Source: Candidatus Izemoplasmataceae bacterium (GTDB lineage: Bacteria > Bacillota_I > Bacilli_A > Izemoplasmatales > Izemoplasmataceae). From it: a stretch of 49,640 bases of DNA. The stretch is taken from assembly GCA_965656585.1 (NCBI GenBank), contig CBFHLD010000001.1:1-49640 (forward strand). Reading direction: 5' to 3'. Numbering within the stretch: the first letter of the stretch is position 1; every line of letters begins with the position of its first letter. Made by a program: the position numbers and the translations under genes. The notes beneath the pieces are model-generated. The model was not told the origin of the DNA, did no database searches, and saw only the letters and a list, made by a program, of their open reading frames with translations. Positions 1 through 49,640 of the stretch are shown in pieces.

Positions 1-1284
1 GAGGGCTTCTAAGACTTTGTGCGCGAGCTCAACGCCACCCTCACCCCCGTTTGCGAATACTTTAGATAAAGCAAACGGATGACTTTTTTCACCGAGTAAA
101 CGGCTGAGCGTTTCGACTTCTTTTTTAGTATCGGTGGGAAACTCGTTGATGGCCACCACATAAGGCAGGCCGAATGATTGAATGGTTTCAATGTGTTTTT
201 CGAGATTTTCAAAGCCTTTTTCTAACGCCTGAACATCTTCGTTTATTAAATCATCTTTACGCATGCCACCGTGCATTTTTAACGCCCGGATGGTGGCGAC
301 AATTACGACAGCATTTGGGGTGAGTTCGCCTTCTTGGGTTTTGATATTTAAGAATTTTTCAGCCCCTAAGTCAGCCCCAAAGCCCGCTTCTGTGACGACG
401 TAATCTGAGAGTTTAAGTGCGAGTTTTGTGGCAATGATGGAATTACACCCATGGGCAATATTGGCAAACGGTCCACCGTGCACTAAGGCCGGAGTTCCTT
501 CTAAGGTTTGAACGAGGTTGGGTTTAATCGCATCTTTTAAAATCATCGCGACGGCCCCTTCAGCTTTTAAGTCACCTACGGTAATGGGCGTGCGTGACTT
601 CGTGTAACCGATGACCATCCGTTTGAGTCTCACTTTTAAGTCTTCCACATCTTTGGCGAGCGTTAAGACGGCCATGACTTCGGAAGCCACTGAAATGTTA
701 AAACCATCTTCTCTGGGGATGCCTTGACCAATTCCTCCAAGCCCAATGGTAATATTTCTTAAGGCTCGGTCATTCATGTCCATCGCCCGTTTCCAAGTGA
801 TTCGGTTTACATCAATACCGAGTTCATTTCCTTGATAAATATGATTATCAATCATCGCGGCGATCAGGTTATTGGCCGTGGTAACGGCGTGAATGTCTCC
901 GGTGAAATGAAGGTTTAAATCTTCCATGGGAACGACCTGAGAATATCCCCCACCCGCTGCACCACCTTTGACTCCAAAGACTGGACCAAGTGATGGTTCC
1001 CTGAGAGCAATCATCGTCTTTTTCCCGACTTTCGATAGCGCTTGACCGAGGCCCACCGTAGTGGTTGATTTTCCTTCCCCAGCGGGGGTTGGATTGATCG
1101 CGGTAACTAAAATAAGTTTCCCATCTTCAGCGTTTTTTAGGCGGTCAAAAATGGCTAAATCAATTTTGGCTTTGGTCGATCCATAGTGCTCAAGTTCTTC
1201 GGGATGAATGCCCGCAGACTTGGCAATTTTTTCAATCGGTTGGGGCGTGTGTGCCTGGGCAATTTCTAAATCGGATGGTGGCAT
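1..1284 (-). CDS. fhs: Formate--tetrahydrofolate ligase, N-terminal 428 codons; the 3' end lies beyond the left window edge
   Basis: Absent from the ORF track because it runs off the edge. The reverse complement from ATG at 1284-1282 reads [28 protein letters not shown]. The reverse complement of ~1061-1090 gives [12 protein letters not shown], the FTHFS nucleotide-binding motif. The frame is exactly open to base 1 (..[10 protein letters not shown]). Confidence 0.9.
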
Positions 1285-1364
1285 ACATTCTCCTTCAATA
1301 CAAGGTGATTTAATAGAATGGGGTAGACTTCGTATGATATACTTTAATTCGTAGGAATGGTGTC

Positions 1365-1895
1365 ATGATAAAACAACAAATTCTTAAACACTCAGAACCC
1401 ATTGTATTAATGCTAAGTTTCCTTTCGTTGATTGGAATCTTTTTTCAAGTCCGTGATGGATCCGGGATTTATAACGGCATCTACATCACTCTTTTTATGG
1501 TAACACTTCTTGTATATCCTGGCCTCATGGCATGGATTGGTCGCGATGTCATCGCGAAAGCAACACCGAGAAGTATTCCAGTCATGACGTATCCCATTTT
1601 GTTTCTTTATACATTTGTCCCAACGCTTTACTTTTTAGTCCCTTACGTATTTTCAGGATACTTCAACAATAACTCCACAGAACTATTATTTATTATGTTT
1701 GAGTTTTCTGTGTTTGCGGCAGGGCTGGGGTTTTTCGGCTTTCAAATGAAGAAAGTCAAAGACAAGAAAATTAAACGACGCGACTTCAGTTTATACACGG
1801 TGTATTTGTTTGGGGGATTGATTTATTTTTACTTCATCCGGCTGACATTCATCGCCATGATTTTACTTCAATCCACCTTTGATATTTTGCCTTAA
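1365..1895 (+). CDS. Hypothetical polytopic membrane protein (5-6 predicted TM helices)
   Basis: 176-aa ORF dominated by hydrophobic segments, with no family motif I recognise. It is followed by a hairpin terminator. A candidate extended -10 (tgatatact) lies upstream. Confidence 0.55.
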   Translation: MIKQQILKHSEPIVLMLSFLSLIGIFFQVRDGSGIYNGIYITLFMVTLLVYPGLMAWIGRDVIAKATPRSIPVMTYPILFLYTFVPTLYFLVPYVFSGYFNNNSTELLFIMFEFSVFAAGLGFFGFQMKKVKDKKIKRRDFSLYTVYLFGGLIYFYFIRLTFIAMILLQSTFDILP

Positions 1896-1925
1896 ACCAT
1901 GCCCTTAACGGGATGGTTTTTTTAT
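1896..1925. terminator. Bidirectional hairpin between convergent genes
   Basis: aaccatgccc-ttaac-gggatggtt followed by a T-run. It sits between the stop of the 1365-1895 ORF and the stop of purA. Confidence 0.55.
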
Positions 1926-3175
1926 TAGAATATTTTTGTCATGGAGATGGTTTGTCTACGGTCGGGACCGACTGAAACCATCCCAACGGGAACACCTGTG
2001 ATTTGTTCAATGGCCTTTAAATAATCTTTCGCGGTTTTAGGCAGATCATTCCAATCGGTCAGATGGGAAATATCCTCTTTAAATCCGGCCATTGATTGGT
2101 AGACAGGTTCACACTGACTGAGGGTTTCTAATTCCGCCGGCACATAATCAATAACGGTTCCGTTCAGTTTATAGCCCGTCACTAATTTGAGTTCATCAAA
2201 GGATGACAAGACATCAAATAACGTAATCGCGAAGGCATCAAAATGATTGACTCGGTGCGCGTGTTTTAAGGCGACCAAATCTAAGTATCCAATCCGTCTA
2301 GGCCTTCCGGTCGTAGTTCCATATTCATTCGCAATCTTGCGGATCACATCGGCTTTTGTTTCTTCCATTTCAGAAACAAAAGGGCCTTCTCCCACACGTG
2401 AATTATAGGCTTTAACAATGCCGAGTACTTTTTCAATGTGTTTGGGGGCTACACCGGCTCCTGCGGGAATGCCTGCCGCACTGGGGGATGACGAAGTCAC
2501 GTAAGGATAGGTGCCTTGTTCGATGTCTAACATCGTGCCCTGGGCACCTTCAAATACCACACGTTTATTTTTTTCAAACGCGCCGGCAAGGATGACACTG
2601 GTATCGGTCACTAAGTCTTTGAGTGTTTCAATGATGGGAAGATAGGTTTCAAATAATGCTTCCTGAGTTCCCTCATAATTCCCTTTGACCCCATCAAAAT
2701 GGGTGGCTAGATACGCTTTAAATAAGGTTGGATTCACAAAGGTTCCCATGCGTAGTCCCACACGGGCGGCTTTATCTTGATAGGCCGGCCCAATCCCTTT
2801 AAGGGTGGTTCCAATGTTTTGGGTATCTTCAGCTTTTTGATCGCGCGTTTTGTGGTACGGCATAATCACATGCGCCCGGTTTGAAATATAAATCGTCGGG
2901 TTTTTCCCAAGGTTTTTGAGGACGTTTATTTCTTCCACTAAAGATTCGGGATTGATGACCATCCCGTTGCCTAAAATGTTGATGGTGGTATCTCTTAAGA
3001 CGCCGGATGGTAATAAATGCAAGGAGTACTTTTCCCCCTTTGAATGAATCGTATGTCCGGCATTATCTCCGCCTTGAAAACGAACCACGTAATCGGCCGT
3101 ATCGCTTAAAAAATCCGTAATTTTTCCTTTTCCTTCGTCACCCCACTGGGCGCCGATGATGGCAATCGATGGCAT
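1925..3175 (-). CDS. purA: Adenylosuccinate synthetase
   Basis: N-terminus MPSIAIIGAQWGDEGKGKITDFL contains the PurA P-loop QWGDEGKGK. Also GGDNAGHT and GTTGRGIG-like motifs (TTLKGIGPAY, TTTGRPRR). Length 416 aa. Confidence 0.96.
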   Translation of the reverse strand: MPSIAIIGAQWGDEGKGKITDFLSDTADYVVRFQGGDNAGHTIHSKGEKYSLHLLPSGVLRDTTINILGNGMVINPESLVEEINVLKNLGKNPTIYISNRAHVIMPYHKTRDQKAEDTQNIGTTLKGIGPAYQDKAARVGLRMGTFVNPTLFKAYLATHFDGVKGNYEGTQEALFETYLPIIETLKDLVTDTSVILAGAFEKNKRVVFEGAQGTMLDIEQGTYPYVTSSSPSAAGIPAGAGVAPKHIEKVLGIVKAYNSRVGEGPFVSEMEETKADVIRKIANEYGTTTGRPRRIGYLDLVALKHAHRVNHFDAFAITLFDVLSSFDELKLVTGYKLNGTVIDYVPAELETLSQCEPVYQSMAGFKEDISHLTDWNDLPKTAKDYLKAIEQITGVPVGMVSVGPDRRQTISMTKIF

Positions 3176-3186
3176 AGTATCTCCTT

Positions 3187-6100
3187 TTATTGAATGCTTT
3201 CAAGTAGTGTAATTAAAATTTCTAGTAAAGGCTTTTGAATCTCTAGATGCGGAATGGATACTTTAATCTTACGGTCTTTATAGGCCAGTTTAATTTTCGG
3301 TGAAATGCCTTCAGCCGCGGTAAATAAATGATCGCCTGCCACTCGGTCAGAGCCGGTTTCACTGATCCAAACAATCGTCTCCATTTTTTGCGTGATGATT
3401 CTCTCCACATCCCTGGAGCGGGCGAGATGTTCATAGACTTTAGAAAGCATGTATTCATAGACCGACTTGGGAAGTTTTCCAAACTGATCTTCCATCTCTT
3501 CTCTTAATTGTATAATATCCCAGCTTGATGTCAGTGTACTGATTTTCTTGTGGTAAACCAGTTTGTCTTCTTCGCTTTCGATGTAATCATTGGGGAAGGC
3601 TTTCGAGACATTAATTTTGGCGAGTTTTTTGAGTGGGTTTTGCGTTTTTTCAGGTTCGTTAATGGCTTTGATTTCATCGGATATCATCTGCATAAACATA
3701 TCAATGCCCACGGTCTCGATGAAGCCAGATTGTTCGGCCCCGAGTAAATCTCCTGCGCCCCGAATCGCCAAGTCCCTGGCCGCAATTTTATAGCCACTTC
3801 CCAGCGCCGTAAAATCACGAATGACATTGAGTCTTTTAATCGCGTCTTCTTTGAGGACTTTATGTTCATCGACCATCATATAGCTATAAGCAATTCGGTT
3901 ACTGCGTCCGACTCGGCCACGGATTTGATACATTTGGGCAAGTCCCAGTTGGTCGGCATCGTGCACGATGAGTGTATTGGCTCTGGGGATATCAATGCCG
4001 GTTTCAATGATGGTGGTCGACACCAAGACATCAAACTTATAATCCACAAAATCATGAATCACTTTTTCTAAGGTTTGTTTGTTCATTTGACCATGCGCAA
4101 ACATAATCCGTGCATCGGGAATGAGTGTCTCTAAACGGTGGGTCACTTGAGCGATGGTTTCCACACGGTTATACAGATAAAAGACTTGACCCTTCCGTCC
4201 GAGTTCGCGTTCAATCGCTTCTTTGACTACGCGGTCGGACCGTTTCATCACATACGTTTGAATGGGGTGTCTATTTTCTGGAGGAGTGTTGAGTAAACTC
4301 ATCGACTTAATACCGGACAAAGACATCTGAAGCGTCCTTGGAATTGGAGTCGCCGTTAACGTCATCACATCGATGTGATTGCGGAAGGATTGAATTTTTT
4401 CTTTATGGTTGACCCCAAAACGTTGTTCTTCATCAATCACGAGGAGACCTAAATCTTTATATTCCACATCCTTGGATAATAGCCGGTGAGTTCCAATCAC
4501 CACATCCACGCTGCCATCGGCCAATCCTTTTAAAATTTCTTTGGTTTTTTTAGTCCCCGTAAACCGGTTCAGTAACGCGACTTTAATCCCATGTTTTTCC
4601 ATGCGGCTTAAAAACGTTTCATAATGCTGTTTGGTGAGAATCGTAGTCGGCGCTAAATAAGCCACTTGTTTGTTATCTAATACGGCTTTGAACGCAGCTC
4701 TTAATGCGACTTCAGTTTTCCCATACCCTACGTCCCCACAAATCAAGCGGTCCATCGGCATCTTAGATTCCATATCCGTTTTAACCGCCTCGATGGCACT
4801 TAATTGGTCGGGTGTTTCTTGGTAAGGAAAATCCGCCTCAAAAAGATCGGTGAGATCTGTATCGGGACTAAACGCAAACCCTTTTTGGGATTTCCGTTCG
4901 GCGTATTGTTTGAGTAAATTAATCGCGATTTCTTTCGCTTTTTTCTTGGCTTTTTGTTTGGTCTTTTGCCACTCGGAAGACCCGAGTTTAGAAAGCTTCG
5001 GTTGGATGCCTTCGTAGACATCATATTTTTGAATGGCGTAGAGATTTTCAACGGGGATATATAGCTTATCGGTGCCTTGGTATTGGATGACCATATATTC
5101 ATTGGTGAGCTCTTTAAGTGTCATGGTTTCAATGCCTAAAAACCGCCCAATCCCATGGTCATAATGGACGATGAAATCACCGCGTTTTAAAGCTTTGGCT
5201 GAATCAATCCGTTGCGTATCTTTAAAGATGGATTTATATCGGCTTTTTTTCTTTGTGGTCGACTTAAAAATGTGAGCGTCGTCTAAAAGTAAAAGCCGTG
5301 CATCAAACCAATCAAAAGCCAACGGAGATTCCGTATGGACAAAATTAATCCGGTGTTCCACTGGCACTTCGTCTTTCCCAATAATAATGGGTTTGATATT
5401 TTTTTCTTCCAGTTGGGTTGATAACTGGTCGATGGTTTGTTTTTGAGCGAGTTGAATCACCACAGTTTGATACTGGTCGGCTTTCATGAGATCTTGATAA
5501 AACATCTGCATGTTTTGATGGTAATGAAAACTCTCTTTTGCTCGTAAATGATAGGTCTTGATATCCGGTAAATGATCGAATGGATTTAAGAATATTTCTG
5601 GGGTTTTGGGTAACCTTTCAGGCACCCATTCAAGCCCTAATTTTCTAAGTCCTGGTAAGCCTCTTAAGTGGTTAAAAATATCTTTTTTTAGCGCTTCAAT
5701 ATTGCGCGTAGATTCACTGGGGTTTAGATAAATGACTAATGGATTATCCACCATATCTAAAAGCGTTTGGGACGGTTCATTAAGTTCTGGTAAATACCGT
5801 TTAAGCCCATCGCCTTGTTCTGATGAAAGGGCAAGTAAATCAGACTCTACCATTTCTTTTTCAGAATCGTTTAATTTAAGTGCTTCCATTTTTTTTCGGA
5901 CGTTTTGCTCAATGGTCGTTAACCGCTTTTCATCCAAAACCATTTCGCGGTTGGGTATTAATGTAAATTGTTTGAGCGTTTTAATCGAGCGTTGTGTGAG
6001 CGCATTAAACACCCGGATAGAATCCATTTCATCGTCAAAAAAGTCAATCCGAATCGGATGTTCATACTGGATTTGATAGATATCAATGATCGATCCACGA

Positions 6101-6618
6101 CGTGAAAATTCTCCCACATTTTCGACGTGATCAACGGGTTGATATCCATATAACACCAATCGCCCTAACAGATCATTCATGGACACAATATCGCCGGTAT
6201 GATAGGTTTGAATAAGTCCGCTTAAATACGGTTTGGCGTGCATCCATTGGTGCATGGCAACCGGGTGAGTAATGACGGTATTAATCTCACCTTGAAGCAA
6301 TTGGTAAAGCGTATTTAAGCGTTCAGTCTTTAACGTATCATTGAGTGAAATTTGATCGAGTGTAACAAACTCATCGTGTGGATAAAACCCAACTTTTTCA
6401 AAAACATCCAAACTTTTTTCATACCATTTTTCGGCTTGAAATAAATTGTGATGTACGACAATAAAAGGACGCTCACTGAGTGTCCTTAACATGGCTAAAA
6501 CAAAGAGTGAAAAATCACCTTCGGGGATATTCAGTTGAAAAGACGCTTCATTTTGAAGCGCGTTTTTAATGGATTCAAACGATGGATGATTCGCATAATG
6601 GTGAATCAATGAACGCAT
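3187..6618 (-). CDS. mfd: Transcription-repair coupling factor
   Basis: 1143 aa. It has a CarD/TRCF RNAP-interaction segment (GDFIVHYDHGIGRFLGI) and superfamily-2 helicase motifs (GDVGYGKTEVA, DEEQRFG, TATPIPRT, QLHQ-like QMYQIRGRVGR). Confidence 0.96.
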   Translation of the reverse strand: MRSLIHHYANHPSFESIKNALQNEASFQLNIPEGDFSLFVLAMLRTLSERPFIVVHHNLFQAEKWYEKSLDVFEKVGFYPHDEFVTLDQISLNDTLKTERLNTLYQLLQGEINTVITHPVAMHQWMHAKPYLSGLIQTYHTGDIVSMNDLLGRLVLYGYQPVDHVENVGEFSRRGSIIDIYQIQYEHPIRIDFFDDEMDSIRVFNALTQRSIKTLKQFTLIPNREMVLDEKRLTTIEQNVRKKMEALKLNDSEKEMVESDLLALSSEQGDGLKRYLPELNEPSQTLLDMVDNPLVIYLNPSESTRNIEALKKDIFNHLRGLPGLRKLGLEWVPERLPKTPEIFLNPFDHLPDIKTYHLRAKESFHYHQNMQMFYQDLMKADQYQTVVIQLAQKQTIDQLSTQLEEKNIKPIIIGKDEVPVEHRINFVHTESPLAFDWFDARLLLLDDAHIFKSTTKKKSRYKSIFKDTQRIDSAKALKRGDFIVHYDHGIGRFLGIETMTLKELTNEYMVIQYQGTDKLYIPVENLYAIQKYDVYEGIQPKLSKLGSSEWQKTKQKAKKKAKEIAINLLKQYAERKSQKGFAFSPDTDLTDLFEADFPYQETPDQLSAIEAVKTDMESKMPMDRLICGDVGYGKTEVALRAAFKAVLDNKQVAYLAPTTILTKQHYETFLSRMEKHGIKVALLNRFTGTKKTKEILKGLADGSVDVVIGTHRLLSKDVEYKDLGLLVIDEEQRFGVNHKEKIQSFRNHIDVMTLTATPIPRTLQMSLSGIKSMSLLNTPPENRHPIQTYVMKRSDRVVKEAIERELGRKGQVFYLYNRVETIAQVTHRLETLIPDARIMFAHGQMNKQTLEKVIHDFVDYKFDVLVSTTIIETGIDIPRANTLIVHDADQLGLAQMYQIRGRVGRSNRIAYSYMMVDEHKVLKEDAIKRLNVIRDFTALGSGYKIAARDLAIRGAGDLLGAEQSGFIETVGIDMFMQMISDEIKAINEPEKTQNPLKKLAKINVSKAFPNDYIESEEDKLVYHKKISTLTSSWDIIQLREEMEDQFGKLPKSVYEYMLSKVYEHLARSRDVERIITQKMETIVWISETGSDRVAGDHLFTAAEGISPKIKLAYKDRKIKVSIPHLEIQKPLLEILITLLESIQ

Positions 6619-6627
6619 AACGACCTC

Positions 6628-6660
6628 AAGCGACTTCCCCCTTAGAGGGGGGAGTCGCTT
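6628..6660 (-). other. 14-bp GC-rich RNA hairpin spanning the pth stop codon, directly upstream of the mfd RBS
   Basis: aagcgacttccccc (6628-6641) pairs with ggggggagtcgctt (6647-6660), with one G-T wobble and loop ttaga. The pth stop (6642-6644) lies in the loop. No U-tract follows on the transcribed strand. Confidence 0.6.
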
Positions 6661-7196
6661 ATTTGAAAGTGATTCATTAAATAGTCAATGGATTGCCCCG
6701 ATAAAAAGGCATCCAAAGCGCGTGTGACATTTTCAAACGCGGCCTCAAATAGAGGACTCTCTTTTTTGGGAATTTTCTTAAGCACATACGATTTGGCGTT
6801 GGCACTTTTTCCAATGCCGATGCGAATGCGGGCCAAGGCATCGGTTCCTGTGACATCAATGATGGATTGCATCCCTTTGTGTCCGCCCGTTCCACCTTGA
6901 GAACGAATGCGGCATGCTCCGGGCGGTAAATCCAAATCATCATAAATTATGATGACATCGGCGGGATCAATGGAAAAATAACGCATTGCCTCCCCCACAG
7001 ATTCTCCGGATAAATTCATGAATGTATGGGGTTTAAGGTACATGACATCGGGACCTTTATAAATGACCCCTTTAAATTTTTTGGTGGGTTTTAGGCCTTT
7101 GTCTTTAAGGTAATAATCCAGGGCCATAAACCCCACGTTATGTCTCGTACCATCGTATTGCTCTGTGGGGTTTCCCAACCCCACAATTAACTTCAT
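6642..7196 (-). CDS. pth: Peptidyl-tRNA hydrolase
   Basis: MKLIVGLGNPTEQYDGTRHNVGF is the canonical Pth N-terminus (GLGNPG..Y..TRHN.GF). Length 184 aa. It has a 4-nt overlap with jag. Confidence 0.96.
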   Translation of the reverse strand: MKLIVGLGNPTEQYDGTRHNVGFMALDYYLKDKGLKPTKKFKGVIYKGPDVMYLKPHTFMNLSGESVGEAMRYFSIDPADVIIIYDDLDLPPGACRIRSQGGTGGHKGMQSIIDVTGTDALARIRIGIGKSANAKSYVLKKIPKKESPLFEAAFENVTRALDAFLSGQSIDYLMNHFQISDSPL

Positions 7197-7807
7197 TCTT
7201 TAGGTTTGATGACGAGATAACGATTCGGACGTTCACCTTCTGATACTGTGGTGACATCTCGCCATTCTGAAAGTTTTGTATGGACGATCCGGCGTTCATA
7301 CGCATTCAAATCTCTTAACGTGGCTGGAATTTTAGAACGGGCCACTTCTTTGGCGGTTTTGGTCGCTAAAATTTCTAGCTGACGTTCGCGGTTGGCTTTG
7401 TAATCGCCAATATCTAACACGACATTGACCCCTTCATCGCTGTATAAATTCATCAGGTTGCGCATGTAGGTTTGAAAGCCGTGTAAGGTTTTTCCACTTT
7501 TGCCAATCAACAACGGATTTTCTTCGGAGTCGATGGTGTAATGAAAGGCTCCGGTTTCTGTGTTTTGCTCAGCTTCTAAGGTGGCTTCAATCTCTAAATC
7601 GCTGAGCGTTTGTTTGAGAAAGTCGTAGCCAAAATCAAGTAAATTCACATTGACCGTGGCCGTGTATTGGACAGTTTTTTTAAGGCCCAACATCCCTTTT
7701 TTTTCTTCATGACTCAAGGTAATAAACGTGGGATTTACACGGAGTTCACGCGCCGCATGAAGACGCGCTTCGTCATCATTTTTAGCTTCAAAGACAAGAG
7801 TTTTCAT
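7193..7807 (-). CDS. khpB: Jag/KhpB-type RNA-binding protein (KH + R3H domains)
   Basis: The C-terminus (LNAYERRIVHTKLSEWRDVTTVSEGERPNRYLVIKP) is an R3H motif. A KH-like GKSGKTLHGFQ is present. The gene sits in the conserved position after yidC. Confidence 0.85.
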   Translation of the reverse strand: MKTLVFEAKNDDEARLHAARELRVNPTFITLSHEEKKGMLGLKKTVQYTATVNVNLLDFGYDFLKQTLSDLEIEATLEAEQNTETGAFHYTIDSEENPLLIGKSGKTLHGFQTYMRNLMNLYSDEGVNVVLDIGDYKANRERQLEILATKTAKEVARSKIPATLRDLNAYERRIVHTKLSEWRDVTTVSEGERPNRYLVIKPKE

Positions 7808-8670
7808 TAATACGCTCCCTTCATCGCTTCCATACGTTTGGCGGTTTTTTGGCGATTGATGTAGGCTTGACCGAATGAGAAAATATTACCGATGAGCCAG
7901 TAATAAGCTATCCCTAAGTTCGTATAGGCCACGGTCATAATCAGGAAGGTTAAAAAATACGTCATGTATTTCATGGTGTTTTGGGATTGATTTTGAACGG
8001 CGGTTTGATACTTTTTATTTTGCGCGTGTTCCGGTTTTTTCATGGAGTACCGTTGATACCCAAACATCGAGGCGCCGACAATGATCGCAAATAAGATGAA
8101 TGTCCAGTTCGACCCAATATCGAGTAAGCTGTCGGTCGGTTGATCTTTAAAATCAAACCATAAGAAAGAAAAATTCAAATAGTCGTATTCGATGGTTAAA
8201 GGAATCCGGCGAACCGTTTGATACATTGCGATGAAAATGGGCATCTGCAAGAAAGGTAAGAAACACCCGAGTGGATTGATGTTATATTTTTTGTAGATTT
8301 TCATCGTTTCTTGTTGCATCGCCCGGCGGGAAGCTTCATCGTTTTTACCCGCATATTTTTCTTGAAGTTTATTGAGTTCGGGTTGCGCAAATTGCATGTT
8401 GGTACTCATCCCAGTGGTTTTGGAATAAATGGGCCATCCGATGACTCGAATCAAAACAGTAATAATGGTCAGACCAATCCAGTAGCGTCCCCCAAAAATA
8501 TCACTGATTCGAACGATCGCATTGGCGATTTGTTCCACAATCCATTGCACCCAGCCGACCCCAATGCCATCGACCCCAATGGGTTGATCATAAACATCGG
8601 CACAGCCTGCTAAGGTAAGGACCAGTACTAACATAACCCCGAGGGTTATTTTTTTCTTCAAACTAATCAT
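7807..8670 (-). CDS. yidC: Membrane protein insertase YidC/OxaA family, lipoprotein form
   Basis: Lipobox LTLAGC near the N-terminus. Conserved YidC core (KLQEKY...QQETMKIYKKYNINPLGCFLPFLQMPIFIAMY). Conserved rnpA-yidC context. RBS aggagag lies 4 nt upstream. Confidence 0.93.
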   Translation of the reverse strand: MISLKKKITLGVMLVLVLTLAGCADVYDQPIGVDGIGVGWVQWIVEQIANAIVRISDIFGGRYWIGLTIITVLIRVIGWPIYSKTTGMSTNMQFAQPELNKLQEKYAGKNDEASRRAMQQETMKIYKKYNINPLGCFLPFLQMPIFIAMYQTVRRIPLTIEYDYLNFSFLWFDFKDQPTDSLLDIGSNWTFILFAIIVGASMFGYQRYSMKKPEHAQNKKYQTAVQNQSQNTMKYMTYFLTFLIMTVAYTNLGIAYYWLIGNIFSFGQAYINRQKTAKRMEAMKGAY

Positions 8671-9007
8671 TTGTCTCTCCTATGAGTTTAAGTTGGGTAA
8701 AACACGCGTGTACGGTTTGCGTTAACATTTCGAATGATTGAAACTTATAATCTGGACGAACCATCACAAAAATATCATGCTTCGGCTTAACGTTAAACGT
8801 TCGAACAATTTCTCTTAAGCGTCGTTTCATTTGATTACGCTTAACCGCATTTCCGTATTTTTTAGGGACGGAAAATGCAATTCGGAAGGATTGAATGCTT
8901 GGATTTGGTTTTGCAAAAACCCCAATTCCATGAGAGAACCGTTTGTTTTGATGGTTTAAGACTGCTTTGATATCTTCATTTTTCTTTAAACTATACGTTC
9001 GATTCAT
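8663..9007 (-). CDS. rnpA: Ribonuclease P protein component
   Basis: 114-aa basic protein with the RNase P protein motif (KKYGNAVKRNQMKRRLREIV). It lies downstream of rpmH and overlaps yidC by 8 nt. Confidence 0.9.
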   Translation of the reverse strand: MNRTYSLKKNEDIKAVLNHQNKRFSHGIGVFAKPNPSIQSFRIAFSVPKKYGNAVKRNQMKRRLREIVRTFNVKPKHDIFVMVRPDYKFQSFEMLTQTVHACFTQLKLIGETND

Positions 9008-9023
9008 AAACTCCCATCAAAAT

Positions 9024-9060
9024 AAAAAAACACCTTAAACAAGATCGTTTTCAGGTGTTT
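9024..9060 (-). terminator. Intrinsic-terminator-like hairpin between rpmH and rnpA
   Basis: On the minus strand, aaacacct..(17-nt loop)..aggtgttt is followed by a T7 run (plus-strand A-run 9024-9030). Confidence 0.5.
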
Positions 9061-9074
9061 TCAAGGGTTAACGA

Positions 9075-9209
9075 TTAAACTGCGATGCGTTTACGGCCTT
9101 TTTGGCGGCGTCTCGCTAAGACCGCACGCCCCGTAGGACTTGACATACGTTCTCTAAAACCATGCGTTTTTGCACGGCGACGTTTATTCGGTTGATAGGT
9201 TCTTTTCAT
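9075..9209 (-). CDS. rpmH: 50S ribosomal protein L34
   Basis: Absent from the ORF track because it is short. The reverse complement reads [44 protein letters not shown] (44 aa), the classic L34 sequence. RBS aggagg is at 9218-9223 (reverse complement). Confidence 0.95.
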
Positions 9210-9250
9210 ACGTGGCACCTCCTAGTTCTATAACTCTAGATTGCTTGAAA

Positions 9251-9279
9251 ATTATAGTTGATATTCATAATCGTGTCAA
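9251..9279 (-). promoter_or_regulatory. Consensus sigma-A type promoter for rpmH
   Basis: The minus strand reads TTGACA (rc of 9274-9279), a 17-nt spacer, then TATAAT (rc of 9251-9256). It is about 40 nt upstream of the rpmH ATG. Confidence 0.7.
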
Positions 9280-9310
9280 ACATAAGTTAAAACGAAAAAA
9301 AATCATCTTT

Positions 9311-9521
9311 TTTTCCACACTCAAAAATGGCTTATTTTAGGACAATCCACATTCAACTATGTGGAAAAGTGGAAATGGGGAAAACATCCATTGGGGAAAT
9401 GTTGATAAATGCGTTAAACCGCTTTAAATATACGTTTTTGGTCTTATTTATTTTGTGTAAAGAATGTGTAAATAAATATTTTTCCACATTTTGTGTGGAT
9501 AAAAAAAGGTTTTTATCCCCA
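9311..9521. other. oriC part 1: DnaA-box cluster upstream of dnaA
   Basis: Matches to TTATCCACA: TTTTCCACA 9311-9319; cAATCCACA 9343-9351; TGTGGAAAA 9360-9368 (reverse); TTTTCCACA 9479-9487; TGTGGATAA 9494-9502 (perfect, reverse); TTATCCcCA 9513-9521. The region is AT-rich and non-coding, between divergent rpmH and dnaA. Confidence 0.85.
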
Positions 9522-9572
9522 TTTTTCTATGATAGACTACATTCACTTTAATTATTAAATAAGGAGGACGCG

Positions 9573-10934
9573 ATGGATAACACAATCATGTGGGGAGAAA
9601 TCAAATCTCAGCTATCTCACGAACTCGAACCCGATACATTTCAAGAGATTTTTTCCAACATTGACACCATCTATGAAATAAAGAATAACTTCATCTACCT
9701 GATTGTGGCCAATGAATTCATCAAACGTCGCGTCGAGATGCTTTATTTAAAGAAAATGAATCGGATGCTTGAATCCTATGTGGAAGATAAACATGAATTC
9801 AGGCTAATCACCGAAGCCCAAGTGAGTGAAAAGATTAAATCTCAATCTGATTATGATGAATTGGATGACGAATATTCCTCCACCCAATCCAATTTAATAC
9901 CTGGATACACGTTTGATAACTTTGTCATTGGAAATTCAAACCGTCTGGCCTACACAAGCGCCATTAAAGTCGCCGATCAACCAGGAATTGTCGCAAACCC
10001 ACTGTATATTTTTGGGGATGTTGGTCTTGGTAAAACTCACTTGATGCACGCGATTGGAAATTACATCATCGAAGGCAATATTCACTCTAATGTTTTATAC
10101 ATCAAGGCTGATCAATTTGTCGAAGATTATGTGAAGCACGCCAACCGAAAGAAATATACCGAATTTACAAACCTATATAAAAATATTGATGTCTTACTCG
10201 TAGATGACATTCAATTTTTAGCCAAAAAAGAAAAATCACAAGAAGAATTTTTCAAACTCTTTGAAAAACTCTACCAACAGCAAAAACAAATTGTCATTTC
10301 ATCCGACCGTAAAGCTTCAGATTTAAGAGATATTATGGCCCGGTTAACCAGTCGGTTTGCCTGGGGCGTCAACGTTGATATCAACCGGCCGGATTTGGAA
10401 CATCGCATCAAAATTTTAGAGAAAAAACTCAACGCAGAAACCAGTGAACGCGATCTCATTCCGAAAAAGGTTTTAGAATACATTGCCTCCGTGTTTGACA
10501 ATAACGTAAGAGAACTGGAAGGCGCGTTAAAAAGAGTCCTCTTTTATTGCACCGCGTTTAACTATGAGTTTAGCATTAAAAACGCCGAAATTGCGCTCGA
10601 AAATCTCATCAAGCCTAAAGCAAGTAGTCGCGACTTCATGAAAGAAAAAATTACCAATGTGATGAGCGTCACCGCAGATTATTTTAAAATTTCGGTGAGT
10701 GACTTGGTCAGTAAAAAAAGAACGCGTAATTATCTATATCCCAGACAAGTGGCTATGTATCTCATCAAACATTTATACGACATTCCCTATAAAAAAATTG
10801 GCGAGTATTTTTCCCACCGCGATCACTCCACAGTCATGCATTCCGTCGAGAAAATTTACAACGATTTACACCTCGATGCAAACATCAAAGTGGATGTGGA
10901 AAAATTGTCGATTAAATGTGGAGAAACCGATTAA
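9573..10934 (+). CDS. dnaA: Chromosomal replication initiator protein DnaA
   Basis: AAA+ Walker A (GDVGLGKTHLMHAIG), Walker B (LLVDDIQFL), sensor motifs, and the C-terminal DnaA signature (RQVAMYLIKHL...IGEYFSHRDHSTVMHS). RBS aggagg lies 5 nt upstream. Confidence 0.98.
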   Translation: MDNTIMWGEIKSQLSHELEPDTFQEIFSNIDTIYEIKNNFIYLIVANEFIKRRVEMLYLKKMNRMLESYVEDKHEFRLITEAQVSEKIKSQSDYDELDDEYSSTQSNLIPGYTFDNFVIGNSNRLAYTSAIKVADQPGIVANPLYIFGDVGLGKTHLMHAIGNYIIEGNIHSNVLYIKADQFVEDYVKHANRKKYTEFTNLYKNIDVLLVDDIQFLAKKEKSQEEFFKLFEKLYQQQKQIVISSDRKASDLRDIMARLTSRFAWGVNVDINRPDLEHRIKILEKKLNAETSERDLIPKKVLEYIASVFDNNVRELEGALKRVLFYCTAFNYEFSIKNAEIALENLIKPKASSRDFMKEKITNVMSVTADYFKISVSDLVSKKRTRNYLYPRQVAMYLIKHLYDIPYKKIGEYFSHRDHSTVMHSVEKIYNDLHLDANIKVDVEKLSIKCGETD

Positions 10935-10987
10935 CGAAAGCATCGTTTTTCGCACCACTATGGTATAATTATGTGAGAAAAAAAGAG

Positions 10988-11042
10988 TTGTCCACATTTC
11001 CACACGACATAACAATAATAATACTTAAAAAAGAATATATTA
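10988..11042. other. oriC part 2: two adjacent DnaA boxes, then a DnaA-trio-like repeat and an AT-rich candidate unwinding element
   Basis: TTgTCCACA 10988-10996 and aTtTCCACA 10996-11004. After the spacer cgaca come TAA CAA TAA TAA TAC (11010-11024). An AT-rich stretch runs to ~11042. All of this lies in the dnaA-dnaN spacer. Confidence 0.65.
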
Positions 11043-11054
11043 AGGGGTGAAATT

Positions 11055-12179
11055 ATGCGGTTTCAAATGAACAAAGATAAACTTCTTTATCATCTTGTAA
11101 TTGTTCAAAAAGCGCTCTCTAATAAAACACCAAATCCAGCCCTCACTGGAATTAAATTAGAAGCGTTCAAAGATCGTCTCCAATTAACTACCAGCAATGG
11201 TGAAGTGTCGATTCACAAAGTGGTTCAAGATCCGTCGCTTTCGGTCGAACAAGAAGGGGCCGCGTTAATTCCAGGTCGTTACTTAGTCGAAATCATCCGC
11301 AAACTCGATGGTCAAAACGTATTGCTTTCAGCTTTAGAAGACAATTTACTCAAGATCGAAGCCGACCACTCAGACATCACGTTAAATCTTTTAGATTTAG
11401 AAGATTACCCGCACCTTTTATTTAAAGAAAGTGCTGAAGTGATTAAAGTCAATGTTCGGGTGTTTAAATCGTTGATTCGGCAAACTGCATTTGCCGCCTC
11501 ATCGGTCGAAAACCGTCCCATTCTTACGGGCGTTTATTTTAAACTCGAAGGTAATCAACTGACTGCGGTCGCCACGGACAGTTATCGCCTTGCAAAAAAA
11601 TCCATTGAACTTGATCAATCGTATGCCCCAACGGATGTCATTATCCCTTCGAAATCGTTAGAAGAGCTCGTACGGATTTTAGAAGACAACCAAAAAGAGG
11701 TGGAACTCCACTTCAGTCCATCCAACGTGTTATTTAAATATGACGGAACGGTTTTCTTATCGCGCTTGTTAGAAGGCAACTATCCCGAAACATCCAAACT
11801 GATTCCTAAAGAATTTCCGACCGAAGTTGTTTTCAACAAAGAACAATTATTGGTTGCCATTGAGCGGGCCAGCTTACTTTCTATCCGTGACGGCCAAAAT
11901 GCCATTGTCAAATGTGAGATTCGCGACGACGATGTGGTAGAAATATCCTCGTCATCCCCTGAAATTGGACGTGTATTGGAAGAATTAAATCCCGTTGAGG
12001 GTATTAAAGGGTCCGGCCTAAAAATCGCCTTCAGCTCGAAATTTTTAATGGATGCGCTCAAAAGCTTTAATTCATCTGAAATTAAAGTGGGCTTTACCGG
12101 GGAAATTAGACCGTTTGTCATGACCGGTGAATACGATCCAGATTCACTGCAACTCATCCTTCCAGTTAAAACCGATTAA
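11055..12179 (+). CDS. dnaN: DNA polymerase III beta sliding clamp
   Basis: 374 aa. The N-terminus MRFQMNKDKLL aligns with Bacillus MKFTIQKDRL, and LTGIKLEA and TDSYRLA motifs are present. Conserved position after dnaA. Confidence 0.96.
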   Translation: MRFQMNKDKLLYHLVIVQKALSNKTPNPALTGIKLEAFKDRLQLTTSNGEVSIHKVVQDPSLSVEQEGAALIPGRYLVEIIRKLDGQNVLLSALEDNLLKIEADHSDITLNLLDLEDYPHLLFKESAEVIKVNVRVFKSLIRQTAFAASSVENRPILTGVYFKLEGNQLTAVATDSYRLAKKSIELDQSYAPTDVIIPSKSLEELVRILEDNQKEVELHFSPSNVLFKYDGTVFLSRLLEGNYPETSKLIPKEFPTEVVFNKEQLLVAIERASLLSIRDGQNAIVKCEIRDDDVVEISSSSPEIGRVLEELNPVEGIKGSGLKIAFSSKFLMDALKSFNSSEIKVGFTGEIRPFVMTGEYDPDSLQLILPVKTD

Positions 12180-12187
12180 ACCCCTTT

Positions 12188-12216
12188 AAAAGACCTTTTC
12201 TAAGGTCTTTTTTTTT
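12188..12216 (+). terminator. Intrinsic terminator after dnaN
   Basis: aaaagacctt-ttct-aaggtctttt followed by a T-run. Confidence 0.75.
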
Positions 12217-12289
12217 GCCATTTCTAAATTGTTTTTTAGAGGGTTATACGGTATAATTAGGCATATATATAATATATGAAAGAGACCCC

Positions 12290-12495
12290 ATGACTCCGAT
12301 TGAAATTACGACCCCTTTTATCACGTTAGGTCAGCTCCTCAAGTACATCAATTTAGCATCGAGCGGTGGTGAGGTCAAAGCCCTCTTAGCCTCGGCTCGT
12401 ATTTTTGTGAATGATGAACCAGAAACCCGGCGCGGGAAAAAATGTTATCCCGGTGACCGGATTCAAATCAATGCGGATGCGTGGTGCATTATGCC

Positions 12496-12505
<10 letters not shown>
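12290..12505 (+). CDS. yaaA: S4-domain RNA-binding protein YaaA/RlbA
   Basis: 71 aa. ITLGQLLKYINLASSGGEVKALL...VNDEPETRRGKKCYPGD matches Bacillus YaaA. Conserved position between dnaN and recF. Confidence 0.88.
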
Positions 12506-15478
<2,973 letters not shown>

Positions 15479-15487
15479 GAGCGTGCC

Positions 15488-18046
15488 ATGCAAGACGATT
15501 TAATTAAACGCGATAAGATGGATGACATTAATATTAGCGACGAGATGCGCACATCGTTCCTTTCCTATGCGATGAGTGTCATTGTTGCACGGGCCTTACC
15601 AGACGTAAGAGATGGCCTTAAACCCGTGCATCGCCGGATTTTATACGGCATGGAAGAACTCGGCGTTCAGCCGGAAAAATCCTATAAAAAAAGTGCCCGA
15701 ATTGTTGGGGATGTCATGGGGAAATACCACCCCCATGGGGACTCGGCGATTTATGACGCGATGGTCCGTTTGGCCCAACCTTTTTCTACCCGCTATCCAC
15801 TCGTTAACGGGCACGGAAACTTTGGGTCCATTGATGGTGATGGGGCAGCTGCGATGCGGTATACCGAAGCCAAAATGGCTAAAATTGCGGCCGAAATGCT
15901 ATCAGACATCAAGAAAAATACGATTGATTTTCAAGATAATTACGATGGGTCTGAAAGTGAACCCGTGGTCCTTCCTTCCAAATTTCCCAACTTACTCGTC
16001 AACGGTGCCACTGGGATTGCGGTCGGGATGGCCACCAATATTCCGCCCCACAACTTGAGTGAAATTGTCGATGGGCTTTTATTATTACTCGAAGACCCAG
16101 AGGCGGATTTAGATGCCCTGATGGAAAAAATCCCAGGGCCTGATTTCCCAACAGGTGGCATTTTAATCGGTAAAACCGGGCTCAGAGAAGCCTATGAAAA
16201 TGGGAATGGCTCAATCAAAATTCGTTCAAAAGCGGAAATCAGTGAAACCAAGACCGGGAAACAGATGATTACCGTCACCGAAATTCCCTATCAAGTCAAT
16301 AAAACCCGTCTGTTAGAACGAATCGCTGAACTTGCGAAAGAAAAACGCTTAGAAGGCATCACCGATCTTCGGGATGAATCCAACCGTGAAGGCATCAAAA
16401 TCATTTTAGAACTCCGTAAAGATGTCAGTGCGGAAGTCACATTGAATAATTTATTTAAATACACCCCACTGCAGACGTCTTACGGCATTAACATGTTGGC
16501 ACTTGTTGACAATAAACCGGTGGTTTTAGGACTCAAACAAGCGTTGGTGCATTATTTGGATCACCAATTTGAAGTGTTGGTGAGAAAAACGGCATTTGAC
16601 TTAAAAAAAGCTGAAGAACGCAAACACATTTTAGATGGACTGGTCATCGCCTTAAATAATATTGACGCAATCATCGAAATCATCCGTGGGGCGTACGATG
16701 ATGCGGAAGCGAAAATCATGGAGAGTTTTAAACTCTCGAGTGAACAAGCCAAAGCCATCTTAGAAATGCGGCTGCGCCGCCTCAGTGGCTTAGAGCGTGA
16801 AAAAATAGAGTCAGAACTCCAAGATTTAGCGCTCGCCATTGAAGAATTTCAAGCCATCCTTAACTCTAAAGACAAACAAAAAGAAGTCATCACAGACGAA
16901 CTCAACACATTGAAAAAAACGTTTGGGGATGAACGGCGGACGGAAATTTCCTTGGCGATTGATTTAGACATCGAAGATGAAGATTTAATTCCGGTGGAAG
17001 ATGTCATGATTGTCATCACGCAAGCGGGCTATACCAAACGGATGCCCATCGACTTAGCGCGGACGCAAAACCGTGGTGGGGTTGGGGTGACTGGGCTTAA
17101 AACCAATGACGATGATGTTTTAGAACACATCATTTTAACGTCCACCCATGATTACTTGCTCTTTTTCACAAACAAAGGGCGAGTCTATAAACTCAAAGGG
17201 TACAAAATCCCCAGTTACGGACGCAATTCCAAAGGACTCCCCTTGGTGAATATCTTAAACTTCGAAGAGGGTGAAACCTTACAATCGGTGTCCACCATTC
17301 ATGACTTTGATCATGATGAATACCTCTTCTTCGTGACCAAAAAAGGCCGGGTCAAACGGACATCCATCCGGGCCTACCAAAACATCCGGGCCAATGGGAT
17401 TCGGGCGATTGACCTCAAAGAAAATGATGAACTCTTAGCCGTACGTCACACAAGCGGCGACCAAGACCTCATTTTAGGGGCTTCTAACGGGAAAGCCATT
17501 CGTTTCAAAGAAACCGATGTCCGCGTCATGGGCCGCACCGCCGCCGGTGTTTCGGGCATGCGCCTCGCAGACGGTGAAGAAGTCATTGGGGCGGCTCAAA
17601 TTACCGATGATGAGCAAACCATTTTAGTGGTCTCAGAAAAAGGCTACGGCAAGCGCTCTAAAGCCGAACTATACCGCCAGCAAAAACGCGGTGGACGCGG
17701 CGTCAAGACCTTACAAGTGACTGAAAAAAATGGACCCCTGGTCAAACTGAGAAGCGTCAGCGATGACGATGATTTAGTCTTAGTGTCCAACAAAGGCATG
17801 ATGATTCGCATCCCCATCATTCAAATATCCGAATCCGGAAGAGCCACCCAAGGCGTCCGTTTAATGCGCATGCAAAAAGATCAAAACGTGGCCAACATCG
17901 CCATTGTGAAACATGAAGATGAACCGGAAGAAACGTTACTCGATGGTTTAGAAAAAACACCCCTTAAGGTTCAAGAGACTAGCGTAGAAGAAAAAAGTGA
18001 GTCCGCACCTCAAGAATCACTCTTAGATTTACTGGACGAAGAATAA
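15488..18046 (+). CDS. gyrA: DNA gyrase subunit A
   Basis: [19 protein letters not shown], the QRDR segment [20 protein letters not shown], and the active-site region AAAMRYTE. It has C-terminal beta-pinwheel repeats and an acidic tail. Length 852 aa. Confidence 0.97.
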
Positions 18047-18076
18047 TTGAAAAGCACACGTTAAGAGTGCTATACT
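18047..18076 (+). promoter_or_regulatory. Promoter of the serS leader
   Basis: TTGAAA (18047-18052), an 18-nt spacer, then TGcTATACT (extended -10, hexamer 18071-18076). It lies immediately after the gyrA stop. Confidence 0.6.
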
Positions 18077-18082
18077 AAATCA

Positions 18083-18286
18083 AACAGTGAGACTAACGTC
18101 CCTTTACATGGATTAAAAAGAGACCTAAGAGCCGGTGAAATCTTGGGAATTCATCAGGGATTTTCCACCTCACGTAGTACACGGATCGCATCCGTTATCA
18201 GCGACTAAAGTGAACGAAACATTTCGTTAATCAGGGTGGCAACACGGGTACACTCGTCCCTACATAGGGGACGAGTGTTTTTTATT
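18083..18286 (+). promoter_or_regulatory. T-box riboswitch leader controlling serS
   Basis: Conserved leader elements appear in order: AGAGA / GGTGAAA distal-loop-like segment (18119-18140), AGTA box (18176-18179), F-box CCGTTA (18191-18196), and the T-box sequence AATCAGGGTGGCAACACGGG (18229-18248). The terminator is cactcgtccc-loop-gggacgagtg plus T6 (18250-18286). Confidence 0.85.
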
Positions 18287-18300
18287 ACAAGGAGGCTAAT

Positions 18301-19572
18301 ATGTTGGATTATCACGCTCTTAGAGAGCACAAAAAATCAATCATAAAGCGCTTAAATACGCGCGGAGAAGATTTTACTGAACGCATCGAATCCATCGTAA
18401 AGATGGATGAATCTAGACGGGCGATTTTGGTGGAGCTAGAAAGTCTAAAAGCATCTCGAAACCAACTGTCAAAACAAATTGGTGAAGCGAAGCGAAACGG
18501 GCAAGATGTCGCGGCCATTTTAGCGCAAGTGGAAGATTCCAAAACGCGCATTCAAACCTTAGAAAAAGACGCGCAGGCCGTGACGGATGCCATGAGTGAT
18601 GCGCTTCTTAGAATTCCTAATTTACCGCACGATGCGTGTCCGGTTGGGCCCGATGAAAGTGCCAATGTCGAAATACGCCGGGAAGGCACGCCGCGCCCAT
18701 TTGATTTTCCGCCCAAAGCCCACTGGGATATTGGGGTAGAAAAAGATTTATTGGATTTTGAACGGGCCGCTAAAATCAGTTCGTCACGCTTTGTGGTCTA
18801 TAAAAATGATGGAGCGAAACTTGAGCGCGCGCTCATCCAATTTATGATGGACACCCATAGTGCGAACGGCTATCAGGAGCTGATGCTTCCTTATTTAGTC
18901 AATGCCGCGAGTATGACTGCGACCGGGCAATTCCCTAAGTTTAAAGACGACGCATTTGAAGTTAATGATGAGCGTGGCCTATACCTTAATCCGACCGCGG
19001 AAGTCCCAGGAATTAATTTATACCGTGATGAAATTATTCCGTTGGCTGAGCTCCCGTTAAAATTTACTGCGTTTACCACGGCGTTTCGTCAAGAAGCGGG
19101 TAGTGCAGGGCGCGATACACGGGGCATTTTACGCCAACATCAATTCAATAAAGTGGAACTGATTAAATTTACCCATCCAGATACGTCCTACGCAGAACTC
19201 GATGAAATGTTAACGTCCAGTGAATCCATTCTTAAAGCGCTCAAACTTCCGTATAGAGTGGTTGAGTTATGTACTGGGGATTTGGGATTTTCAATGCGTA
19301 AAACCTACGACATTGAAGTGTATTTACCCTCTTATGAAACCTACCGCGAAATTGGTTCAATTTCCAATGCTGAGGATTACCAAGCCCGCCGTGGCAACAT
19401 TCGCTTTAAAGCTGGGGCGAAAGATAAACCAGAATACGTCCATACATTAAATGGCTCTGGCTTGGCGGTAGGAAGGACATGGATTGCGGTGGTGGAAAAC
19501 TACCAAAACGCCGACGGGACGATCACCGTTCCCGATGTGTTAGTTCCTTACATGAAAAAAGAACAGTTCTAA
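18301..19572 (+). CDS. serS: Seryl-tRNA synthetase
   Basis: 423 aa with an N-terminal coiled-coil arm and class II motifs (TAFRQEAGSAGRDTRGILRQHQFNKVE; GSGLAVGRTWIAVVENYQ). RBS aggagg is upstream. Confidence 0.97.
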   Translation: MLDYHALREHKKSIIKRLNTRGEDFTERIESIVKMDESRRAILVELESLKASRNQLSKQIGEAKRNGQDVAAILAQVEDSKTRIQTLEKDAQAVTDAMSDALLRIPNLPHDACPVGPDESANVEIRREGTPRPFDFPPKAHWDIGVEKDLLDFERAAKISSSRFVVYKNDGAKLERALIQFMMDTHSANGYQELMLPYLVNAASMTATGQFPKFKDDAFEVNDERGLYLNPTAEVPGINLYRDEIIPLAELPLKFTAFTTAFRQEAGSAGRDTRGILRQHQFNKVELIKFTHPDTSYAELDEMLTSSESILKALKLPYRVVELCTGDLGFSMRKTYDIEVYLPSYETYREIGSISNAEDYQARRGNIRFKAGAKDKPEYVHTLNGSGLAVGRTWIAVVENYQNADGTITVPDVLVPYMKKEQF

Positions 19573-19607
19573 AAAAAGTGAGTGCATGGGATATGCACTC
19601 ACTTTTT
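19571..19607. terminator. Bidirectional terminator between convergent serS and the HIT gene
   Basis: gtgagtgcat-gggat-atgcactcac, flanked by an A-run on one side and a T-run on the other. Confidence 0.8.
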
Positions 19608-20012
19608 AACGTGATGTTTGATGGATGCTTGTAAAGCACTAAACGCCTGATCATCCACGGGTGATATTTCTTTATCCAATCCCAGATAAAGGCCATCGTC
19701 GGAAAACCGAGGGATCAAATGAAAATGAAGATGAAATACACTTTGAAGTGGTTTATCGTTGTTATTAATGAGATTTAAACCAATCGGATTTAAAGCATCT
19801 TTTAAGGCTTGCGCCACAACCGGTAAGGCTTCATAGACGGGTTTGGCGATTTCAGGTGTCATTTCATACAGATTACTCACGTGTTTTTTTGGAATGACTA
19901 ACGTATGACCTGGAGTGACTTGAGAAATGTCTAAAAACGCGAGCACTTCTTCGGTTTCGTACACCTTATAAGCGGGAATTGTTCCGTCTACAATTTGGCA
20001 AAATAAACACAT
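19599..20012 (-). CDS. HIT-family nucleotide hydrolase/transferase (Hint-like)
   Basis: From ATG at 20012 the protein reads MCLFCQIVDGTIPAYKVYETEEVLAFLDISQVTPGHTLVIPKKH, with the histidine triad HLHFHLIP. RBS gaggtg lies 4 nt upstream. The track start at 20075 would overlap the upstream gene by 62 nt and is rejected. Confidence 0.9.
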   Translation of the reverse strand: MCLFCQIVDGTIPAYKVYETEEVLAFLDISQVTPGHTLVIPKKHVSNLYEMTPEIAKPVYEALPVVAQALKDALNPIGLNLINNNDKPLQSVFHLHFHLIPRFSDDGLYLGLDKEISPVDDQAFSALQASIKHHVKK

Positions 20013-20013
20013 T

Positions 20014-20670
20014 TTACACCTCGAGTTTTTGAGAAATATAGTGAACGATGTCATCCATCGTATCAAACACGACATCTGGATTCACTTGATTTAAAAAAGT
20101 CTTCCCTTTGATACTCCAGGCGACACCGGCTCCTTCAATCCCAGCATTTTGACCAGAGAGAATATCCCCATGATTGTCCCCAATCATAATGGCATAATCA
20201 GCACCACCCAGTCTTTTTAACGCGACGTCTACCGGTTCTTTATGCGGTTTAGGATTCTTCACATCATCTAAGGCCACAAAAGCATCAAAGAAAGCATCCA
20301 ATTGATAATGCGTGAAACTGCGCCAGGCAGCCTCTTTAAATTTAGAAGTAACAATACTGAGTTTAACTCCGAGATTTTTTAAATCCATTAACCCTTTGAC
20401 AACCCCGGGATAGAGTGTATGATGAAGCCCTTCATTGGCCACATAATAATCTCTGTATGTTTGGATCATTGGGGCAATTTGATCGGCACTCACATAGTCT
20501 TTAAAGACCATTTCAAGGGTGGGCCCTATAAACGTCAGAACATCCTCTCGACTCAATTTTAAATCCGGACGAAAACTTTTAAACGCATGAAAGTAACTTT
20601 CGATGATGATTTCGTTCGAATCAATCAGCGTTCCATCTAAATCAAATAAAACTGCAATATTTTTTGGCAT
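20014..20670 (-). CDS. HAD-superfamily phosphatase (PpaX / phosphoglycolate-phosphatase-like)
   Basis: HAD motif I FDLDGTLIDS, motif II VTSK, motif III/IV K...GDNHGDI. The length and N-terminus resemble Bacillus PpaX. Confidence 0.85.
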   Translation of the reverse strand: MPKNIAVLFDLDGTLIDSNEIIIESYFHAFKSFRPDLKLSREDVLTFIGPTLEMVFKDYVSADQIAPMIQTYRDYYVANEGLHHTLYPGVVKGLMDLKNLGVKLSIVTSKFKEAAWRSFTHYQLDAFFDAFVALDDVKNPKPHKEPVDVALKRLGGADYAIMIGDNHGDILSGQNAGIEGAGVAWSIKGKTFLNQVNPDVVFDTMDDIVHYISQKLEV

Positions 20671-20712
20671 TTTTCACCTCGGATTCATTTTACCAAAGAT
20701 TCGAAGCCACCG

Positions 20713-20740
20713 TTGAAAAAAGCCCAAAAAACCTTATAAT
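20713..20740 (+). promoter_or_regulatory. Promoter for pta
   Basis: TTGAAA (20713-20718), a 16-nt spacer, then TATAAT (20735-20740). Confidence 0.6.
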
Positions 20741-20763
20741 AATGACGAATAGAGGTGACGATT

Positions 20764-21711
20764 TTGGCACAAATAATGAATGAGTTAAAAGCAAAAATCA
20801 ACGGAAAAAATATTCCCATCGTTTTTCCTGAAGGTCAGGATGAACGGATTGTCGCCGCGGTGAACCGGCTCGCGGAGGAATCTTTACTGCATCCGATCTT
20901 AATTGGACCCGTCAACGGTGAGGTCCACCCGAATGTGGAAGTCATCGATCCAGAAGATTACTTAGGAAAAGAAACAATGTTTGAAGCGTTTATGGAGCGG
21001 CGCAAAGGGAAACATACTGAAAGTGAAGCTCGTGACCTTCTTAAACAACAAAACTACTTCGGAACGATGCTTGTGTATCAAGGTTTAGCTAAGGGCTTAG
21101 TCAGTGGAGCCATCCAGTCCACAGGAGATACCGTGCGCCCAGCGTTACAAATCATTAAAACTAAGCCTGGAATTCAACGCGCTTTTGGCTACTTTTTGAT
21201 GTTGCGAGACGACGAGAAATATTTAATGGCAGATTGTGCCATAAACCCGAATCCAACGGCCGAAGAATTAGCCCAATTTGCGGTTGAAACCGGTAAAATA
21301 GCTTCCATGTACAACATCGACCCTAAAGTTGGGATGTTGTCATTTTCAACCGATGGATCCGGAGTGACGGATGAATCGATTAAAGTGAAAAAAGCCACAG
21401 AACTTGCCCAAGCCATGGCCCCAGAAATGGCCATCGACGGTGAGATGCAGTTTGACTCGGCGTTTGTCCCATCCGTGGCTAAGAAGAAATTTCCATCGTC
21501 CAGCGTCGCTGGGAATGTGAATGTTTTTGTTTTCCCCACACTTGATGCGGGAAACATCGGATACAAGATTGCTCAGCGATTGGGCCATTTTGAAGCCATC
21601 GGGCCGATATTAGCAGGCCTCAATCAACCGGTGAATGATTTATCGCGTGGATGTGATGTGGACGATGTCTATCACTTAGCCATTATCACCGCCGCACAAG
21701 CAATTTATTAG
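20764..21711 (+). CDS. pta: Phosphate acetyltransferase
   Basis: Strong collinearity with Bacillus Pta (IVFPEG.DERI, DTVRPALQIIKTKPG, ADCAINPNP, GEMQFDSAFVPSVA, NVFVFPTLDAGNIGYKIAQRLG, NDLSRGC). The start is uncertain. TTG 20764 has RBS GAGGTG 6 nt upstream and gives the same N-terminal length as the Bacillus protein. GTG 20755 (the track start) and ATG 20776 are alternatives. Confidence 0.92.
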   Translation: MAQIMNELKAKINGKNIPIVFPEGQDERIVAAVNRLAEESLLHPILIGPVNGEVHPNVEVIDPEDYLGKETMFEAFMERRKGKHTESEARDLLKQQNYFGTMLVYQGLAKGLVSGAIQSTGDTVRPALQIIKTKPGIQRAFGYFLMLRDDEKYLMADCAINPNPTAEELAQFAVETGKIASMYNIDPKVGMLSFSTDGSGVTDESIKVKKATELAQAMAPEMAIDGEMQFDSAFVPSVAKKKFPSSSVAGNVNVFVFPTLDAGNIGYKIAQRLGHFEAIGPILAGLNQPVNDLSRGCDVDDVYHLAIITAAQAIY

Positions 21712-21732
21712 GGCTCATAAGAGCCCTTTTTT
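21711..21732 (+). terminator. Intrinsic terminator after pta
   Basis: gggctc-ataa-gagccc followed by T6. Confidence 0.7.
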
Positions 21733-21746
21733 AAAAGAGGTAAGGG

Positions 21747-22643
21747 ATGAAACAATGTAATATTATATATAACCCAAACAGTGGAAGAGGGACGTTCAAA
21801 AGCGAAATCCATAGAGTTACCAACCATTTGGAGTCTTTAGGTTACACGTGGAACATATATCCCACAGAATACCCCAAGCATGCGACAAAACTCATGCAAG
21901 ATCACAATGATGCGGACATGATTTTAGTCAGTGGGGGTGACGGGACAATGAACGAAGTTTTACAAGCTGTTCCAGGCATGAAAAAGATCCCTGTGATTGC
22001 TTATATACCGAGGGGAACAGCCAATGATTTTGGGAAAACACTTGGGCTCAGCAAAAACATTCAATCCAATCTCAATTTATTACATATGCCAACGATCAAG
22101 AAAAAAGACATTGTCGAAAGCTCTTTCGGGGTTTTCAATTACATTGCAGCCATTGGAAACTATGTCGATATAAGTTATAAAACCACCAAAAAAATGAAAA
22201 AAATATGGGGGTTTTTAGCCTATATATTCTTTGGAATCAAAGCCTTTTTTACAGCTCCGATGATTCAAGCCACCATCGAAACGCCTGAAGGAACGATCCA
22301 AGGTCGATATTCACTTATTTTAATCGTGAACAGTGAATCGGTGGGCGGTTTTACTATTTTAAAAGACGCGAAGTTGGACGATCAACTCTTAGAAATTGTG
22401 GTCCTCCCTTATGTGCCACTCCTTAATAATGTGTACTTTGCTTTTGTATTTTTATTTAAAAGTCTCAAATTGCCGGGAATTAAACGGTTTAAAACGTCAC
22501 ACGTTAAAGTGACGACTGATCACAACCGGCCGTGGAGTCTAGATGGAGAGGTAGCCCAAAGTGGAACGTTTGAGGCAACCGTTTATCCTACACAAGTTCC
22601 CTTCGTTATTGATCCTAAAAAAGCGTCTTTATTCAATGAATAA
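21747..22643 (+). CDS. Diacylglycerol-kinase-family lipid kinase (YegS/DagK/BmrU type)
   Basis: N-terminal IIYNPNSGRG and the catalytic-domain motif VSGGDGTMNEV, then GTANDFGK. Length 298 aa. Confidence 0.85.
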   Translation: MKQCNIIYNPNSGRGTFKSEIHRVTNHLESLGYTWNIYPTEYPKHATKLMQDHNDADMILVSGGDGTMNEVLQAVPGMKKIPVIAYIPRGTANDFGKTLGLSKNIQSNLNLLHMPTIKKKDIVESSFGVFNYIAAIGNYVDISYKTTKKMKKIWGFLAYIFFGIKAFFTAPMIQATIETPEGTIQGRYSLILIVNSESVGGFTILKDAKLDDQLLEIVVLPYVPLLNNVYFAFVFLFKSLKLPGIKRFKTSHVKVTTDHNRPWSLDGEVAQSGTFEATVYPTQVPFVIDPKKASLFNE

Positions 22644-23175
22644 GCCCATTATTTATGTTGTTGAAGGCCATCATGACCATGCAAAACTCAAAGAAATTGA
22701 CCCAAACATTGAGGCATTTATCACCCATGGATTTCACTTCAACCAAAAACACCTGAATCACTTGGTAAAATTGACCCAAACCTATCGATTGATTCTATTG
22801 CTTGATCCTGATGGAGCCGGCGCCCGGATTGAAAAGCGAATCCGTCAAGTTTTTCCAAATATAGAATCAATCCATGTGCCACTCTCTAAAGCGAAACGTG
22901 CAGACGGCAAAGTGGGTATCGAACATATGGATGCCTCAGACTTATCGAGACTTTTAGAAAAGGGGGCTCATCCAAAGGTTACACGTGAAACATGGACTAA
23001 AGAAAGTATGATGAGCATGCGGCTTATGGGTCACGCAGATGCTAGGATAAATCGCCGAATCATTGCTGAAAAATTGGCGATACCTTATACCAATGCCAAG
23101 CAATTTATCCATATCCTCAATCGCTATGGAGTTCTCAAAAAACAGGTGAAAGAAGGTTTAGATGAACACGCATAA
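22636..23175 (+). CDS. rnmV: Ribonuclease M5 (Toprim domain, 5S rRNA maturase)
   Basis: From ATG 22636: MNKPIIYVVEGHHDHAKLKEI...LLLDPDGAGARIEKRI, which carries the Toprim E...DxD pattern. Conserved position directly upstream of rsmA/ksgA. ATGAATAA overlaps the lipid-kinase stop. Confidence 0.85.
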   Translation: MNKPIIYVVEGHHDHAKLKEIDPNIEAFITHGFHFNQKHLNHLVKLTQTYRLILLLDPDGAGARIEKRIRQVFPNIESIHVPLSKAKRADGKVGIEHMDASDLSRLLEKGAHPKVTRETWTKESMMSMRLMGHADARINRRIIAEKLAIPYTNAKQFIHILNRYGVLKKQVKEGLDEHA

Positions 23176-23983
23176 AGCCCAAAAGAAATGGGGACAAAAC
23201 TTTCTTAAAGACACGACTATCATTAATAAAATTATGGCCAGTGTGCCTCGCTCTAAGCATGCAGTCTATATAGAAATTGGTCCAGGTAAAGGAGCATTAA
23301 CGGAGGGTCTATTAGCATTGAATCGTCCGGTAATTGCCTATGAGATTGATCGAAATTTAGAACCCACACTTAATGCTCGATTCAATAAAATCGAAGATTT
23401 TCATTTAATTATGGATGATTTTTTAAATCGTGATATTTCCAATGACATTCATAACCACCAATTTTCTGAGTTTGATGTTCATGTAGTAGCTAATTTACCG
23501 TATTACATTACTACCCCAATCATTAGGAAATGCCTAAATTTAGCCAATTTAAAATCAATCACCATCATGGTTCAAGACGAGGTCGCTAAACGCTTGTCGG
23601 CCCAACCATCAACCAAAGATTATGGAGCTTTGACCGTTTTATCTCAATACTACGCCAACATTGATTATTTATTTCAAGTGCCTCCTCATGTTTTTCATCC
23701 AGCGCCTAAAGTCCATTCTGCGGTCATTCAATTGACCATCAAACCTGAACGCATATTACCCGTGGATCAAGAAAAAATGTTCGAAACATTTATTCACCAA
23801 TGTTTTAAACAAAAAAGGAAGACATTAATTAATAACTTAAGTAGTGAGTATACAAACGCGAAAGATGTACTGACGAACTATTTTGTAGACGAAGGGCTTA
23901 ATCCGCAAACCCGTGCGGAGGCTTTAAATTTGAATCATTTACTCCGTTTGTTTCAAAAAATTTCAGTAAAAACCCACCCTTAA
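23162..23983 (+). CDS. rsmA: 16S rRNA (adenine1518/1519-N6)-dimethyltransferase
   Basis: KKWGQNFL, SAM motif IEIGPGKGALT, NLPYYITTPI, and FHPAPKVHSAVI. These are the canonical KsgA/RsmA motifs. Confidence 0.95.
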   Translation: MNTHKAQKKWGQNFLKDTTIINKIMASVPRSKHAVYIEIGPGKGALTEGLLALNRPVIAYEIDRNLEPTLNARFNKIEDFHLIMDDFLNRDISNDIHNHQFSEFDVHVVANLPYYITTPIIRKCLNLANLKSITIMVQDEVAKRLSAQPSTKDYGALTVLSQYYANIDYLFQVPPHVFHPAPKVHSAVIQLTIKPERILPVDQEKMFETFIHQCFKQKRKTLINNLSSEYTNAKDVLTNYFVDEGLNPQTRAEALNLNHLLRLFQKISVKTHP

Positions 23984-24028
23984 AACTGTTATTTCGCTTG
24001 CTTATGCGGTGCATGGATTTTCAAAAGT

Positions 24029-24057
24029 TTGAATTGAATTGGCGGGTATGATATAAT
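24029..24057 (+). promoter_or_regulatory. Promoter for spoVG
   Basis: TTGAAT (24029-24034), a 17-nt spacer, then TATAAT (24052-24057) with TG at 24049-24050 (extended -10). Confidence 0.65.
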
Positions 24058-24102
24058 GCAAGCGTATTCATACAACAAGTCATGTCCATGGGGTGGTCTA
24101 GT

Positions 24103-24375
24103 ATGGAAATTACGGATGTTCGCGTCAAGAAGTTTAATGGTGAAAATCGTCTTAAAGCGATTGCGGCCATTACGATTGACGATTGCTTCGTAGTCCATGA
24201 GTTACGCGTCATCGATGGGAAAGAGGGGCTCTTTGTTGCGATGCCAAGTCGCAAAATGCCAAACGGCGAATTCAAAGATGTAGCCCATCCAATCAATCAA
24301 GAAACACGCAATAAGATTGAAACCATTGTCATTGAAGCGTACGAGAGTATTGAAGATGAAATTATAGAAGAATAG
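24103..24375 (+). CDS. spoVG: SpoVG-family nucleic-acid-binding regulator
   Basis: From ATG 24103: [65 protein letters not shown], a near-canonical SpoVG sequence. The track start at 24082 is a 7-codon extension. Confidence 0.93.
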
Positions 24376-24390
24376 ATCGCATAATATTGA

Positions 24391-24424
24391 ATGCAACTTT
24401 ATCGCAAAGTTGCATTTTATTTTG
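24391..24424 (+). terminator. Intrinsic terminator after spoVG
   Basis: atgcaacttt-atcgc-aaagttgcat followed by a T-rich run. Confidence 0.75.
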
Positions 24425-24469
24425 GGCAATTTTAGTTATAATGAGACTAGTGAAGATTAAGGAGATGCA

Positions 24470-25432
24470 ATGGCAACCTTTAATGGTGAAAAAGTTAAAT
24501 TATTTAGCCTCAATGCGAACCGTCCTCTGGCAGAAAAAATATCCAGTTATACGGGGATTCCATTAAGCGATTTAGAAGTTAAAAAGTTTGCGGATGGTGA
24601 AATTACCATCAATATTGCTGAAACTGTCCGGGGTCACCATGTATTTGTGGTTCAACCGACCCAAACACCAGTTAACGAGCATTTGATGGAACTCTTAATT
24701 CTCATGGATGCACTTAAAAGAGCCAGTGCCCGGACCATCAACGTCGTTATGCCTTACTATGGGTATTCTAGACAAGACCGGAAAGCCAAATCCAGACAAC
24801 CCATCAGTGCTAAATTGGTTGCTGATTTACTCACTGTAGCCGGGGCAACAAGAATTGTCTCCATGGACCTTCATGCGGCCCAAATTCAAGGATTTTTTAA
24901 TATTCCAATCGATAATTTTAAAGCGATGCCGATCATTGCTAACTACTTTGAAGAACGCTTAGCAGGCGAAGATTTAGTCATCGTATCGCCCGATCACGGA
25001 GGCGCTGGGCGAGCCCGTGAACTCGGAAATACCTTACACGCTCCGATTGCTATTATCGATAAACGTAGACCCAGAGAAAACGAAGCTGAGGTTATGAATA
25101 TCATCGGGGATGTCAATGGACGGTGTGCCATCATCATCGATGACATTATTGATACAGCCGGAACCATCACGGCGGCGTCTGATGCCATTCGCGCAGCAGG
25201 GGCGAAAGATGTATATGCGGCTTGTACGCATCCAGTGCTTTCTGGAAAAGCGATTGAACGCATTGAAAACAGTGCCATCAGCGAACTTATTTGTACTGAT
25301 ACCATTAATTTAAGACCAGAACAAAGCTCATCTAAAATTAAACAATTATCGGTCGCGAATTTGCTCGGTCAAGGCATTTTAAACGTCATCAACAATGAAT
25401 CATTAAGTGTTTTATTTGAAAGACAAGATTAA
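24470..25432 (+). CDS. prs: Ribose-phosphate pyrophosphokinase
   Basis: [36 protein letters not shown], and the PRPP loop [12 protein letters not shown]. Length 320 aa. Confidence 0.97.
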
Positions 25433-25439
25433 TACGTTG

Positions 25440-25639
25440 AATGGATAAGTAGTAAGATTCTCTATTTCTAGCGACTTTGGGTGTGGTGAAAGCCAAAGAA
25501 TAAGCTCTTACGAAAAACCCCATGAGTGATGAAAGAATAAAGTAAACTCATCCGTAACTCTGCGTTAAAGAGATTGAGTGATAAACCAAGGTGGTACCGC
25601 GTTTAAACGCCCTTATCTTTTTTAAGGGCGTTTTATTTT
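25440..25639 (+). promoter_or_regulatory. T-box riboswitch leader controlling asnS
   Basis: GGTGTGGTGAAAGCC distal-loop-like segment (25479-25495), AGTA box (25541-25544), F-box-like GCGTTA (25562-25567), and the T-box sequence AACCAAGGTGGTACCGCG (25584-25601). The terminator is aaacgccctta-loop-taagggcgttt plus a T-run (25605-25639). Asn codons are present at 25516-25518 (AAC) and 25536-25538 (AAT). Confidence 0.85.
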
Positions 25640-25649
25640 GGAGGAAAAC

Positions 25650-27026
25650 ATGGATTTAAAGCAAATATTCGAAAATTATGAGTCATTAGCCAATCAAGAA
25701 ATAGTCATGGAAGGTTGGGTGAGAAATCACCGGGACCAAAAAGCATTCGGATTTTTAATGGTCGCAGATGGAACCGATTTTCGTGTGGTTCAAGTCGTAT
25801 ATGAAGAATCACTCAGTAACTTTGACGCAGTCAAAAAAATCAAAGTAGGCGCAGCGGTTACCCTTAAAGGGACGCTTGTCCTAACGCCAGATCTCAAACA
25901 ACCGTTTGAAGTTAAAGCCCATGAAGTGACTGAAGTGGGACCTTCCCACGAAGATTATCCGATTCAACCCAAACGTCATACCCGGGAATTTTTAAGAACG
26001 CATCCGCACTTACGCTTAAGAACCAATTTATTTACCGCGGTCTTCAAAGTAAGGAGCGTTTTACACCACGCTATTCATCGCTTTTTTGAGGATGAGGGGT
26101 TTGTCCACGTGGCCGCGCCCATCATCACCGGCAGTGATGCTGAAGGAGCCGGGGAGATGTTTAAAGTAACCACGCTCGATTTAAATCGGGTTCCACTTAA
26201 TGAAGGAACCATCGATTTTTCTGAGGATTTCTTCGGGAAACCAACGAATCTCACGGTATCGGGCCAACTCCAAGCCGAAGTGTTTGCTCAAAACTTTAAA
26301 AAAGTCTATACCTTTGGACCAACGTTCCGGGCAGAAAACTCCAACACCAAAACGCATGCTTCTGAATTTTGGATGATTGAACCGGAAATGGCATTCACCG
26401 ATCTAAAAGGGGCAATGGAGAATGCGACCAAAATGGTCAAGTACTTAATTCAAGCGGTATTGGATAAAGCGCCGGAAGAAATGGCCTTTTTTGATCAGTT
26501 TGTGGAAAAGGGGATCATTCAAAAATTAAAAAGTGTGGTTGATAAACCCTTTGCGACGTTAACCCACCAAGCAGCCGTTGAAAAATTACTCGCCTCAGGA
26601 CGCTCGTTCGAAAACGCTCCGAGCGTGCGTGAAGATTTATACACCGAACATGAAAAAGCCCTTGTCGAAATCATGGACGGGCCGGTATATATCATTGATT
26701 GGCCGAAAGATATTAAAGCGTTCTATATGCGACTCAACGATGATCAAGAAACCGTCGCCGCCATGGATTTACTCGTCCCAGGCTCAGGCGAACTGATTGG
26801 TGGGTCGCAACGCGAAGAGCGTTTAGAACCACTCAAAAAGCGTATGCAAGCCTTCGGAATTGACCCTGAAGATATGGCATGGTATTTGGATTTAAGACGC
26901 TTTGGGACGACCCCGCATGCGGGGTATGGCCTTGGCTTTGACCGGATGCTAATGTATGTCACGGGCATCGAAAACATTCGGGATGTGATTCCCTTTCCCC
27001 GTACTCCCAATAACTGTCAACTTTAA
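25650..27026 (+). CDS. asnS: Asparaginyl-tRNA synthetase
   Basis: N-terminal OB domain (GWVRNHRDQKAFGFLMVADGT) and class IIb motifs (FRAENSNTKTHASEFWMIEPE; GGSQREER; HAGYGLGFDRMLMY). ATG 25650 has GGAGG 5 nt upstream. The track start TTG 25638 lies inside the terminator T-run. Confidence 0.95.
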   Translation: MDLKQIFENYESLANQEIVMEGWVRNHRDQKAFGFLMVADGTDFRVVQVVYEESLSNFDAVKKIKVGAAVTLKGTLVLTPDLKQPFEVKAHEVTEVGPSHEDYPIQPKRHTREFLRTHPHLRLRTNLFTAVFKVRSVLHHAIHRFFEDEGFVHVAAPIITGSDAEGAGEMFKVTTLDLNRVPLNEGTIDFSEDFFGKPTNLTVSGQLQAEVFAQNFKKVYTFGPTFRAENSNTKTHASEFWMIEPEMAFTDLKGAMENATKMVKYLIQAVLDKAPEEMAFFDQFVEKGIIQKLKSVVDKPFATLTHQAAVEKLLASGRSFENAPSVREDLYTEHEKALVEIMDGPVYIIDWPKDIKAFYMRLNDDQETVAAMDLLVPGSGELIGGSQREERLEPLKKRMQAFGIDPEDMAWYLDLRRFGTTPHAGYGLGFDRMLMYVTGIENIRDVIPFPRTPNNCQL

Positions 27027-27034
27027 GGAGCCTC

Positions 27035-28360
27035 ATGGCACAGCGCAAAACGTTATTTCAGCTCACATGGCCCACGTACATCGAATTTTCTTTCTTGATG
27101 TTTATGATGGTGGCCGATACCTTGATGCTCTCGCAATATTCCGATGCGTCTGTGGCAGCCGTCGGTAACGCCAACCGGATCATATTTTTACTCACAGTCA
27201 TACTCAATATTGTCGCCATTGGAGTTGGGGTGGTAGTCAGTCAATACATCGGGGCGAACCGGGAAAAAGATTCGCATAAAGCTCTGCAATCTGGACTGAT
27301 TGGGGCCTTTTTAATGGCTTTAGTCATCGGCAGTCTATTACAGCTATTTGGCCCCTTACTCTTAAGACTGGTCAACACCCCAGATGCCATTGTTTCGGAT
27401 GCACTCGTGTATTTACGCATCGTTGGGGTGGGCTTGTTGTTTGTGGCCATCTCACAAACGACCGGCAGTGGATTTCGTTCACTCGGGTATCCCAAACGCG
27501 TGATGATTGCTGGGGCGAGTGCTAACGTATTAAACATTTTATTAAACAGTCTTCTCATCTTTGGGCTCCTTGGATTTCCAGAACTTGGTGTGATGGGGGC
27601 TGCCATTGCGACGTTAATTGCCCGTATCTTTAATGCGATGATTCTATTGGGCAGTCTCGTCTATGAAAAAATTGTGGATTTAACCATTTCTTTCAAGCGA
27701 CTTATTAAATACTTAAAGGAAGTTCTCACGATTGGGTTTCCCAGCGCCCTAGAGCAATTCATCTATCAAGTCAGTGAATTTATCATATTGATTATGGTTA
27801 ACACTTTAGGAACCCTTGCGGTCACGACACAAATCTATGTCTTTAATTTGTCCCTCCCTGTTTTAGTCTTTGCGATTGCCTTGGCTCAAGGCAATCAAGT
27901 CATTGTCGGGTGGCACATTGGAGCTACCGAAGATGATGATGCATTCAAACGAACCATTCGGACGATGCTCATCGGTGTGTTCAGTGTTTTCGTCTTGACG
28001 CTGATCGTCTATTTCAATGCCCAACATATCTTAAGGATTTTTACCGATAATCCCACTATCATTGAAACGGGGAAACGTGTTTTACTGGTCTTTATATTTT
28101 TAGAAATTGGAAGACTTTCGAATATCGTGGTGATCCAAGCGCTAAGAGCCACTGGCGATGTGAAGTATCCTGTTTATGCGGCTATTTTATCTATGGGACT
28201 GATAAAAATTCCCGTAGCTTACATCCTAGTTTTCATTTTTGATTTGGGTCTTATCGGCATATTCATTGGGATTGCGGCCGATGAAATCGTCCGTGGACTT
28301 TTAGTCTTTAGACGGTGGTTTAAAAAACCTTGGACCCTCAAGGAGCGACTTATTTCGTGA
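27035..28360 (+). CDS. MATE-family efflux transporter
   Basis: 441 aa with 12 hydrophobic segments. The layout is MATE-like (N-terminal ..LTWPTYIEF..., internal duplication, GFPSALEQFIYQ in the second half). Confidence 0.85.
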   Translation: MAQRKTLFQLTWPTYIEFSFLMFMMVADTLMLSQYSDASVAAVGNANRIIFLLTVILNIVAIGVGVVVSQYIGANREKDSHKALQSGLIGAFLMALVIGSLLQLFGPLLLRLVNTPDAIVSDALVYLRIVGVGLLFVAISQTTGSGFRSLGYPKRVMIAGASANVLNILLNSLLIFGLLGFPELGVMGAAIATLIARIFNAMILLGSLVYEKIVDLTISFKRLIKYLKEVLTIGFPSALEQFIYQVSEFIILIMVNTLGTLAVTTQIYVFNLSLPVLVFAIALAQGNQVIVGWHIGATEDDDAFKRTIRTMLIGVFSVFVLTLIVYFNAQHILRIFTDNPTIIETGKRVLLVFIFLEIGRLSNIVVIQALRATGDVKYPVYAAILSMGLIKIPVAYILVFIFDLGLIGIFIGIAADEIVRGLLVFRRWFKKPWTLKERLIS

Positions 28361-28869
28361 AATGGTTTACGCATTACTTCAAACGCTACAGTGTTATTTT
28401 TGTGAGTAACATCATTATTGTTTTACTGGCCTTTTGGCAGTTCACATCCGGTGAGGCTCTCACCGCATTCATCTTAATGTGGGGCCTTCCCATTAGCCGG
28501 ATATTTATGGTTGGAAAATTGAAATCACGGCTTGTGAATGGCCTGACTTTTATCGTGATTTATGTCTATTTACTATTAGGAGTCCGCTTTGGATGGTGGG
28601 ATCAGGCCAGTTATTTATTGCTCGCGACTCCGTACATTTCGATTGTTTTAAAACCAAAACGGTCATGGATTAAATACCTCACCGTAGGACTCACTACGGT
28701 TTATTTGATTTATGGACTCATCAGTGGTAACCAAGTACCGTGGTTCATCAAAGTGCCGTCTATCGGATTGGTTTATATCATCTTTTTCCCAAGCATTGTC
28801 AAATCAACGTTTAAAAAACAACTTGAGCGCTTTCAGCGCAAGGAGTTAACATCCAATTATGACCAATAA
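28357..28869 (+). CDS. Hypothetical membrane protein (about 5 TM helices)
   Basis: Hydrophobic ORF overlapping both neighbours: GTGA with the MATE stop and ATGACCAATAA with the CDF start. I propose the start at GTG 28357 (RBS aggag 28341-28345). The track start at 28330 lies inside the MATE gene. No recognisable family motif. Confidence 0.5.
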   Translation: MKWFTHYFKRYSVIFVSNIIIVLLAFWQFTSGEALTAFILMWGLPISRIFMVGKLKSRLVNGLTFIVIYVYLLLGVRFGWWDQASYLLLATPYISIVLKPKRSWIKYLTVGLTTVYLIYGLISGNQVPWFIKVPSIGLVYIIFFPSIVKSTFKKQLERFQRKELTSNYDQ

Positions 28870-29749
28870 ACTGAGTGCCCACAATTTAAGAATTGCCTTA
28901 TTTATTGGCCTTTGGGTCAATCTATTTTTAATGGTAGCTAAACTATTATTTGGATGGTTAGGGAGTTCCAATGCCTTAGTGGGAGATGGATTAAACTCAA
29001 CGACGGATTTAATCATCAGTGTGATGATATTAATGGGCTTAAAAATAGCCAAAAAAAGCCCCGATCAAGATCATCATTATGGCCATGAAAAATACGAAGG
29101 AGTCATTTATTTCACACTGGGCCTTATTTTCTTAGCCTCGGCCATCGCCTTGATTGTCACATCGTTAGATTCCATCGTTGGATTGATTTGGATGAATCGC
29201 ATAAAACCTGAGCCCAGTGCCATTACTGTTTATGTGACGAGCGGAGCACTCTTGATTAAAGTGGGGTTATATAGTTTTATGTCGTGGCTTGCAAGGCGCA
29301 GTGAACACCGGATGATTAAAGCCGATGCACGCAACCACCTCATTGATATTTTTGCGACCTTAGTCACTTTGTTTGGAGTTATATTTGCCCGCTTTAATGC
29401 GGTCATATTTGATGATATTGCCGCCCTTGTTATTTCCGGTTTTATTATCCATCTTGCCGTGATCATCATTCGTGAATCATTGGGGTATTTGACTGATCAA
29501 GCACCCGAAAAAAAATATGTTGACGAAGTCAAAAATCTCATCAACACCATTCAAGGGGTTGAAGGCGTCGATGATTTAAAGATTCGAAAACATATGACAC
29601 AGTGGTATGTGGATGTAGAGATTGCGGTAAAAATTAGCCACTCTTTAGAAACTGCACATTTGATTGCGGAAAGTGTTCATCATTCTGTGGAAAACACATT
29701 TCCGGATGTCATTCATTGCATGGTCCATGTGAACCCAACGAAGAGTTAA
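28859..29749 (+). CDS. Cation diffusion facilitator (CDF) family metal efflux transporter
   Basis: Six TM segments with GDGLNSTTDLI (TM2) and ADARNHLIDIF (TM5) metal-site motifs. The C-terminal cytoplasmic domain carries ...VDDLKIRKHMTQWYVDVEI... Confidence 0.9.
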   Translation: MTNKLSAHNLRIALFIGLWVNLFLMVAKLLFGWLGSSNALVGDGLNSTTDLIISVMILMGLKIAKKSPDQDHHYGHEKYEGVIYFTLGLIFLASAIALIVTSLDSIVGLIWMNRIKPEPSAITVYVTSGALLIKVGLYSFMSWLARRSEHRMIKADARNHLIDIFATLVTLFGVIFARFNAVIFDDIAALVISGFIIHLAVIIIRESLGYLTDQAPEKKYVDEVKNLINTIQGVEGVDDLKIRKHMTQWYVDVEIAVKISHSLETAHLIAESVHHSVENTFPDVIHCMVHVNPTKS

Positions 29750-29750
29750 T

Positions 29751-29786
29751 AAAAGCCCCTCACTTTAAAAGTGAGGGGCTATTTAT
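29751..29786. terminator. Bidirectional terminator between the convergent CDF and SPFH genes
   Basis: agcccctcac-tttaaaa-gtgaggggct with flanking A and T runs. Confidence 0.8.
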
Positions 29787-30743
29787 TTATTTGGCTTCAG
29801 GGGCTTTTTTGGCAGTTTTTGCGGGGGTTTTTGCGGCTTCACTGGCACTGGTTAAACTCTCAGCAATGCTAGAAGTCAAACCTACAATGCCTTGCATATC
29901 GGATGGAATAATCAGTTTCGTCGCGTTACCTTCAGAGACTTTTTCTAACGCTTTATACGCTTCTAAGCGTAAGAAGGCTTCGTCGGCCCCGGCCTTTTTA
30001 ATAAACTCAATCCCTTGCGCGGTGGCTTGTTGGACCTTGAGAATGGCTTCGGCTTGACCTTGGGCTTCCAAGATTCGTGTTTGACGTTCCCCGTCCGCTT
30101 CTAAGATGCGGGATTCTTTTTCCCCTTCCGCATTCAAGATGGCGGCGCGTTTGTTCCCTTCGGCAATCAAGATGGATTGACGTTTTTCCCGTTCGGCGCG
30201 CATTTGTTTTTCCATGGCTTCACGGATGTCTTTGGGAGGGATGATGTTTTTAACTTCGACGCGGTTGATTTTGATTCCCCAAGGGTCGGTGGCTTCATCT
30301 AAAATGCCGCGCATTTTTTCATTGATGATATCACGGGATGTTAAGGACTGATCGAGCTCTAAGTCCCCGATGATATTCCGTAAGGTCGTCGATGTTAGAT
30401 TCTCAATCGCTTTGATTGGCTCGTTAACCCCGTAGGTATAAAGCTTGGGGTCCGTAATTTGAAAGAATACGACGGTGTCAATTTGCATGGTGACGTTATC
30501 TTTCGTGATGACGGGTTGTGGATCAAAATCCACCACTTGTTCTTTGATCGATACTTTTTGTTTCACGCGGTCAATAAAGGGAATCAAGAAATGAAGTCCC
30601 ACGTCCCACGTTTGATAGTAGCCCCCTAAGCGTTCCACAATAAACCGGTTGGCTTGGGTGACGATGGAAAAACGGGTGGCCAGATACGCAAGCACCACCA
30701 ATACAATAATGATAAGTAAAATGAGTCCAAATCCAAATTCCAT
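29787..30743 (-). CDS. SPFH/band-7 (stomatin/QmcA-like) membrane-scaffold protein
   Basis: N-terminal TM helix, then a stomatin-like core (IVERLGGYYQTWDVGLHFLIPFIDRV...TKDNVTMQIDTVVFFQITDP...RVEVKNIIPPKDIREAMEKQMRAEREKR) and a coiled-coil Ala/Glu-rich tail. Confidence 0.92.
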   Translation of the reverse strand: MEFGFGLILLIIIVLVVLAYLATRFSIVTQANRFIVERLGGYYQTWDVGLHFLIPFIDRVKQKVSIKEQVVDFDPQPVITKDNVTMQIDTVVFFQITDPKLYTYGVNEPIKAIENLTSTTLRNIIGDLELDQSLTSRDIINEKMRGILDEATDPWGIKINRVEVKNIIPPKDIREAMEKQMRAEREKRQSILIAEGNKRAAILNAEGEKESRILEADGERQTRILEAQGQAEAILKVQQATAQGIEFIKKAGADEAFLRLEAYKALEKVSEGNATKLIIPSDMQGIVGLTSSIAESLTSASEAAKTPAKTAKKAPEAK

Positions 30744-30758
30744 AATTTTTAATGCCTC

Positions 30759-31367
30759 CTAAATGGGATATAGTGTGTCTTCAACCACAACTTTGGTTTT
30801 CGTAAGATAATCGCGGATCGTTTTTCTTTGGTTGGTTAAACTGATTAAGATGAAATCAATAAAGATACCAAACCCTAAGGTGAATACCCAATAAATGGAT
30901 TTCCAGAAAACTTCTCTGAGTAGTAAAGTCCACCAATTAACAGGTCCAGCCAGGCGCAATTTCGCAAACCGCCTTCCGACTGTTTTCCCGCGTGTGAATC
31001 CTTGATACAGATAATTAAATAAGGTGAGACTTAGAATAAAATACAGGGCACTGGTATATAAAAACGTCGCATACGCTTCGGTTTCTTCGGCGTAATTTTC
31101 GTTGTAGACTTCGTCTATTTCATTGAGCCTTTCGGTGTATTCAGCTTCAGTGATTAACCCCGCATCAAAATTTTCTTGGACGAGAACCACTTCATCAAAC
31201 CGGGTATCTTGGGCGTCAATGAAAGACGCATAAAGCGTATCAAAATTATCAATGCTATCTTCGATGATCGGCCGGGCGACGAACCGGAATAAAAAGACCA
31301 CAAGCGCTAAGATAAAAATGGTGTCGATCAGAAAGCTGAAGATGCGTTTGAAAATACTGGCGTTCAT
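30759..31367 (-). CDS. RDD-family membrane protein
   Basis: N-terminal ..FKRIFSFLIDTIFILALV.. and ..GKTVGRRFAKLRL.. match the RDD-domain pattern. An acidic ~75-aa insert lies between TM1 and TM2. The gene overlaps the NfeD gene by 4 nt. Confidence 0.7.
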   Translation of the reverse strand: MNASIFKRIFSFLIDTIFILALVVFLFRFVARPIIEDSIDNFDTLYASFIDAQDTRFDEVVLVQENFDAGLITEAEYTERLNEIDEVYNENYAEETEAYATFLYTSALYFILSLTLFNYLYQGFTRGKTVGRRFAKLRLAGPVNWWTLLLREVFWKSIYWVFTLGFGIFIDFILISLTNQRKTIRDYLTKTKVVVEDTLYPI

Positions 31368-31825
31368 ACTTTTTTCACAATCAGTTTGACGCCTTCAATC
31401 GCCAAGATTTCAACGGAGTCATTTTCTAAAATATCAGAATCATCTTGACTGATGGCGGTCCATATTTGACTATTCACTTTGACTTCTCCGCGCCCTCCTT
31501 TAAGGATGGATTTCACACAGACAGCCGTTTTTCCAATCAGCCGGTCTGAGTTGGTTGAGACCACATTGGTTCGGAAGTAGTTTTGGGCGAGCGGTCTGAC
31601 ACTGAGTAATAAGCCCACTGATATCACGATAAATACAATTAGTTGAACGACAATGTTAACGCCCAATATCGCGAGGATGAACGCTATGAGTGCGGCGAGT
31701 GAGAACCAAATACTCGTTAAATCAAGGGTCAGTGCTTCTAAGATGGCCCCAAATATGATGATGCCAAACCATAAAACGATGAACCAAAATTCAATACTTA
31801 AATTAAGCTCCAATATATTATCCAT
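31364..31825 (-). CDS. NfeD-family protein (short YbbJ/YuaF type, TM region + C-terminal OB-fold)
   Basis: Three to four TM helices, then IGKTAVCVKSILKGGRGEVKVNSQIWTAISQDDSDILENDSVEILAIEGVKLIVKK, the typical NfeD C-terminal beta-barrel signature. It is in an operon with an SPFH gene. Confidence 0.85.
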   Translation of the reverse strand: MDNILELNLSIEFWFIVLWFGIIIFGAILEALTLDLTSIWFSLAALIAFILAILGVNIVVQLIVFIVISVGLLLSVRPLAQNYFRTNVVSTNSDRLIGKTAVCVKSILKGGRGEVKVNSQIWTAISQDDSDILENDSVEILAIEGVKLIVKKV

Positions 31826-32210
31826 TATGACGCTCCTCCTCTAAGGACTGCAAGTCAACCACTAATACTTTTTCTTGATCGTCCCACTCAGCGTTAAATT
31901 TATACATCGTATGGGTATCAAAATCGAGGCCAATTTGTGCGGCTAAGTCAGTCACGAAGCTTTTGTTAGAGATTCTCGCATAACTACTTCTAAGGCTGAT
32001 CTTATAAAGCAGCTCTTCGCCAATATCCCCGCGCTGAAACTCTTCTTTACTCAAAGGTTTAATCCCGAGTTTCTTTCCGTCACTATCGACTCCCAGCATG
32101 ACACTATACGCATGAGTAAAATGGACACTGGCAGGCTTGTTGAGGGTGATATTGGTTTCATATAGGCTGACAAATTTGGTGCCTTGTTCTTTCGATTTCC
32201 ATTTGAACAT
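31818..32210 (-). CDS. Hypothetical soluble protein, about 130 aa
   Basis: The ORF overlaps the NfeD start by 8 nt. The likely start is ATG 32210 (RBS gaggtg 6 nt upstream); the track begins at GTG 32219. No family motif recognised. Confidence 0.55.
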   Translation of the reverse strand: MFKWKSKEQGTKFVSLYETNITLNKPASVHFTHAYSVMLGVDSDGKKLGIKPLSKEEFQRGDIGEELLYKISLRSSYARISNKSFVTDLAAQIGLDFDTHTMYKFNAEWDDQEKVLVVDLQSLEEERHNG

Positions 32211-32228
32211 TGTTTTCACCTCAGCCTA

Positions 32229-32256
32229 ATTATACGATAAAATCCAAAATATTCAA
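32229..32256 (-). promoter_or_regulatory. Candidate promoter of the unknown-NfeD-RDD-SPFH operon
   Basis: The minus strand reads TTGAAT (rc 32251-32256), a 16-nt spacer, then TATAAT (rc 32229-32234). The predicted leader is very short, so read-through from mnmE remains possible. Confidence 0.4.
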
Positions 32257-32281
32257 AATAATTCAATTTTATTCAAAATAA

Positions 32282-33631
32282 TTATTTACCTAAACAAAAT
32301 TGGGAAAAGAGGGTGTCAATTAAAGCGGTGTCTGACACTTCCCCCATGACTTCTCCGAGTCTGAGCCACGCTTCTTTAAGATCCATCTCAATCATATCAA
32401 CGGGGAAATCGTTGTGGGCCGTTTCTAAAGCCTGATTGACTAAAGATAAAGCTTCCTTAAATTTTCCGATATGTCTTGCATTGGATAAGTAGACCGTTTG
32501 GGTCGAATCTAAATAGCCGCTGAGGTACATTTCATGGATGCGGGTTTCTAAGACATTTAAATTCTTTTTCAGTAGACTCGAAATGGGGATGGCATCCGGA
32601 AAATCATGGGCCATTTTTTTCGGTAAATCATCTTTGTTTAATATGATGATACGTTCTTTGGATTCGGTCATGGATAAAAGCTTTTTGTCATCGTCATGAA
32701 GTGGTTGACTTTGGTCAATAACGAGTAACACAAGTCGGGCACTTTCAATGGCTTTCACACTTTTTTCAATGCCTATTTTTTCCACTTGATCGGAGGTATC
32801 ACGGATTCCCGCAGTATCGATTAAATTGAGGGTGACCCCGCCAATCGTCAAGCGACCTTCCACCGTATCACGCGTCGTGCCTTGAATGTCAGTGACAATC
32901 GCTTTTTCTTCGTTGATGAGGGCATTAAGTAAACTGGATTTACCCACGTTGGGACGGCCAACAATGGCTGTTGAAATACCGTCTTTAATGAGTTGACCGT
33001 ACACGGCTTGATCGAGTATTTTTTTAAGCATCGACTGGATGGTTTGGGTTTCGGGGATTAAAACGTTTTGGGTTAATTCTTGAACGTCATCATATTCGGG
33101 ATAATCAATATTCACTTCAATCTGCGCAATCACATTTAACAATCGAGTCCGCAAAGATTCGGTTAAGTCTCTGATTTTCCCTTCTAAGCCTTGGGTGGCG
33201 AGTTTTAATGAAAGTTCAGACCGTGATTCAATTAAATCGAGAACACTCTCGGCTTCGGTTAAATCAATGCGACCATTTAAAAAAGCGCGTTCTGTGAACT
33301 CGCCATTTTCAGCCAAGCGCGCCCCGTGCGATAAGCACAGTCCTAAGACTCTTTCGGCAATATAAACGCCCCCATGCGTATTAATTTCTACCATATCTTC
33401 ACGCGTGAAGGTTTTAGGGGCTTTAAAATAACTGACTAAGACTTCATCAATCAGTTGATCGCCATCCTTAATTTTCCCATACCGAATGGTATGCGAAGAA
33501 AAAGGAGAAGTGTGCGTGGATTGAAAAAAATTCCCTAGGATTTCTAATGCGTCTTCACCACTCATCCTAACGATACTAATGGCCCCTATTCCAGGGGCCG
33601 TAGAGATGGCGGCAATCGTCTCATTTTGCAT
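32282..33631 (-). CDS. mnmE: tRNA uridine-5-carboxymethylaminomethyl modification GTPase
   Basis: N-terminus ETIAAISTAPGIGAISIVRMSG, G-domain motifs GRPNVGKSSLLN, DTAG, NKDD, and the C-terminal CLGK tetrapeptide. ATG 33631 has a better RBS spacing than the track's GTG 33640. Confidence 0.95.
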   Translation of the reverse strand: MQNETIAAISTAPGIGAISIVRMSGEDALEILGNFFQSTHTSPFSSHTIRYGKIKDGDQLIDEVLVSYFKAPKTFTREDMVEINTHGGVYIAERVLGLCLSHGARLAENGEFTERAFLNGRIDLTEAESVLDLIESRSELSLKLATQGLEGKIRDLTESLRTRLLNVIAQIEVNIDYPEYDDVQELTQNVLIPETQTIQSMLKKILDQAVYGQLIKDGISTAIVGRPNVGKSSLLNALINEEKAIVTDIQGTTRDTVEGRLTIGGVTLNLIDTAGIRDTSDQVEKIGIEKSVKAIESARLVLLVIDQSQPLHDDDKKLLSMTESKERIIILNKDDLPKKMAHDFPDAIPISSLLKKNLNVLETRIHEMYLSGYLDSTQTVYLSNARHIGKFKEALSLVNQALETAHNDFPVDMIEMDLKEAWLRLGEVMGEVSDTALIDTLFSQFCLGK

Positions 33632-33697
33632 GTTTATCACCGCCTAAAGTATACCACAAAGGCATATCATCGTGTATAATAAGGCCAAGGAGCTTGC

Positions 33698-34192
33698 ATG
33701 AAAAAACCGACGCTCAAACGCCACTTTATCTACTACATCGGAACCTTAATTTTGATGGTTCTTTTCATATCTGGGTATGCCCTCTTTGAACGGCTTGTGA
33801 ATGATGTTTCGTTGATGACATCGTTTCAACGGTTATGGATTGTCCCTCCTCTAGTAGTGACCCTTTTATTCGCCTATGAATTCATCTTAGGAAGCATTGT
33901 CTTTTCAAAGGATCCAAAACGCAATGAAAAAAACTATGTGCTGCACGTATCCAGTGTGGCCAAAGAAACTCTCGATTTAGACATTGAAGATTTTGAAACA
34001 CTCAGAGACAACAATGATTTCCAAGAATCGTTAAAAAAGATCTATCAGCTTTTCCAAGAGAAAAATACCCATGAACCTGCCTATTTAGAAGCGCTCAAAC
34101 CATTCAAAGAAGATTCATTAGGCTACAACGTCCTCAAAATCATCATTCAAGAAACACGGTACTTACTCAACGAACCCAAACCGAATGCTTAG
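33698..34192 (+). CDS. Hypothetical membrane-anchored protein (2 TM + helical cytoplasmic domain)
   Basis: 164-aa ORF with an extended -10 promoter (gtgtataat) and RBS aaggag upstream. It ends 9 nt before dnaX. No recognisable motif. Confidence 0.55.
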   Translation: MKKPTLKRHFIYYIGTLILMVLFISGYALFERLVNDVSLMTSFQRLWIVPPLVVTLLFAYEFILGSIVFSKDPKRNEKNYVLHVSSVAKETLDLDIEDFETLRDNNDFQESLKKIYQLFQEKNTHEPAYLEALKPFKEDSLGYNVLKIIIQETRYLLNEPKPNA

Positions 34193-34201
34193 GAGTTTAG
34201 T

Positions 34202-36226
34202 GTGTCATATACAGCGCTATACCGGAAATACCGACCCGCCGATTTTACTGAAGTTGCTGGACAAGAGCATATCACCCAAACATTCCAAAACGCGCTTAAA
34301 TTGGATAAACTTTCGCATGCGTATTTATTCAGTGGACCGAGAGGAACCGGGAAAACCAGTATCGCCAAAATCATTGCGAAAGCCGTCAATTGCGAAAAAG
34401 CCCCAACCGCCAATCCGTGTAATCAATGTGACATTTGTTTAGGCATTCAAAACAACACCATCCACGATGTCATTGAAATCGATGCGGCCAGTAATAATGG
34501 GGTGGATGAAATCCGTGAAATCCGGGACAAAGTTAAATATCTTCCGTCTCAAGGGCGCTATAAAGTTTACATCATTGATGAGGTCCACATGCTTTCCATG
34601 GGGGCATTTAATGCGCTATTAAAAACCTTGGAAGAACCCCCTAAACATGTCATCTTTATCTTAGCCACTACTGAGCCCCATAAAATTCCAGCCACCATTC
34701 ACTCGCGGTGCCAGCGGTTTGATTTTAGAGGAGTTTCGGAAAAAGAAATCACGGTCCGTTTAGAAGACATCATTGAAAAAGAATCCATTCAAGTGGAAGA
34801 AGACGCTGTCCATCTCATCGCTTCCAGTGTCGAAGGTGGGATGCGTGATGCGGTCAGTTTACTTGACCAAGCATTGTCATATGCCGACGGTAAAATAACC
34901 ACTGACGATGTGCATGCCATAAGAGGGTCGGTCCAAGAAAAAGATCTCTTGGTGATTGCTCAGGCACTCGGTGAAAAAAACGTAGTCGAAGCACTAAATC
35001 AATTGGATAAATTGTTAGCCAAAGGCAAAGAGGTTCGCCGGTTTATCGATGACTTTATCATGTTTTATCGCGATGCCTTAATGCTTTTAAATATGCCAGG
35101 AAGTAGTAGCAAAAAAGTCTATCAAGAGGAAGCCTACCAAACGTTTTTAAAGACACTTCAAAATGATCAAATATTCTTCATTTTAGATTTATTGCATGAG
35201 ACTAAAAACCAGATGCGATTTACCACCAATCCCAAAATTGTGATTGAGCTCTTATTCATGAAATGGGTAAGCGACCAAAAACAAGAATCCCTGCATCTTC
35301 TTAAAAAACAAACCGATATGGAGACCACAATCAGCGCCCTTGAAAAAACAGTGGAGTCACTTCAAGACCAATTAGACCGCACACCCGCTGCGACCCAATC
35401 TTCAAGTGATCGCCCATTTACCGAGAATGTAGAATTGCCTAAATCGGATTTAAGAGATGAAGAAAAAGTCTTGGTGAGTCCACCGAAAGAAACGTCTTTT
35501 GAAGAAGGGTCGATCATCCGCAAACTCAAAGACAATGAGCCAGATAAAAATGTAAAAGATACAGCTATTAATTCAAATCAAGAACCGGTAGAAAAATCCA
35601 CGGAAACCGACGAAATAATGGCGGAAATACCGAATGAAAAACCAGCGGATAAATTGCCCGATAAAAACGATGAAATTCCATCTCAATTTCAAACCATCGT
35701 GGACCGTTTTTTCCACAAAAAATATGACACCTATGACATTCGTTTTGTAGAAGATATTTTAAACACCGGCGACCGCGAAGTGCGGATTGATATGGTAAAA
35801 AAATGGTACGACATTGAGCGGTTTGCCACGGGTGAATCTCTCAAGTATGCCAAGCTCATCACCGAAGGCCAACTCGTCGCAACCAACGGCGTGATGATCA
35901 TTATTACGTATGAGTCACCGTCAACATGCAACCGACTGATGAAACCCGAAGTCCATGAACCCCTTGTGAATTTACTATCAGATTATTATGGACGTCCCAT
36001 CAAATTTGTGGCATTACCCACGGATCTTTGGGAACACGTTTCTGATGAGTTTGTGAAAAAATTCAGAATGAAAAAAAGCCCGGATGAATGGATTGAATTA
36101 ACCCCGATTCACCATCCCAAACTTAAATCAATTCCCGGTTCAGTTGAAACCTATTCCGATACGATAAACGAAACAGAAAAAGAGGCGATTGAACTCTTCG
36201 GTGAGTCGGTCGTTAAAGTGAAATAA
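34202..36226 (+). CDS. dnaX: DNA polymerase III subunit tau (gamma/tau, clamp-loader ATPase)
   Basis: GTG start with RBS aggag. YRKYRP, Walker A GPRGTGKTS, zinc module CEKAPTANPCNQCDIC, DEVHML, and sensor SRCQRFDF. It has a long acidic/low-complexity linker and a tau C-terminal domain. Length 674 aa. Confidence 0.95.
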   Translation: MSYTALYRKYRPADFTEVAGQEHITQTFQNALKLDKLSHAYLFSGPRGTGKTSIAKIIAKAVNCEKAPTANPCNQCDICLGIQNNTIHDVIEIDAASNNGVDEIREIRDKVKYLPSQGRYKVYIIDEVHMLSMGAFNALLKTLEEPPKHVIFILATTEPHKIPATIHSRCQRFDFRGVSEKEITVRLEDIIEKESIQVEEDAVHLIASSVEGGMRDAVSLLDQALSYADGKITTDDVHAIRGSVQEKDLLVIAQALGEKNVVEALNQLDKLLAKGKEVRRFIDDFIMFYRDALMLLNMPGSSSKKVYQEEAYQTFLKTLQNDQIFFILDLLHETKNQMRFTTNPKIVIELLFMKWVSDQKQESLHLLKKQTDMETTISALEKTVESLQDQLDRTPAATQSSSDRPFTENVELPKSDLRDEEKVLVSPPKETSFEEGSIIRKLKDNEPDKNVKDTAINSNQEPVEKSTETDEIMAEIPNEKPADKLPDKNDEIPSQFQTIVDRFFHKKYDTYDIRFVEDILNTGDREVRIDMVKKWYDIERFATGESLKYAKLITEGQLVATNGVMIIITYESPSTCNRLMKPEVHEPLVNLLSDYYGRPIKFVALPTDLWEHVSDEFVKKFRMKKSPDEWIELTPIHHPKLKSIPGSVETYSDTINETEKEAIELFGESVVKVK

Positions 36227-36238
36227 AAGGAGCTAGTA

Positions 36239-36556
36239 GTGATGAATCCAGGCATGTTAAAAAAATTACAACAGATGCAAAAAGATATGGTTAATGCGCA
36301 AAAAGAACTCGAAGCATCAACGTTCTTTGGCAGTGCCGGAGGTGGCAGTGTCACCGTGGAATTTACGGGCAATAAAAGAATGCAAAATATCACCATCAAA
36401 GAAGGGGCTTTTACATTGCCGGACGATCAAGATATTTTAGAAGATTCCATTCTAGCTGCCGTCAATGATTGTATGCAAAAAATTGAAGAAGAAACCGAAG
36501 CCACAATGGGTCAATTTTCACAGGGCCTCGGGAGCTTACCTGGAATGGGTCGATGA
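36239..36556 (+). CDS. ybaB: Nucleoid-associated protein YbaB/EbfC
   Basis: MLKKLQQMQKDMVNAQKELE...GGGSVTVEFTGNKRM is the family signature. Conserved dnaX-ybaB-recR order. The start is GTG 36239 or ATG 36242. Confidence 0.92.
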   Translation: MMNPGMLKKLQQMQKDMVNAQKELEASTFFGSAGGGSVTVEFTGNKRMQNITIKEGAFTLPDDQDILEDSILAAVNDCMQKIEEETEATMGQFSQGLGSLPGMGR

Positions 36557-37155
36557 ACTACCCCAAAGCCATCAATCAATTGATTGATCACTTCCGAAAA
36601 ATCCCTGGGGTCGGTCAAAAAACCGCCGAGCGCTATGCATTGTTTATATTAACCCAACTAGACCCTGAAGATACCCAAGCGTTTGGCTCAACCCTCATGG
36701 ATTTAAACGCATCCGTGAGACCCTGCAGCACGTGCGGATTTTTAACGGAAAATGACACGTGTGAGATCTGCCGTGATACGACGCGCGACTCAAATACGAT
36801 CATCGTCGTTGAAGAGGTCAAAGATGTGATTGTTTTTGAAAATACCCACACGTTTAATGGTCGTTATCATGTTTTAAATGGAGCCTTGTCCCCGAGTGAG
36901 GGCATCGCCCCTGAAGATTTAAATATCGCTTCATTAAAATCGCGTGTTGAATCTGAGTCCACCGAAGAACTGATCATCGCAACGAATTTCTCTGAAGCCG
37001 GAGAAACCACCGCACTTTACCTCAAACATATCTTTGAAAACAATCCTATAAACATTACACGCATCGGGTATGGATTACCCGCGGGTGGGAACATTTCTTA
37101 TGCCGATGAAATCACCTTAAACAAAGCCTTAGAAGGCCGCAAAAAAATGAACTAA
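36553..37155 (+). CDS. recR: Recombination protein RecR
   Basis: HhH motif IPGVGQKTAERYA, zinc finger CSTCGFLTENDTCEIC, and Toprim IIVVEEVKDV. ATGA overlaps ybaB. Confidence 0.96.
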   Translation: MNYPKAINQLIDHFRKIPGVGQKTAERYALFILTQLDPEDTQAFGSTLMDLNASVRPCSTCGFLTENDTCEICRDTTRDSNTIIVVEEVKDVIVFENTHTFNGRYHVLNGALSPSEGIAPEDLNIASLKSRVESESTEELIIATNFSEAGETTALYLKHIFENNPINITRIGYGLPAGGNISYADEITLNKALEGRKKMN

Positions 37156-37197
37156 ATCCACTTAACAAAACTTAATGATTTAAAGGAGCGCATTAGG

Positions 37198-37225
37198 TTG
37201 AGAATGAAGTGGATTTATTTATAAT
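37198..37225 (+). promoter_or_regulatory. Candidate promoter of the ABC/lipoprotein operon
   Basis: TTGAGA (37198-37203), a 16-nt spacer, then TATAAT (37220-37225). It would give a leader of about 90 nt. A second -10-like TATACT lies at 37275-37280 without a good -35. Confidence 0.4.
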
Positions 37226-37318
37226 TGAATTGTAAAAAAACAAACAAATTTCCAAAAAAAACGCTTTCATCATGTATACTATAGTGTTAATAAATTTTTC
37301 TCTAGGAGCCCGCTAAAA

Positions 37319-38380
37319 TTGGAAATTAGATTAGAAAATTTAACCAAAGTTTTCACCAATAAAAAAACCACAAACACCCTTGCGGTTGACCAGCTCGATG
37401 TTACCATTCCATCCGGTAAACTCATCGGTTTATTGGGTCCATCAGGCTGTGGTAAATCCACAACACTTTACATGATATCTGGCCTATTGAAACCGACCGA
37501 TGGCAGTATCTATTTTGGAGACGATGATGTCACAACCGTACCCCCTGAAGAACGCGGGATCGGGTTAGTCTTTCAAAACTATGCACTCTATCCGCACATG
37601 ACGGTTTTACAAAATATTATGTTCCCATTAGAAAACTTAAAAGTGCCTAAAGAAGAAGCGATGGAGCGGGCTCAAAAAATCGCTGACTTAGTGGGTATTG
37701 GGGAATTGATGAGCCGTAAGCCTGCGCAACTTTCTGGGGGCCAACAACAAAGGGTCGCCATTGCCCGGGCACTTGTTAAAGAACCCCGCGTCTTATTATT
37801 GGATGAACCTTTATCCAATCTCGATGCTAGATTACGTTTACAAACCCGTGAAGAAATTCGCCGGATTCAAAGAGAAACAGGAATCACGACGATTTTTGTC
37901 ACCCACGATCAAGAAGAGGCAATGTCGATCTCCGATGAAATCATATTGATGGATTTTGGGGTCAAACAACAAATGGGAGCTCCCCAAAATGTCTATGACG
38001 AACCGGCCAATTTATTTGCGGCGAAGTTTTTAGGGACCCCCCCGATTAACTTGTTTGACGGAAAGATTTCTGCGAAGAAAATCAAACTTGGTAAAAGTGT
38101 TTTAGGAGAAACCAAAGAATCGCCTAAAGACATCGTCATTGGGATTCGTCCGGAAGGCTTTATCGTTCAAAAAGAAGGACCCATTCAAGCAGAGGTCGAA
38201 TTTGTCGAAACCATCGGCCGTGATACGACACTCATCATGATTGATCCAACCGACGAAACGAAACGCTTTAGAGCCATTGTGGATTCCGATCATAAAATTG
38301 AGGCGGGTCAAACAATCGCCTTAAATGTAAAACCCCATAAAATGTTTATCTTTAATCAAGAAACAGGAGAACGTCTTTAA
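37319..38380 (+). CDS. ABC transporter ATP-binding protein, MalK/UgpC/MsmK type (CUT1 family)
   Basis: TTG start with RBS aggag 10 nt upstream. Walker A GPSGCGKST, Q-loop, signature LSGGQQQRVAIARAL, Walker B LLLDEPLSNLD, H-loop, and a C-terminal regulatory (TOBE-like) domain. Confidence 0.93.
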   Translation: MEIRLENLTKVFTNKKTTNTLAVDQLDVTIPSGKLIGLLGPSGCGKSTTLYMISGLLKPTDGSIYFGDDDVTTVPPEERGIGLVFQNYALYPHMTVLQNIMFPLENLKVPKEEAMERAQKIADLVGIGELMSRKPAQLSGGQQQRVAIARALVKEPRVLLLDEPLSNLDARLRLQTREEIRRIQRETGITTIFVTHDQEEAMSISDEIILMDFGVKQQMGAPQNVYDEPANLFAAKFLGTPPINLFDGKISAKKIKLGKSVLGETKESPKDIVIGIRPEGFIVQKEGPIQAEVEFVETIGRDTTLIMIDPTDETKRFRAIVDSDHKIEAGQTIALNVKPHKMFIFNQETGERL

Positions 38381-39306
38381 TGTTAGAAGATAAGAGTAAT
38401 GTTAAAGCGTGGTTTTATTTAGCACCGGCCTTATTTTTGCTCACCATTTTTATTTTCTATCCCATTTTTAACGCACTATTTTTAGTGTTTTTAAGAGACT
38501 ACAATTATTTACAAGGGACCTGGGAAGGGTTCACCTTGTTCGAAAATTTCTTTTACGTATTTAGAAATCAAAACTTTACGCAAGCTCTCACCAACACCAT
38601 GATTATTACGTTTGTGTCTGTCCCCATTTCGGTGATCATCGCCTTGCTCATCTCGGTTTGGTTGAATTCTGTGCTTAAGCTTCGTGGCTTTTTCCAAACA
38701 ATTTTCTTCTTACCGTATGTGACCAATGCCATTGCCATCGGGATGGCCTTTGCCTTTTTGTTCAACCAAAACTACGGTCTGATTAACACCATGTTAGGGT
38801 GGGTCGGATTAAACCCGGTTAACTGGGTCGGTTTGGGTGCCACATGGGGCAATGCCATGTTTAGCTTATTGGTTTATGTGGTCTGGGCATCACTCGCTTT
38901 TAAAATCATGGTGTTTTTAAGTGGACTCCAAAACATCGACAAACAATATTACGATGCGGCGCGTGTGGATTCAACGAAGCGCTACCGCATCTTTAGACGG
39001 ATTACGATTCCCTTGTTATCCCCGATGATTTTTTACATTACGATTACTTCCTTTATCGGAGCTTTCAAAGCGTATACCCAAGTGATTGGGATGTTCGGGG
39101 TAAGACTTGGGCCACCAGGGAATGATAAATCACTCATTACCATAGTGGCGCTCGTCTATGACGCACTGGACCGGTCCGGGGTTCCTGGGGCTTTATCAGA
39201 GGCTGCAGCTACCGCAATCGTTTTATTCTTGATTACTTTAGTATTTACACTCATTAACATGCAAGTGAGTAAAAATCGTGTCCACTATTCAGGAGGAGGT
39301 AAATAA
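38380..39306 (+). CDS. ABC sugar-type permease (MalF/UgpA-like)
   Basis: Six TM segments and an EAA-like loop (DKQYYDAARVDSTKRYRIFRRITIPLL). TAATG coupling occurs at both ends. Confidence 0.9.
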   Translation: MLEDKSNVKAWFYLAPALFLLTIFIFYPIFNALFLVFLRDYNYLQGTWEGFTLFENFFYVFRNQNFTQALTNTMIITFVSVPISVIIALLISVWLNSVLKLRGFFQTIFFLPYVTNAIAIGMAFAFLFNQNYGLINTMLGWVGLNPVNWVGLGATWGNAMFSLLVYVVWASLAFKIMVFLSGLQNIDKQYYDAARVDSTKRYRIFRRITIPLLSPMIFYITITSFIGAFKAYTQVIGMFGVRLGPPGNDKSLITIVALVYDALDRSGVPGALSEAAATAIVLFLITLVFTLINMQVSKNRVHYSGGGK

Positions 39307-40202
39307 TGGTTTTAGATACCGTCACTTACGGCGATGAAAAACAAAACCGCCGCAAAGCCAGAATCCGGTTCTCCTTAGTGCTCACGATGCTTATCCTATT
39401 TGGGATTTTCGTCATTATTCCGTTTTATTGGATGATTTTAACCGCCTTTAAAACCGAAGCCCAAGTTTTAACCGCGCCACCCATTTTATGGTTAAACCCC
39501 GTTAATTGGCAGTTTTCGAACTTTGCTACGGCTATGGATACGGCCCCGTTCTTAAGGTATATGGCCAATACCGTTTTAGTCTCTTCCATCTCAACGGTCG
39601 GGACGGTCATTACCACAGTATTTGCTGCCTTCGCGTTTGCAAGGCTCAATTTTAATGGCCGTGATTTCCTCTTTATGATTTTAATCTCAACGATGATGAT
39701 TCCTGGTGAAATTTTTGTCATCACTAACTTCTTAACGGTGGTTGAACTCGGGTGGATTCAAAACCAAACCTACATGAATGCCATACTCGCGATGACACTT
39801 CCGTTTATGACCAGCATCTTTTATATCTTCTTTTTAAGACAATCCTTCAGACAAATACCAGATGAACTCTACTACGCGGCGAAAGTCGATGGGACGACCG
39901 ATCTCAAATACCTCTTTAAGATTATGGTTCCCATTGCGCTTCCCACCATCATTACCATCACGATCCTGAATGCGATGGGGACATGGAATGCCTACATATG
40001 GCCGCGCCTTGTCACCCAGCAACAAGAATTTAGATTGGTATCCAACGGATTGCGTGATGCCTTTAGTAATATTGCGGGACGCATACTTTATAACGAACAA
40101 ATGGCCGCCGCCTTACTCGTCACGTTCCCGCTCTTAGTGGTTTTCTTGTTACTTAAAAAATATATCATTCGTGGGGTTTCACGAAGTGGTATTAAAGGGT
40201 AA
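39306..40202 (+). CDS. ABC sugar-type permease (MalG/UgpE-like)
   Basis: Six TM segments and the EAA loop DELYYAAKVDGTTDLKYLFKIMVPIALP. Confidence 0.9.
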   Translation: MVLDTVTYGDEKQNRRKARIRFSLVLTMLILFGIFVIIPFYWMILTAFKTEAQVLTAPPILWLNPVNWQFSNFATAMDTAPFLRYMANTVLVSSISTVGTVITTVFAAFAFARLNFNGRDFLFMILISTMMIPGEIFVITNFLTVVELGWIQNQTYMNAILAMTLPFMTSIFYIFFLRQSFRQIPDELYYAAKVDGTTDLKYLFKIMVPIALPTIITITILNAMGTWNAYIWPRLVTQQQEFRLVSNGLRDAFSNIAGRILYNEQMAAALLVTFPLLVVFLLLKKYIIRGVSRSGIKG

Positions 40203-40235
40203 AACGAAATTAAAATAATTTGTGGAGGAAATTTC

Positions 40236-41624
40236 ATGAAAAAAGGATTACTGCTTTCTGTAACCTTATTATTAGTACTCACTTTGAGTGCCTGTTTAGG
40301 GGGCGGGGGCCGCGAAGAAACTACGGTCGATATTCCCGATGCACTCCCCAATGAACCGATTGAAATCGTCATTTGGCATGCCTTTGGCGAAGACAATCAA
40401 GCTTTACTGCAAGAGATGTTTGATTCATTCAATCAAGAATATCCCCAAGTCACCATCACCCAGTTGGGTCAAGGGGGGTATGATGGGCTGAGAGAATCAA
40501 CCATTCAATCGATCGTGGCAGGCACCACACCAACCATCGTCTTTGGTTACCCCGATCACTTCGTGGAGTATCTGAACGGGAATGCGTTAGTTCCCCTGGA
40601 TGAATACATCAATCACGACGTTCACGGTGTTGATCTCAATGATTTCGTCGATGGTTTCTTAGCAGAAAACCAACAGTATTTAGATGGCAATCAATATTCC
40701 ATGCCATTTGCTAAATCGACTGAAATGGTGGTTTACAACAAAGATTTCTTTGACGCTCAAGGCATTGAACTTTCCAGAACCACACCCCTCACTTGGGATG
40801 AACTGGAAGAACTAGCGGATGACATGGTCGGCAGTGGCGCCAACCAATGTGATTTCCTCTTTAACGCCGATAGCGCCTCCAACTTCTTCATCAACAGTTC
40901 ACGTCAATGGGACGCTGGGTATACGGACGGGGAAGGCAATATTTTAGTCGATAACGCCGATACTCGTGACATGCTCAATTACTTTGATGGGTTATTCGCC
41001 CAAGATGTTGTGAGTTTCCCGATTGAATGGGATGAAAATTATGGGTCTGAACCCTTTAAAGATGGACTCGTATGTATGTCTCAAGGCTCCACTGCTGGAA
41101 CGCGTTATAACATTCCAGATGAAGAAAGTCCATTTAATGAGATGGGAATCATCCCCGTCATTCAAAAAGATTTAGACAACGCATCAGTTATGCAACAAGG
41201 TCCGAACGTTGCGGTAATATCGGATGCGGACAATAACCAACGCTTAGCTGCATGGTTACTCTTGAAACATATGACCAACACAGAAAACACCGCTGATTTT
41301 GCCATGGCAACCGGATACGTTCCCGTGAGAAAATCCGGCTTTGAAACTGCGGAATATCAAGAATTCTTAAGCATTGTAGACAAATATGACTCTGAAGGCT
41401 TAGCGGGCTTAAGTCCGACTGAACGTCTTGATTTACCGTTTGCGATGGCCGCTACGGTTGCTTACGCCCAAGTGGATTGGTATGAATTTGATCCTGCCTT
41501 CGTCGGCCGTGTCACTTCATCAGGGGCACGTCAAGAATCTGGCCTTGCGTTTGAAGCGATTTATGCCGGAACTCGTACCGTTGAAGAAGCCATTGAACGG
41601 ATGTTGAATCAACTGGGGCAATAA
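40236..41624 (+). CDS. Family-1 extracellular solute-binding lipoprotein (CUT1 type); substrate unknown
   Basis: Signal peptide with lipobox LSAC. A Gly-rich tether is followed by a typical family-1 SBP start (IEIVIWHAFGEDNQALLQEMFDSFNQEYP). The protein is very acidic. Length 462 aa. Confidence 0.88.
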   Translation: MKKGLLLSVTLLLVLTLSACLGGGGREETTVDIPDALPNEPIEIVIWHAFGEDNQALLQEMFDSFNQEYPQVTITQLGQGGYDGLRESTIQSIVAGTTPTIVFGYPDHFVEYLNGNALVPLDEYINHDVHGVDLNDFVDGFLAENQQYLDGNQYSMPFAKSTEMVVYNKDFFDAQGIELSRTTPLTWDELEELADDMVGSGANQCDFLFNADSASNFFINSSRQWDAGYTDGEGNILVDNADTRDMLNYFDGLFAQDVVSFPIEWDENYGSEPFKDGLVCMSQGSTAGTRYNIPDEESPFNEMGIIPVIQKDLDNASVMQQGPNVAVISDADNNQRLAAWLLLKHMTNTENTADFAMATGYVPVRKSGFETAEYQEFLSIVDKYDSEGLAGLSPTERLDLPFAMAATVAYAQVDWYEFDPAFVGRVTSSGARQESGLAFEAIYAGTRTVEEAIERMLNQLGQ

Positions 41625-41643
41625 CCCATTAAGGATGATTTAG

Positions 41644-42510
41644 ATGAATAAAATCTTCACACTTCTCATCATAACGTTATTCAGTGGAATGCTTTTAGCG
41701 TGTGAAGAAACTGAACCAGAACCCACCGTTTTTGAGATTTCTACTGAATGGTCCGATGCGCTCGATTTACAAGCCGTTGAATATGAAGGTAGAGAATTCT
41801 TAAAAGATGGCATCGGGGAAGTCATGTTAGACCGATGTGTGGATGGGGACACCACGTATTTCACCTATGGAGACATCCGGCCATTCAGTGTCCGCTATTT
41901 AGGCATTGATACCCGGGAGTCGACCGCCCAAGTGCAGCCATGGGGGTTTGCCGCTTCGGATTATAATTGCGAACTCTTAACGGCCGCTGAAACCATTGTC
42001 TTAGAAATGGATGCTTCAGCGGGACGCACCGACAACTATGGCCGGTATCTTGCCTATGTATGGGCCGATGGAAAACTGGTCAATTTACAAATGGTTGAGC
42101 AAGCCTTTGCGCCGGCCGTTGGAACGGGCGGGCTCAAATATGGCGATGAACTCTTTGCGGCTCAAACGCATGCGAAACTCACAGGCCTTAAGATTTGGGG
42201 AGAAACGGACCCCAGCTTCATCGGAGATCCATTGGATGTCACCATGGAAGAATTACTGGAAAACCCCGAAAATTATCGCGACCGCTTTTTAAATGTCGAA
42301 GGGACCATCACGGCCCGTGATGGCGGCGACTTCTATTTTGGGAATGATTCAGGCAGCATTTTTGTCTTTACCCAAAGCCAAATCTCTTCGATTATTGCCG
42401 ATGAATTTACCGTGGGAAGTAACCTGATTCTCAATGACGTTTACTTAACGGACCGTAGCGGTGAATGGCAACTCACTAACTTCAATATCCGGGAAGTTAC
42501 ATTCCCTTAA
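41644..42510 (+). CDS. Lipoprotein with a staphylococcal-nuclease (SNase/thermonuclease) domain plus a C-terminal OB-like barrel
   Basis: Lipobox LLAC. VDGDT, VRYLGIDTRES, RTDNYGRYLAYVWADGKLVNLQMVEQAFA and LKIWGE parallel S. aureus nuclease A (IDGDT, [45 protein letters not shown]). The C-terminal segment is FLNVEGTITARDGGDFYFGNDSGSIFVF. Confidence 0.88.
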   Translation: MNKIFTLLIITLFSGMLLACEETEPEPTVFEISTEWSDALDLQAVEYEGREFLKDGIGEVMLDRCVDGDTTYFTYGDIRPFSVRYLGIDTRESTAQVQPWGFAASDYNCELLTAAETIVLEMDASAGRTDNYGRYLAYVWADGKLVNLQMVEQAFAPAVGTGGLKYGDELFAAQTHAKLTGLKIWGETDPSFIGDPLDVTMEELLENPENYRDRFLNVEGTITARDGGDFYFGNDSGSIFVFTQSQISSIIADEFTVGSNLILNDVYLTDRSGEWQLTNFNIREVTFP

Positions 42511-42536
42511 AAAAACGAATACATTAAAGTGGAGGA

Positions 42537-45176
42537 ATGGATTTGAAAAAATTATTATTGGCTTTTGCATTAGTGGCCGGACTCTTTACGCTTGCTGCTT
42601 GTGGCGGTGAGACTGAAGAACCGGTGAATCAAGATTTAGAATTGGTGGAAGATGCACGGGATTCGTTATTGCTTTCCGGGCTTGATTCAGTCACCAGCAA
42701 TTTGAATTTACCAAGCTCCGGACGGAACAGTACGACGATCACTTGGTCATCGTCTGATCCTTCCGTCATTGCGAATGACGGAACGGTGACACGCCCCGCA
42801 GAAGGCGAAGATAACGTGACCGTGACACTGACGGCAACCGTATCACTCAATGATGAAAGTGTGACACGTTCATTTGAGGCGTTTGTCTTAGCGTTTGAGC
42901 CCAGTAACTCATTTACAAACTTTACTGAGCTTTTTGAAGCATCTAATATCAATGATTTAATTACCGCTGAAGGCGTTGTATCAAGCGTCTTTGACGGTGG
43001 GTTCTTCATTTATGATGGTGCTGAGCACCTTGGGGTTTACATTGGTTCAGGCGGAACGGGCGGGGGTCTTGTCGACCTTGGCGATGAAGTCCGCGTCACA
43101 GGACTATATGCGCGTTACTACACACTCTATCAACTTGGGGATGTAGAAAACGTCGAAGTCGTGTCTTCAGGAAATTCTGTGGACATTGAAGCGACCCCAA
43201 TTACCATCGAAGCATGGAACGCACTCACGTTAGACGACCCACTGATTCATGGGGACTTTTATGAAGTCACCGGGACACTGGTTCAACAAGGCGAATTTAA
43301 CAACTTATTCTTAACGTCCAGTGAATCAGATGATGAAATCTTAGTCTATTACTACTCCGATGCGGATTCATTAACTGCGTTAGAAGAGTTTGTGGGCCGC
43401 ACCATTACTTTAGAGCTCGTTTATTATACGAATCACGCATCTAACGGCATCATGGCCTCTTATTATGGCGATGGGTCTGATGTGGTGGTGGCAGAACTCA
43501 CCGATGCGCAAAAACTTGAACTCGACGTTGAAGTCTTAGAAGGCATGTCCTTTGTAACATACGGGGATGCAGTTGAACTTCCTGCCACGGGCTCTAACGG
43601 AACGACCTTCTCAAACTGGGCTTCAGGCGACGTTGACCTCTTAGGCAATGATGGATCTTATGTTGCATTGCCTGCAACCCCAACCGATGTCACATTTACC
43701 GCAACCGCGACGTTGGGCGATGAAACTAGCGAGGTAGAAATTACCGTCCAATCTCTGGCTGAAATCAGCATTGAGGATGCTTTAGAAGTTGACCCAGGCG
43801 GTTATGTTTGGTTCTCGGGTAAAGTCGTCGATATTATTGATGGAAACAGTGGATTCTTCTTATATGACGAAACTGGTGTGATTTACGTCCGTGATACTGA
43901 CTTCTACAGTGAAAACTCTGAGGCTGTAGTTGTGGGAGATTCTTGGACCTTTGTCGGTGCCAGAACCGATTATCGCGGACTGCCTCAAGTGGCCTCCATT
44001 GATTTCTTTGAAGCCAGCGAGGAAACCTTTGCCGATGAACCTGCTCCAACCTATGCGACGGTTCAAGATATCGTTGAAGGAAACGTCGTTCCGGGCCAAA
44101 AATATTTAGTCTATGGAACCGCAACAACGGTCGAAGAACAATACACCAACTATGAGCTTCAAGATGGTGAATTTGCGATTCAACTGCACTTCCAAACAAA
44201 CAATTCAGCCATTGCTGAATTTAATGGCCAAGAAGTCATTTTAGAAGTCCGTCCATTCCAATGGGATAATGATCCAAGCTATGTGGCCTACTTCGGAACC
44301 GCCGAAGATGTCGATGCCGACATCAGTGATGATGAAAAAGCTGAAGTTGCTGCGAAAGCGGTTCGCTTACCCTTTGACCTTGATGGCAATGGCGTAGCCG
44401 ATACGGTGTATGACGATGTTACATTACCAACCACCGGCAAATTTGACCTTGCTTTATCGTGGAGTTCCAGTGCGTCGGGAAGCTTAGCAAATGATGGAAC
44501 CGTCACGTTAGGTGCGGAAGCGGTTGATGTCGTCTTAACCTTAACCGTAGGAACCGTGACCCGTGAATTCACCGTCGAAGTTGGACCTGAACCCATGGAT
44601 GTCACCAGTGCTCTTGCCGCTGAAGATGGCGATACCATCTTAGTGGAGGGCGTCGTGGTCAGTATTGATCCGCATACTAATGGATTCTTCATCCAAGATG
44701 CCGATGGAACCGGGATTTATGTCGGCGACTTCGGGGATGATGAATTGAAATCACAAGTTTCTGTAGGCGATAAAGTCTGGGTCTTAGGGACCCGTGATAC
44801 TTACACACGTTTTGGCAATAATCAAGCCCAAGTATGGCAAGCTGAGTATATTGCTCAAGCCTCTGAAGGGAACGACGTCTTTGTGACGAAAGATATGACC
44901 GGCGATCAAATCATTGCCGATTTCCCTAATGCCAACTCTAGACGTTTTGAAGCGACTTTAACTGTTGATGAGTATGATGGGTTCTCCCATGTATTCTTCT
45001 CCACAACGGATGAAACCCTTGAAATGCGCCTTACCTTTGACATTCGTAATGTTGAAGGATGGGATGAAGATACCTATCCTGTAGGTACTGAAATTACCAT
45101 TGCATTTACAACACAACGCATTCATTTCGATAATTACCGCGTGGTAGATGTTGTGATTGTCCAAGGAGCCGAATAA
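42537..45176 (+). CDS. Large acidic lipoprotein made of three tandem [Ig-like repeat + two OB-like beta-barrels] modules; no catalytic motif seen
   Basis: Lipobox LAAC. The Ig-like repeats are at aa 55-118, 345-405 and 627-682 (LPxxGxNxxxIxWSSxxxxxxxNDGxVT....DVxxTLTAT pattern). The OB-like segments carry (E/S)G.VV....(x)GFF(I/L).D..G.(I/V)Y(V/I) at aa 145-170, 427-452 and 703-730. TTG 42543 (GGAGG 7 nt upstream) is a more likely start than ATG 42537 (1-nt spacing). Confidence 0.8.
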   Translation: MDLKKLLLAFALVAGLFTLAACGGETEEPVNQDLELVEDARDSLLLSGLDSVTSNLNLPSSGRNSTTITWSSSDPSVIANDGTVTRPAEGEDNVTVTLTATVSLNDESVTRSFEAFVLAFEPSNSFTNFTELFEASNINDLITAEGVVSSVFDGGFFIYDGAEHLGVYIGSGGTGGGLVDLGDEVRVTGLYARYYTLYQLGDVENVEVVSSGNSVDIEATPITIEAWNALTLDDPLIHGDFYEVTGTLVQQGEFNNLFLTSSESDDEILVYYYSDADSLTALEEFVGRTITLELVYYTNHASNGIMASYYGDGSDVVVAELTDAQKLELDVEVLEGMSFVTYGDAVELPATGSNGTTFSNWASGDVDLLGNDGSYVALPATPTDVTFTATATLGDETSEVEITVQSLAEISIEDALEVDPGGYVWFSGKVVDIIDGNSGFFLYDETGVIYVRDTDFYSENSEAVVVGDSWTFVGARTDYRGLPQVASIDFFEASEETFADEPAPTYATVQDIVEGNVVPGQKYLVYGTATTVEEQYTNYELQDGEFAIQLHFQTNNSAIAEFNGQEVILEVRPFQWDNDPSYVAYFGTAEDVDADISDDEKAEVAAKAVRLPFDLDGNGVADTVYDDVTLPTTGKFDLALSWSSSASGSLANDGTVTLGAEAVDVVLTLTVGTVTREFTVEVGPEPMDVTSALAAEDGDTILVEGVVVSIDPHTNGFFIQDADGTGIYVGDFGDDELKSQVSVGDKVWVLGTRDTYTRFGNNQAQVWQAEYIAQASEGNDVFVTKDMTGDQIIADFPNANSRRFEATLTVDEYDGFSHVFFSTTDETLEMRLTFDIRNVEGWDEDTYPVGTEITIAFTTQRIHFDNYRVVDVVIVQGAE

Positions 45177-45182
45177 CACATT

Positions 45183-45212
45183 AAAAAGGGCTACTTCGGT
45201 AGCCCTTTTTTT
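45183..45212 (+). terminator. Strong intrinsic terminator after the 879-aa lipoprotein gene
   Basis: aaaaagggctac-ttcg-gtagcccttttt with a T7 run. It is followed by an extended -10-like tgatacaat (45224-45232). Confidence 0.85.
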
Positions 45213-45257
45213 CTTGAAACCTATGATACAATGGGCTGTTAATGAAAGGATGTACTT

Positions 45258-46175
45258 ATGTTTAGATGGATCATATTGGTCCTGGTTTTAACCTTAACTG
45301 CGTGTCAAAATCAGCCCCAAGTTTTACCCGATTTAGCGGGACAAACCCAAGAAGAAATCGAAGTGACTTTAGAAGCCTTCGATTTAGAAGTGGATTTTAT
45401 TGAGCGAACCTTTGTAACACTTGATGAATCACGAGAATTTATTGAATATGGTCAGCTCAAAAGTGTCGGAGATCCGATTGAGCCAGGGGATTATATTACC
45501 GTGATAGTGAGTGCGTCTAAAATCGACGAGAGTATTTATTATGTGACATCTTTATTGCCGTATGATGGTCCTAGACTTTTAGAGTCGTTCTTTGATTTTC
45601 CGTATGTGATCGACCATCCGGATGGCCTCAAAGGTGGCGGAAAAGTCTTTGAAGTCACCTTGCAAGATAACAATGGGTGTGTGGACGGTGATACCGCACG
45701 GTTTGAAGTTCCAGAGGATTTTCAAGCGTATACCAACACGCCATTTATCAGTGTTCGCTTCTTGAATTTTGATACTGCAGAAACCTTTGATGGCGGTGAA
45801 GAAGTGTTTGGTAAACCGGCTTCCGTATTTACGTGCGATGCGTTACAAGAGACTTCCGCTATTTATCTTCAAACCGACCCTGGAGATTTTCTTTTTGACC
45901 GCTACGGTCGGACCCTCGCGTGGGTGTGGATTGAAGTCGACGGAAATATCGAACTCCTTAATTATCACGTTGTCCGGGCGGGCCTCGGCGAAGTGATGTA
46001 TTTATACGGAGCGGGTGAAACCGACACGACCGTCGTGGATGGGTTAACCTACACTGAATGGATGTACGAAGCTGAACGCTTGGCTGAAAACGAATCCCTT
46101 GGGATTCATGGCGACTTACTGGATTATTACTGGGATTACGAGAACGATGCGCCCAATCCGTACACGTGGCCTTAG
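45258..46175 (+). CDS. Lipoprotein with an N-terminal PASTA-like module and an SNase/thermonuclease domain
   Basis: Lipobox LTAC. LPDLAGQTQEEIEVTLEAFDLEV....GDPIEPGDYITVIVS is PASTA-like. The SNase motifs are VDGDT, VRFLNFDTAET, FDRYGRTLAWVW and LGIHGD. Confidence 0.82.
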   Translation: MFRWIILVLVLTLTACQNQPQVLPDLAGQTQEEIEVTLEAFDLEVDFIERTFVTLDESREFIEYGQLKSVGDPIEPGDYITVIVSASKIDESIYYVTSLLPYDGPRLLESFFDFPYVIDHPDGLKGGGKVFEVTLQDNNGCVDGDTARFEVPEDFQAYTNTPFISVRFLNFDTAETFDGGEEVFGKPASVFTCDALQETSAIYLQTDPGDFLFDRYGRTLAWVWIEVDGNIELLNYHVVRAGLGEVMYLYGAGETDTTVVDGLTYTEWMYEAERLAENESLGIHGDLLDYYWDYENDAPNPYTWP

Positions 46176-46183
46176 GAGTATGT

Positions 46184-47110
46184 ATGATTAAAACGATTAA
46201 AAACTGGATTGAATCTGCCGAAACCATTGTTATTCACCGGCATCATGAACCCGATTATGATGCCTTAGGATCACAGTGGGGACTTAAGTATTTAATTGAA
46301 GATAATTATCCTGGAAAAAAAGTATACGTTTTGGGTTTAAATAATCATCTCAATGCTTTACCGCCCATGGATGAAGTGGCAGACACCATTTTTGGGGACG
46401 CCTTAGGGATTGTGGTGGACGTATCACAAACGCACCGCGTGGACGATGCGCGTGTTTTAAAAACACCTAAAAAAATTGTCATCGATCACCATCAAAATCC
46501 ATCTGATTTTGCGGATCTTTTTTATCATCAACCTCAGTCGATCGCCGCCGCTGAAGTCATTACACTTTTAGCCTTAGAACTTGGTTGGAAAATTACACAC
46601 CGTAGCGCCCATGCTTTGATGCTTGGCATCATTTCTGACAGTGGCCGTTTCTTGTATAAAGGTGTCACAGACAAAACATTTGAAGCTGCCAACATCTTAA
46701 TGAAAACAGGACTGGATTTAAATGCGATGTATGAATCCATGTATACAGATTCATTGAGTTATAAACGCTTGAGAGGGTACGCCTTAAGACAATTTCAAGT
46801 TCTAAAAAGTGGCGTTGCCATTTTAAGAAATGGCAAAGAAATTAAAGAGCGTTACGGGGTCAGCGAGTTCACGGTATCCAGAGGACTCGTGAATGTGATG
46901 GGCCAACTTGAAGGGGTAGAAATGTGGGTTAATTTCACCGAAACCGACTCCGGAGAGGTTCTTGTCGAACTGAGAAGCCGGGACGTACCAGTGAATGATG
47001 TCGCCCTCAAATATGGCGGGGGTGGTCATTTACTCGCTGCCGGATGTATATTAAAAAATTGGAACGATAGCCACCAACTGATTCACGATTTAGAAAGGAA
47101 ACTCGCATGA
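46184..47110 (+). CDS. DHH/DHHA1-family phosphoesterase (NrnA-like oligonucleotidase / pAp phosphatase), paralog 1
   Basis: DHH motifs I-IV are HRHHEPDYDALGS, VVDVS, VIDHHQN and GIISDSGRF. The DHHA1 motif is GGGGHLLAAG. I chose ATG 46184 (RBS aggag 5 nt upstream) over the track's GTG 46166. Confidence 0.88.
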   Translation: MIKTIKNWIESAETIVIHRHHEPDYDALGSQWGLKYLIEDNYPGKKVYVLGLNNHLNALPPMDEVADTIFGDALGIVVDVSQTHRVDDARVLKTPKKIVIDHHQNPSDFADLFYHQPQSIAAAEVITLLALELGWKITHRSAHALMLGIISDSGRFLYKGVTDKTFEAANILMKTGLDLNAMYESMYTDSLSYKRLRGYALRQFQVLKSGVAILRNGKEIKERYGVSEFTVSRGLVNVMGQLEGVEMWVNFTETDSGEVLVELRSRDVPVNDVALKYGGGGHLLAAGCILKNWNDSHQLIHDLERKLA

Positions 47111-48081
47111 GTGAACTTCAACCGAAATACAAAGAATTACTCGATATCATAAAGGCCCATGAAACCATAATTATCATTCCCCACGCCCGTCCCGATGGCG
47201 ATTGCCTCGGCAGTGCCTTGGGGTTAAAAGATATCATCACAACCAGTTATCCCGAGAAAAAAGTTTTTGCAATCGGCGATGAAACTGGCTACTTAAAATT
47301 TTTGGGTCAACTTGATGTCATTGAAGATGATGTGTTCAAGGAGGCTTTGGTGATTGCGGTCGATACCGCCAATCAAGAACGCTTGGCCGATCAACGATAC
47401 ACGCTCGGCAAAACCTTAGTTAAAATCGATCATCACATTAATATTGATTCGTATGGGGATTTAGAGATTGTCGACACCACTTCTCCAGCTGCCGCGCAGA
47501 TGATTATGGACTTTTATACCATCAATGAGTCCAAACTAAATATGACCGCCCACGGGGCTCAAGCATTATTTACTGGAATCTTAACGGACACGGGTCGGTT
47601 CAAATACGATGGGGTGAGTCAAAGGACTTTTCTTTCGGTTGCGAAGTTATATGAGAATGGCCTCGACCCAAAGCCGGTCTATGAGGCCTTAGAAGTCATG
47701 AGTGAATCATTGATTCGCTTTAGAGGATATGTGTTACTCAATTATCAAAAAACAGATGATGGTGTGGCCTACATTAAAATCACGAAAGATTTGTGTGATG
47801 AATTTAAAGTCACTACCGAAGAAGCATCCAGTTTAGTGAATGAACTCTCGCATTTTGAAGATGCTCCCATATGGGTCCTTTTCAATGAGTATGAAGAAGA
47901 AAAAGTTGTAAGGGCTAGAATTCGCAGTAAAGGACCAAACATCTCAGTCACCGCCAATGGGTTTAATGGCGGGGGCCATGCGAAAGCCAGTGGGGCTAAC
48001 TTAGGGACCTGGGAAGTTGCGGATGAATTGTTAAAAGCCTTGAATGAAGTTGCTAAAACTTATAAATCAGAACAAAAATAG
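47107..48081 (+). CDS. DHH/DHHA1-family phosphoesterase (NrnA-like), paralog 2
   Basis: DHH motifs are PHARPDGDCLGS, AVDTA, KIDHHIN and GILTDTGRF. The DHHA1 motif is NGGGHAKASG. ATGA overlaps paralog 1. Confidence 0.9.
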   Translation: MSELQPKYKELLDIIKAHETIIIIPHARPDGDCLGSALGLKDIITTSYPEKKVFAIGDETGYLKFLGQLDVIEDDVFKEALVIAVDTANQERLADQRYTLGKTLVKIDHHINIDSYGDLEIVDTTSPAAAQMIMDFYTINESKLNMTAHGAQALFTGILTDTGRFKYDGVSQRTFLSVAKLYENGLDPKPVYEALEVMSESLIRFRGYVLLNYQKTDDGVAYIKITKDLCDEFKVTTEEASSLVNELSHFEDAPIWVLFNEYEEEKVVRARIRSKGPNISVTANGFNGGGHAKASGANLGTWEVADELLKALNEVAKTYKSEQK

Positions 48082-48103
48082 AGCCTTATGCTCTATTTTT
48101 TTT
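48077..48103 (+). terminator. Intrinsic terminator after the second DHH gene
   Basis: aatagagc-cttat-gctctatt followed by T8. The stop codon lies within the stem. Confidence 0.8.
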
Positions 48104-48212
48104 ATGTTAAAGTTTGTTAATAAACCGGCATATGGCTGTTAAGCACCCGTAAATTTTGAGCCCTCGTGATAAAATGAAATCGATTGAATCTCATCCTATT
48201 TAAGGAGTCATT

Positions 48213-48878
48213 ATGGCGCGCATATTAGTCGTTGAAGATGAACCCAGTATTCAAAAAATGGTGGCCTATGACATCAAAGAGTTGGGCCATGAAGTAGACG
48301 TAACTAGCAATGGGTCTGAGGGGTTGCAAAAAGCGATGAATACGAGTTATGACATCATCCTTTTGGACTTAATGTTACCGGGCATGAGTGGGTTGGAGAT
48401 TGCTCAAATCTTAAGAAAGAATAATCACAGTGCGCATATCATTATGCTCACTGCCATGGATGAAGAATACCAAAAAATTGAAGGCTTCGAACAAGGCGCC
48501 GATGACTACATCACAAAGCCTTTTTCACCCCGTGAACTCACGGCTCGGATCAAAGCCGTCTTAAGGCGACGGAATAATGAAAACAACGAAGAGATACTCA
48601 TGCATCAAAACATCAAGCTCAACACATTAAGTTACGAAGCTTTTATCGAAGACCATCCGTTGAATCTCACCCTCAAAGAATTTGAACTACTTCAATACTT
48701 GATTCGTAATAAAGGGGTCGTGGTTTCAAGAGATCAACTCCTCAGAAAACTTTGGGGTTACAGTTACGATGGAGATACCAGGGTCGTCGATGTGCATATC
48801 TTTAAACTGAGAGAGAAAATGGATCCTCACGCGGAGATGATTAAAACCGTCCGTGGGATTGGCTATAAATTGGTCTAA
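48213..48878 (+). CDS. OmpR/PhoB-family response regulator (receiver + winged-helix domain)
   Basis: The receiver has ILVVEDE, the phospho-acceptor context IILLDLMLPG, and LTA..., KPF. The winged-helix output domain has LTLKEFELLQYL...VSRDQLL...VVDVHIFKLREKM...IKTVRGIGYKL. Confidence 0.93.
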   Translation: MARILVVEDEPSIQKMVAYDIKELGHEVDVTSNGSEGLQKAMNTSYDIILLDLMLPGMSGLEIAQILRKNNHSAHIIMLTAMDEEYQKIEGFEQGADDYITKPFSPRELTARIKAVLRRRNNENNEEILMHQNIKLNTLSYEAFIEDHPLNLTLKEFELLQYLIRNKGVVVSRDQLLRKLWGYSYDGDTRVVDVHIFKLREKMDPHAEMIKTVRGIGYKLV

Positions 48879-48972
48879 ATTTACTTAATCTTAACGAGAA
48901 AAAAACATTCATGAAACGTTGAAGTTTTACAATTTGATAGATAAATAAAAAATATCTATCTGGAGGATTCAT

Positions 48973-49640
48973 TTGAAAAAATTAACATTAGTTGCAGTTA
49001 CCTTATTAGCAGTCTTAACGCTTGCCGCATGTGGCGGAGGCGATGCACCAATCAATGTGTACACACGCGACACTACTTCAGGAACCCGTGCTGGATTCTT
49101 TGGAGGCATTGGCTATGGAGATGCCGCAGAAGATGACAGCTTACTCGTTGAGGGATTTGTTACCGCGGATAACGATGCACAGTTTAGCGCGATGCAAACC
49201 GACCTTGATGGGATTGGTTATGTATCCTTATATACTTATGTATCAAACCCAACAGCTGTTAAAGGTTTAGCATTTAACGGCGTTGAACCCTCATTAGAAA
49301 CAGCGGCCGATGGGTCATATGAATTAACTCGTCCATTCAACTACATCTTAAGAACCGAATGGGCGAGCGATCGTGACCAAGAAATTGCTGAAGCTTTTGT
49401 CGCATTTATGCTTTCCATTGATGGAGGCGATATCATCGCAGATGAAGGTGCAGCACCCATGGCTACAGCAACCTACACGTGGGACAGTGTTTCTGGTGAT
49501 TATCCAGTATGTTCAACAGACAATAGTGATTTCACTTTAAGATTCCGTGGATCCGATTCCGTTCAAGGAATTGCTGAAGCATTAGCTGCAGCATTTAGCC
49601 CCGAATGTGGAAATGTTGTCACTGACAATAACCACACTGG
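48973..49640 (+). CDS. PstS-family (phosphate-binding-protein-like) lipoprotein with permuted motif order; partial, continues beyond the right edge
   Basis: Absent from the ORF track because it is open-ended. TTG start with GGAGG 6 nt upstream. LKKLTLVAVTLLAVLTLAAC carries the lipobox. INVYTRDTTSGTRAGFF...GIGYVSL...VKGLAFNGVEP...GSYELTRPF resembles the C-terminal half of Bacillus PstS. It is followed by LRFRGSDSVQGIAEALAAAF, which resembles the PstS N-terminal strand/helix. Confidence 0.8.
   Translation, partial: MKKLTLVAVTLLAVLTLAACGGGDAPINVYTRDTTSGTRAGFFGGIGYGDAAEDDSLLVEGFVTADNDAQFSAMQTDLDGIGYVSLYTYVSNPTAVKGLAFNGVEPSLETAADGSYELTRPFNYILRTEWASDRDQEIAEAFVAFMLSIDGGDIIADEGAAPMATATYTWDSVSGDYPVCSTDNSDFTLRFRGSDSVQGIAEALAAAFSPECGNVVTDNNHT

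Follow-up and report, generated by a model that had tools for sequence, protein, structure and literature searches.

The ten-gene block between positions 37319 and 48081 of the window (the whole 49,640-nt stretch of Candidatus Izemoplasmataceae bacterium DNA that was analysed) is probably the "DNA-degradation locus" of the Izemoplasmatales, a surface machine feeding on extracellular nucleic acids and coupled to phosphate uptake. The locus is not new; what the present analysis adds to the published readings is the kinship of its substrate-binding protein (SBP) with the dinucleotide (U3G)-binding protein of Thermus thermophilus, and a three-fold Ig plus tandem-OB repeat in its largest lipoprotein, whose modelled OB pairs resemble those of HIN-200 proteins.

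Gene content and layout

Ten ORFs, all on the plus strand, were recovered at the positions that the first-pass annotation had assigned, and Pfam and NCBIfam searches returned domains for each of the ten products. The genes and signals are:

37198..37225, +, promoter-like site upstream of the ABC genes (TTGAGA-16-TATAAT, 11/12 consensus matches; a consensus match only)
37319..38380, +, ABC ATPase of MalK/UgpC type, 353 aa (Pfam ABC_tran 128.8 bits; OB_MalK and TOBE_2 borderline)
38380..39306, +, CUT1 permease 1, 308 aa (BPD_transp_1; best NCBIfam match UgpA, far under cut-off)
39306..40202, +, CUT1 permease 2, 298 aa (BPD_transp_1; best NCBIfam match UgpE, far under cut-off)
40236..41624, +, family-1 substrate-binding lipoprotein, 462 aa, UgpB/U3GBP branch of CUT1 (SBP_bac_8, SBP_bac_1; lipobox LSAC)
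41644..42510, +, SNase lipoprotein 1, 288 aa, SNase domain and C-terminal OB-type tail (SNase 57.6 bits)
42537..45176, +, non-catalytic lipoprotein, 879 aa, three repeats of aBig_2 + OB + OB (Pfam aBig_2 x3)
45183..45212, +, intrinsic terminator between two transcription units (AAAAAGGGCTAC-TTCG-GTAGCCCTTTTTTT; GGGCTAC-TTCG-GTAGCCC, then T7)
45224-45232, extended -10-like TGATACAAT, 3′ of the terminator (read directly from the sequence)
45258..46175, +, SNase lipoprotein 2, 305 aa, PASTA-like N-terminal domain and SNase (SNase 31.6 bits)
46166..47110 (likely start ATG 46184), +, NrnA-like cytoplasmic DHH/DHHA1 enzyme 1 (DHH and DHHA1 over Pfam cut-offs)
47107..48081, +, NrnA-like cytoplasmic DHH/DHHA1 enzyme 2 (DHH, DHHA1)
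48074..48100, +, terminator-like hairpin after DHH enzyme 2 (11-bp stem, then T-run; found on both strands)
48213..48878, +, OmpR/PhoB-type response regulator (Response_reg, Trans_reg_C)
48973..49640, +, PstS-like phosphate-binding lipoprotein, cut by the window end (PBP_like_2)

Regarding the packing of the genes, the claimed overlaps were found (1-nt TAATG at 38380 and 39306, ATGA at 47107), as were intergenic gaps of 33, 19 and 26 nt; the claimed gap of 8 nt holds only if DHH enzyme 1 starts at ATG 46184 and not at GTG 46166. The terminator proposed at 45183-45212 is a real hairpin, and none lies between SNase 2 and DHH enzyme 1, which are tightly joined. A PhoP-box-like direct repeat, TTAACAAAACTTAATG, occurs at 37162; such repeats had no enrichment across related loci. 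The translations have four lipoboxes (LSAC, LLAC, LAAC and LTAC), and those of the DHH proteins have no signal peptide.

As for the downstream genes, the PhoB-type regulator and the PstS that had been claimed as neighbours are both there. The regulator scores 223.9 bits against PhoB TIGR02154, under the cut-off of 296, and has the same position in the related loci L001, L014, L018, L037, L038 and L080; L014 has a PstS-family gene in the matching position, followed by PstC (205 bits, cut-off 196), and in relatives a Na/Pi-PhoU transporter is found at this place as well.

Conservation and published counterparts

Gene order was counted in 79 species-level loci. Dozens of Izemoplasmatales species share the order recR-ABC-SBP-SNase-large protein-SNase-DHH-DHH, and so, with recR missing, do Acholeplasmataceae. 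The ABC genes occur in 65 of the 66 loci with enough upstream sequence, the ATPase being 62-98% identical to its orthologues in L001-L079; SNase is present in 58/62 loci, the large protein in 46/47 and the DHH pair in 24-25 of 30, most misses running off the fetched flank. The grouping is more than chance, since species-level genomes from two orders have this arrangement, and across them the association held in the gene-neighbourhood check suggested at first pass.

The locus matches scaffold_255 of Ca. Izemoplasma acidinucleici (L044), 1049-aa protein included, and that of Xianfuyuplasma coldseepsis zrk13 (L080), in which the flanking NfeD-MnmE-DnaX-YbaB-RecR context matches as well. Wasmund et al. 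2021 (PMC8289736) described the scaffold_255 locus as the "DNA-degradation locus" and published the same hypotheses, including that of a large protein holding DNA at the cell surface, and Ca. Izemoplasma was labelled by 13C-DNA (PMC8289736). DNA induces the zrk13 locus (Zheng et al. 2021); in work on cultured relatives (PMC8397711), DNA was broken down by culture supernatant and stimulated growth, and its presence raised the expression of the locus genes, with the same outcome, by qRT-PCR, for H. nucleasis zrk29 (PMC10470597). The novelty implied by the first-pass annotation is thus lost, because both the locus and its hypotheses were already published for Izemoplasmatales (PMC8289736) and its DNA induction is known (PMC8397711, PMC10470597). 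The mycoplasma precedents that it cited are real (PMC3585158, PMC4045577): M. agalactiae has a polycistronic P80(SBP)-SNase-ABC operon (PMC3585158), and an MslA homologue was reported to bind ss/dsDNA (PMC4045577); the mycoplasma SBP-SNase-ABC operon is reduced compared with the fuller Izemoplasmatales locus.

Surface proteins and the ligand of the importer

In both SNases, scored against a Pfam cut-off of 21 bits, the residues corresponding to D21, R35, D40, T41, E43 and R87 of staphylococcal nuclease are conserved; their active sites are intact, and both are predicted to be active nucleases. Enzymes of this family leave products with 5′-OH and 3′-phosphate ends. The OB-like tail proposed for SNase 1 shares the motif LNVEGTITARDGGDFYFGND with the large protein's OB modules, and the orthologue in L044 has a DUF5689 match; these points favour it, while neither Pfam nor BLASTP detected the tail in this copy. 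The PASTA-like domain of SNase 2 scores 19 bits, under the cut-off of 23.2, and that of an Acholeplasma homologue 35.5 bits.

The 879-aa lipoprotein is orthologous to the "large protein" (1049 aa) that Wasmund et al. described (L044), and Pfam, its AF2 model (pLDDT 88) and Foldseek bear out the view that it is an Ig/OB array with no catalytic domain; neither LTD nor nuclease domain was found in it. Its repeats have 31-36% mutual identity (z 12-19 versus shuffles). Foldseek matched the model to HIN-200 proteins, which have tandem OB folds and bind dsDNA (5z7d, E 6e-10, prob 1.0), and also to the aBig_2 domain of AbnA (5ho0); the resemblance to HIN domains is modest (TMt 0.40-0.46, rmsd about 7 Å), and tandem OB is a common arrangement. 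The protein is proposed to act as a nucleic-acid tether. Each of the four surface proteins carries a strong negative charge (net -10 to -14 per 100 aa), with only 1-7 Lys+Arg per OB module; this is odd for a DNA binder, yet the two SNases are no less acidic, and charge follows habitat from locus to locus.

As for the transporter, the evidence supports a CUT1 system belonging to the UgpB branch, whose members bind phosphate esters. The best NCBIfam match of the ATPase is UgpC (361 bits, under the cut-off of 432), and the binding protein (AF2 model, pLDDT 89) scores 65 against UgpB, with a cut-off of 411. Profile and fold agree on its nearest solved relative, the Thermus dinucleotide-binding protein, which takes the top 23 PDB matches in Foldseek (E 5e-25, TMt 0.81) and is the top match of the family profile (108.8 bits); the structural margin is small, given that UgpBs reach E 2e-23 and Mtb 4mfi a TMt of 0.83. 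Residues Y82, Y105, D107, S161, Y269, S285, Y291 and Q321 match the eight pocket residues mutated in the 7c0* entries, all eight being identical or conservatively replaced relative to the U3G-binding protein and invariant or near-invariant in 72 relatives; the titles of these PDB entries and PMC12718374 suggest that they contact the ligand. The phosphate-coordinating Tyr/Ser tetrad is invariant in the family. Y269, Y291 and Q321 are common to the binding protein and U3GBP, but not to UgpB, whose glycerol clamp, Trp169/Trp172, is absent in all 72 family members. Placement among oligosaccharide binders was rejected in favour of the phosphate-binding branch; the JGI label on relatives of the protein is "multiple sugar transport". 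Since the nearest solved relative binds a dinucleotide and the Trp clamp is absent, import of di- or oligonucleotides is favoured over that of nucleosides, and we give it about an even chance.

Alternative readings and proposed function

Wasmund et al. 2021 read the same locus differently: the ABC system would import nucleosides or nucleobases after full extracellular dephosphorylation, and the DHH enzymes would not process imports. This published interpretation draws on the nucleases and nucleosidases near the best SBP matches, on membranes stated to be impermeable to nucleotides and on extracellular 5′-nucleotidases encoded elsewhere in Izemoplasmataceae genomes (PMC8289736). We consider it unlikely, because Pfam and NCBIfam found no nucleotidase or phosphatase in the locus, the SBP belongs to the UgpB/GPC/U3G branch with its phosphate tetrad and has a dinucleotide binder as best match, and nanoRNase-type cytoplasmic enzymes seem to be co-transcribed with a surface nuclease. 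Also against it, known ABC receptors for nucleosides belong to the Bmp/PnrA type and not to CUT1. A conventional importer of Ugp type, taking up glycerol-3-phosphate or glycerophosphodiesters and linked via a Pho-type phosphate-starvation regulon to nucleases that merely release phosphate, would account for UgpC, UgpA, UgpE and UgpB being the best NCBIfam matches, for the closeness of UgpB structures and for the adjoining regulator, Pst genes and, in relatives, Na/Pi-PhoU transporter; it is nonetheless improbable, as every Ugp score is far under its equivalog cut-off, the glycerol clamp is missing, three pocket residues side with the dinucleotide binder, and mycoplasmas retain the linkage of SBP and nuclease, a homologous lipoprotein there being reported to bind DNA (PMC3585158, PMC4045577). 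Least credible, to the point of being nearly negligible, is a glycan-utilisation locus made of a CUT1 oligosaccharide importer and Ig-domain glycan-binding lipoproteins: aBig_2 is common in glycoside hydrolases such as AbnA, and the JGI name fits a sugar importer, but Pfam found neither glycoside hydrolases nor CBM domains among the products of the locus, two SNases have intact catalytic residues, the large protein has OB and not lectin folds, and the SBP stands apart from oligosaccharide binders. Domain content, OB folds and SBP branch had already disfavoured this reading.

The DHH pair raises a separate matter, which bears on the finishing step alone and does not conflict with the other parts of the model. 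B. subtilis NrnA is the best PDB match of both enzymes (E 1.8e-52, 5j21, for the first and 9.6e-67 for the second), and the catalytic motifs claimed for them, DxD, DHH and GGGH, are present in the first. NrnA of B. subtilis prefers 5′-phosphorylated short RNA; set against the 5′-OH/3′-phosphate products of SNases, this counts against the finishing model. The pair may instead be housekeeping, namely a nanoRNase and a DhhP/PdeM-type c-di-AMP/pApA phosphodiesterase tied to the locus by synteny only. The tandem pair Mbov_0328/0327 of M. bovis is exactly of this kind, a general nanoRNase and a c-di-NMP phosphodiesterase for general NMP supply (PMC7373297); both proteins here are under the NrnA NCBIfam equivalog cut-off of 350 (222.7 and 243.6 bits), and recR, ybaB and dnaX are housekeeping yet syntenic too. 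Conversely, the pair and a surface nuclease form one terminator-bounded unit with a tight junction, the same in both orders, and in H. nucleasis the NrnA genes are counted within the nucleic-acid-induced locus (PMC10470597). On balance, a housekeeping role is possible but somewhat doubtful.

In conclusion, the scheme of capture, cleavage, import, finishing and phosphate scavenging put forward in the first-pass annotation is supported by the SNase residues, the Ig/OB array, the UgpB-branch transporter, the NrnA likeness, the synteny and the Pst genes. The 879-aa lipoprotein would tether polymeric DNA or RNA at the membrane, where the two anchored staphylococcal-type nucleases would cut it into short 3′-phosphorylated mono-, di- and oligonucleotides, as expected from SNase-family chemistry. 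The UgpB-branch lipoprotein would capture those products that carry phosphate, with dinucleotides or short oligonucleotides the likeliest, and pass them to the CUT1 importer; inside the cell, the DHH pair, transcribed with the second nuclease, would turn the imported fragments into mononucleotides and remove terminal phosphates, and the released phosphate would be handled by the neighbouring PhoB-like regulator and Pst transporter. The locus very probably serves nucleic-acid scavenging.

Gene layout and conservation of the locus

The locus (window 37319-48081) encodes the ATPase, two permeases and substrate-binding lipoprotein (SBP) of an ABC importer, two SNase lipoproteins (SNase1 and SNase2) on either side of a large 879-aa lipoprotein, and two DHH proteins (DHH1 and DHH2). 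Regarding its layout, the ten same-strand reading frames described in the first-pass annotation are all found at their positions on the + strand, and the same is true of the 1-nt TAATG overlaps at 38380 and 39306, the ATGA overlap at 47107, and the gaps of 33, 19 and 26 nt. The 8-nt gap assigned before DHH1 stands only if translation begins at ATG 46184 (MIKTIKNW); the start is ambiguous within 46166-46184, and GTG 46166 would instead produce a 10-nt overlap with SNase2. The terminator that had been proposed to split the genes into two units is genuine: it is an intrinsic terminator, with the hairpin GGGCTAC-TTCG-GTAGCCC followed by T7, and it lies inside an 81-nt gap. The features referred to below are:

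37198-37225, near-consensus promoter-like site
40236-41624, + strand, SBP, 462 aa
42537-45176, + strand, large lipoprotein, 879 aa
45183-45212, intrinsic terminator
48074-48100, second terminator-like hairpin, 3' of the last DHH gene
after DHH2, OmpR/PhoB-type regulator
48973-49640, PstS-like lipoprotein fragment, ending at the window edge

The window has a G+C content of ~43% and is close to the replication origin, with dnaA, dnaN, gyrB and gyrA at 9.5-18 kb; dnaX-ybaB-recR lies immediately upstream of the locus. Further upstream, an operon on the - strand (29787-32219) encodes SPFH/Band 7, RDD-family and NfeD proteins and a 133-aa ORF, and precedes mnmE; the NfeD-133aa-mnmE context is also kept in Xianfuyuplasma coldseepsis zrk13 (L080). 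The Rfam search of the window returned a T-box leader alone (105.5 bits, 25428-25617), located upstream of a 462-aa ORF (25638-27026) and unrelated to the locus.

As for conservation, both the 879-aa protein and the SBP have homologues in Izemoplasmataceae, Acholeplasmatales, Haloplasma and related MAGs. Scanning one genome per GTDB species with an SBP profile yielded 79 loci, whose gene content was defined by BLASTP of the window proteins against the ORFs of each locus. The order recR-ATPase-permease-permease-SBP-SNase-large protein-SNase-DHH-DHH is found across Izemoplasmatales, and Acholeplasmataceae have the same gene block without recR. Where the flanking DNA was long enough to tell, the ABC genes were found in 65/66 loci, SNase in 58/62, the large protein in 46/47 and DHH1 in 25/30, most of the DHH1 misses being long loci in which the pair falls beyond the 10-kb flank; given these counts, the genes co-occur far beyond chance.

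In the first-pass annotation, the composition of the locus had no known characterised counterpart; such novelty does not hold, because the locus is an orthologue of a published and partly validated Izemoplasmatales system. This "DNA-degradation locus" (Wasmund 2021 Nat Microbiol Fig. 6; Zheng 2021 ISME J Fig. 4A; Zheng 2023 mBio) has orthologous genes in the same order, namely recR, the ABC ATPase, two permeases, a UgpB-like SBP, SNase, a protein with aBig_2 and OB modules, SNase, two NrnA-like genes and phosphate-uptake genes; the hypotheses attached to it are also the same: DNA tethering, surface digestion, import and a link to phosphate. The window DNA is 88-91% identical to two Izemoplasmataceae MAG contigs. 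The gene order is identical in Ca. I. acidinucleici (L044) and in X. coldseepsis, with protein identities of 33-72% at full coverage. L044 is scaffold_255 of Wasmund et al. and its large-protein homologue has exactly 1049 aa; the supplementary table of that study lists on this scaffold a "glycerol-3-phosphate" SBP and two cytoplasmic "oligoribonuclease A, Bacillus type" genes, and its supplementary text proposes that the large protein keeps polymeric DNA near the cell (PMC8289736). Gene by gene, the locus of X. coldseepsis corresponds to the window, and so do the flanking NfeD, MnmE, DnaX, YbaB and RecR; this organism has been cultured, its supernatant degrades DNA, DNA promotes its growth, and expression of the cluster rises with DNA (PMC8397711). 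Hujiaoplasma nucleasis zrk29 also has the locus, NrnA is named within it, and nucleic acids induce it (PMC10470597). The functional reading of the locus as a nucleic-acid scavenging system is supported; the window adds one more intact copy of an Izemoplasmatales signature locus and leaves the overall picture unchanged.

Some details differ between the copies. The large protein has 879 aa and no lamin-tail domain (LTD) in the window against 1049-1146 aa in the published loci, while the SNase1 tail has one OB-type module and no aBig_2 against two OB-type modules. The window also lacks the 95-aa ORF found after recR in the published loci: in X. coldseepsis this small hydrophobic ORF, without a Pfam match, separates recR from the ABC ATPase gene (L080 6651-6938), and in the window there is no room for it, the recR-ATPase spacer being 163 nt compared with ~500 nt in most relatives. 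The spacers of seven relatives gave no Rfam match. A conserved direct repeat, TTCATAnnnnnTTCACA, occurs 10-25 nt past the recR stop in at least nine Izemoplasma species (loci L020, L021, L025, L026, L027, L034, L041, L045 and L053), with a repeat spacing of 11 bp, as typical for OmpR/PhoB-type sites; it is absent from the window. Some relatives have additional enzymes at the locus, for example an Ig-domain protein with a metallo-beta-lactamase fold in L027 (17455-18705), between the large protein and SNase2, and in L055 an Endonuclease I that also contains a Big_3 domain (20185-21264, - strand).

Regarding the phosphate link, the PhoB-type regulator and PstS described as neighbours of the locus are indeed there, both downstream. 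The regulator scores 223.9 with the PhoB profile TIGR02154, against a cut-off of 296.2. In a close relative (L014), a PstS-family gene and then PstC follow the locus, and many relatives have a Na/Pi-cotransporter-PhoU gene inserted between DHH2 and the regulator, including the published loci; this gene is missing in the window. In the window, the ATPase, regulator and PstS genes are each preceded by Pho-box-like/PhoP-type direct repeats. Across 50 related loci, such repeats were observed 25 times against 18.7 expected in shuffled sequence, that is, without enrichment, and no regulatory role is assigned to them.

Surface nucleases and the 879-aa lipoprotein

Both SNase lipoproteins were recognized by Pfam as predicted, with 57.6 and 31.6 bits against a cut-off of 21. 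In S. aureus nuclease, 21Asp, 40Asp and 41Thr are Ca2+ ligands, and 35Arg, 43Glu and 87Arg are catalytic; all six are kept in each of the two proteins. The OB-like tail attributed to SNase1 is partly upheld: the tail has an OB-type motif in common with the large protein, but neither BLASTP against that protein nor the Pfam scan gave a significant match. At the N-terminus of SNase2 (45258-45560) there is a PASTA-like segment with 19 bits, below the cut-off; in an Acholeplasma homologue of the SNase2 class (L076 16848-18371) the PASTA match is significant (35.5 bits) and a lamin-tail domain is inserted as well. A PASTA domain is unexpected on a nuclease of a wall-less bacterium.

The 879-aa lipoprotein contains three aBig_2 domains (Pfam), and its AF2 model (pLDDT 88) consists of three homologous units of ~280 aa, in each of which two OB folds come after one aBig_2; pairwise identity between the units is 31-36% (z 12-19 versus shuffles). 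Model and Foldseek agree with the earlier description of a protein made only of Ig and OB modules. In the Foldseek search, the Ig domains matched arabinanase AbnA, and the OB pairs matched dsDNA-bound HIN-200 domains (5z7d, E 6e-10; IFI16, AIM2, p202) with probability 1.0 and a TMt of only 0.40-0.46. The tandem OB pair of each repeat is what the protein has in common with HIN-200 proteins (AIM2, IFI16, p202, p204); the sequences are not similar (9-14% identity), and the large protein has a strongly acidic surface in place of the basic one of HIN. The likeness is one of fold arrangement only.

In the large protein and eight homologues, the 1049-aa protein included, Pfam detected neither a catalytic domain nor, at E ≤ 0.01, a nuclease domain; the published annotation of an "endonuclease I domain" in this protein was accordingly not reproduced for the window copy or for these homologues. 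The LTD is found by Pfam in most of the longer homologues, and LTD domains also occur in ExeM/NucH. With B. subtilis YhcR and ExeM/NucH/EddB, the locus shares OB-fold nucleic-acid-binding modules alongside surface nuclease activity, with some differences: here, binding modules and catalytic domains are divided over different lipoproteins, and there is no EEP domain, 5'-nucleotidase domain or sortase anchor. One OB module has a weak match to the ExeM/NucH NCBIfam profile (25.6 bits, positions 35-95 of 546); the endonuclease/exonuclease/phosphatase catalytic domain of ExeM/NucH/EddB was not found, and the AF2 model has Ig and OB modules alone.

Per 100 aa, the net charge of the four surface lipoproteins (40236-46175) is -10 to -14, and their computed pI is ~4.05, compared with 5-6.5 for the cytoplasmic proteins of the window; they are far more acidic than in the published loci. 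Such strong acidity is awkward for a DNA binder. As an argument against DNA binding it was nevertheless set aside, because the SNases and the SBP show the same degree of acidity and all surface charges vary together by habitat, from about -2 per 100 aa in the subsurface lineage UBA5603 to -22 in soda-lake MAGs, while the cytoplasmic ATPase stays near 0 across the same loci. The acidity is instead read as an adaptation to saline habitats, which suggests, from protein composition, that the window organism comes from a saline or soda habitat; the large protein may bind nucleic acids via divalent cations or base stacking.

The importer, the DHH pair and the imported species

The assignment of the transporter as a MalK/UgpC-type ATPase with two CUT1 permeases and a family-1 binding lipoprotein agrees with Pfam and NCBIfam: ABC_tran, BPD_transp_1 (twice) and SBP_bac_1/8 are all above the Pfam cut-offs, and the C-terminus of the ATPase is just short of them for OB_MalK (25.8 vs 27) and TOBE_2 (20.1 vs 21). 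By sequence, the SBP is nearest to the UgpB group. A 2025 study places UgpB, the M. tuberculosis glycerophosphocholine binder and the Thermus thermophilus U3G binder in a phosphate-ligand branch of CUT1 transporters; phosphate is held by two Tyr and two Ser throughout the branch, and a two-Trp glycerol clamp is present in UgpB only (PMC12718374). In the SBP, 82Tyr, 161Ser, 285Ser and 361Tyr align with this tetrad and are invariant in the family, except for 82Tyr, which is kept in 70/72 members. At the positions of the UgpB clamp (169Trp and 172Trp), all 72 members have gaps or Ala, Leu or Met.

Within this branch, the closest relative of solved structure, by profile and by fold, is the dinucleotide (uridylyl-3'-5'-phospho-guanosine, U3G)-binding protein of T. 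thermophilus, U3GBP (PDB 7C0F series; SBP subcluster D-I), the identity of whose 7C0x entries was confirmed by the PDB titles. When the PDB is searched with the SBP family profile, it comes first (hmmsearch, 108.8 bits, followed by 98.5 for M. tuberculosis UgpB and 89.8 for E. coli UgpB), and it accounts for all of the top 23 Foldseek matches to the AF2 model of the SBP (pLDDT 89; E 5e-25, TMt 0.81). U3GBP residues Y56, F79, N81, S127, Y224, T240, Y246 and Q274 align with Y82, Y105, D107, S161, Y269, S285, Y291 and Q321 of the SBP, respectively; these are the eight residues mutated in the 7C0x entries, their role as contacts being taken from the mutant-entry titles, and in the SBP five are identical and three conservatively replaced, all of them invariant or near-invariant among the 72 family members. 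The G3P- and glycerophosphocholine-binding UgpB proteins of E. coli and M. tuberculosis belong to the same branch and have the phosphate Tyr/Ser pairs in common with the SBP, but Y269, Y291 and Q321, shared with U3GBP, are in neither. The identity between U3GBP and the SBP is only ~20%, and the SBP differs in being a lipoprotein with extra C-terminal helices.

Variants of the transporter proteins were noted among the related loci. The SBPs of Acholeplasmataceae (L058-L079, e.g. L076 9506-11440) reach 620-830 aa because of N-terminal Ig-like repeat insertions, with weak LapB/tandem-95 repeat matches, and the second permease of these loci has ~470-530 aa. In Ca. I. acidinucleici, scaffold_71 (L046 10001-11209) encodes a second SBP paralogue of the same MAG, with 626 aa and 42% identity; the surrounding ORFs have no match to the window nuclease, large protein, DHH or permease proteins, the only such case among the 79 loci.

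The DHH pair is, as had been claimed, made of two cytoplasmic DHH/DHHA1 proteins with all motifs (DxD, D, DHH, D, GGGH): both domains exceed the Pfam cut-offs and neither protein has a signal peptide. Their best PDB match is B. subtilis NrnA (E 1.8e-52 for DHH1 and 9.6e-67 for DHH2), likewise a stand-alone DHH plus DHHA1 protein, yet both score below the 350-bit cut-off of the NrnA NCBIfam equivalog (222.7 and 243.6). SNase2, DHH1 and DHH2 form a terminator-bounded unit whose arrangement is conserved, which supports a link between cleavage at the surface and processing of short fragments in the cytoplasm. SNase products carry a 3'-phosphate and a 5'-OH, and these ends may not suit a canonical NrnA. 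The M. bovis pair Mbov_0327/0328 has the same tandem arrangement and the same stand-alone architecture with all motifs; one of its members is a nanoRNase, the other a DhhP-type cyclic-dinucleotide phosphodiesterase, and the pair serves general NMP supply, which lends some weight to DHH1 and DHH2 being housekeeping enzymes (PMC7373297). Since DHH1 and DHH2 share their conserved unit with a surface nuclease, such a housekeeping role is considered less likely than not. The general role of the M. bovis pair and the possibly unsuitable ends of SNase products are the reasons why a finishing role for DHH1 and DHH2 is something that we infer.

As regards the species that crosses the membrane, published work on the locus assumes nucleosides or bases; the SBP pocket and the nanoRNase-type cytoplasmic enzymes co-transcribed at the locus argue instead for dinucleotides or short oligonucleotides, and import of a nucleoside or base is judged improbable. 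G3P or a glycerophosphodiester is less probable still, hardly to be expected from an SBP that lacks the Trp clamp of UgpB and from a transporter that misses every Ugp equivalog cut-off of NCBIfam (UgpC 361 vs 432, UgpA 91 vs 335, UgpE 111 vs 297, UgpB 65 vs 411). A role in glycan utilisation was rejected because the locus has no GH or CBM domain and the SBP is outside the oligosaccharide-binding branch. As judged from residue conservation and the model, a di- or oligonucleotide would be the ligand with confidence that is evenly poised and goes no further, because the margin of U3GBP over UgpB as the nearest relative of the SBP is small.

A further, joint reading is held tentatively, somewhat short of even confidence. 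The CUT1 transporter would serve specifically to import dinucleotides or short (3'-phosphorylated) oligonucleotides in Izemoplasmatales and Acholeplasmataceae, and maybe also in the mycoplasmas with P80/MslA; in these wall-less bacteria, nucleic-acid fragments would enter intact, with no extracellular dephosphorylation beforehand, and would be finished inside the cell by NrnA-type enzymes, while the multi-OB lipoprotein would act as a bacterial HIN-like receptor for polymeric DNA.

Mycoplasma parallels and significance

The mycoplasma precedents invoked in the first-pass annotation, an SNase lipoprotein beside a sugar/Ugp-type ABC transporter, are documented: mycoplasmas have a reduced version of the locus whose co-transcribed genes encode an SBP-like lipoprotein (P80/P81/MslA), an SNase lipoprotein and an ABC importer, and which is proposed to feed products of nucleic-acid breakdown to the importer (PMC3585158, PMC4045577), and an MslA homologue was reported to bind ss- and dsDNA (PMC4045577). 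This "nucleotide transporter operon" is represented by P80-MAG_5040-MAG_5050..5070 in M. agalactiae, MBOVPG45_0307-0311 in M. bovis, MslA-MGA_0676 in M. gallisepticum and mhp379 in M. hyopneumoniae. It differs from the locus in its order (SBP-SNase-ATPase-permeases), in having a single nuclease and no multi-OB protein, and in that no DHH genes are reported in the operon; in addition, the mycoplasma lipoproteins are much larger than the window SBP. The NCBIfam profile lipo_P68 (NF045826), whose link to P80/P81/MslA is putative, matches this SBP with 32.3 bits (E 3.7e-8) in the N-lobe only, against a cut-off of 200; relatives of the SBP score 24-52 bits, and remote homology to lipo_P68 is likely from these profile matches. 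The Acholeplasma SBPs are similar in size to this profile (669 positions).

Extracellular DNA is a major pool of phosphorus, nitrogen and carbon in sediments, and the consumers of this DNA that have been identified include Izemoplasmatales; the homologous operon of pathogenic mycoplasmas has been connected with their survival in the host. To our knowledge, no ABC importer for nucleotide fragments has been characterized as a complete transporter. In conclusion, the identity of the SBP ligand could contradict the view held in the literature, in which import is limited to nucleosides or bases, and, if import of di- or oligonucleotides is true, the locus would define a class of nucleotide-fragment ABC importers shared with pathogenic mycoplasmas.

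What the first reader, a model, noticed from the sequence alone, without database searches (positions are those of the whole stretch)
42537..45176. 879-aa lipoprotein built from a threefold [Ig-like + OB-like + OB-like] module with no catalytic domain
Seen in sequence: after the lipobox (LAAC) the protein is a triplication of a module of about 280 aa. Each module begins with a short Ig-like repeat: LNLPSSGRNSTTITWSSSDPSVIANDGTVTRPAEGEDNVTVTLTATV (nt ~42699-42890), VELPATGSNGTTFSNWASGDVDLLGNDGSY..DVTFTATATL (nt ~43569-43751), and VTLPTTGKFDLALSWSSSASGSLANDGTVTLGAEAVDVVLTLTV (nt ~44415-44582). Each repeat is followed by a barrel carrying a shared signature: AEGVVSSVFDGGFFIYDGAEHLGVYIG, FSGKVVDIIDGNSGFFLYDETGVIYVRD, or VEGVVVSIDPHTNGFFIQDADGTGIYVGD. 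A second barrel-like segment follows each. The same signature occurs in the C-terminal tail of the upstream SNase lipoprotein (VEGTITARDGGDFYFGNDSGSIFVF), so the two genes share a module. Inference: this is a multivalent, surface-tethered polymer-binding scaffold, most plausibly for DNA or RNA, feeding the flanking nucleases. The repeat type resembles the short 'atrophied' bacterial Ig-like repeat seen in many Firmicutes surface proteins. The protein is extremely acidic, which is unusual for a nucleic-acid binder and leaves room for a divalent-cation-bridged or entirely different ligand.
Basis: partly seen in the sequence, partly recalled or inferred. Interest (0 to 1): 0.75.

Follow-up and report, generated by a model that had tools for sequence, protein, structure and literature searches.

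The report
Surface DNA-grabbing lipoprotein, no enzyme domain
This gene encodes a membrane-anchored surface protein made of three copies of an Ig-like spacer plus a double OB barrel, which most likely holds environmental DNA next to two neighbouring nucleases; the same protein family and role were already proposed for DNA-eating Izemoplasma bacteria in 2021.

Summary
ORF 42537-45176 encodes a lipoprotein (lipobox LAAC) built from three modules of about 280 aa, and profile-profile comparison of the modules gives E = 1e-27 to 4e-44. Each module is a Pfam aBig_2 Ig-like domain followed by two five-stranded barrels with OB topology (AlphaFold2, mean pLDDT 89.7). No catalytic domain is present.

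The double barrel is a remote relative of Pfam DUF5689. Its nearest solved folds are the mammalian HIN-200 dsDNA-binding domains, though only at TM 0.40-0.45. The same double barrel is fused directly to SNase nucleases in many relatives.

The organism is a Candidatus Izemoplasmataceae bacterium. The gene order (ABC transporter, binding protein, SNase, this protein, PASTA-SNase, two NrnA-like genes) is conserved as far as Haloplasma. It matches the 'DNA-degradation locus' of Wasmund et al. 2021, who already proposed that the orthologous 'large protein' holds DNA at the cell surface.

DNA binding remains untested, and the whole family is extremely acidic. This is a new member of a known kind, a short variant without the lamin-tail domain. 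Interest is moderate to low.

The parts
42537..45176 (+). Whole ORF: lipoprotein of 879 aa (probably 877 aa from TTG 42543), built as [aBig_2 + OB-a + OB-b] x3
42537..42602 (+). Signal peptide with lipobox L-A-A-C (Cys22)
   Evidence: Sequence. Cys22 and the KK motif are conserved in at least 90% of homologues.
42681..42893 (+). aBig_2 Ig-like domain 1 (residues 49-119)
   Evidence: Pfam PF20578, 94.2 bits. Beta-sandwich in the model. Foldseek match to the AbnA GH43 Ig-like domain, 40% identity.
42897..43172 (+). OB-a of module 1 (residues 121-212), carrying the signature AEGVVSSVFDGGFFIYDGAEHLGVYIG
   Evidence: b1-b2-b3-helix-b4-b5 in the model. hhalign to OB2a gives 8e-19 and to OB3a 6e-16.
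43173..43472 (+). OB-b of module 1 (residues 213-312)
   Evidence: OB topology in the model. hhalign to OB2b gives 2e-16.
43551..43760 (+). aBig_2 Ig-like domain 2 (residues 339-408)
   Evidence: Pfam PF20578, 30.8 bits
43761..44024 (+). OB-a of module 2 (residues 409-496)
   Evidence: Weak Pfam RMI2 and tRNA_anti-codon hits lie here.
44025..44306 (+). OB-b of module 2 (residues 497-590)
44373..44588 (+). aBig_2 Ig-like domain 3 (residues 613-684)
   Evidence: Pfam PF20578, 37.6 bits
44589..44870 (+). OB-a of module 3 (residues 685-778)
44871..45173 (+). OB-b of module 3 (residues 779-879), the most divergent barrel
   Evidence: OB topology. Only weak profile matches to OB1b and OB2b. The whole-module alignment M1/M3 does cover it.
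45183..45217 (+). Intrinsic terminator-like hairpin GGGCTAC-TTCG-GTAGCCC followed by T7, directly after the stop codon
41644..42510 (+). Upstream SNase lipoprotein. The catalytic motifs DGDT, RYLGIDTRE and YGR are present. A single OB domain forms the C-terminal tail (residues about 197-288, nt 42232-42507).
   Evidence: Pfam SNase E = 2e-15. Tail matches the OB profiles at 4e-10. AF2 model has pLDDT 87.8.
45258..46175 (+). Downstream lipoprotein with a PASTA-like N-terminus and an SNase domain
   Evidence: Pfam SNase E = 2.5e-7 and weak PASTA. Orthologous to the 'surface-anchored nuclease' peg.647 of Wasmund et al..
37319..41624 (+). ABC importer: MalK-type ATPase (37319-38380), two permeases (38380-39306, 39306-40202) and a lipoprotein solute-binding protein (40236-41624)
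   Evidence: The same order is seen in L006 and L008.
46166..48081 (+). Two overlapping DHH/DHHA1 (NrnA-like) genes without signal peptides, followed by a terminator-like hairpin at 48074-48100

Best explanation
**What it is.** The protein is a non-catalytic surface lipoprotein of a wall-less Candidatus Izemoplasmataceae bacterium. It acts as the polymer-binding component of an extracellular nucleic-acid scavenging locus.

**Shown**
- An N-terminal lipid anchor is followed by three modules. Each module is an aBig_2 Ig-like spacer plus a DUF5689-like tandem of two OB folds.
- The gene sits between two intact SNase-type lipoprotein nucleases. An ABC importer with its binding protein lies upstream, and two cytoplasmic NrnA-like phosphoesterases lie downstream.

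**Inferred**
- The six OB folds bind DNA (possibly also RNA) without sequence specificity and with avidity.
- This keeps the polymer at the membrane surface while the SNases cut it.
- The products (3'-phosphorylated mono- and oligonucleotides) are captured by the binding protein, imported, and finished in the cytoplasm by the NrnA-like enzymes.
- Because every OB domain carries a net charge of -12 to -17, contact with the phosphate backbone would have to rely on a few semi-conserved Arg residues, on aromatic residues, and probably on bridging Mg2+/Ca2+ rather than on a basic surface.
For: **Architecture**
- Lipobox, triplication and Ig plus two OB folds per module.

**The barrels are nucleic-acid-type OB folds**
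- The double-OB profile matches RPA2 (6i52_B, E = 2.5e-5), RPA14, STN1 and an EEP-nuclease chain among PDB sequences.
- Family members reach Pfam tRNA_anti-codon at 4.8e-22.
- The NCBIfam ExeM/NucH N-terminal region matches at 5e-6.

**The double OB is DUF5689-like**
- P0066 module 3 covers PF18942 positions 20-217 of 217, with 43.1 bits against a cut-off of 28.6.
- Profile-profile comparison of the window's OB pairs with the DUF5689-annotated tails of SNase homologues gives probability 98.7%, E = 3.8e-16, over 172 columns.

**Fusion in cis**
- About 25 of the 120 listed SNase1 homologues carry SNase plus DUF5689.
- The window's own SNase1 carries one such OB.

**Fold**
- The best Foldseek PDB hits are HIN-200 dsDNA-binding domains: p204 HINab-dsDNA at E = 1e-9, then IFI16, AIM2, p202 and MNDA, all with probability 1.0.

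**Context**
- The same cassette is present in Izemoplasma sp. (34% identity) and in Haloplasma contractile (29% identity).
- It is identical in order to the published Izemoplasmatales DNA-degradation locus.
- No glycoside hydrolase partner was seen in 37 sampled family members.

**Literature**
- Izemoplasmatales incorporate carbon from 13C-DNA (PMC8289736).
- A homologous locus in cultured Hujiaoplasma is induced by DNA/RNA (PMC10470597).
- Bacteroides DdbD (DUF5689) is the predicted DNA-binding partner in a genetically required DNA-utilisation locus.
- A Riemerella DUF5689 protein is essential for natural transformation.

**Acidity is not discriminating**
- Both SNases and the binding protein have pI about 4.05. 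Cytoplasmic ORFs have pI 5-6.5.
Against: - No member of this family, nor DdbD, has been shown biochemically to bind DNA.
- Each OB domain has a net charge of -12 to -17 and only 1-7 basic residues.
- No basic or aromatic position is conserved across all modules. The invariant columns are glycines.
- The whole family is acidic, with K+R of 2.5-5.8%. This is unlike HIN or RPA binding surfaces.
- TM-scores to HIN domains are only 0.40-0.45 with rmsd about 7 A. The match may reflect 'two OB folds in a row' rather than a shared binding geometry.
- The window's protein does not itself reach the Pfam thresholds for any OB family or for DUF5689.
- The ABC transporter is of the sugar / glycerol-3-phosphate type.
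Confidence: 0.65

Rival explanations
1. It is a docking or spacing scaffold rather than a DNA binder. The OB and Ig domains hold the SNases, the binding protein or other lipoproteins in an ordered surface assembly (a cellulosome-like 'nucleosome-degrading' complex), or they simply form a protective acidic surface coat on a wall-less cell.
For: - OB folds also mediate protein-protein contacts, as in RPA32/RPA14 and STN1, which are among the best sequence matches.
- No basic binding surface is conserved.
- Two of the 37 sampled relatives carry dockerin domains.
- The protein is long, repetitive and anchored by lipid.
Against: - The same double OB is fused covalently to SNase catalytic domains. 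A docking module would be pointless there, whereas a substrate-binding module would make sense.
- DUF5689 proteins are linked genetically to DNA uptake and DNA use in Bacteroidota.
- The structural neighbours that cover the whole double barrel are DNA binders.
Confidence: 0.15
2. It binds a different polymer or ion, for example a polysaccharide, or it acts as a divalent-cation reservoir for the Ca2+/Mg2+-dependent nucleases. The extreme acidity would be the functional feature.
For: - The protein has 156 acidic against 32 basic residues.
- aBig_2 is common in glycoside hydrolases.
- The transporter is of the sugar / G3P type.
- One source labelled a homologue 'glycosidase'.
Against: - No glycoside hydrolase was found in the conserved neighbourhood or among fusion partners of the double OB.
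- The 'glycosidase' label rests only on the Ig-like domain.
- Acidity is shared by all four lipoproteins of the locus, including the nucleases, so it is a property of the exposed proteome and not of this protein.
- The OB subfamily is the RPA / tRNA-anticodon / DUF5689 type.
Confidence: 0.1
3. It is a cryptic nuclease. SNase is itself an OB-fold enzyme, and the published orthologue was annotated with an 'endonuclease I domain'.
For: - Wasmund et al. labelled peg.646 as having a C-terminal endonuclease I domain from CDD.
- JGI names some homologues 'predicted extracellular nuclease'.
Against: - No nuclease family matches in Pfam or NCBIfam.
- The LTD-bearing homologues P0021, P0027 and P0043 show only aBig_2 and LTD.
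- The SNase domains of the two neighbours do not align with the barrels.
- No acidic or basic catalytic constellation is conserved. Only glycines are invariant.
- Foldseek's top 50 hits contain no nuclease.
Confidence: 0.03

Closest known systems
'Large protein' (peg.646, 1,049 aa) of the Ca. Izemoplasmatales 'DNA-degradation loci' (Wasmund et al. 2021, Nat Microbiol, PMC8289736, Fig. 6 and Supplementary text)
   Same: - It is clearly homologous in sequence.
- It sits at the same position in the same gene order: G3P-type binding protein, SNase, large protein, surface-anchored nuclease, two NrnA genes.
- It has YhcR-like OB domains.
- The authors proposed the same role: holding polymeric DNA near the cell for the secreted nucleases.
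   Different: - The window's protein is shorter and has no lamin-tail domain and no nuclease-like region.
- The published description rested on CDD hits only. It did not resolve the threefold [aBig_2 + double OB] plan or the DUF5689 / HIN-like relationship.
DUF5689 (PF18942) proteins: Bacteroides thetaiotaomicron DdbD and Riemerella anatipestifer RA0C_RS04920
   Same: - The tandem OB module is homologous at profile level.
- The proteins are lipoproteins.
- They lie in a locus with surface nucleases and an importer.
- The predicted fold resembles the p202 HIN dsDNA-binding domain.
- They are linked to DNA use or DNA uptake.
   Different: [quoted passage not shown]
- Here three modules with Ig spacers sit on the cytoplasmic membrane of a wall-less monoderm, next to an ABC importer.
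- The window's protein does not reach the PF18942 threshold itself.
HIN-200 domains (AIM2, IFI16, p202, p204, MNDA)
   Same: They consist of two consecutive OB folds and are the best structural matches in the PDB (E down to 1e-9, probability 1.0). They bind the DNA backbone without sequence specificity.
   Different: - No sequence relationship was detected.
- TM-scores are only 0.40-0.45.
- HIN domains use a basic surface, whereas these modules are strongly acidic.
- The setting differs: cytosolic mammalian immune sensors versus bacterial surface lipoproteins.
OB-fold-bearing extracellular nucleases (B. subtilis YhcR, Shewanella ExeM / NucH family, streptococcal SpnA type)
   Same: - They carry N-terminal OB folds of the same broad subfamily. 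The NCBIfam ExeM/NucH region matches at E = 5e-6, and the EEP-domain chain 9sf8_A matches at E = 0.011.
- They are surface-attached.
- LTD partners occur in longer homologues.
   Different: - Those proteins carry a catalytic domain (SNase, EEP or 5'-nucleotidase) in the same chain. This one has none.
- The score of 25.6 bits is far below the ExeM/NucH cut-off of 300.
Mycoplasma SNase-ABC transporter operons (M. agalactiae MAG_5030-5070; mhp379 type)
   Same: A lipoprotein SNase is co-transcribed with a sugar-type ABC importer and a lipoprotein binding protein. The operon was proposed to import nucleic-acid precursors (PMC3585158).
   Different: No aBig_2/OB protein is described in those operons. 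The Izemoplasma/Haloplasma cassette has this extra binding protein and a second nuclease.

Membership tests
Bacterial lipoprotein (Lgt/Lsp substrate) | N-terminal signal peptide ending in a lipobox [LVI][ASTVI][GAS]C | tested here: met
   The sequence KKLLLAFALVAGLFTLAAC carries Cys22. The Cys is conserved in at least 90% of 48 homologues. 98 of 126 top representatives have a lipobox-like motif.
aBig_2 (PF20578, atrophied bacterial Ig domain) | HMM score at or above the gathering cut-off of 27 bits | tested here: met
   The three repeats score 94.2, 30.8 and 37.6 bits when scanned separately.
OB fold | Five-stranded closed beta-barrel with a helix between strands 3 and 4 | tested here: met
   All six barrels in the AF2 model (pLDDT about 90) have the order b1-b2-b3-helix-b4-b5. 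Foldseek hits are HIN, Cdc13/Stn1 and similar OB proteins.
OB fold | Sequence-level match to a curated nucleic-acid-binding OB family | tested here: inconclusive
   The window protein scores 17.2 bits on tRNA_anti-codon, below the cut-off of 27. The family profile matches RPA2 at 2.5e-5 in PDB sequences. 8 of 37 relatives match tRNA_anti-codon, the best at 4.8e-22.
DUF5689 (PF18942) | HMM score at or above 28.6 bits over the module of about 200 aa | tested here: not met
   The window protein and its three modules give no PF18942 hit. The homologous module of P0066 does, at 43.1 bits. Profile-profile comparison with DUF5689-annotated SNase tails gives E = 3.8e-16. This makes it a remote homologue, not a member by the curated cut-off.
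HIN-200 domain | Tandem OB pair superposable as one unit on a solved HIN domain (TM at least 0.5) | tested here: not met
   Foldseek gives probability 1.0 and E down to 1e-9, but TM normalised to the target is 0.39-0.45 and rmsd is about 7 A.
HIN-200 domain | Basic dsDNA-binding surface across both OB folds and the linker | tested here: not met
   Net charge is -12 to -17 per OB, and no basic column is conserved across modules.
Izemoplasmatales DNA-degradation-locus 'large protein' (Wasmund 2021) | Position between the SNase gene and the surface-anchored nuclease gene, with the ABC transporter upstream and two NrnA genes downstream | tested here: met
   The window gene order matches scaffold_255 peg.643-649 and also L006.
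Izemoplasmatales DNA-degradation-locus 'large protein' (Wasmund 2021) | Lamin-tail domain and C-terminal nuclease-like domain | tested here: not met
   The window protein has no LTD and no nuclease hit. Longer homologues have an LTD but no Pfam nuclease domain.
ExeM/NucH extracellular endonuclease (NF033681) | Score at or above 300 bits, with an EEP catalytic domain present | tested here: not met
   The score is 25.6 bits and covers only profile positions 35-95, the OB region. No EEP domain is present.
Nucleic-acid-binding protein (functional class) | Measured binding to DNA or RNA | not testable with these tools
   This needs EMSA or anisotropy with recombinant protein. No such data were found for any family member in the papers read.

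The most novel reading that the evidence does not exclude
The DUF5689-like tandem OB is a very widespread bacterial surface module for capturing extracellular DNA (at least 12,000 clusters at 50% identity). In this lineage it binds the polyanion from a strongly acidic surface through bridging divalent cations. The threefold Izemoplasma protein would be a true DNA receptor, serving not only feeding but also DNA uptake (competence) in wall-less bacteria, in parallel with the Riemerella DUF5689 protein that is essential for natural transformation.
Probability: 0.15. Interest if true: 0.65.

Novelty: new member of a known kind. Interest (0 to 1): 0.3.

Why it matters
Extracellular DNA is a major phosphorus, nitrogen and carbon pool in sediments, and Izemoplasmatales are among the few organisms shown to consume it. 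This protein family is the likely substrate-capture component of their DNA-degradation locus, playing for DNA the role that surface glycan-binding proteins play in polysaccharide-utilisation loci.

The analysis sharpens the published description in three ways:
- It gives a clean domain map: a lipid anchor plus three [aBig_2 + double OB] units and no enzyme domain.
- It links the double OB to DUF5689 and DdbD of Bacteroidota and to SNase fusions.
- It shows that the module is very common.

It also points to a concrete biophysical question: how can a module with a net charge of about -25 to -30 bind a polyanion? None of this changes the current picture of the system. The value is a better-defined target for a binding experiment.

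Tried and rejected
- **BLASTP self-comparison.** It found no internal repeat. The triplication is visible only with profiles.
- **Single-sequence hhalign of the SNase1 tail against the modules.** It was weak and ambiguous. The same test with a 44-sequence profile was clear.
- **The search for homologous proteins with the OB-pair alignment A2.** It returned only one fragment and gave no partner-domain statistics. I replaced it with the exhaustive representative search and a Pfam scan of 37 sampled hits.
- **Cryptic nuclease.** Rejected: no family hit, no conserved catalytic residues, and no structural match to nucleases.
- **CBM or adhesin fold.** Rejected. CBM_35_2 (E = 0.45) and Cadherin-like (E = 0.59) are noise-level hits. 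Foldseek matches to S-layer, cadherin and titin chains have low probability and only reflect strings of beta domains.
- **Acidity as evidence against nucleic-acid binding.** Rejected as a discriminator, because the adjacent nucleases have the same composition.
- **C-terminus of the published peg.646.** I tried to retrieve it to test the claimed endonuclease I domain, but the sequence is truncated in the stored supplement. LTD-bearing homologues were scanned instead.
- **Surface electrostatics.** These could not be computed because model coordinates are not exposed to the scripting tool.


Full report
**1. The observation**

The N-terminus (KKLLLAFALVAGLFTLAAC) is a lipoprotein signal peptide. 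The Cys is conserved in at least 90% of 48 aligned homologues.

GGAGG at 42531-42535 lies 1 nt from ATG 42537 but 7 nt from TTG 42543. The closest homologues start MKKLLLA. The true start is therefore probably TTG 42543, giving 877 aa.

A plain BLASTP self-comparison shows no repeats. I cut the 48-sequence family alignment (A1) into three modules and compared them profile to profile. The results were E = 3.5e-44 (M1/M2), 4.6e-34 (M1/M3) and 1.3e-27 (M2/M3), with alignments that run through the Ig-like domain and both barrels. The triplication is far beyond chance.

Each Ig-like repeat on its own passes the Pfam aBig_2 (PF20578) threshold of 27 bits, with 94.2, 30.8 and 37.6 bits.

**2. Fold**

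AlphaFold2 on A1 gave a confident model (mean pLDDT 89.7, with 607 residues at 90 or above).
- After a short linker and helix, each module is a beta-sandwich followed by two barrels.
- Each barrel has the strand order b1-b2-b3-helix-b4-b5, which is the OB topology.
- No globular region is left unassigned.
- Pfam and NCBIfam find no catalytic domain.

Foldseek against the PDB gave these hits:
- Top hits are HIN-200 domains, which are tandem OB folds that bind dsDNA. The p204 HINab-dsDNA complex scores E = 1e-9, and IFI16, AIM2, p202 and MNDA score 1e-4 to 1e-5, all with probability 1.0.
- The Ig-like domain of the GH43 arabinanase AbnA matches at 40% identity, which accounts for the aBig_2 part.
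- Cdc13/Stn1 also appears.
- TM-scores to single HIN domains are only 0.39-0.45 with rmsd about 7 A. The resemblance is 'two OB folds in a row', not a proven common geometry.

At sequence level, a profile of the double barrel (A2) matches RPA2 (E = 2.5e-5), RPA14, STN1, YgiW and the N-terminus of an EEP-domain protein among PDB chains.

GFF-I-D ... G-I-Y-V) is the hydrophobic core pattern of strands 1-3 of this OB subfamily. The only invariant columns are glycines.

The OB-a copies are closely related to each other (E about 1e-16 to 1e-19). OB1b and OB2b match at 2e-16. OB-a and OB-b are only distantly related, the best pair reaching 1.9e-7.

**3. What the double barrel is related to**

An exhaustive HMM search with A2 against 1.84 billion representatives found 12,185 proteins at E of 1e-3 or better and 446 at 1e-30 or better. 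The top hits are mostly lipoproteins and are acidic.

A Pfam scan of 37 sampled hits gave these partner domains:

| Pfam family | Members matching (of 37) |
|---|---|
| aBig_2 | 30 |
| LTD | 13 |
| tRNA_anti-codon OB (best E = 4.8e-22) | 8 |
| DUF5689 (best E = 2e-39) | 2 |
| PLDc_2 | 1 |
| SBP_bac_8 | 1 |
| Glycoside hydrolases | 0 |

Further links to DUF5689:
- Module 3 of homologue P0066 covers Pfam DUF5689 almost end to end (positions 20-217 of 217, 43.1 bits).
- About 25 of the 120 listed homologues of the upstream SNase carry SNase plus DUF5689, with or without aBig_2.
- The DUF5689-annotated tails of those nucleases align with the window's OB pairs at probability 98.7%, E = 3.8e-16, over 172 columns.

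The window's own SNase1 has one such OB as its C-terminal tail. The profile match to OB1a is 4e-10, and the AF2 model (pLDDT 87.8) shows OB topology.

**4. Organism and context**

The nearest genomes are Candidatus Izemoplasmataceae MAGs, at 92-94% identity.

The gene lies in a co-directional cluster:
- a MalK-type ABC ATPase, two permeases and a lipoprotein binding protein;
- the SNase lipoprotein;
- this gene;
- a PASTA-SNase lipoprotein;
- two NrnA-like DHH/DHHA1 genes without signal peptides.

A promoter-like site at 37198-37225 precedes the ATPase gene. A strong terminator-like hairpin follows this gene at 45183-45217, and another follows the second DHH gene.

The same cassette occurs around a 34%-identical homologue in Izemoplasma sp. 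and a 29%-identical one in Haloplasma contractile.

It is the 'DNA-degradation locus' of Wasmund et al. 2021 (PMC8289736, Fig. 6). Their scaffold_255 peg.643-649 has the same order, and peg.646 and peg.647 are visibly homologous to this protein and to the downstream nuclease. [quoted passage not shown]

In cultured Hujiaoplasma, a homologous locus is induced by DNA/RNA.

In Bacteroides thetaiotaomicron:
- the DUF5689 lipoprotein DdbD is the predicted DNA-binding partner of a transporter in the genetically required ddbABCDEF DNA-utilisation locus;
- its model was likewise found to resemble p202 HIN.

A Riemerella DUF5689 protein is essential for natural transformation.

Mycoplasma operons that couple an SNase lipoprotein to a sugar-type ABC importer are the reduced version of the same theme.

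**5. The acidity problem**

The protein has pI 4.05, with 156 D+E against 32 K+R. Each OB carries a net charge of -12 to -17, and no basic position is conserved across modules. All 48 homologues are equally acidic.

This is unlike HIN or RPA. However, the two SNases and the binding protein of the locus have the same pI (about 4.05) and K+R of 4.8-6.2%. Both SNases keep their catalytic motifs and must bind nucleic acid. Cytoplasmic ORFs of the window have pI 5-6.5 and K+R of 10-13%.

Acidity is therefore a trait of the exposed proteome in this lineage. It does not argue specifically against nucleic-acid binding, but it does imply an unusual, probably cation-assisted, binding mode. That step is inference.

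**6. Verdict**

Binding itself is untested for the whole family.

The protein is a shorter member of a family already described and already given this hypothetical role; it lacks the LTD. The 'endonuclease I' label in that description is not reproduced by Pfam in LTD-bearing homologues.

New here are the exact threefold domain plan, the DUF5689 / HIN-like identity of the double barrel, its abundance, and the family-wide acidity.

I rate it a new member of a known kind, with interest about 0.3.

Noticed in passing
window 42531-42545: The Shine-Dalgarno GGAGG is 1 nt from the listed ATG start (42537) but 7 nt from TTG 42543. Close homologues begin MKKLLLA (one begins with V). The real start is probably TTG 42543, giving 877 aa.
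   Followed up: partly
window 40236-46175: All four lipoproteins of the locus (binding protein, SNase1, the 879-aa protein, SNase2) have pI about 4.05 and K+R of 3.6-6.2%. Cytoplasmic ORFs of the window have pI 5-6.5 and K+R of 10-13%. The exposed proteome is selectively acidic, including enzymes that must bind DNA.
   Followed up: partly
window 46166-48081: Two overlapping NrnA-like DHH/DHHA1 genes without signal peptides directly follow the surface nucleases. This suggests that the sugar/G3P-type ABC importer brings in short oligonucleotides or nucleotides that are finished in the cytoplasm. The transporter's substrate is unknown.
   Followed up: no
window 37155-37225 and 48213-48878; L006 17893-23627: Upstream of the ABC operon there is a direct repeat TTAACA-N4-TTAATG just before a good promoter-like site (TTGAGA-16-TATAAT). 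An OmpR-type response regulator follows the locus. In Izemoplasma sp. (L006), PhoU, PstS and PstCAB genes come next. Regulation of the locus by phosphate is possible.
   Followed up: no
window 45183-45217: A strong intrinsic-terminator-like hairpin (GGGCTAC-TTCG-GTAGCCC plus T7) lies directly after the ORF, followed by TGATACAAT (extended -10 like) before the SNase2 gene. The cluster may be two transcription units.
   Followed up: no
window 9573-18046: The sizes and N-termini of the ORFs here look like dnaA, dnaN, recF, gyrB and gyrA, so the window probably includes the chromosomal origin region. dnaX, ybaB and recR lie immediately upstream of the DNA-degradation locus, as in L006.
   Followed up: no
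P0021, P0027, P0043 (homologues); PMC8289736 supplement: The published orthologue was described as having a 'C-terminal endonuclease I domain'. LTD-bearing homologues of 1,200-1,460 aa show only aBig_2 and LTD in Pfam, and the LTD ends about 50 aa from the C-terminus of P0043. A real nuclease domain in this family is doubtful.
   Followed up: partly
representatives sampled in alignment A3: Among 37 sampled proteins carrying the double OB, one is fused to an SBP_bac_8 solute-binding domain, one to a PLD-like (PLDc_2) domain, two carry T9SS sorting tails and two carry dockerins. The module has spread well beyond Mycoplasmatota.
   Followed up: no
PDB 9sf8_A / 9sf9_A: A recently solved 'endonuclease/exonuclease/phosphatase domain-containing protein' has an N-terminal segment (residues about 19-86) that matches the OB-a profile (E = 0.011). 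It may be the nearest solved structure of a nuclease-attached OB of this subfamily.
   Followed up: no
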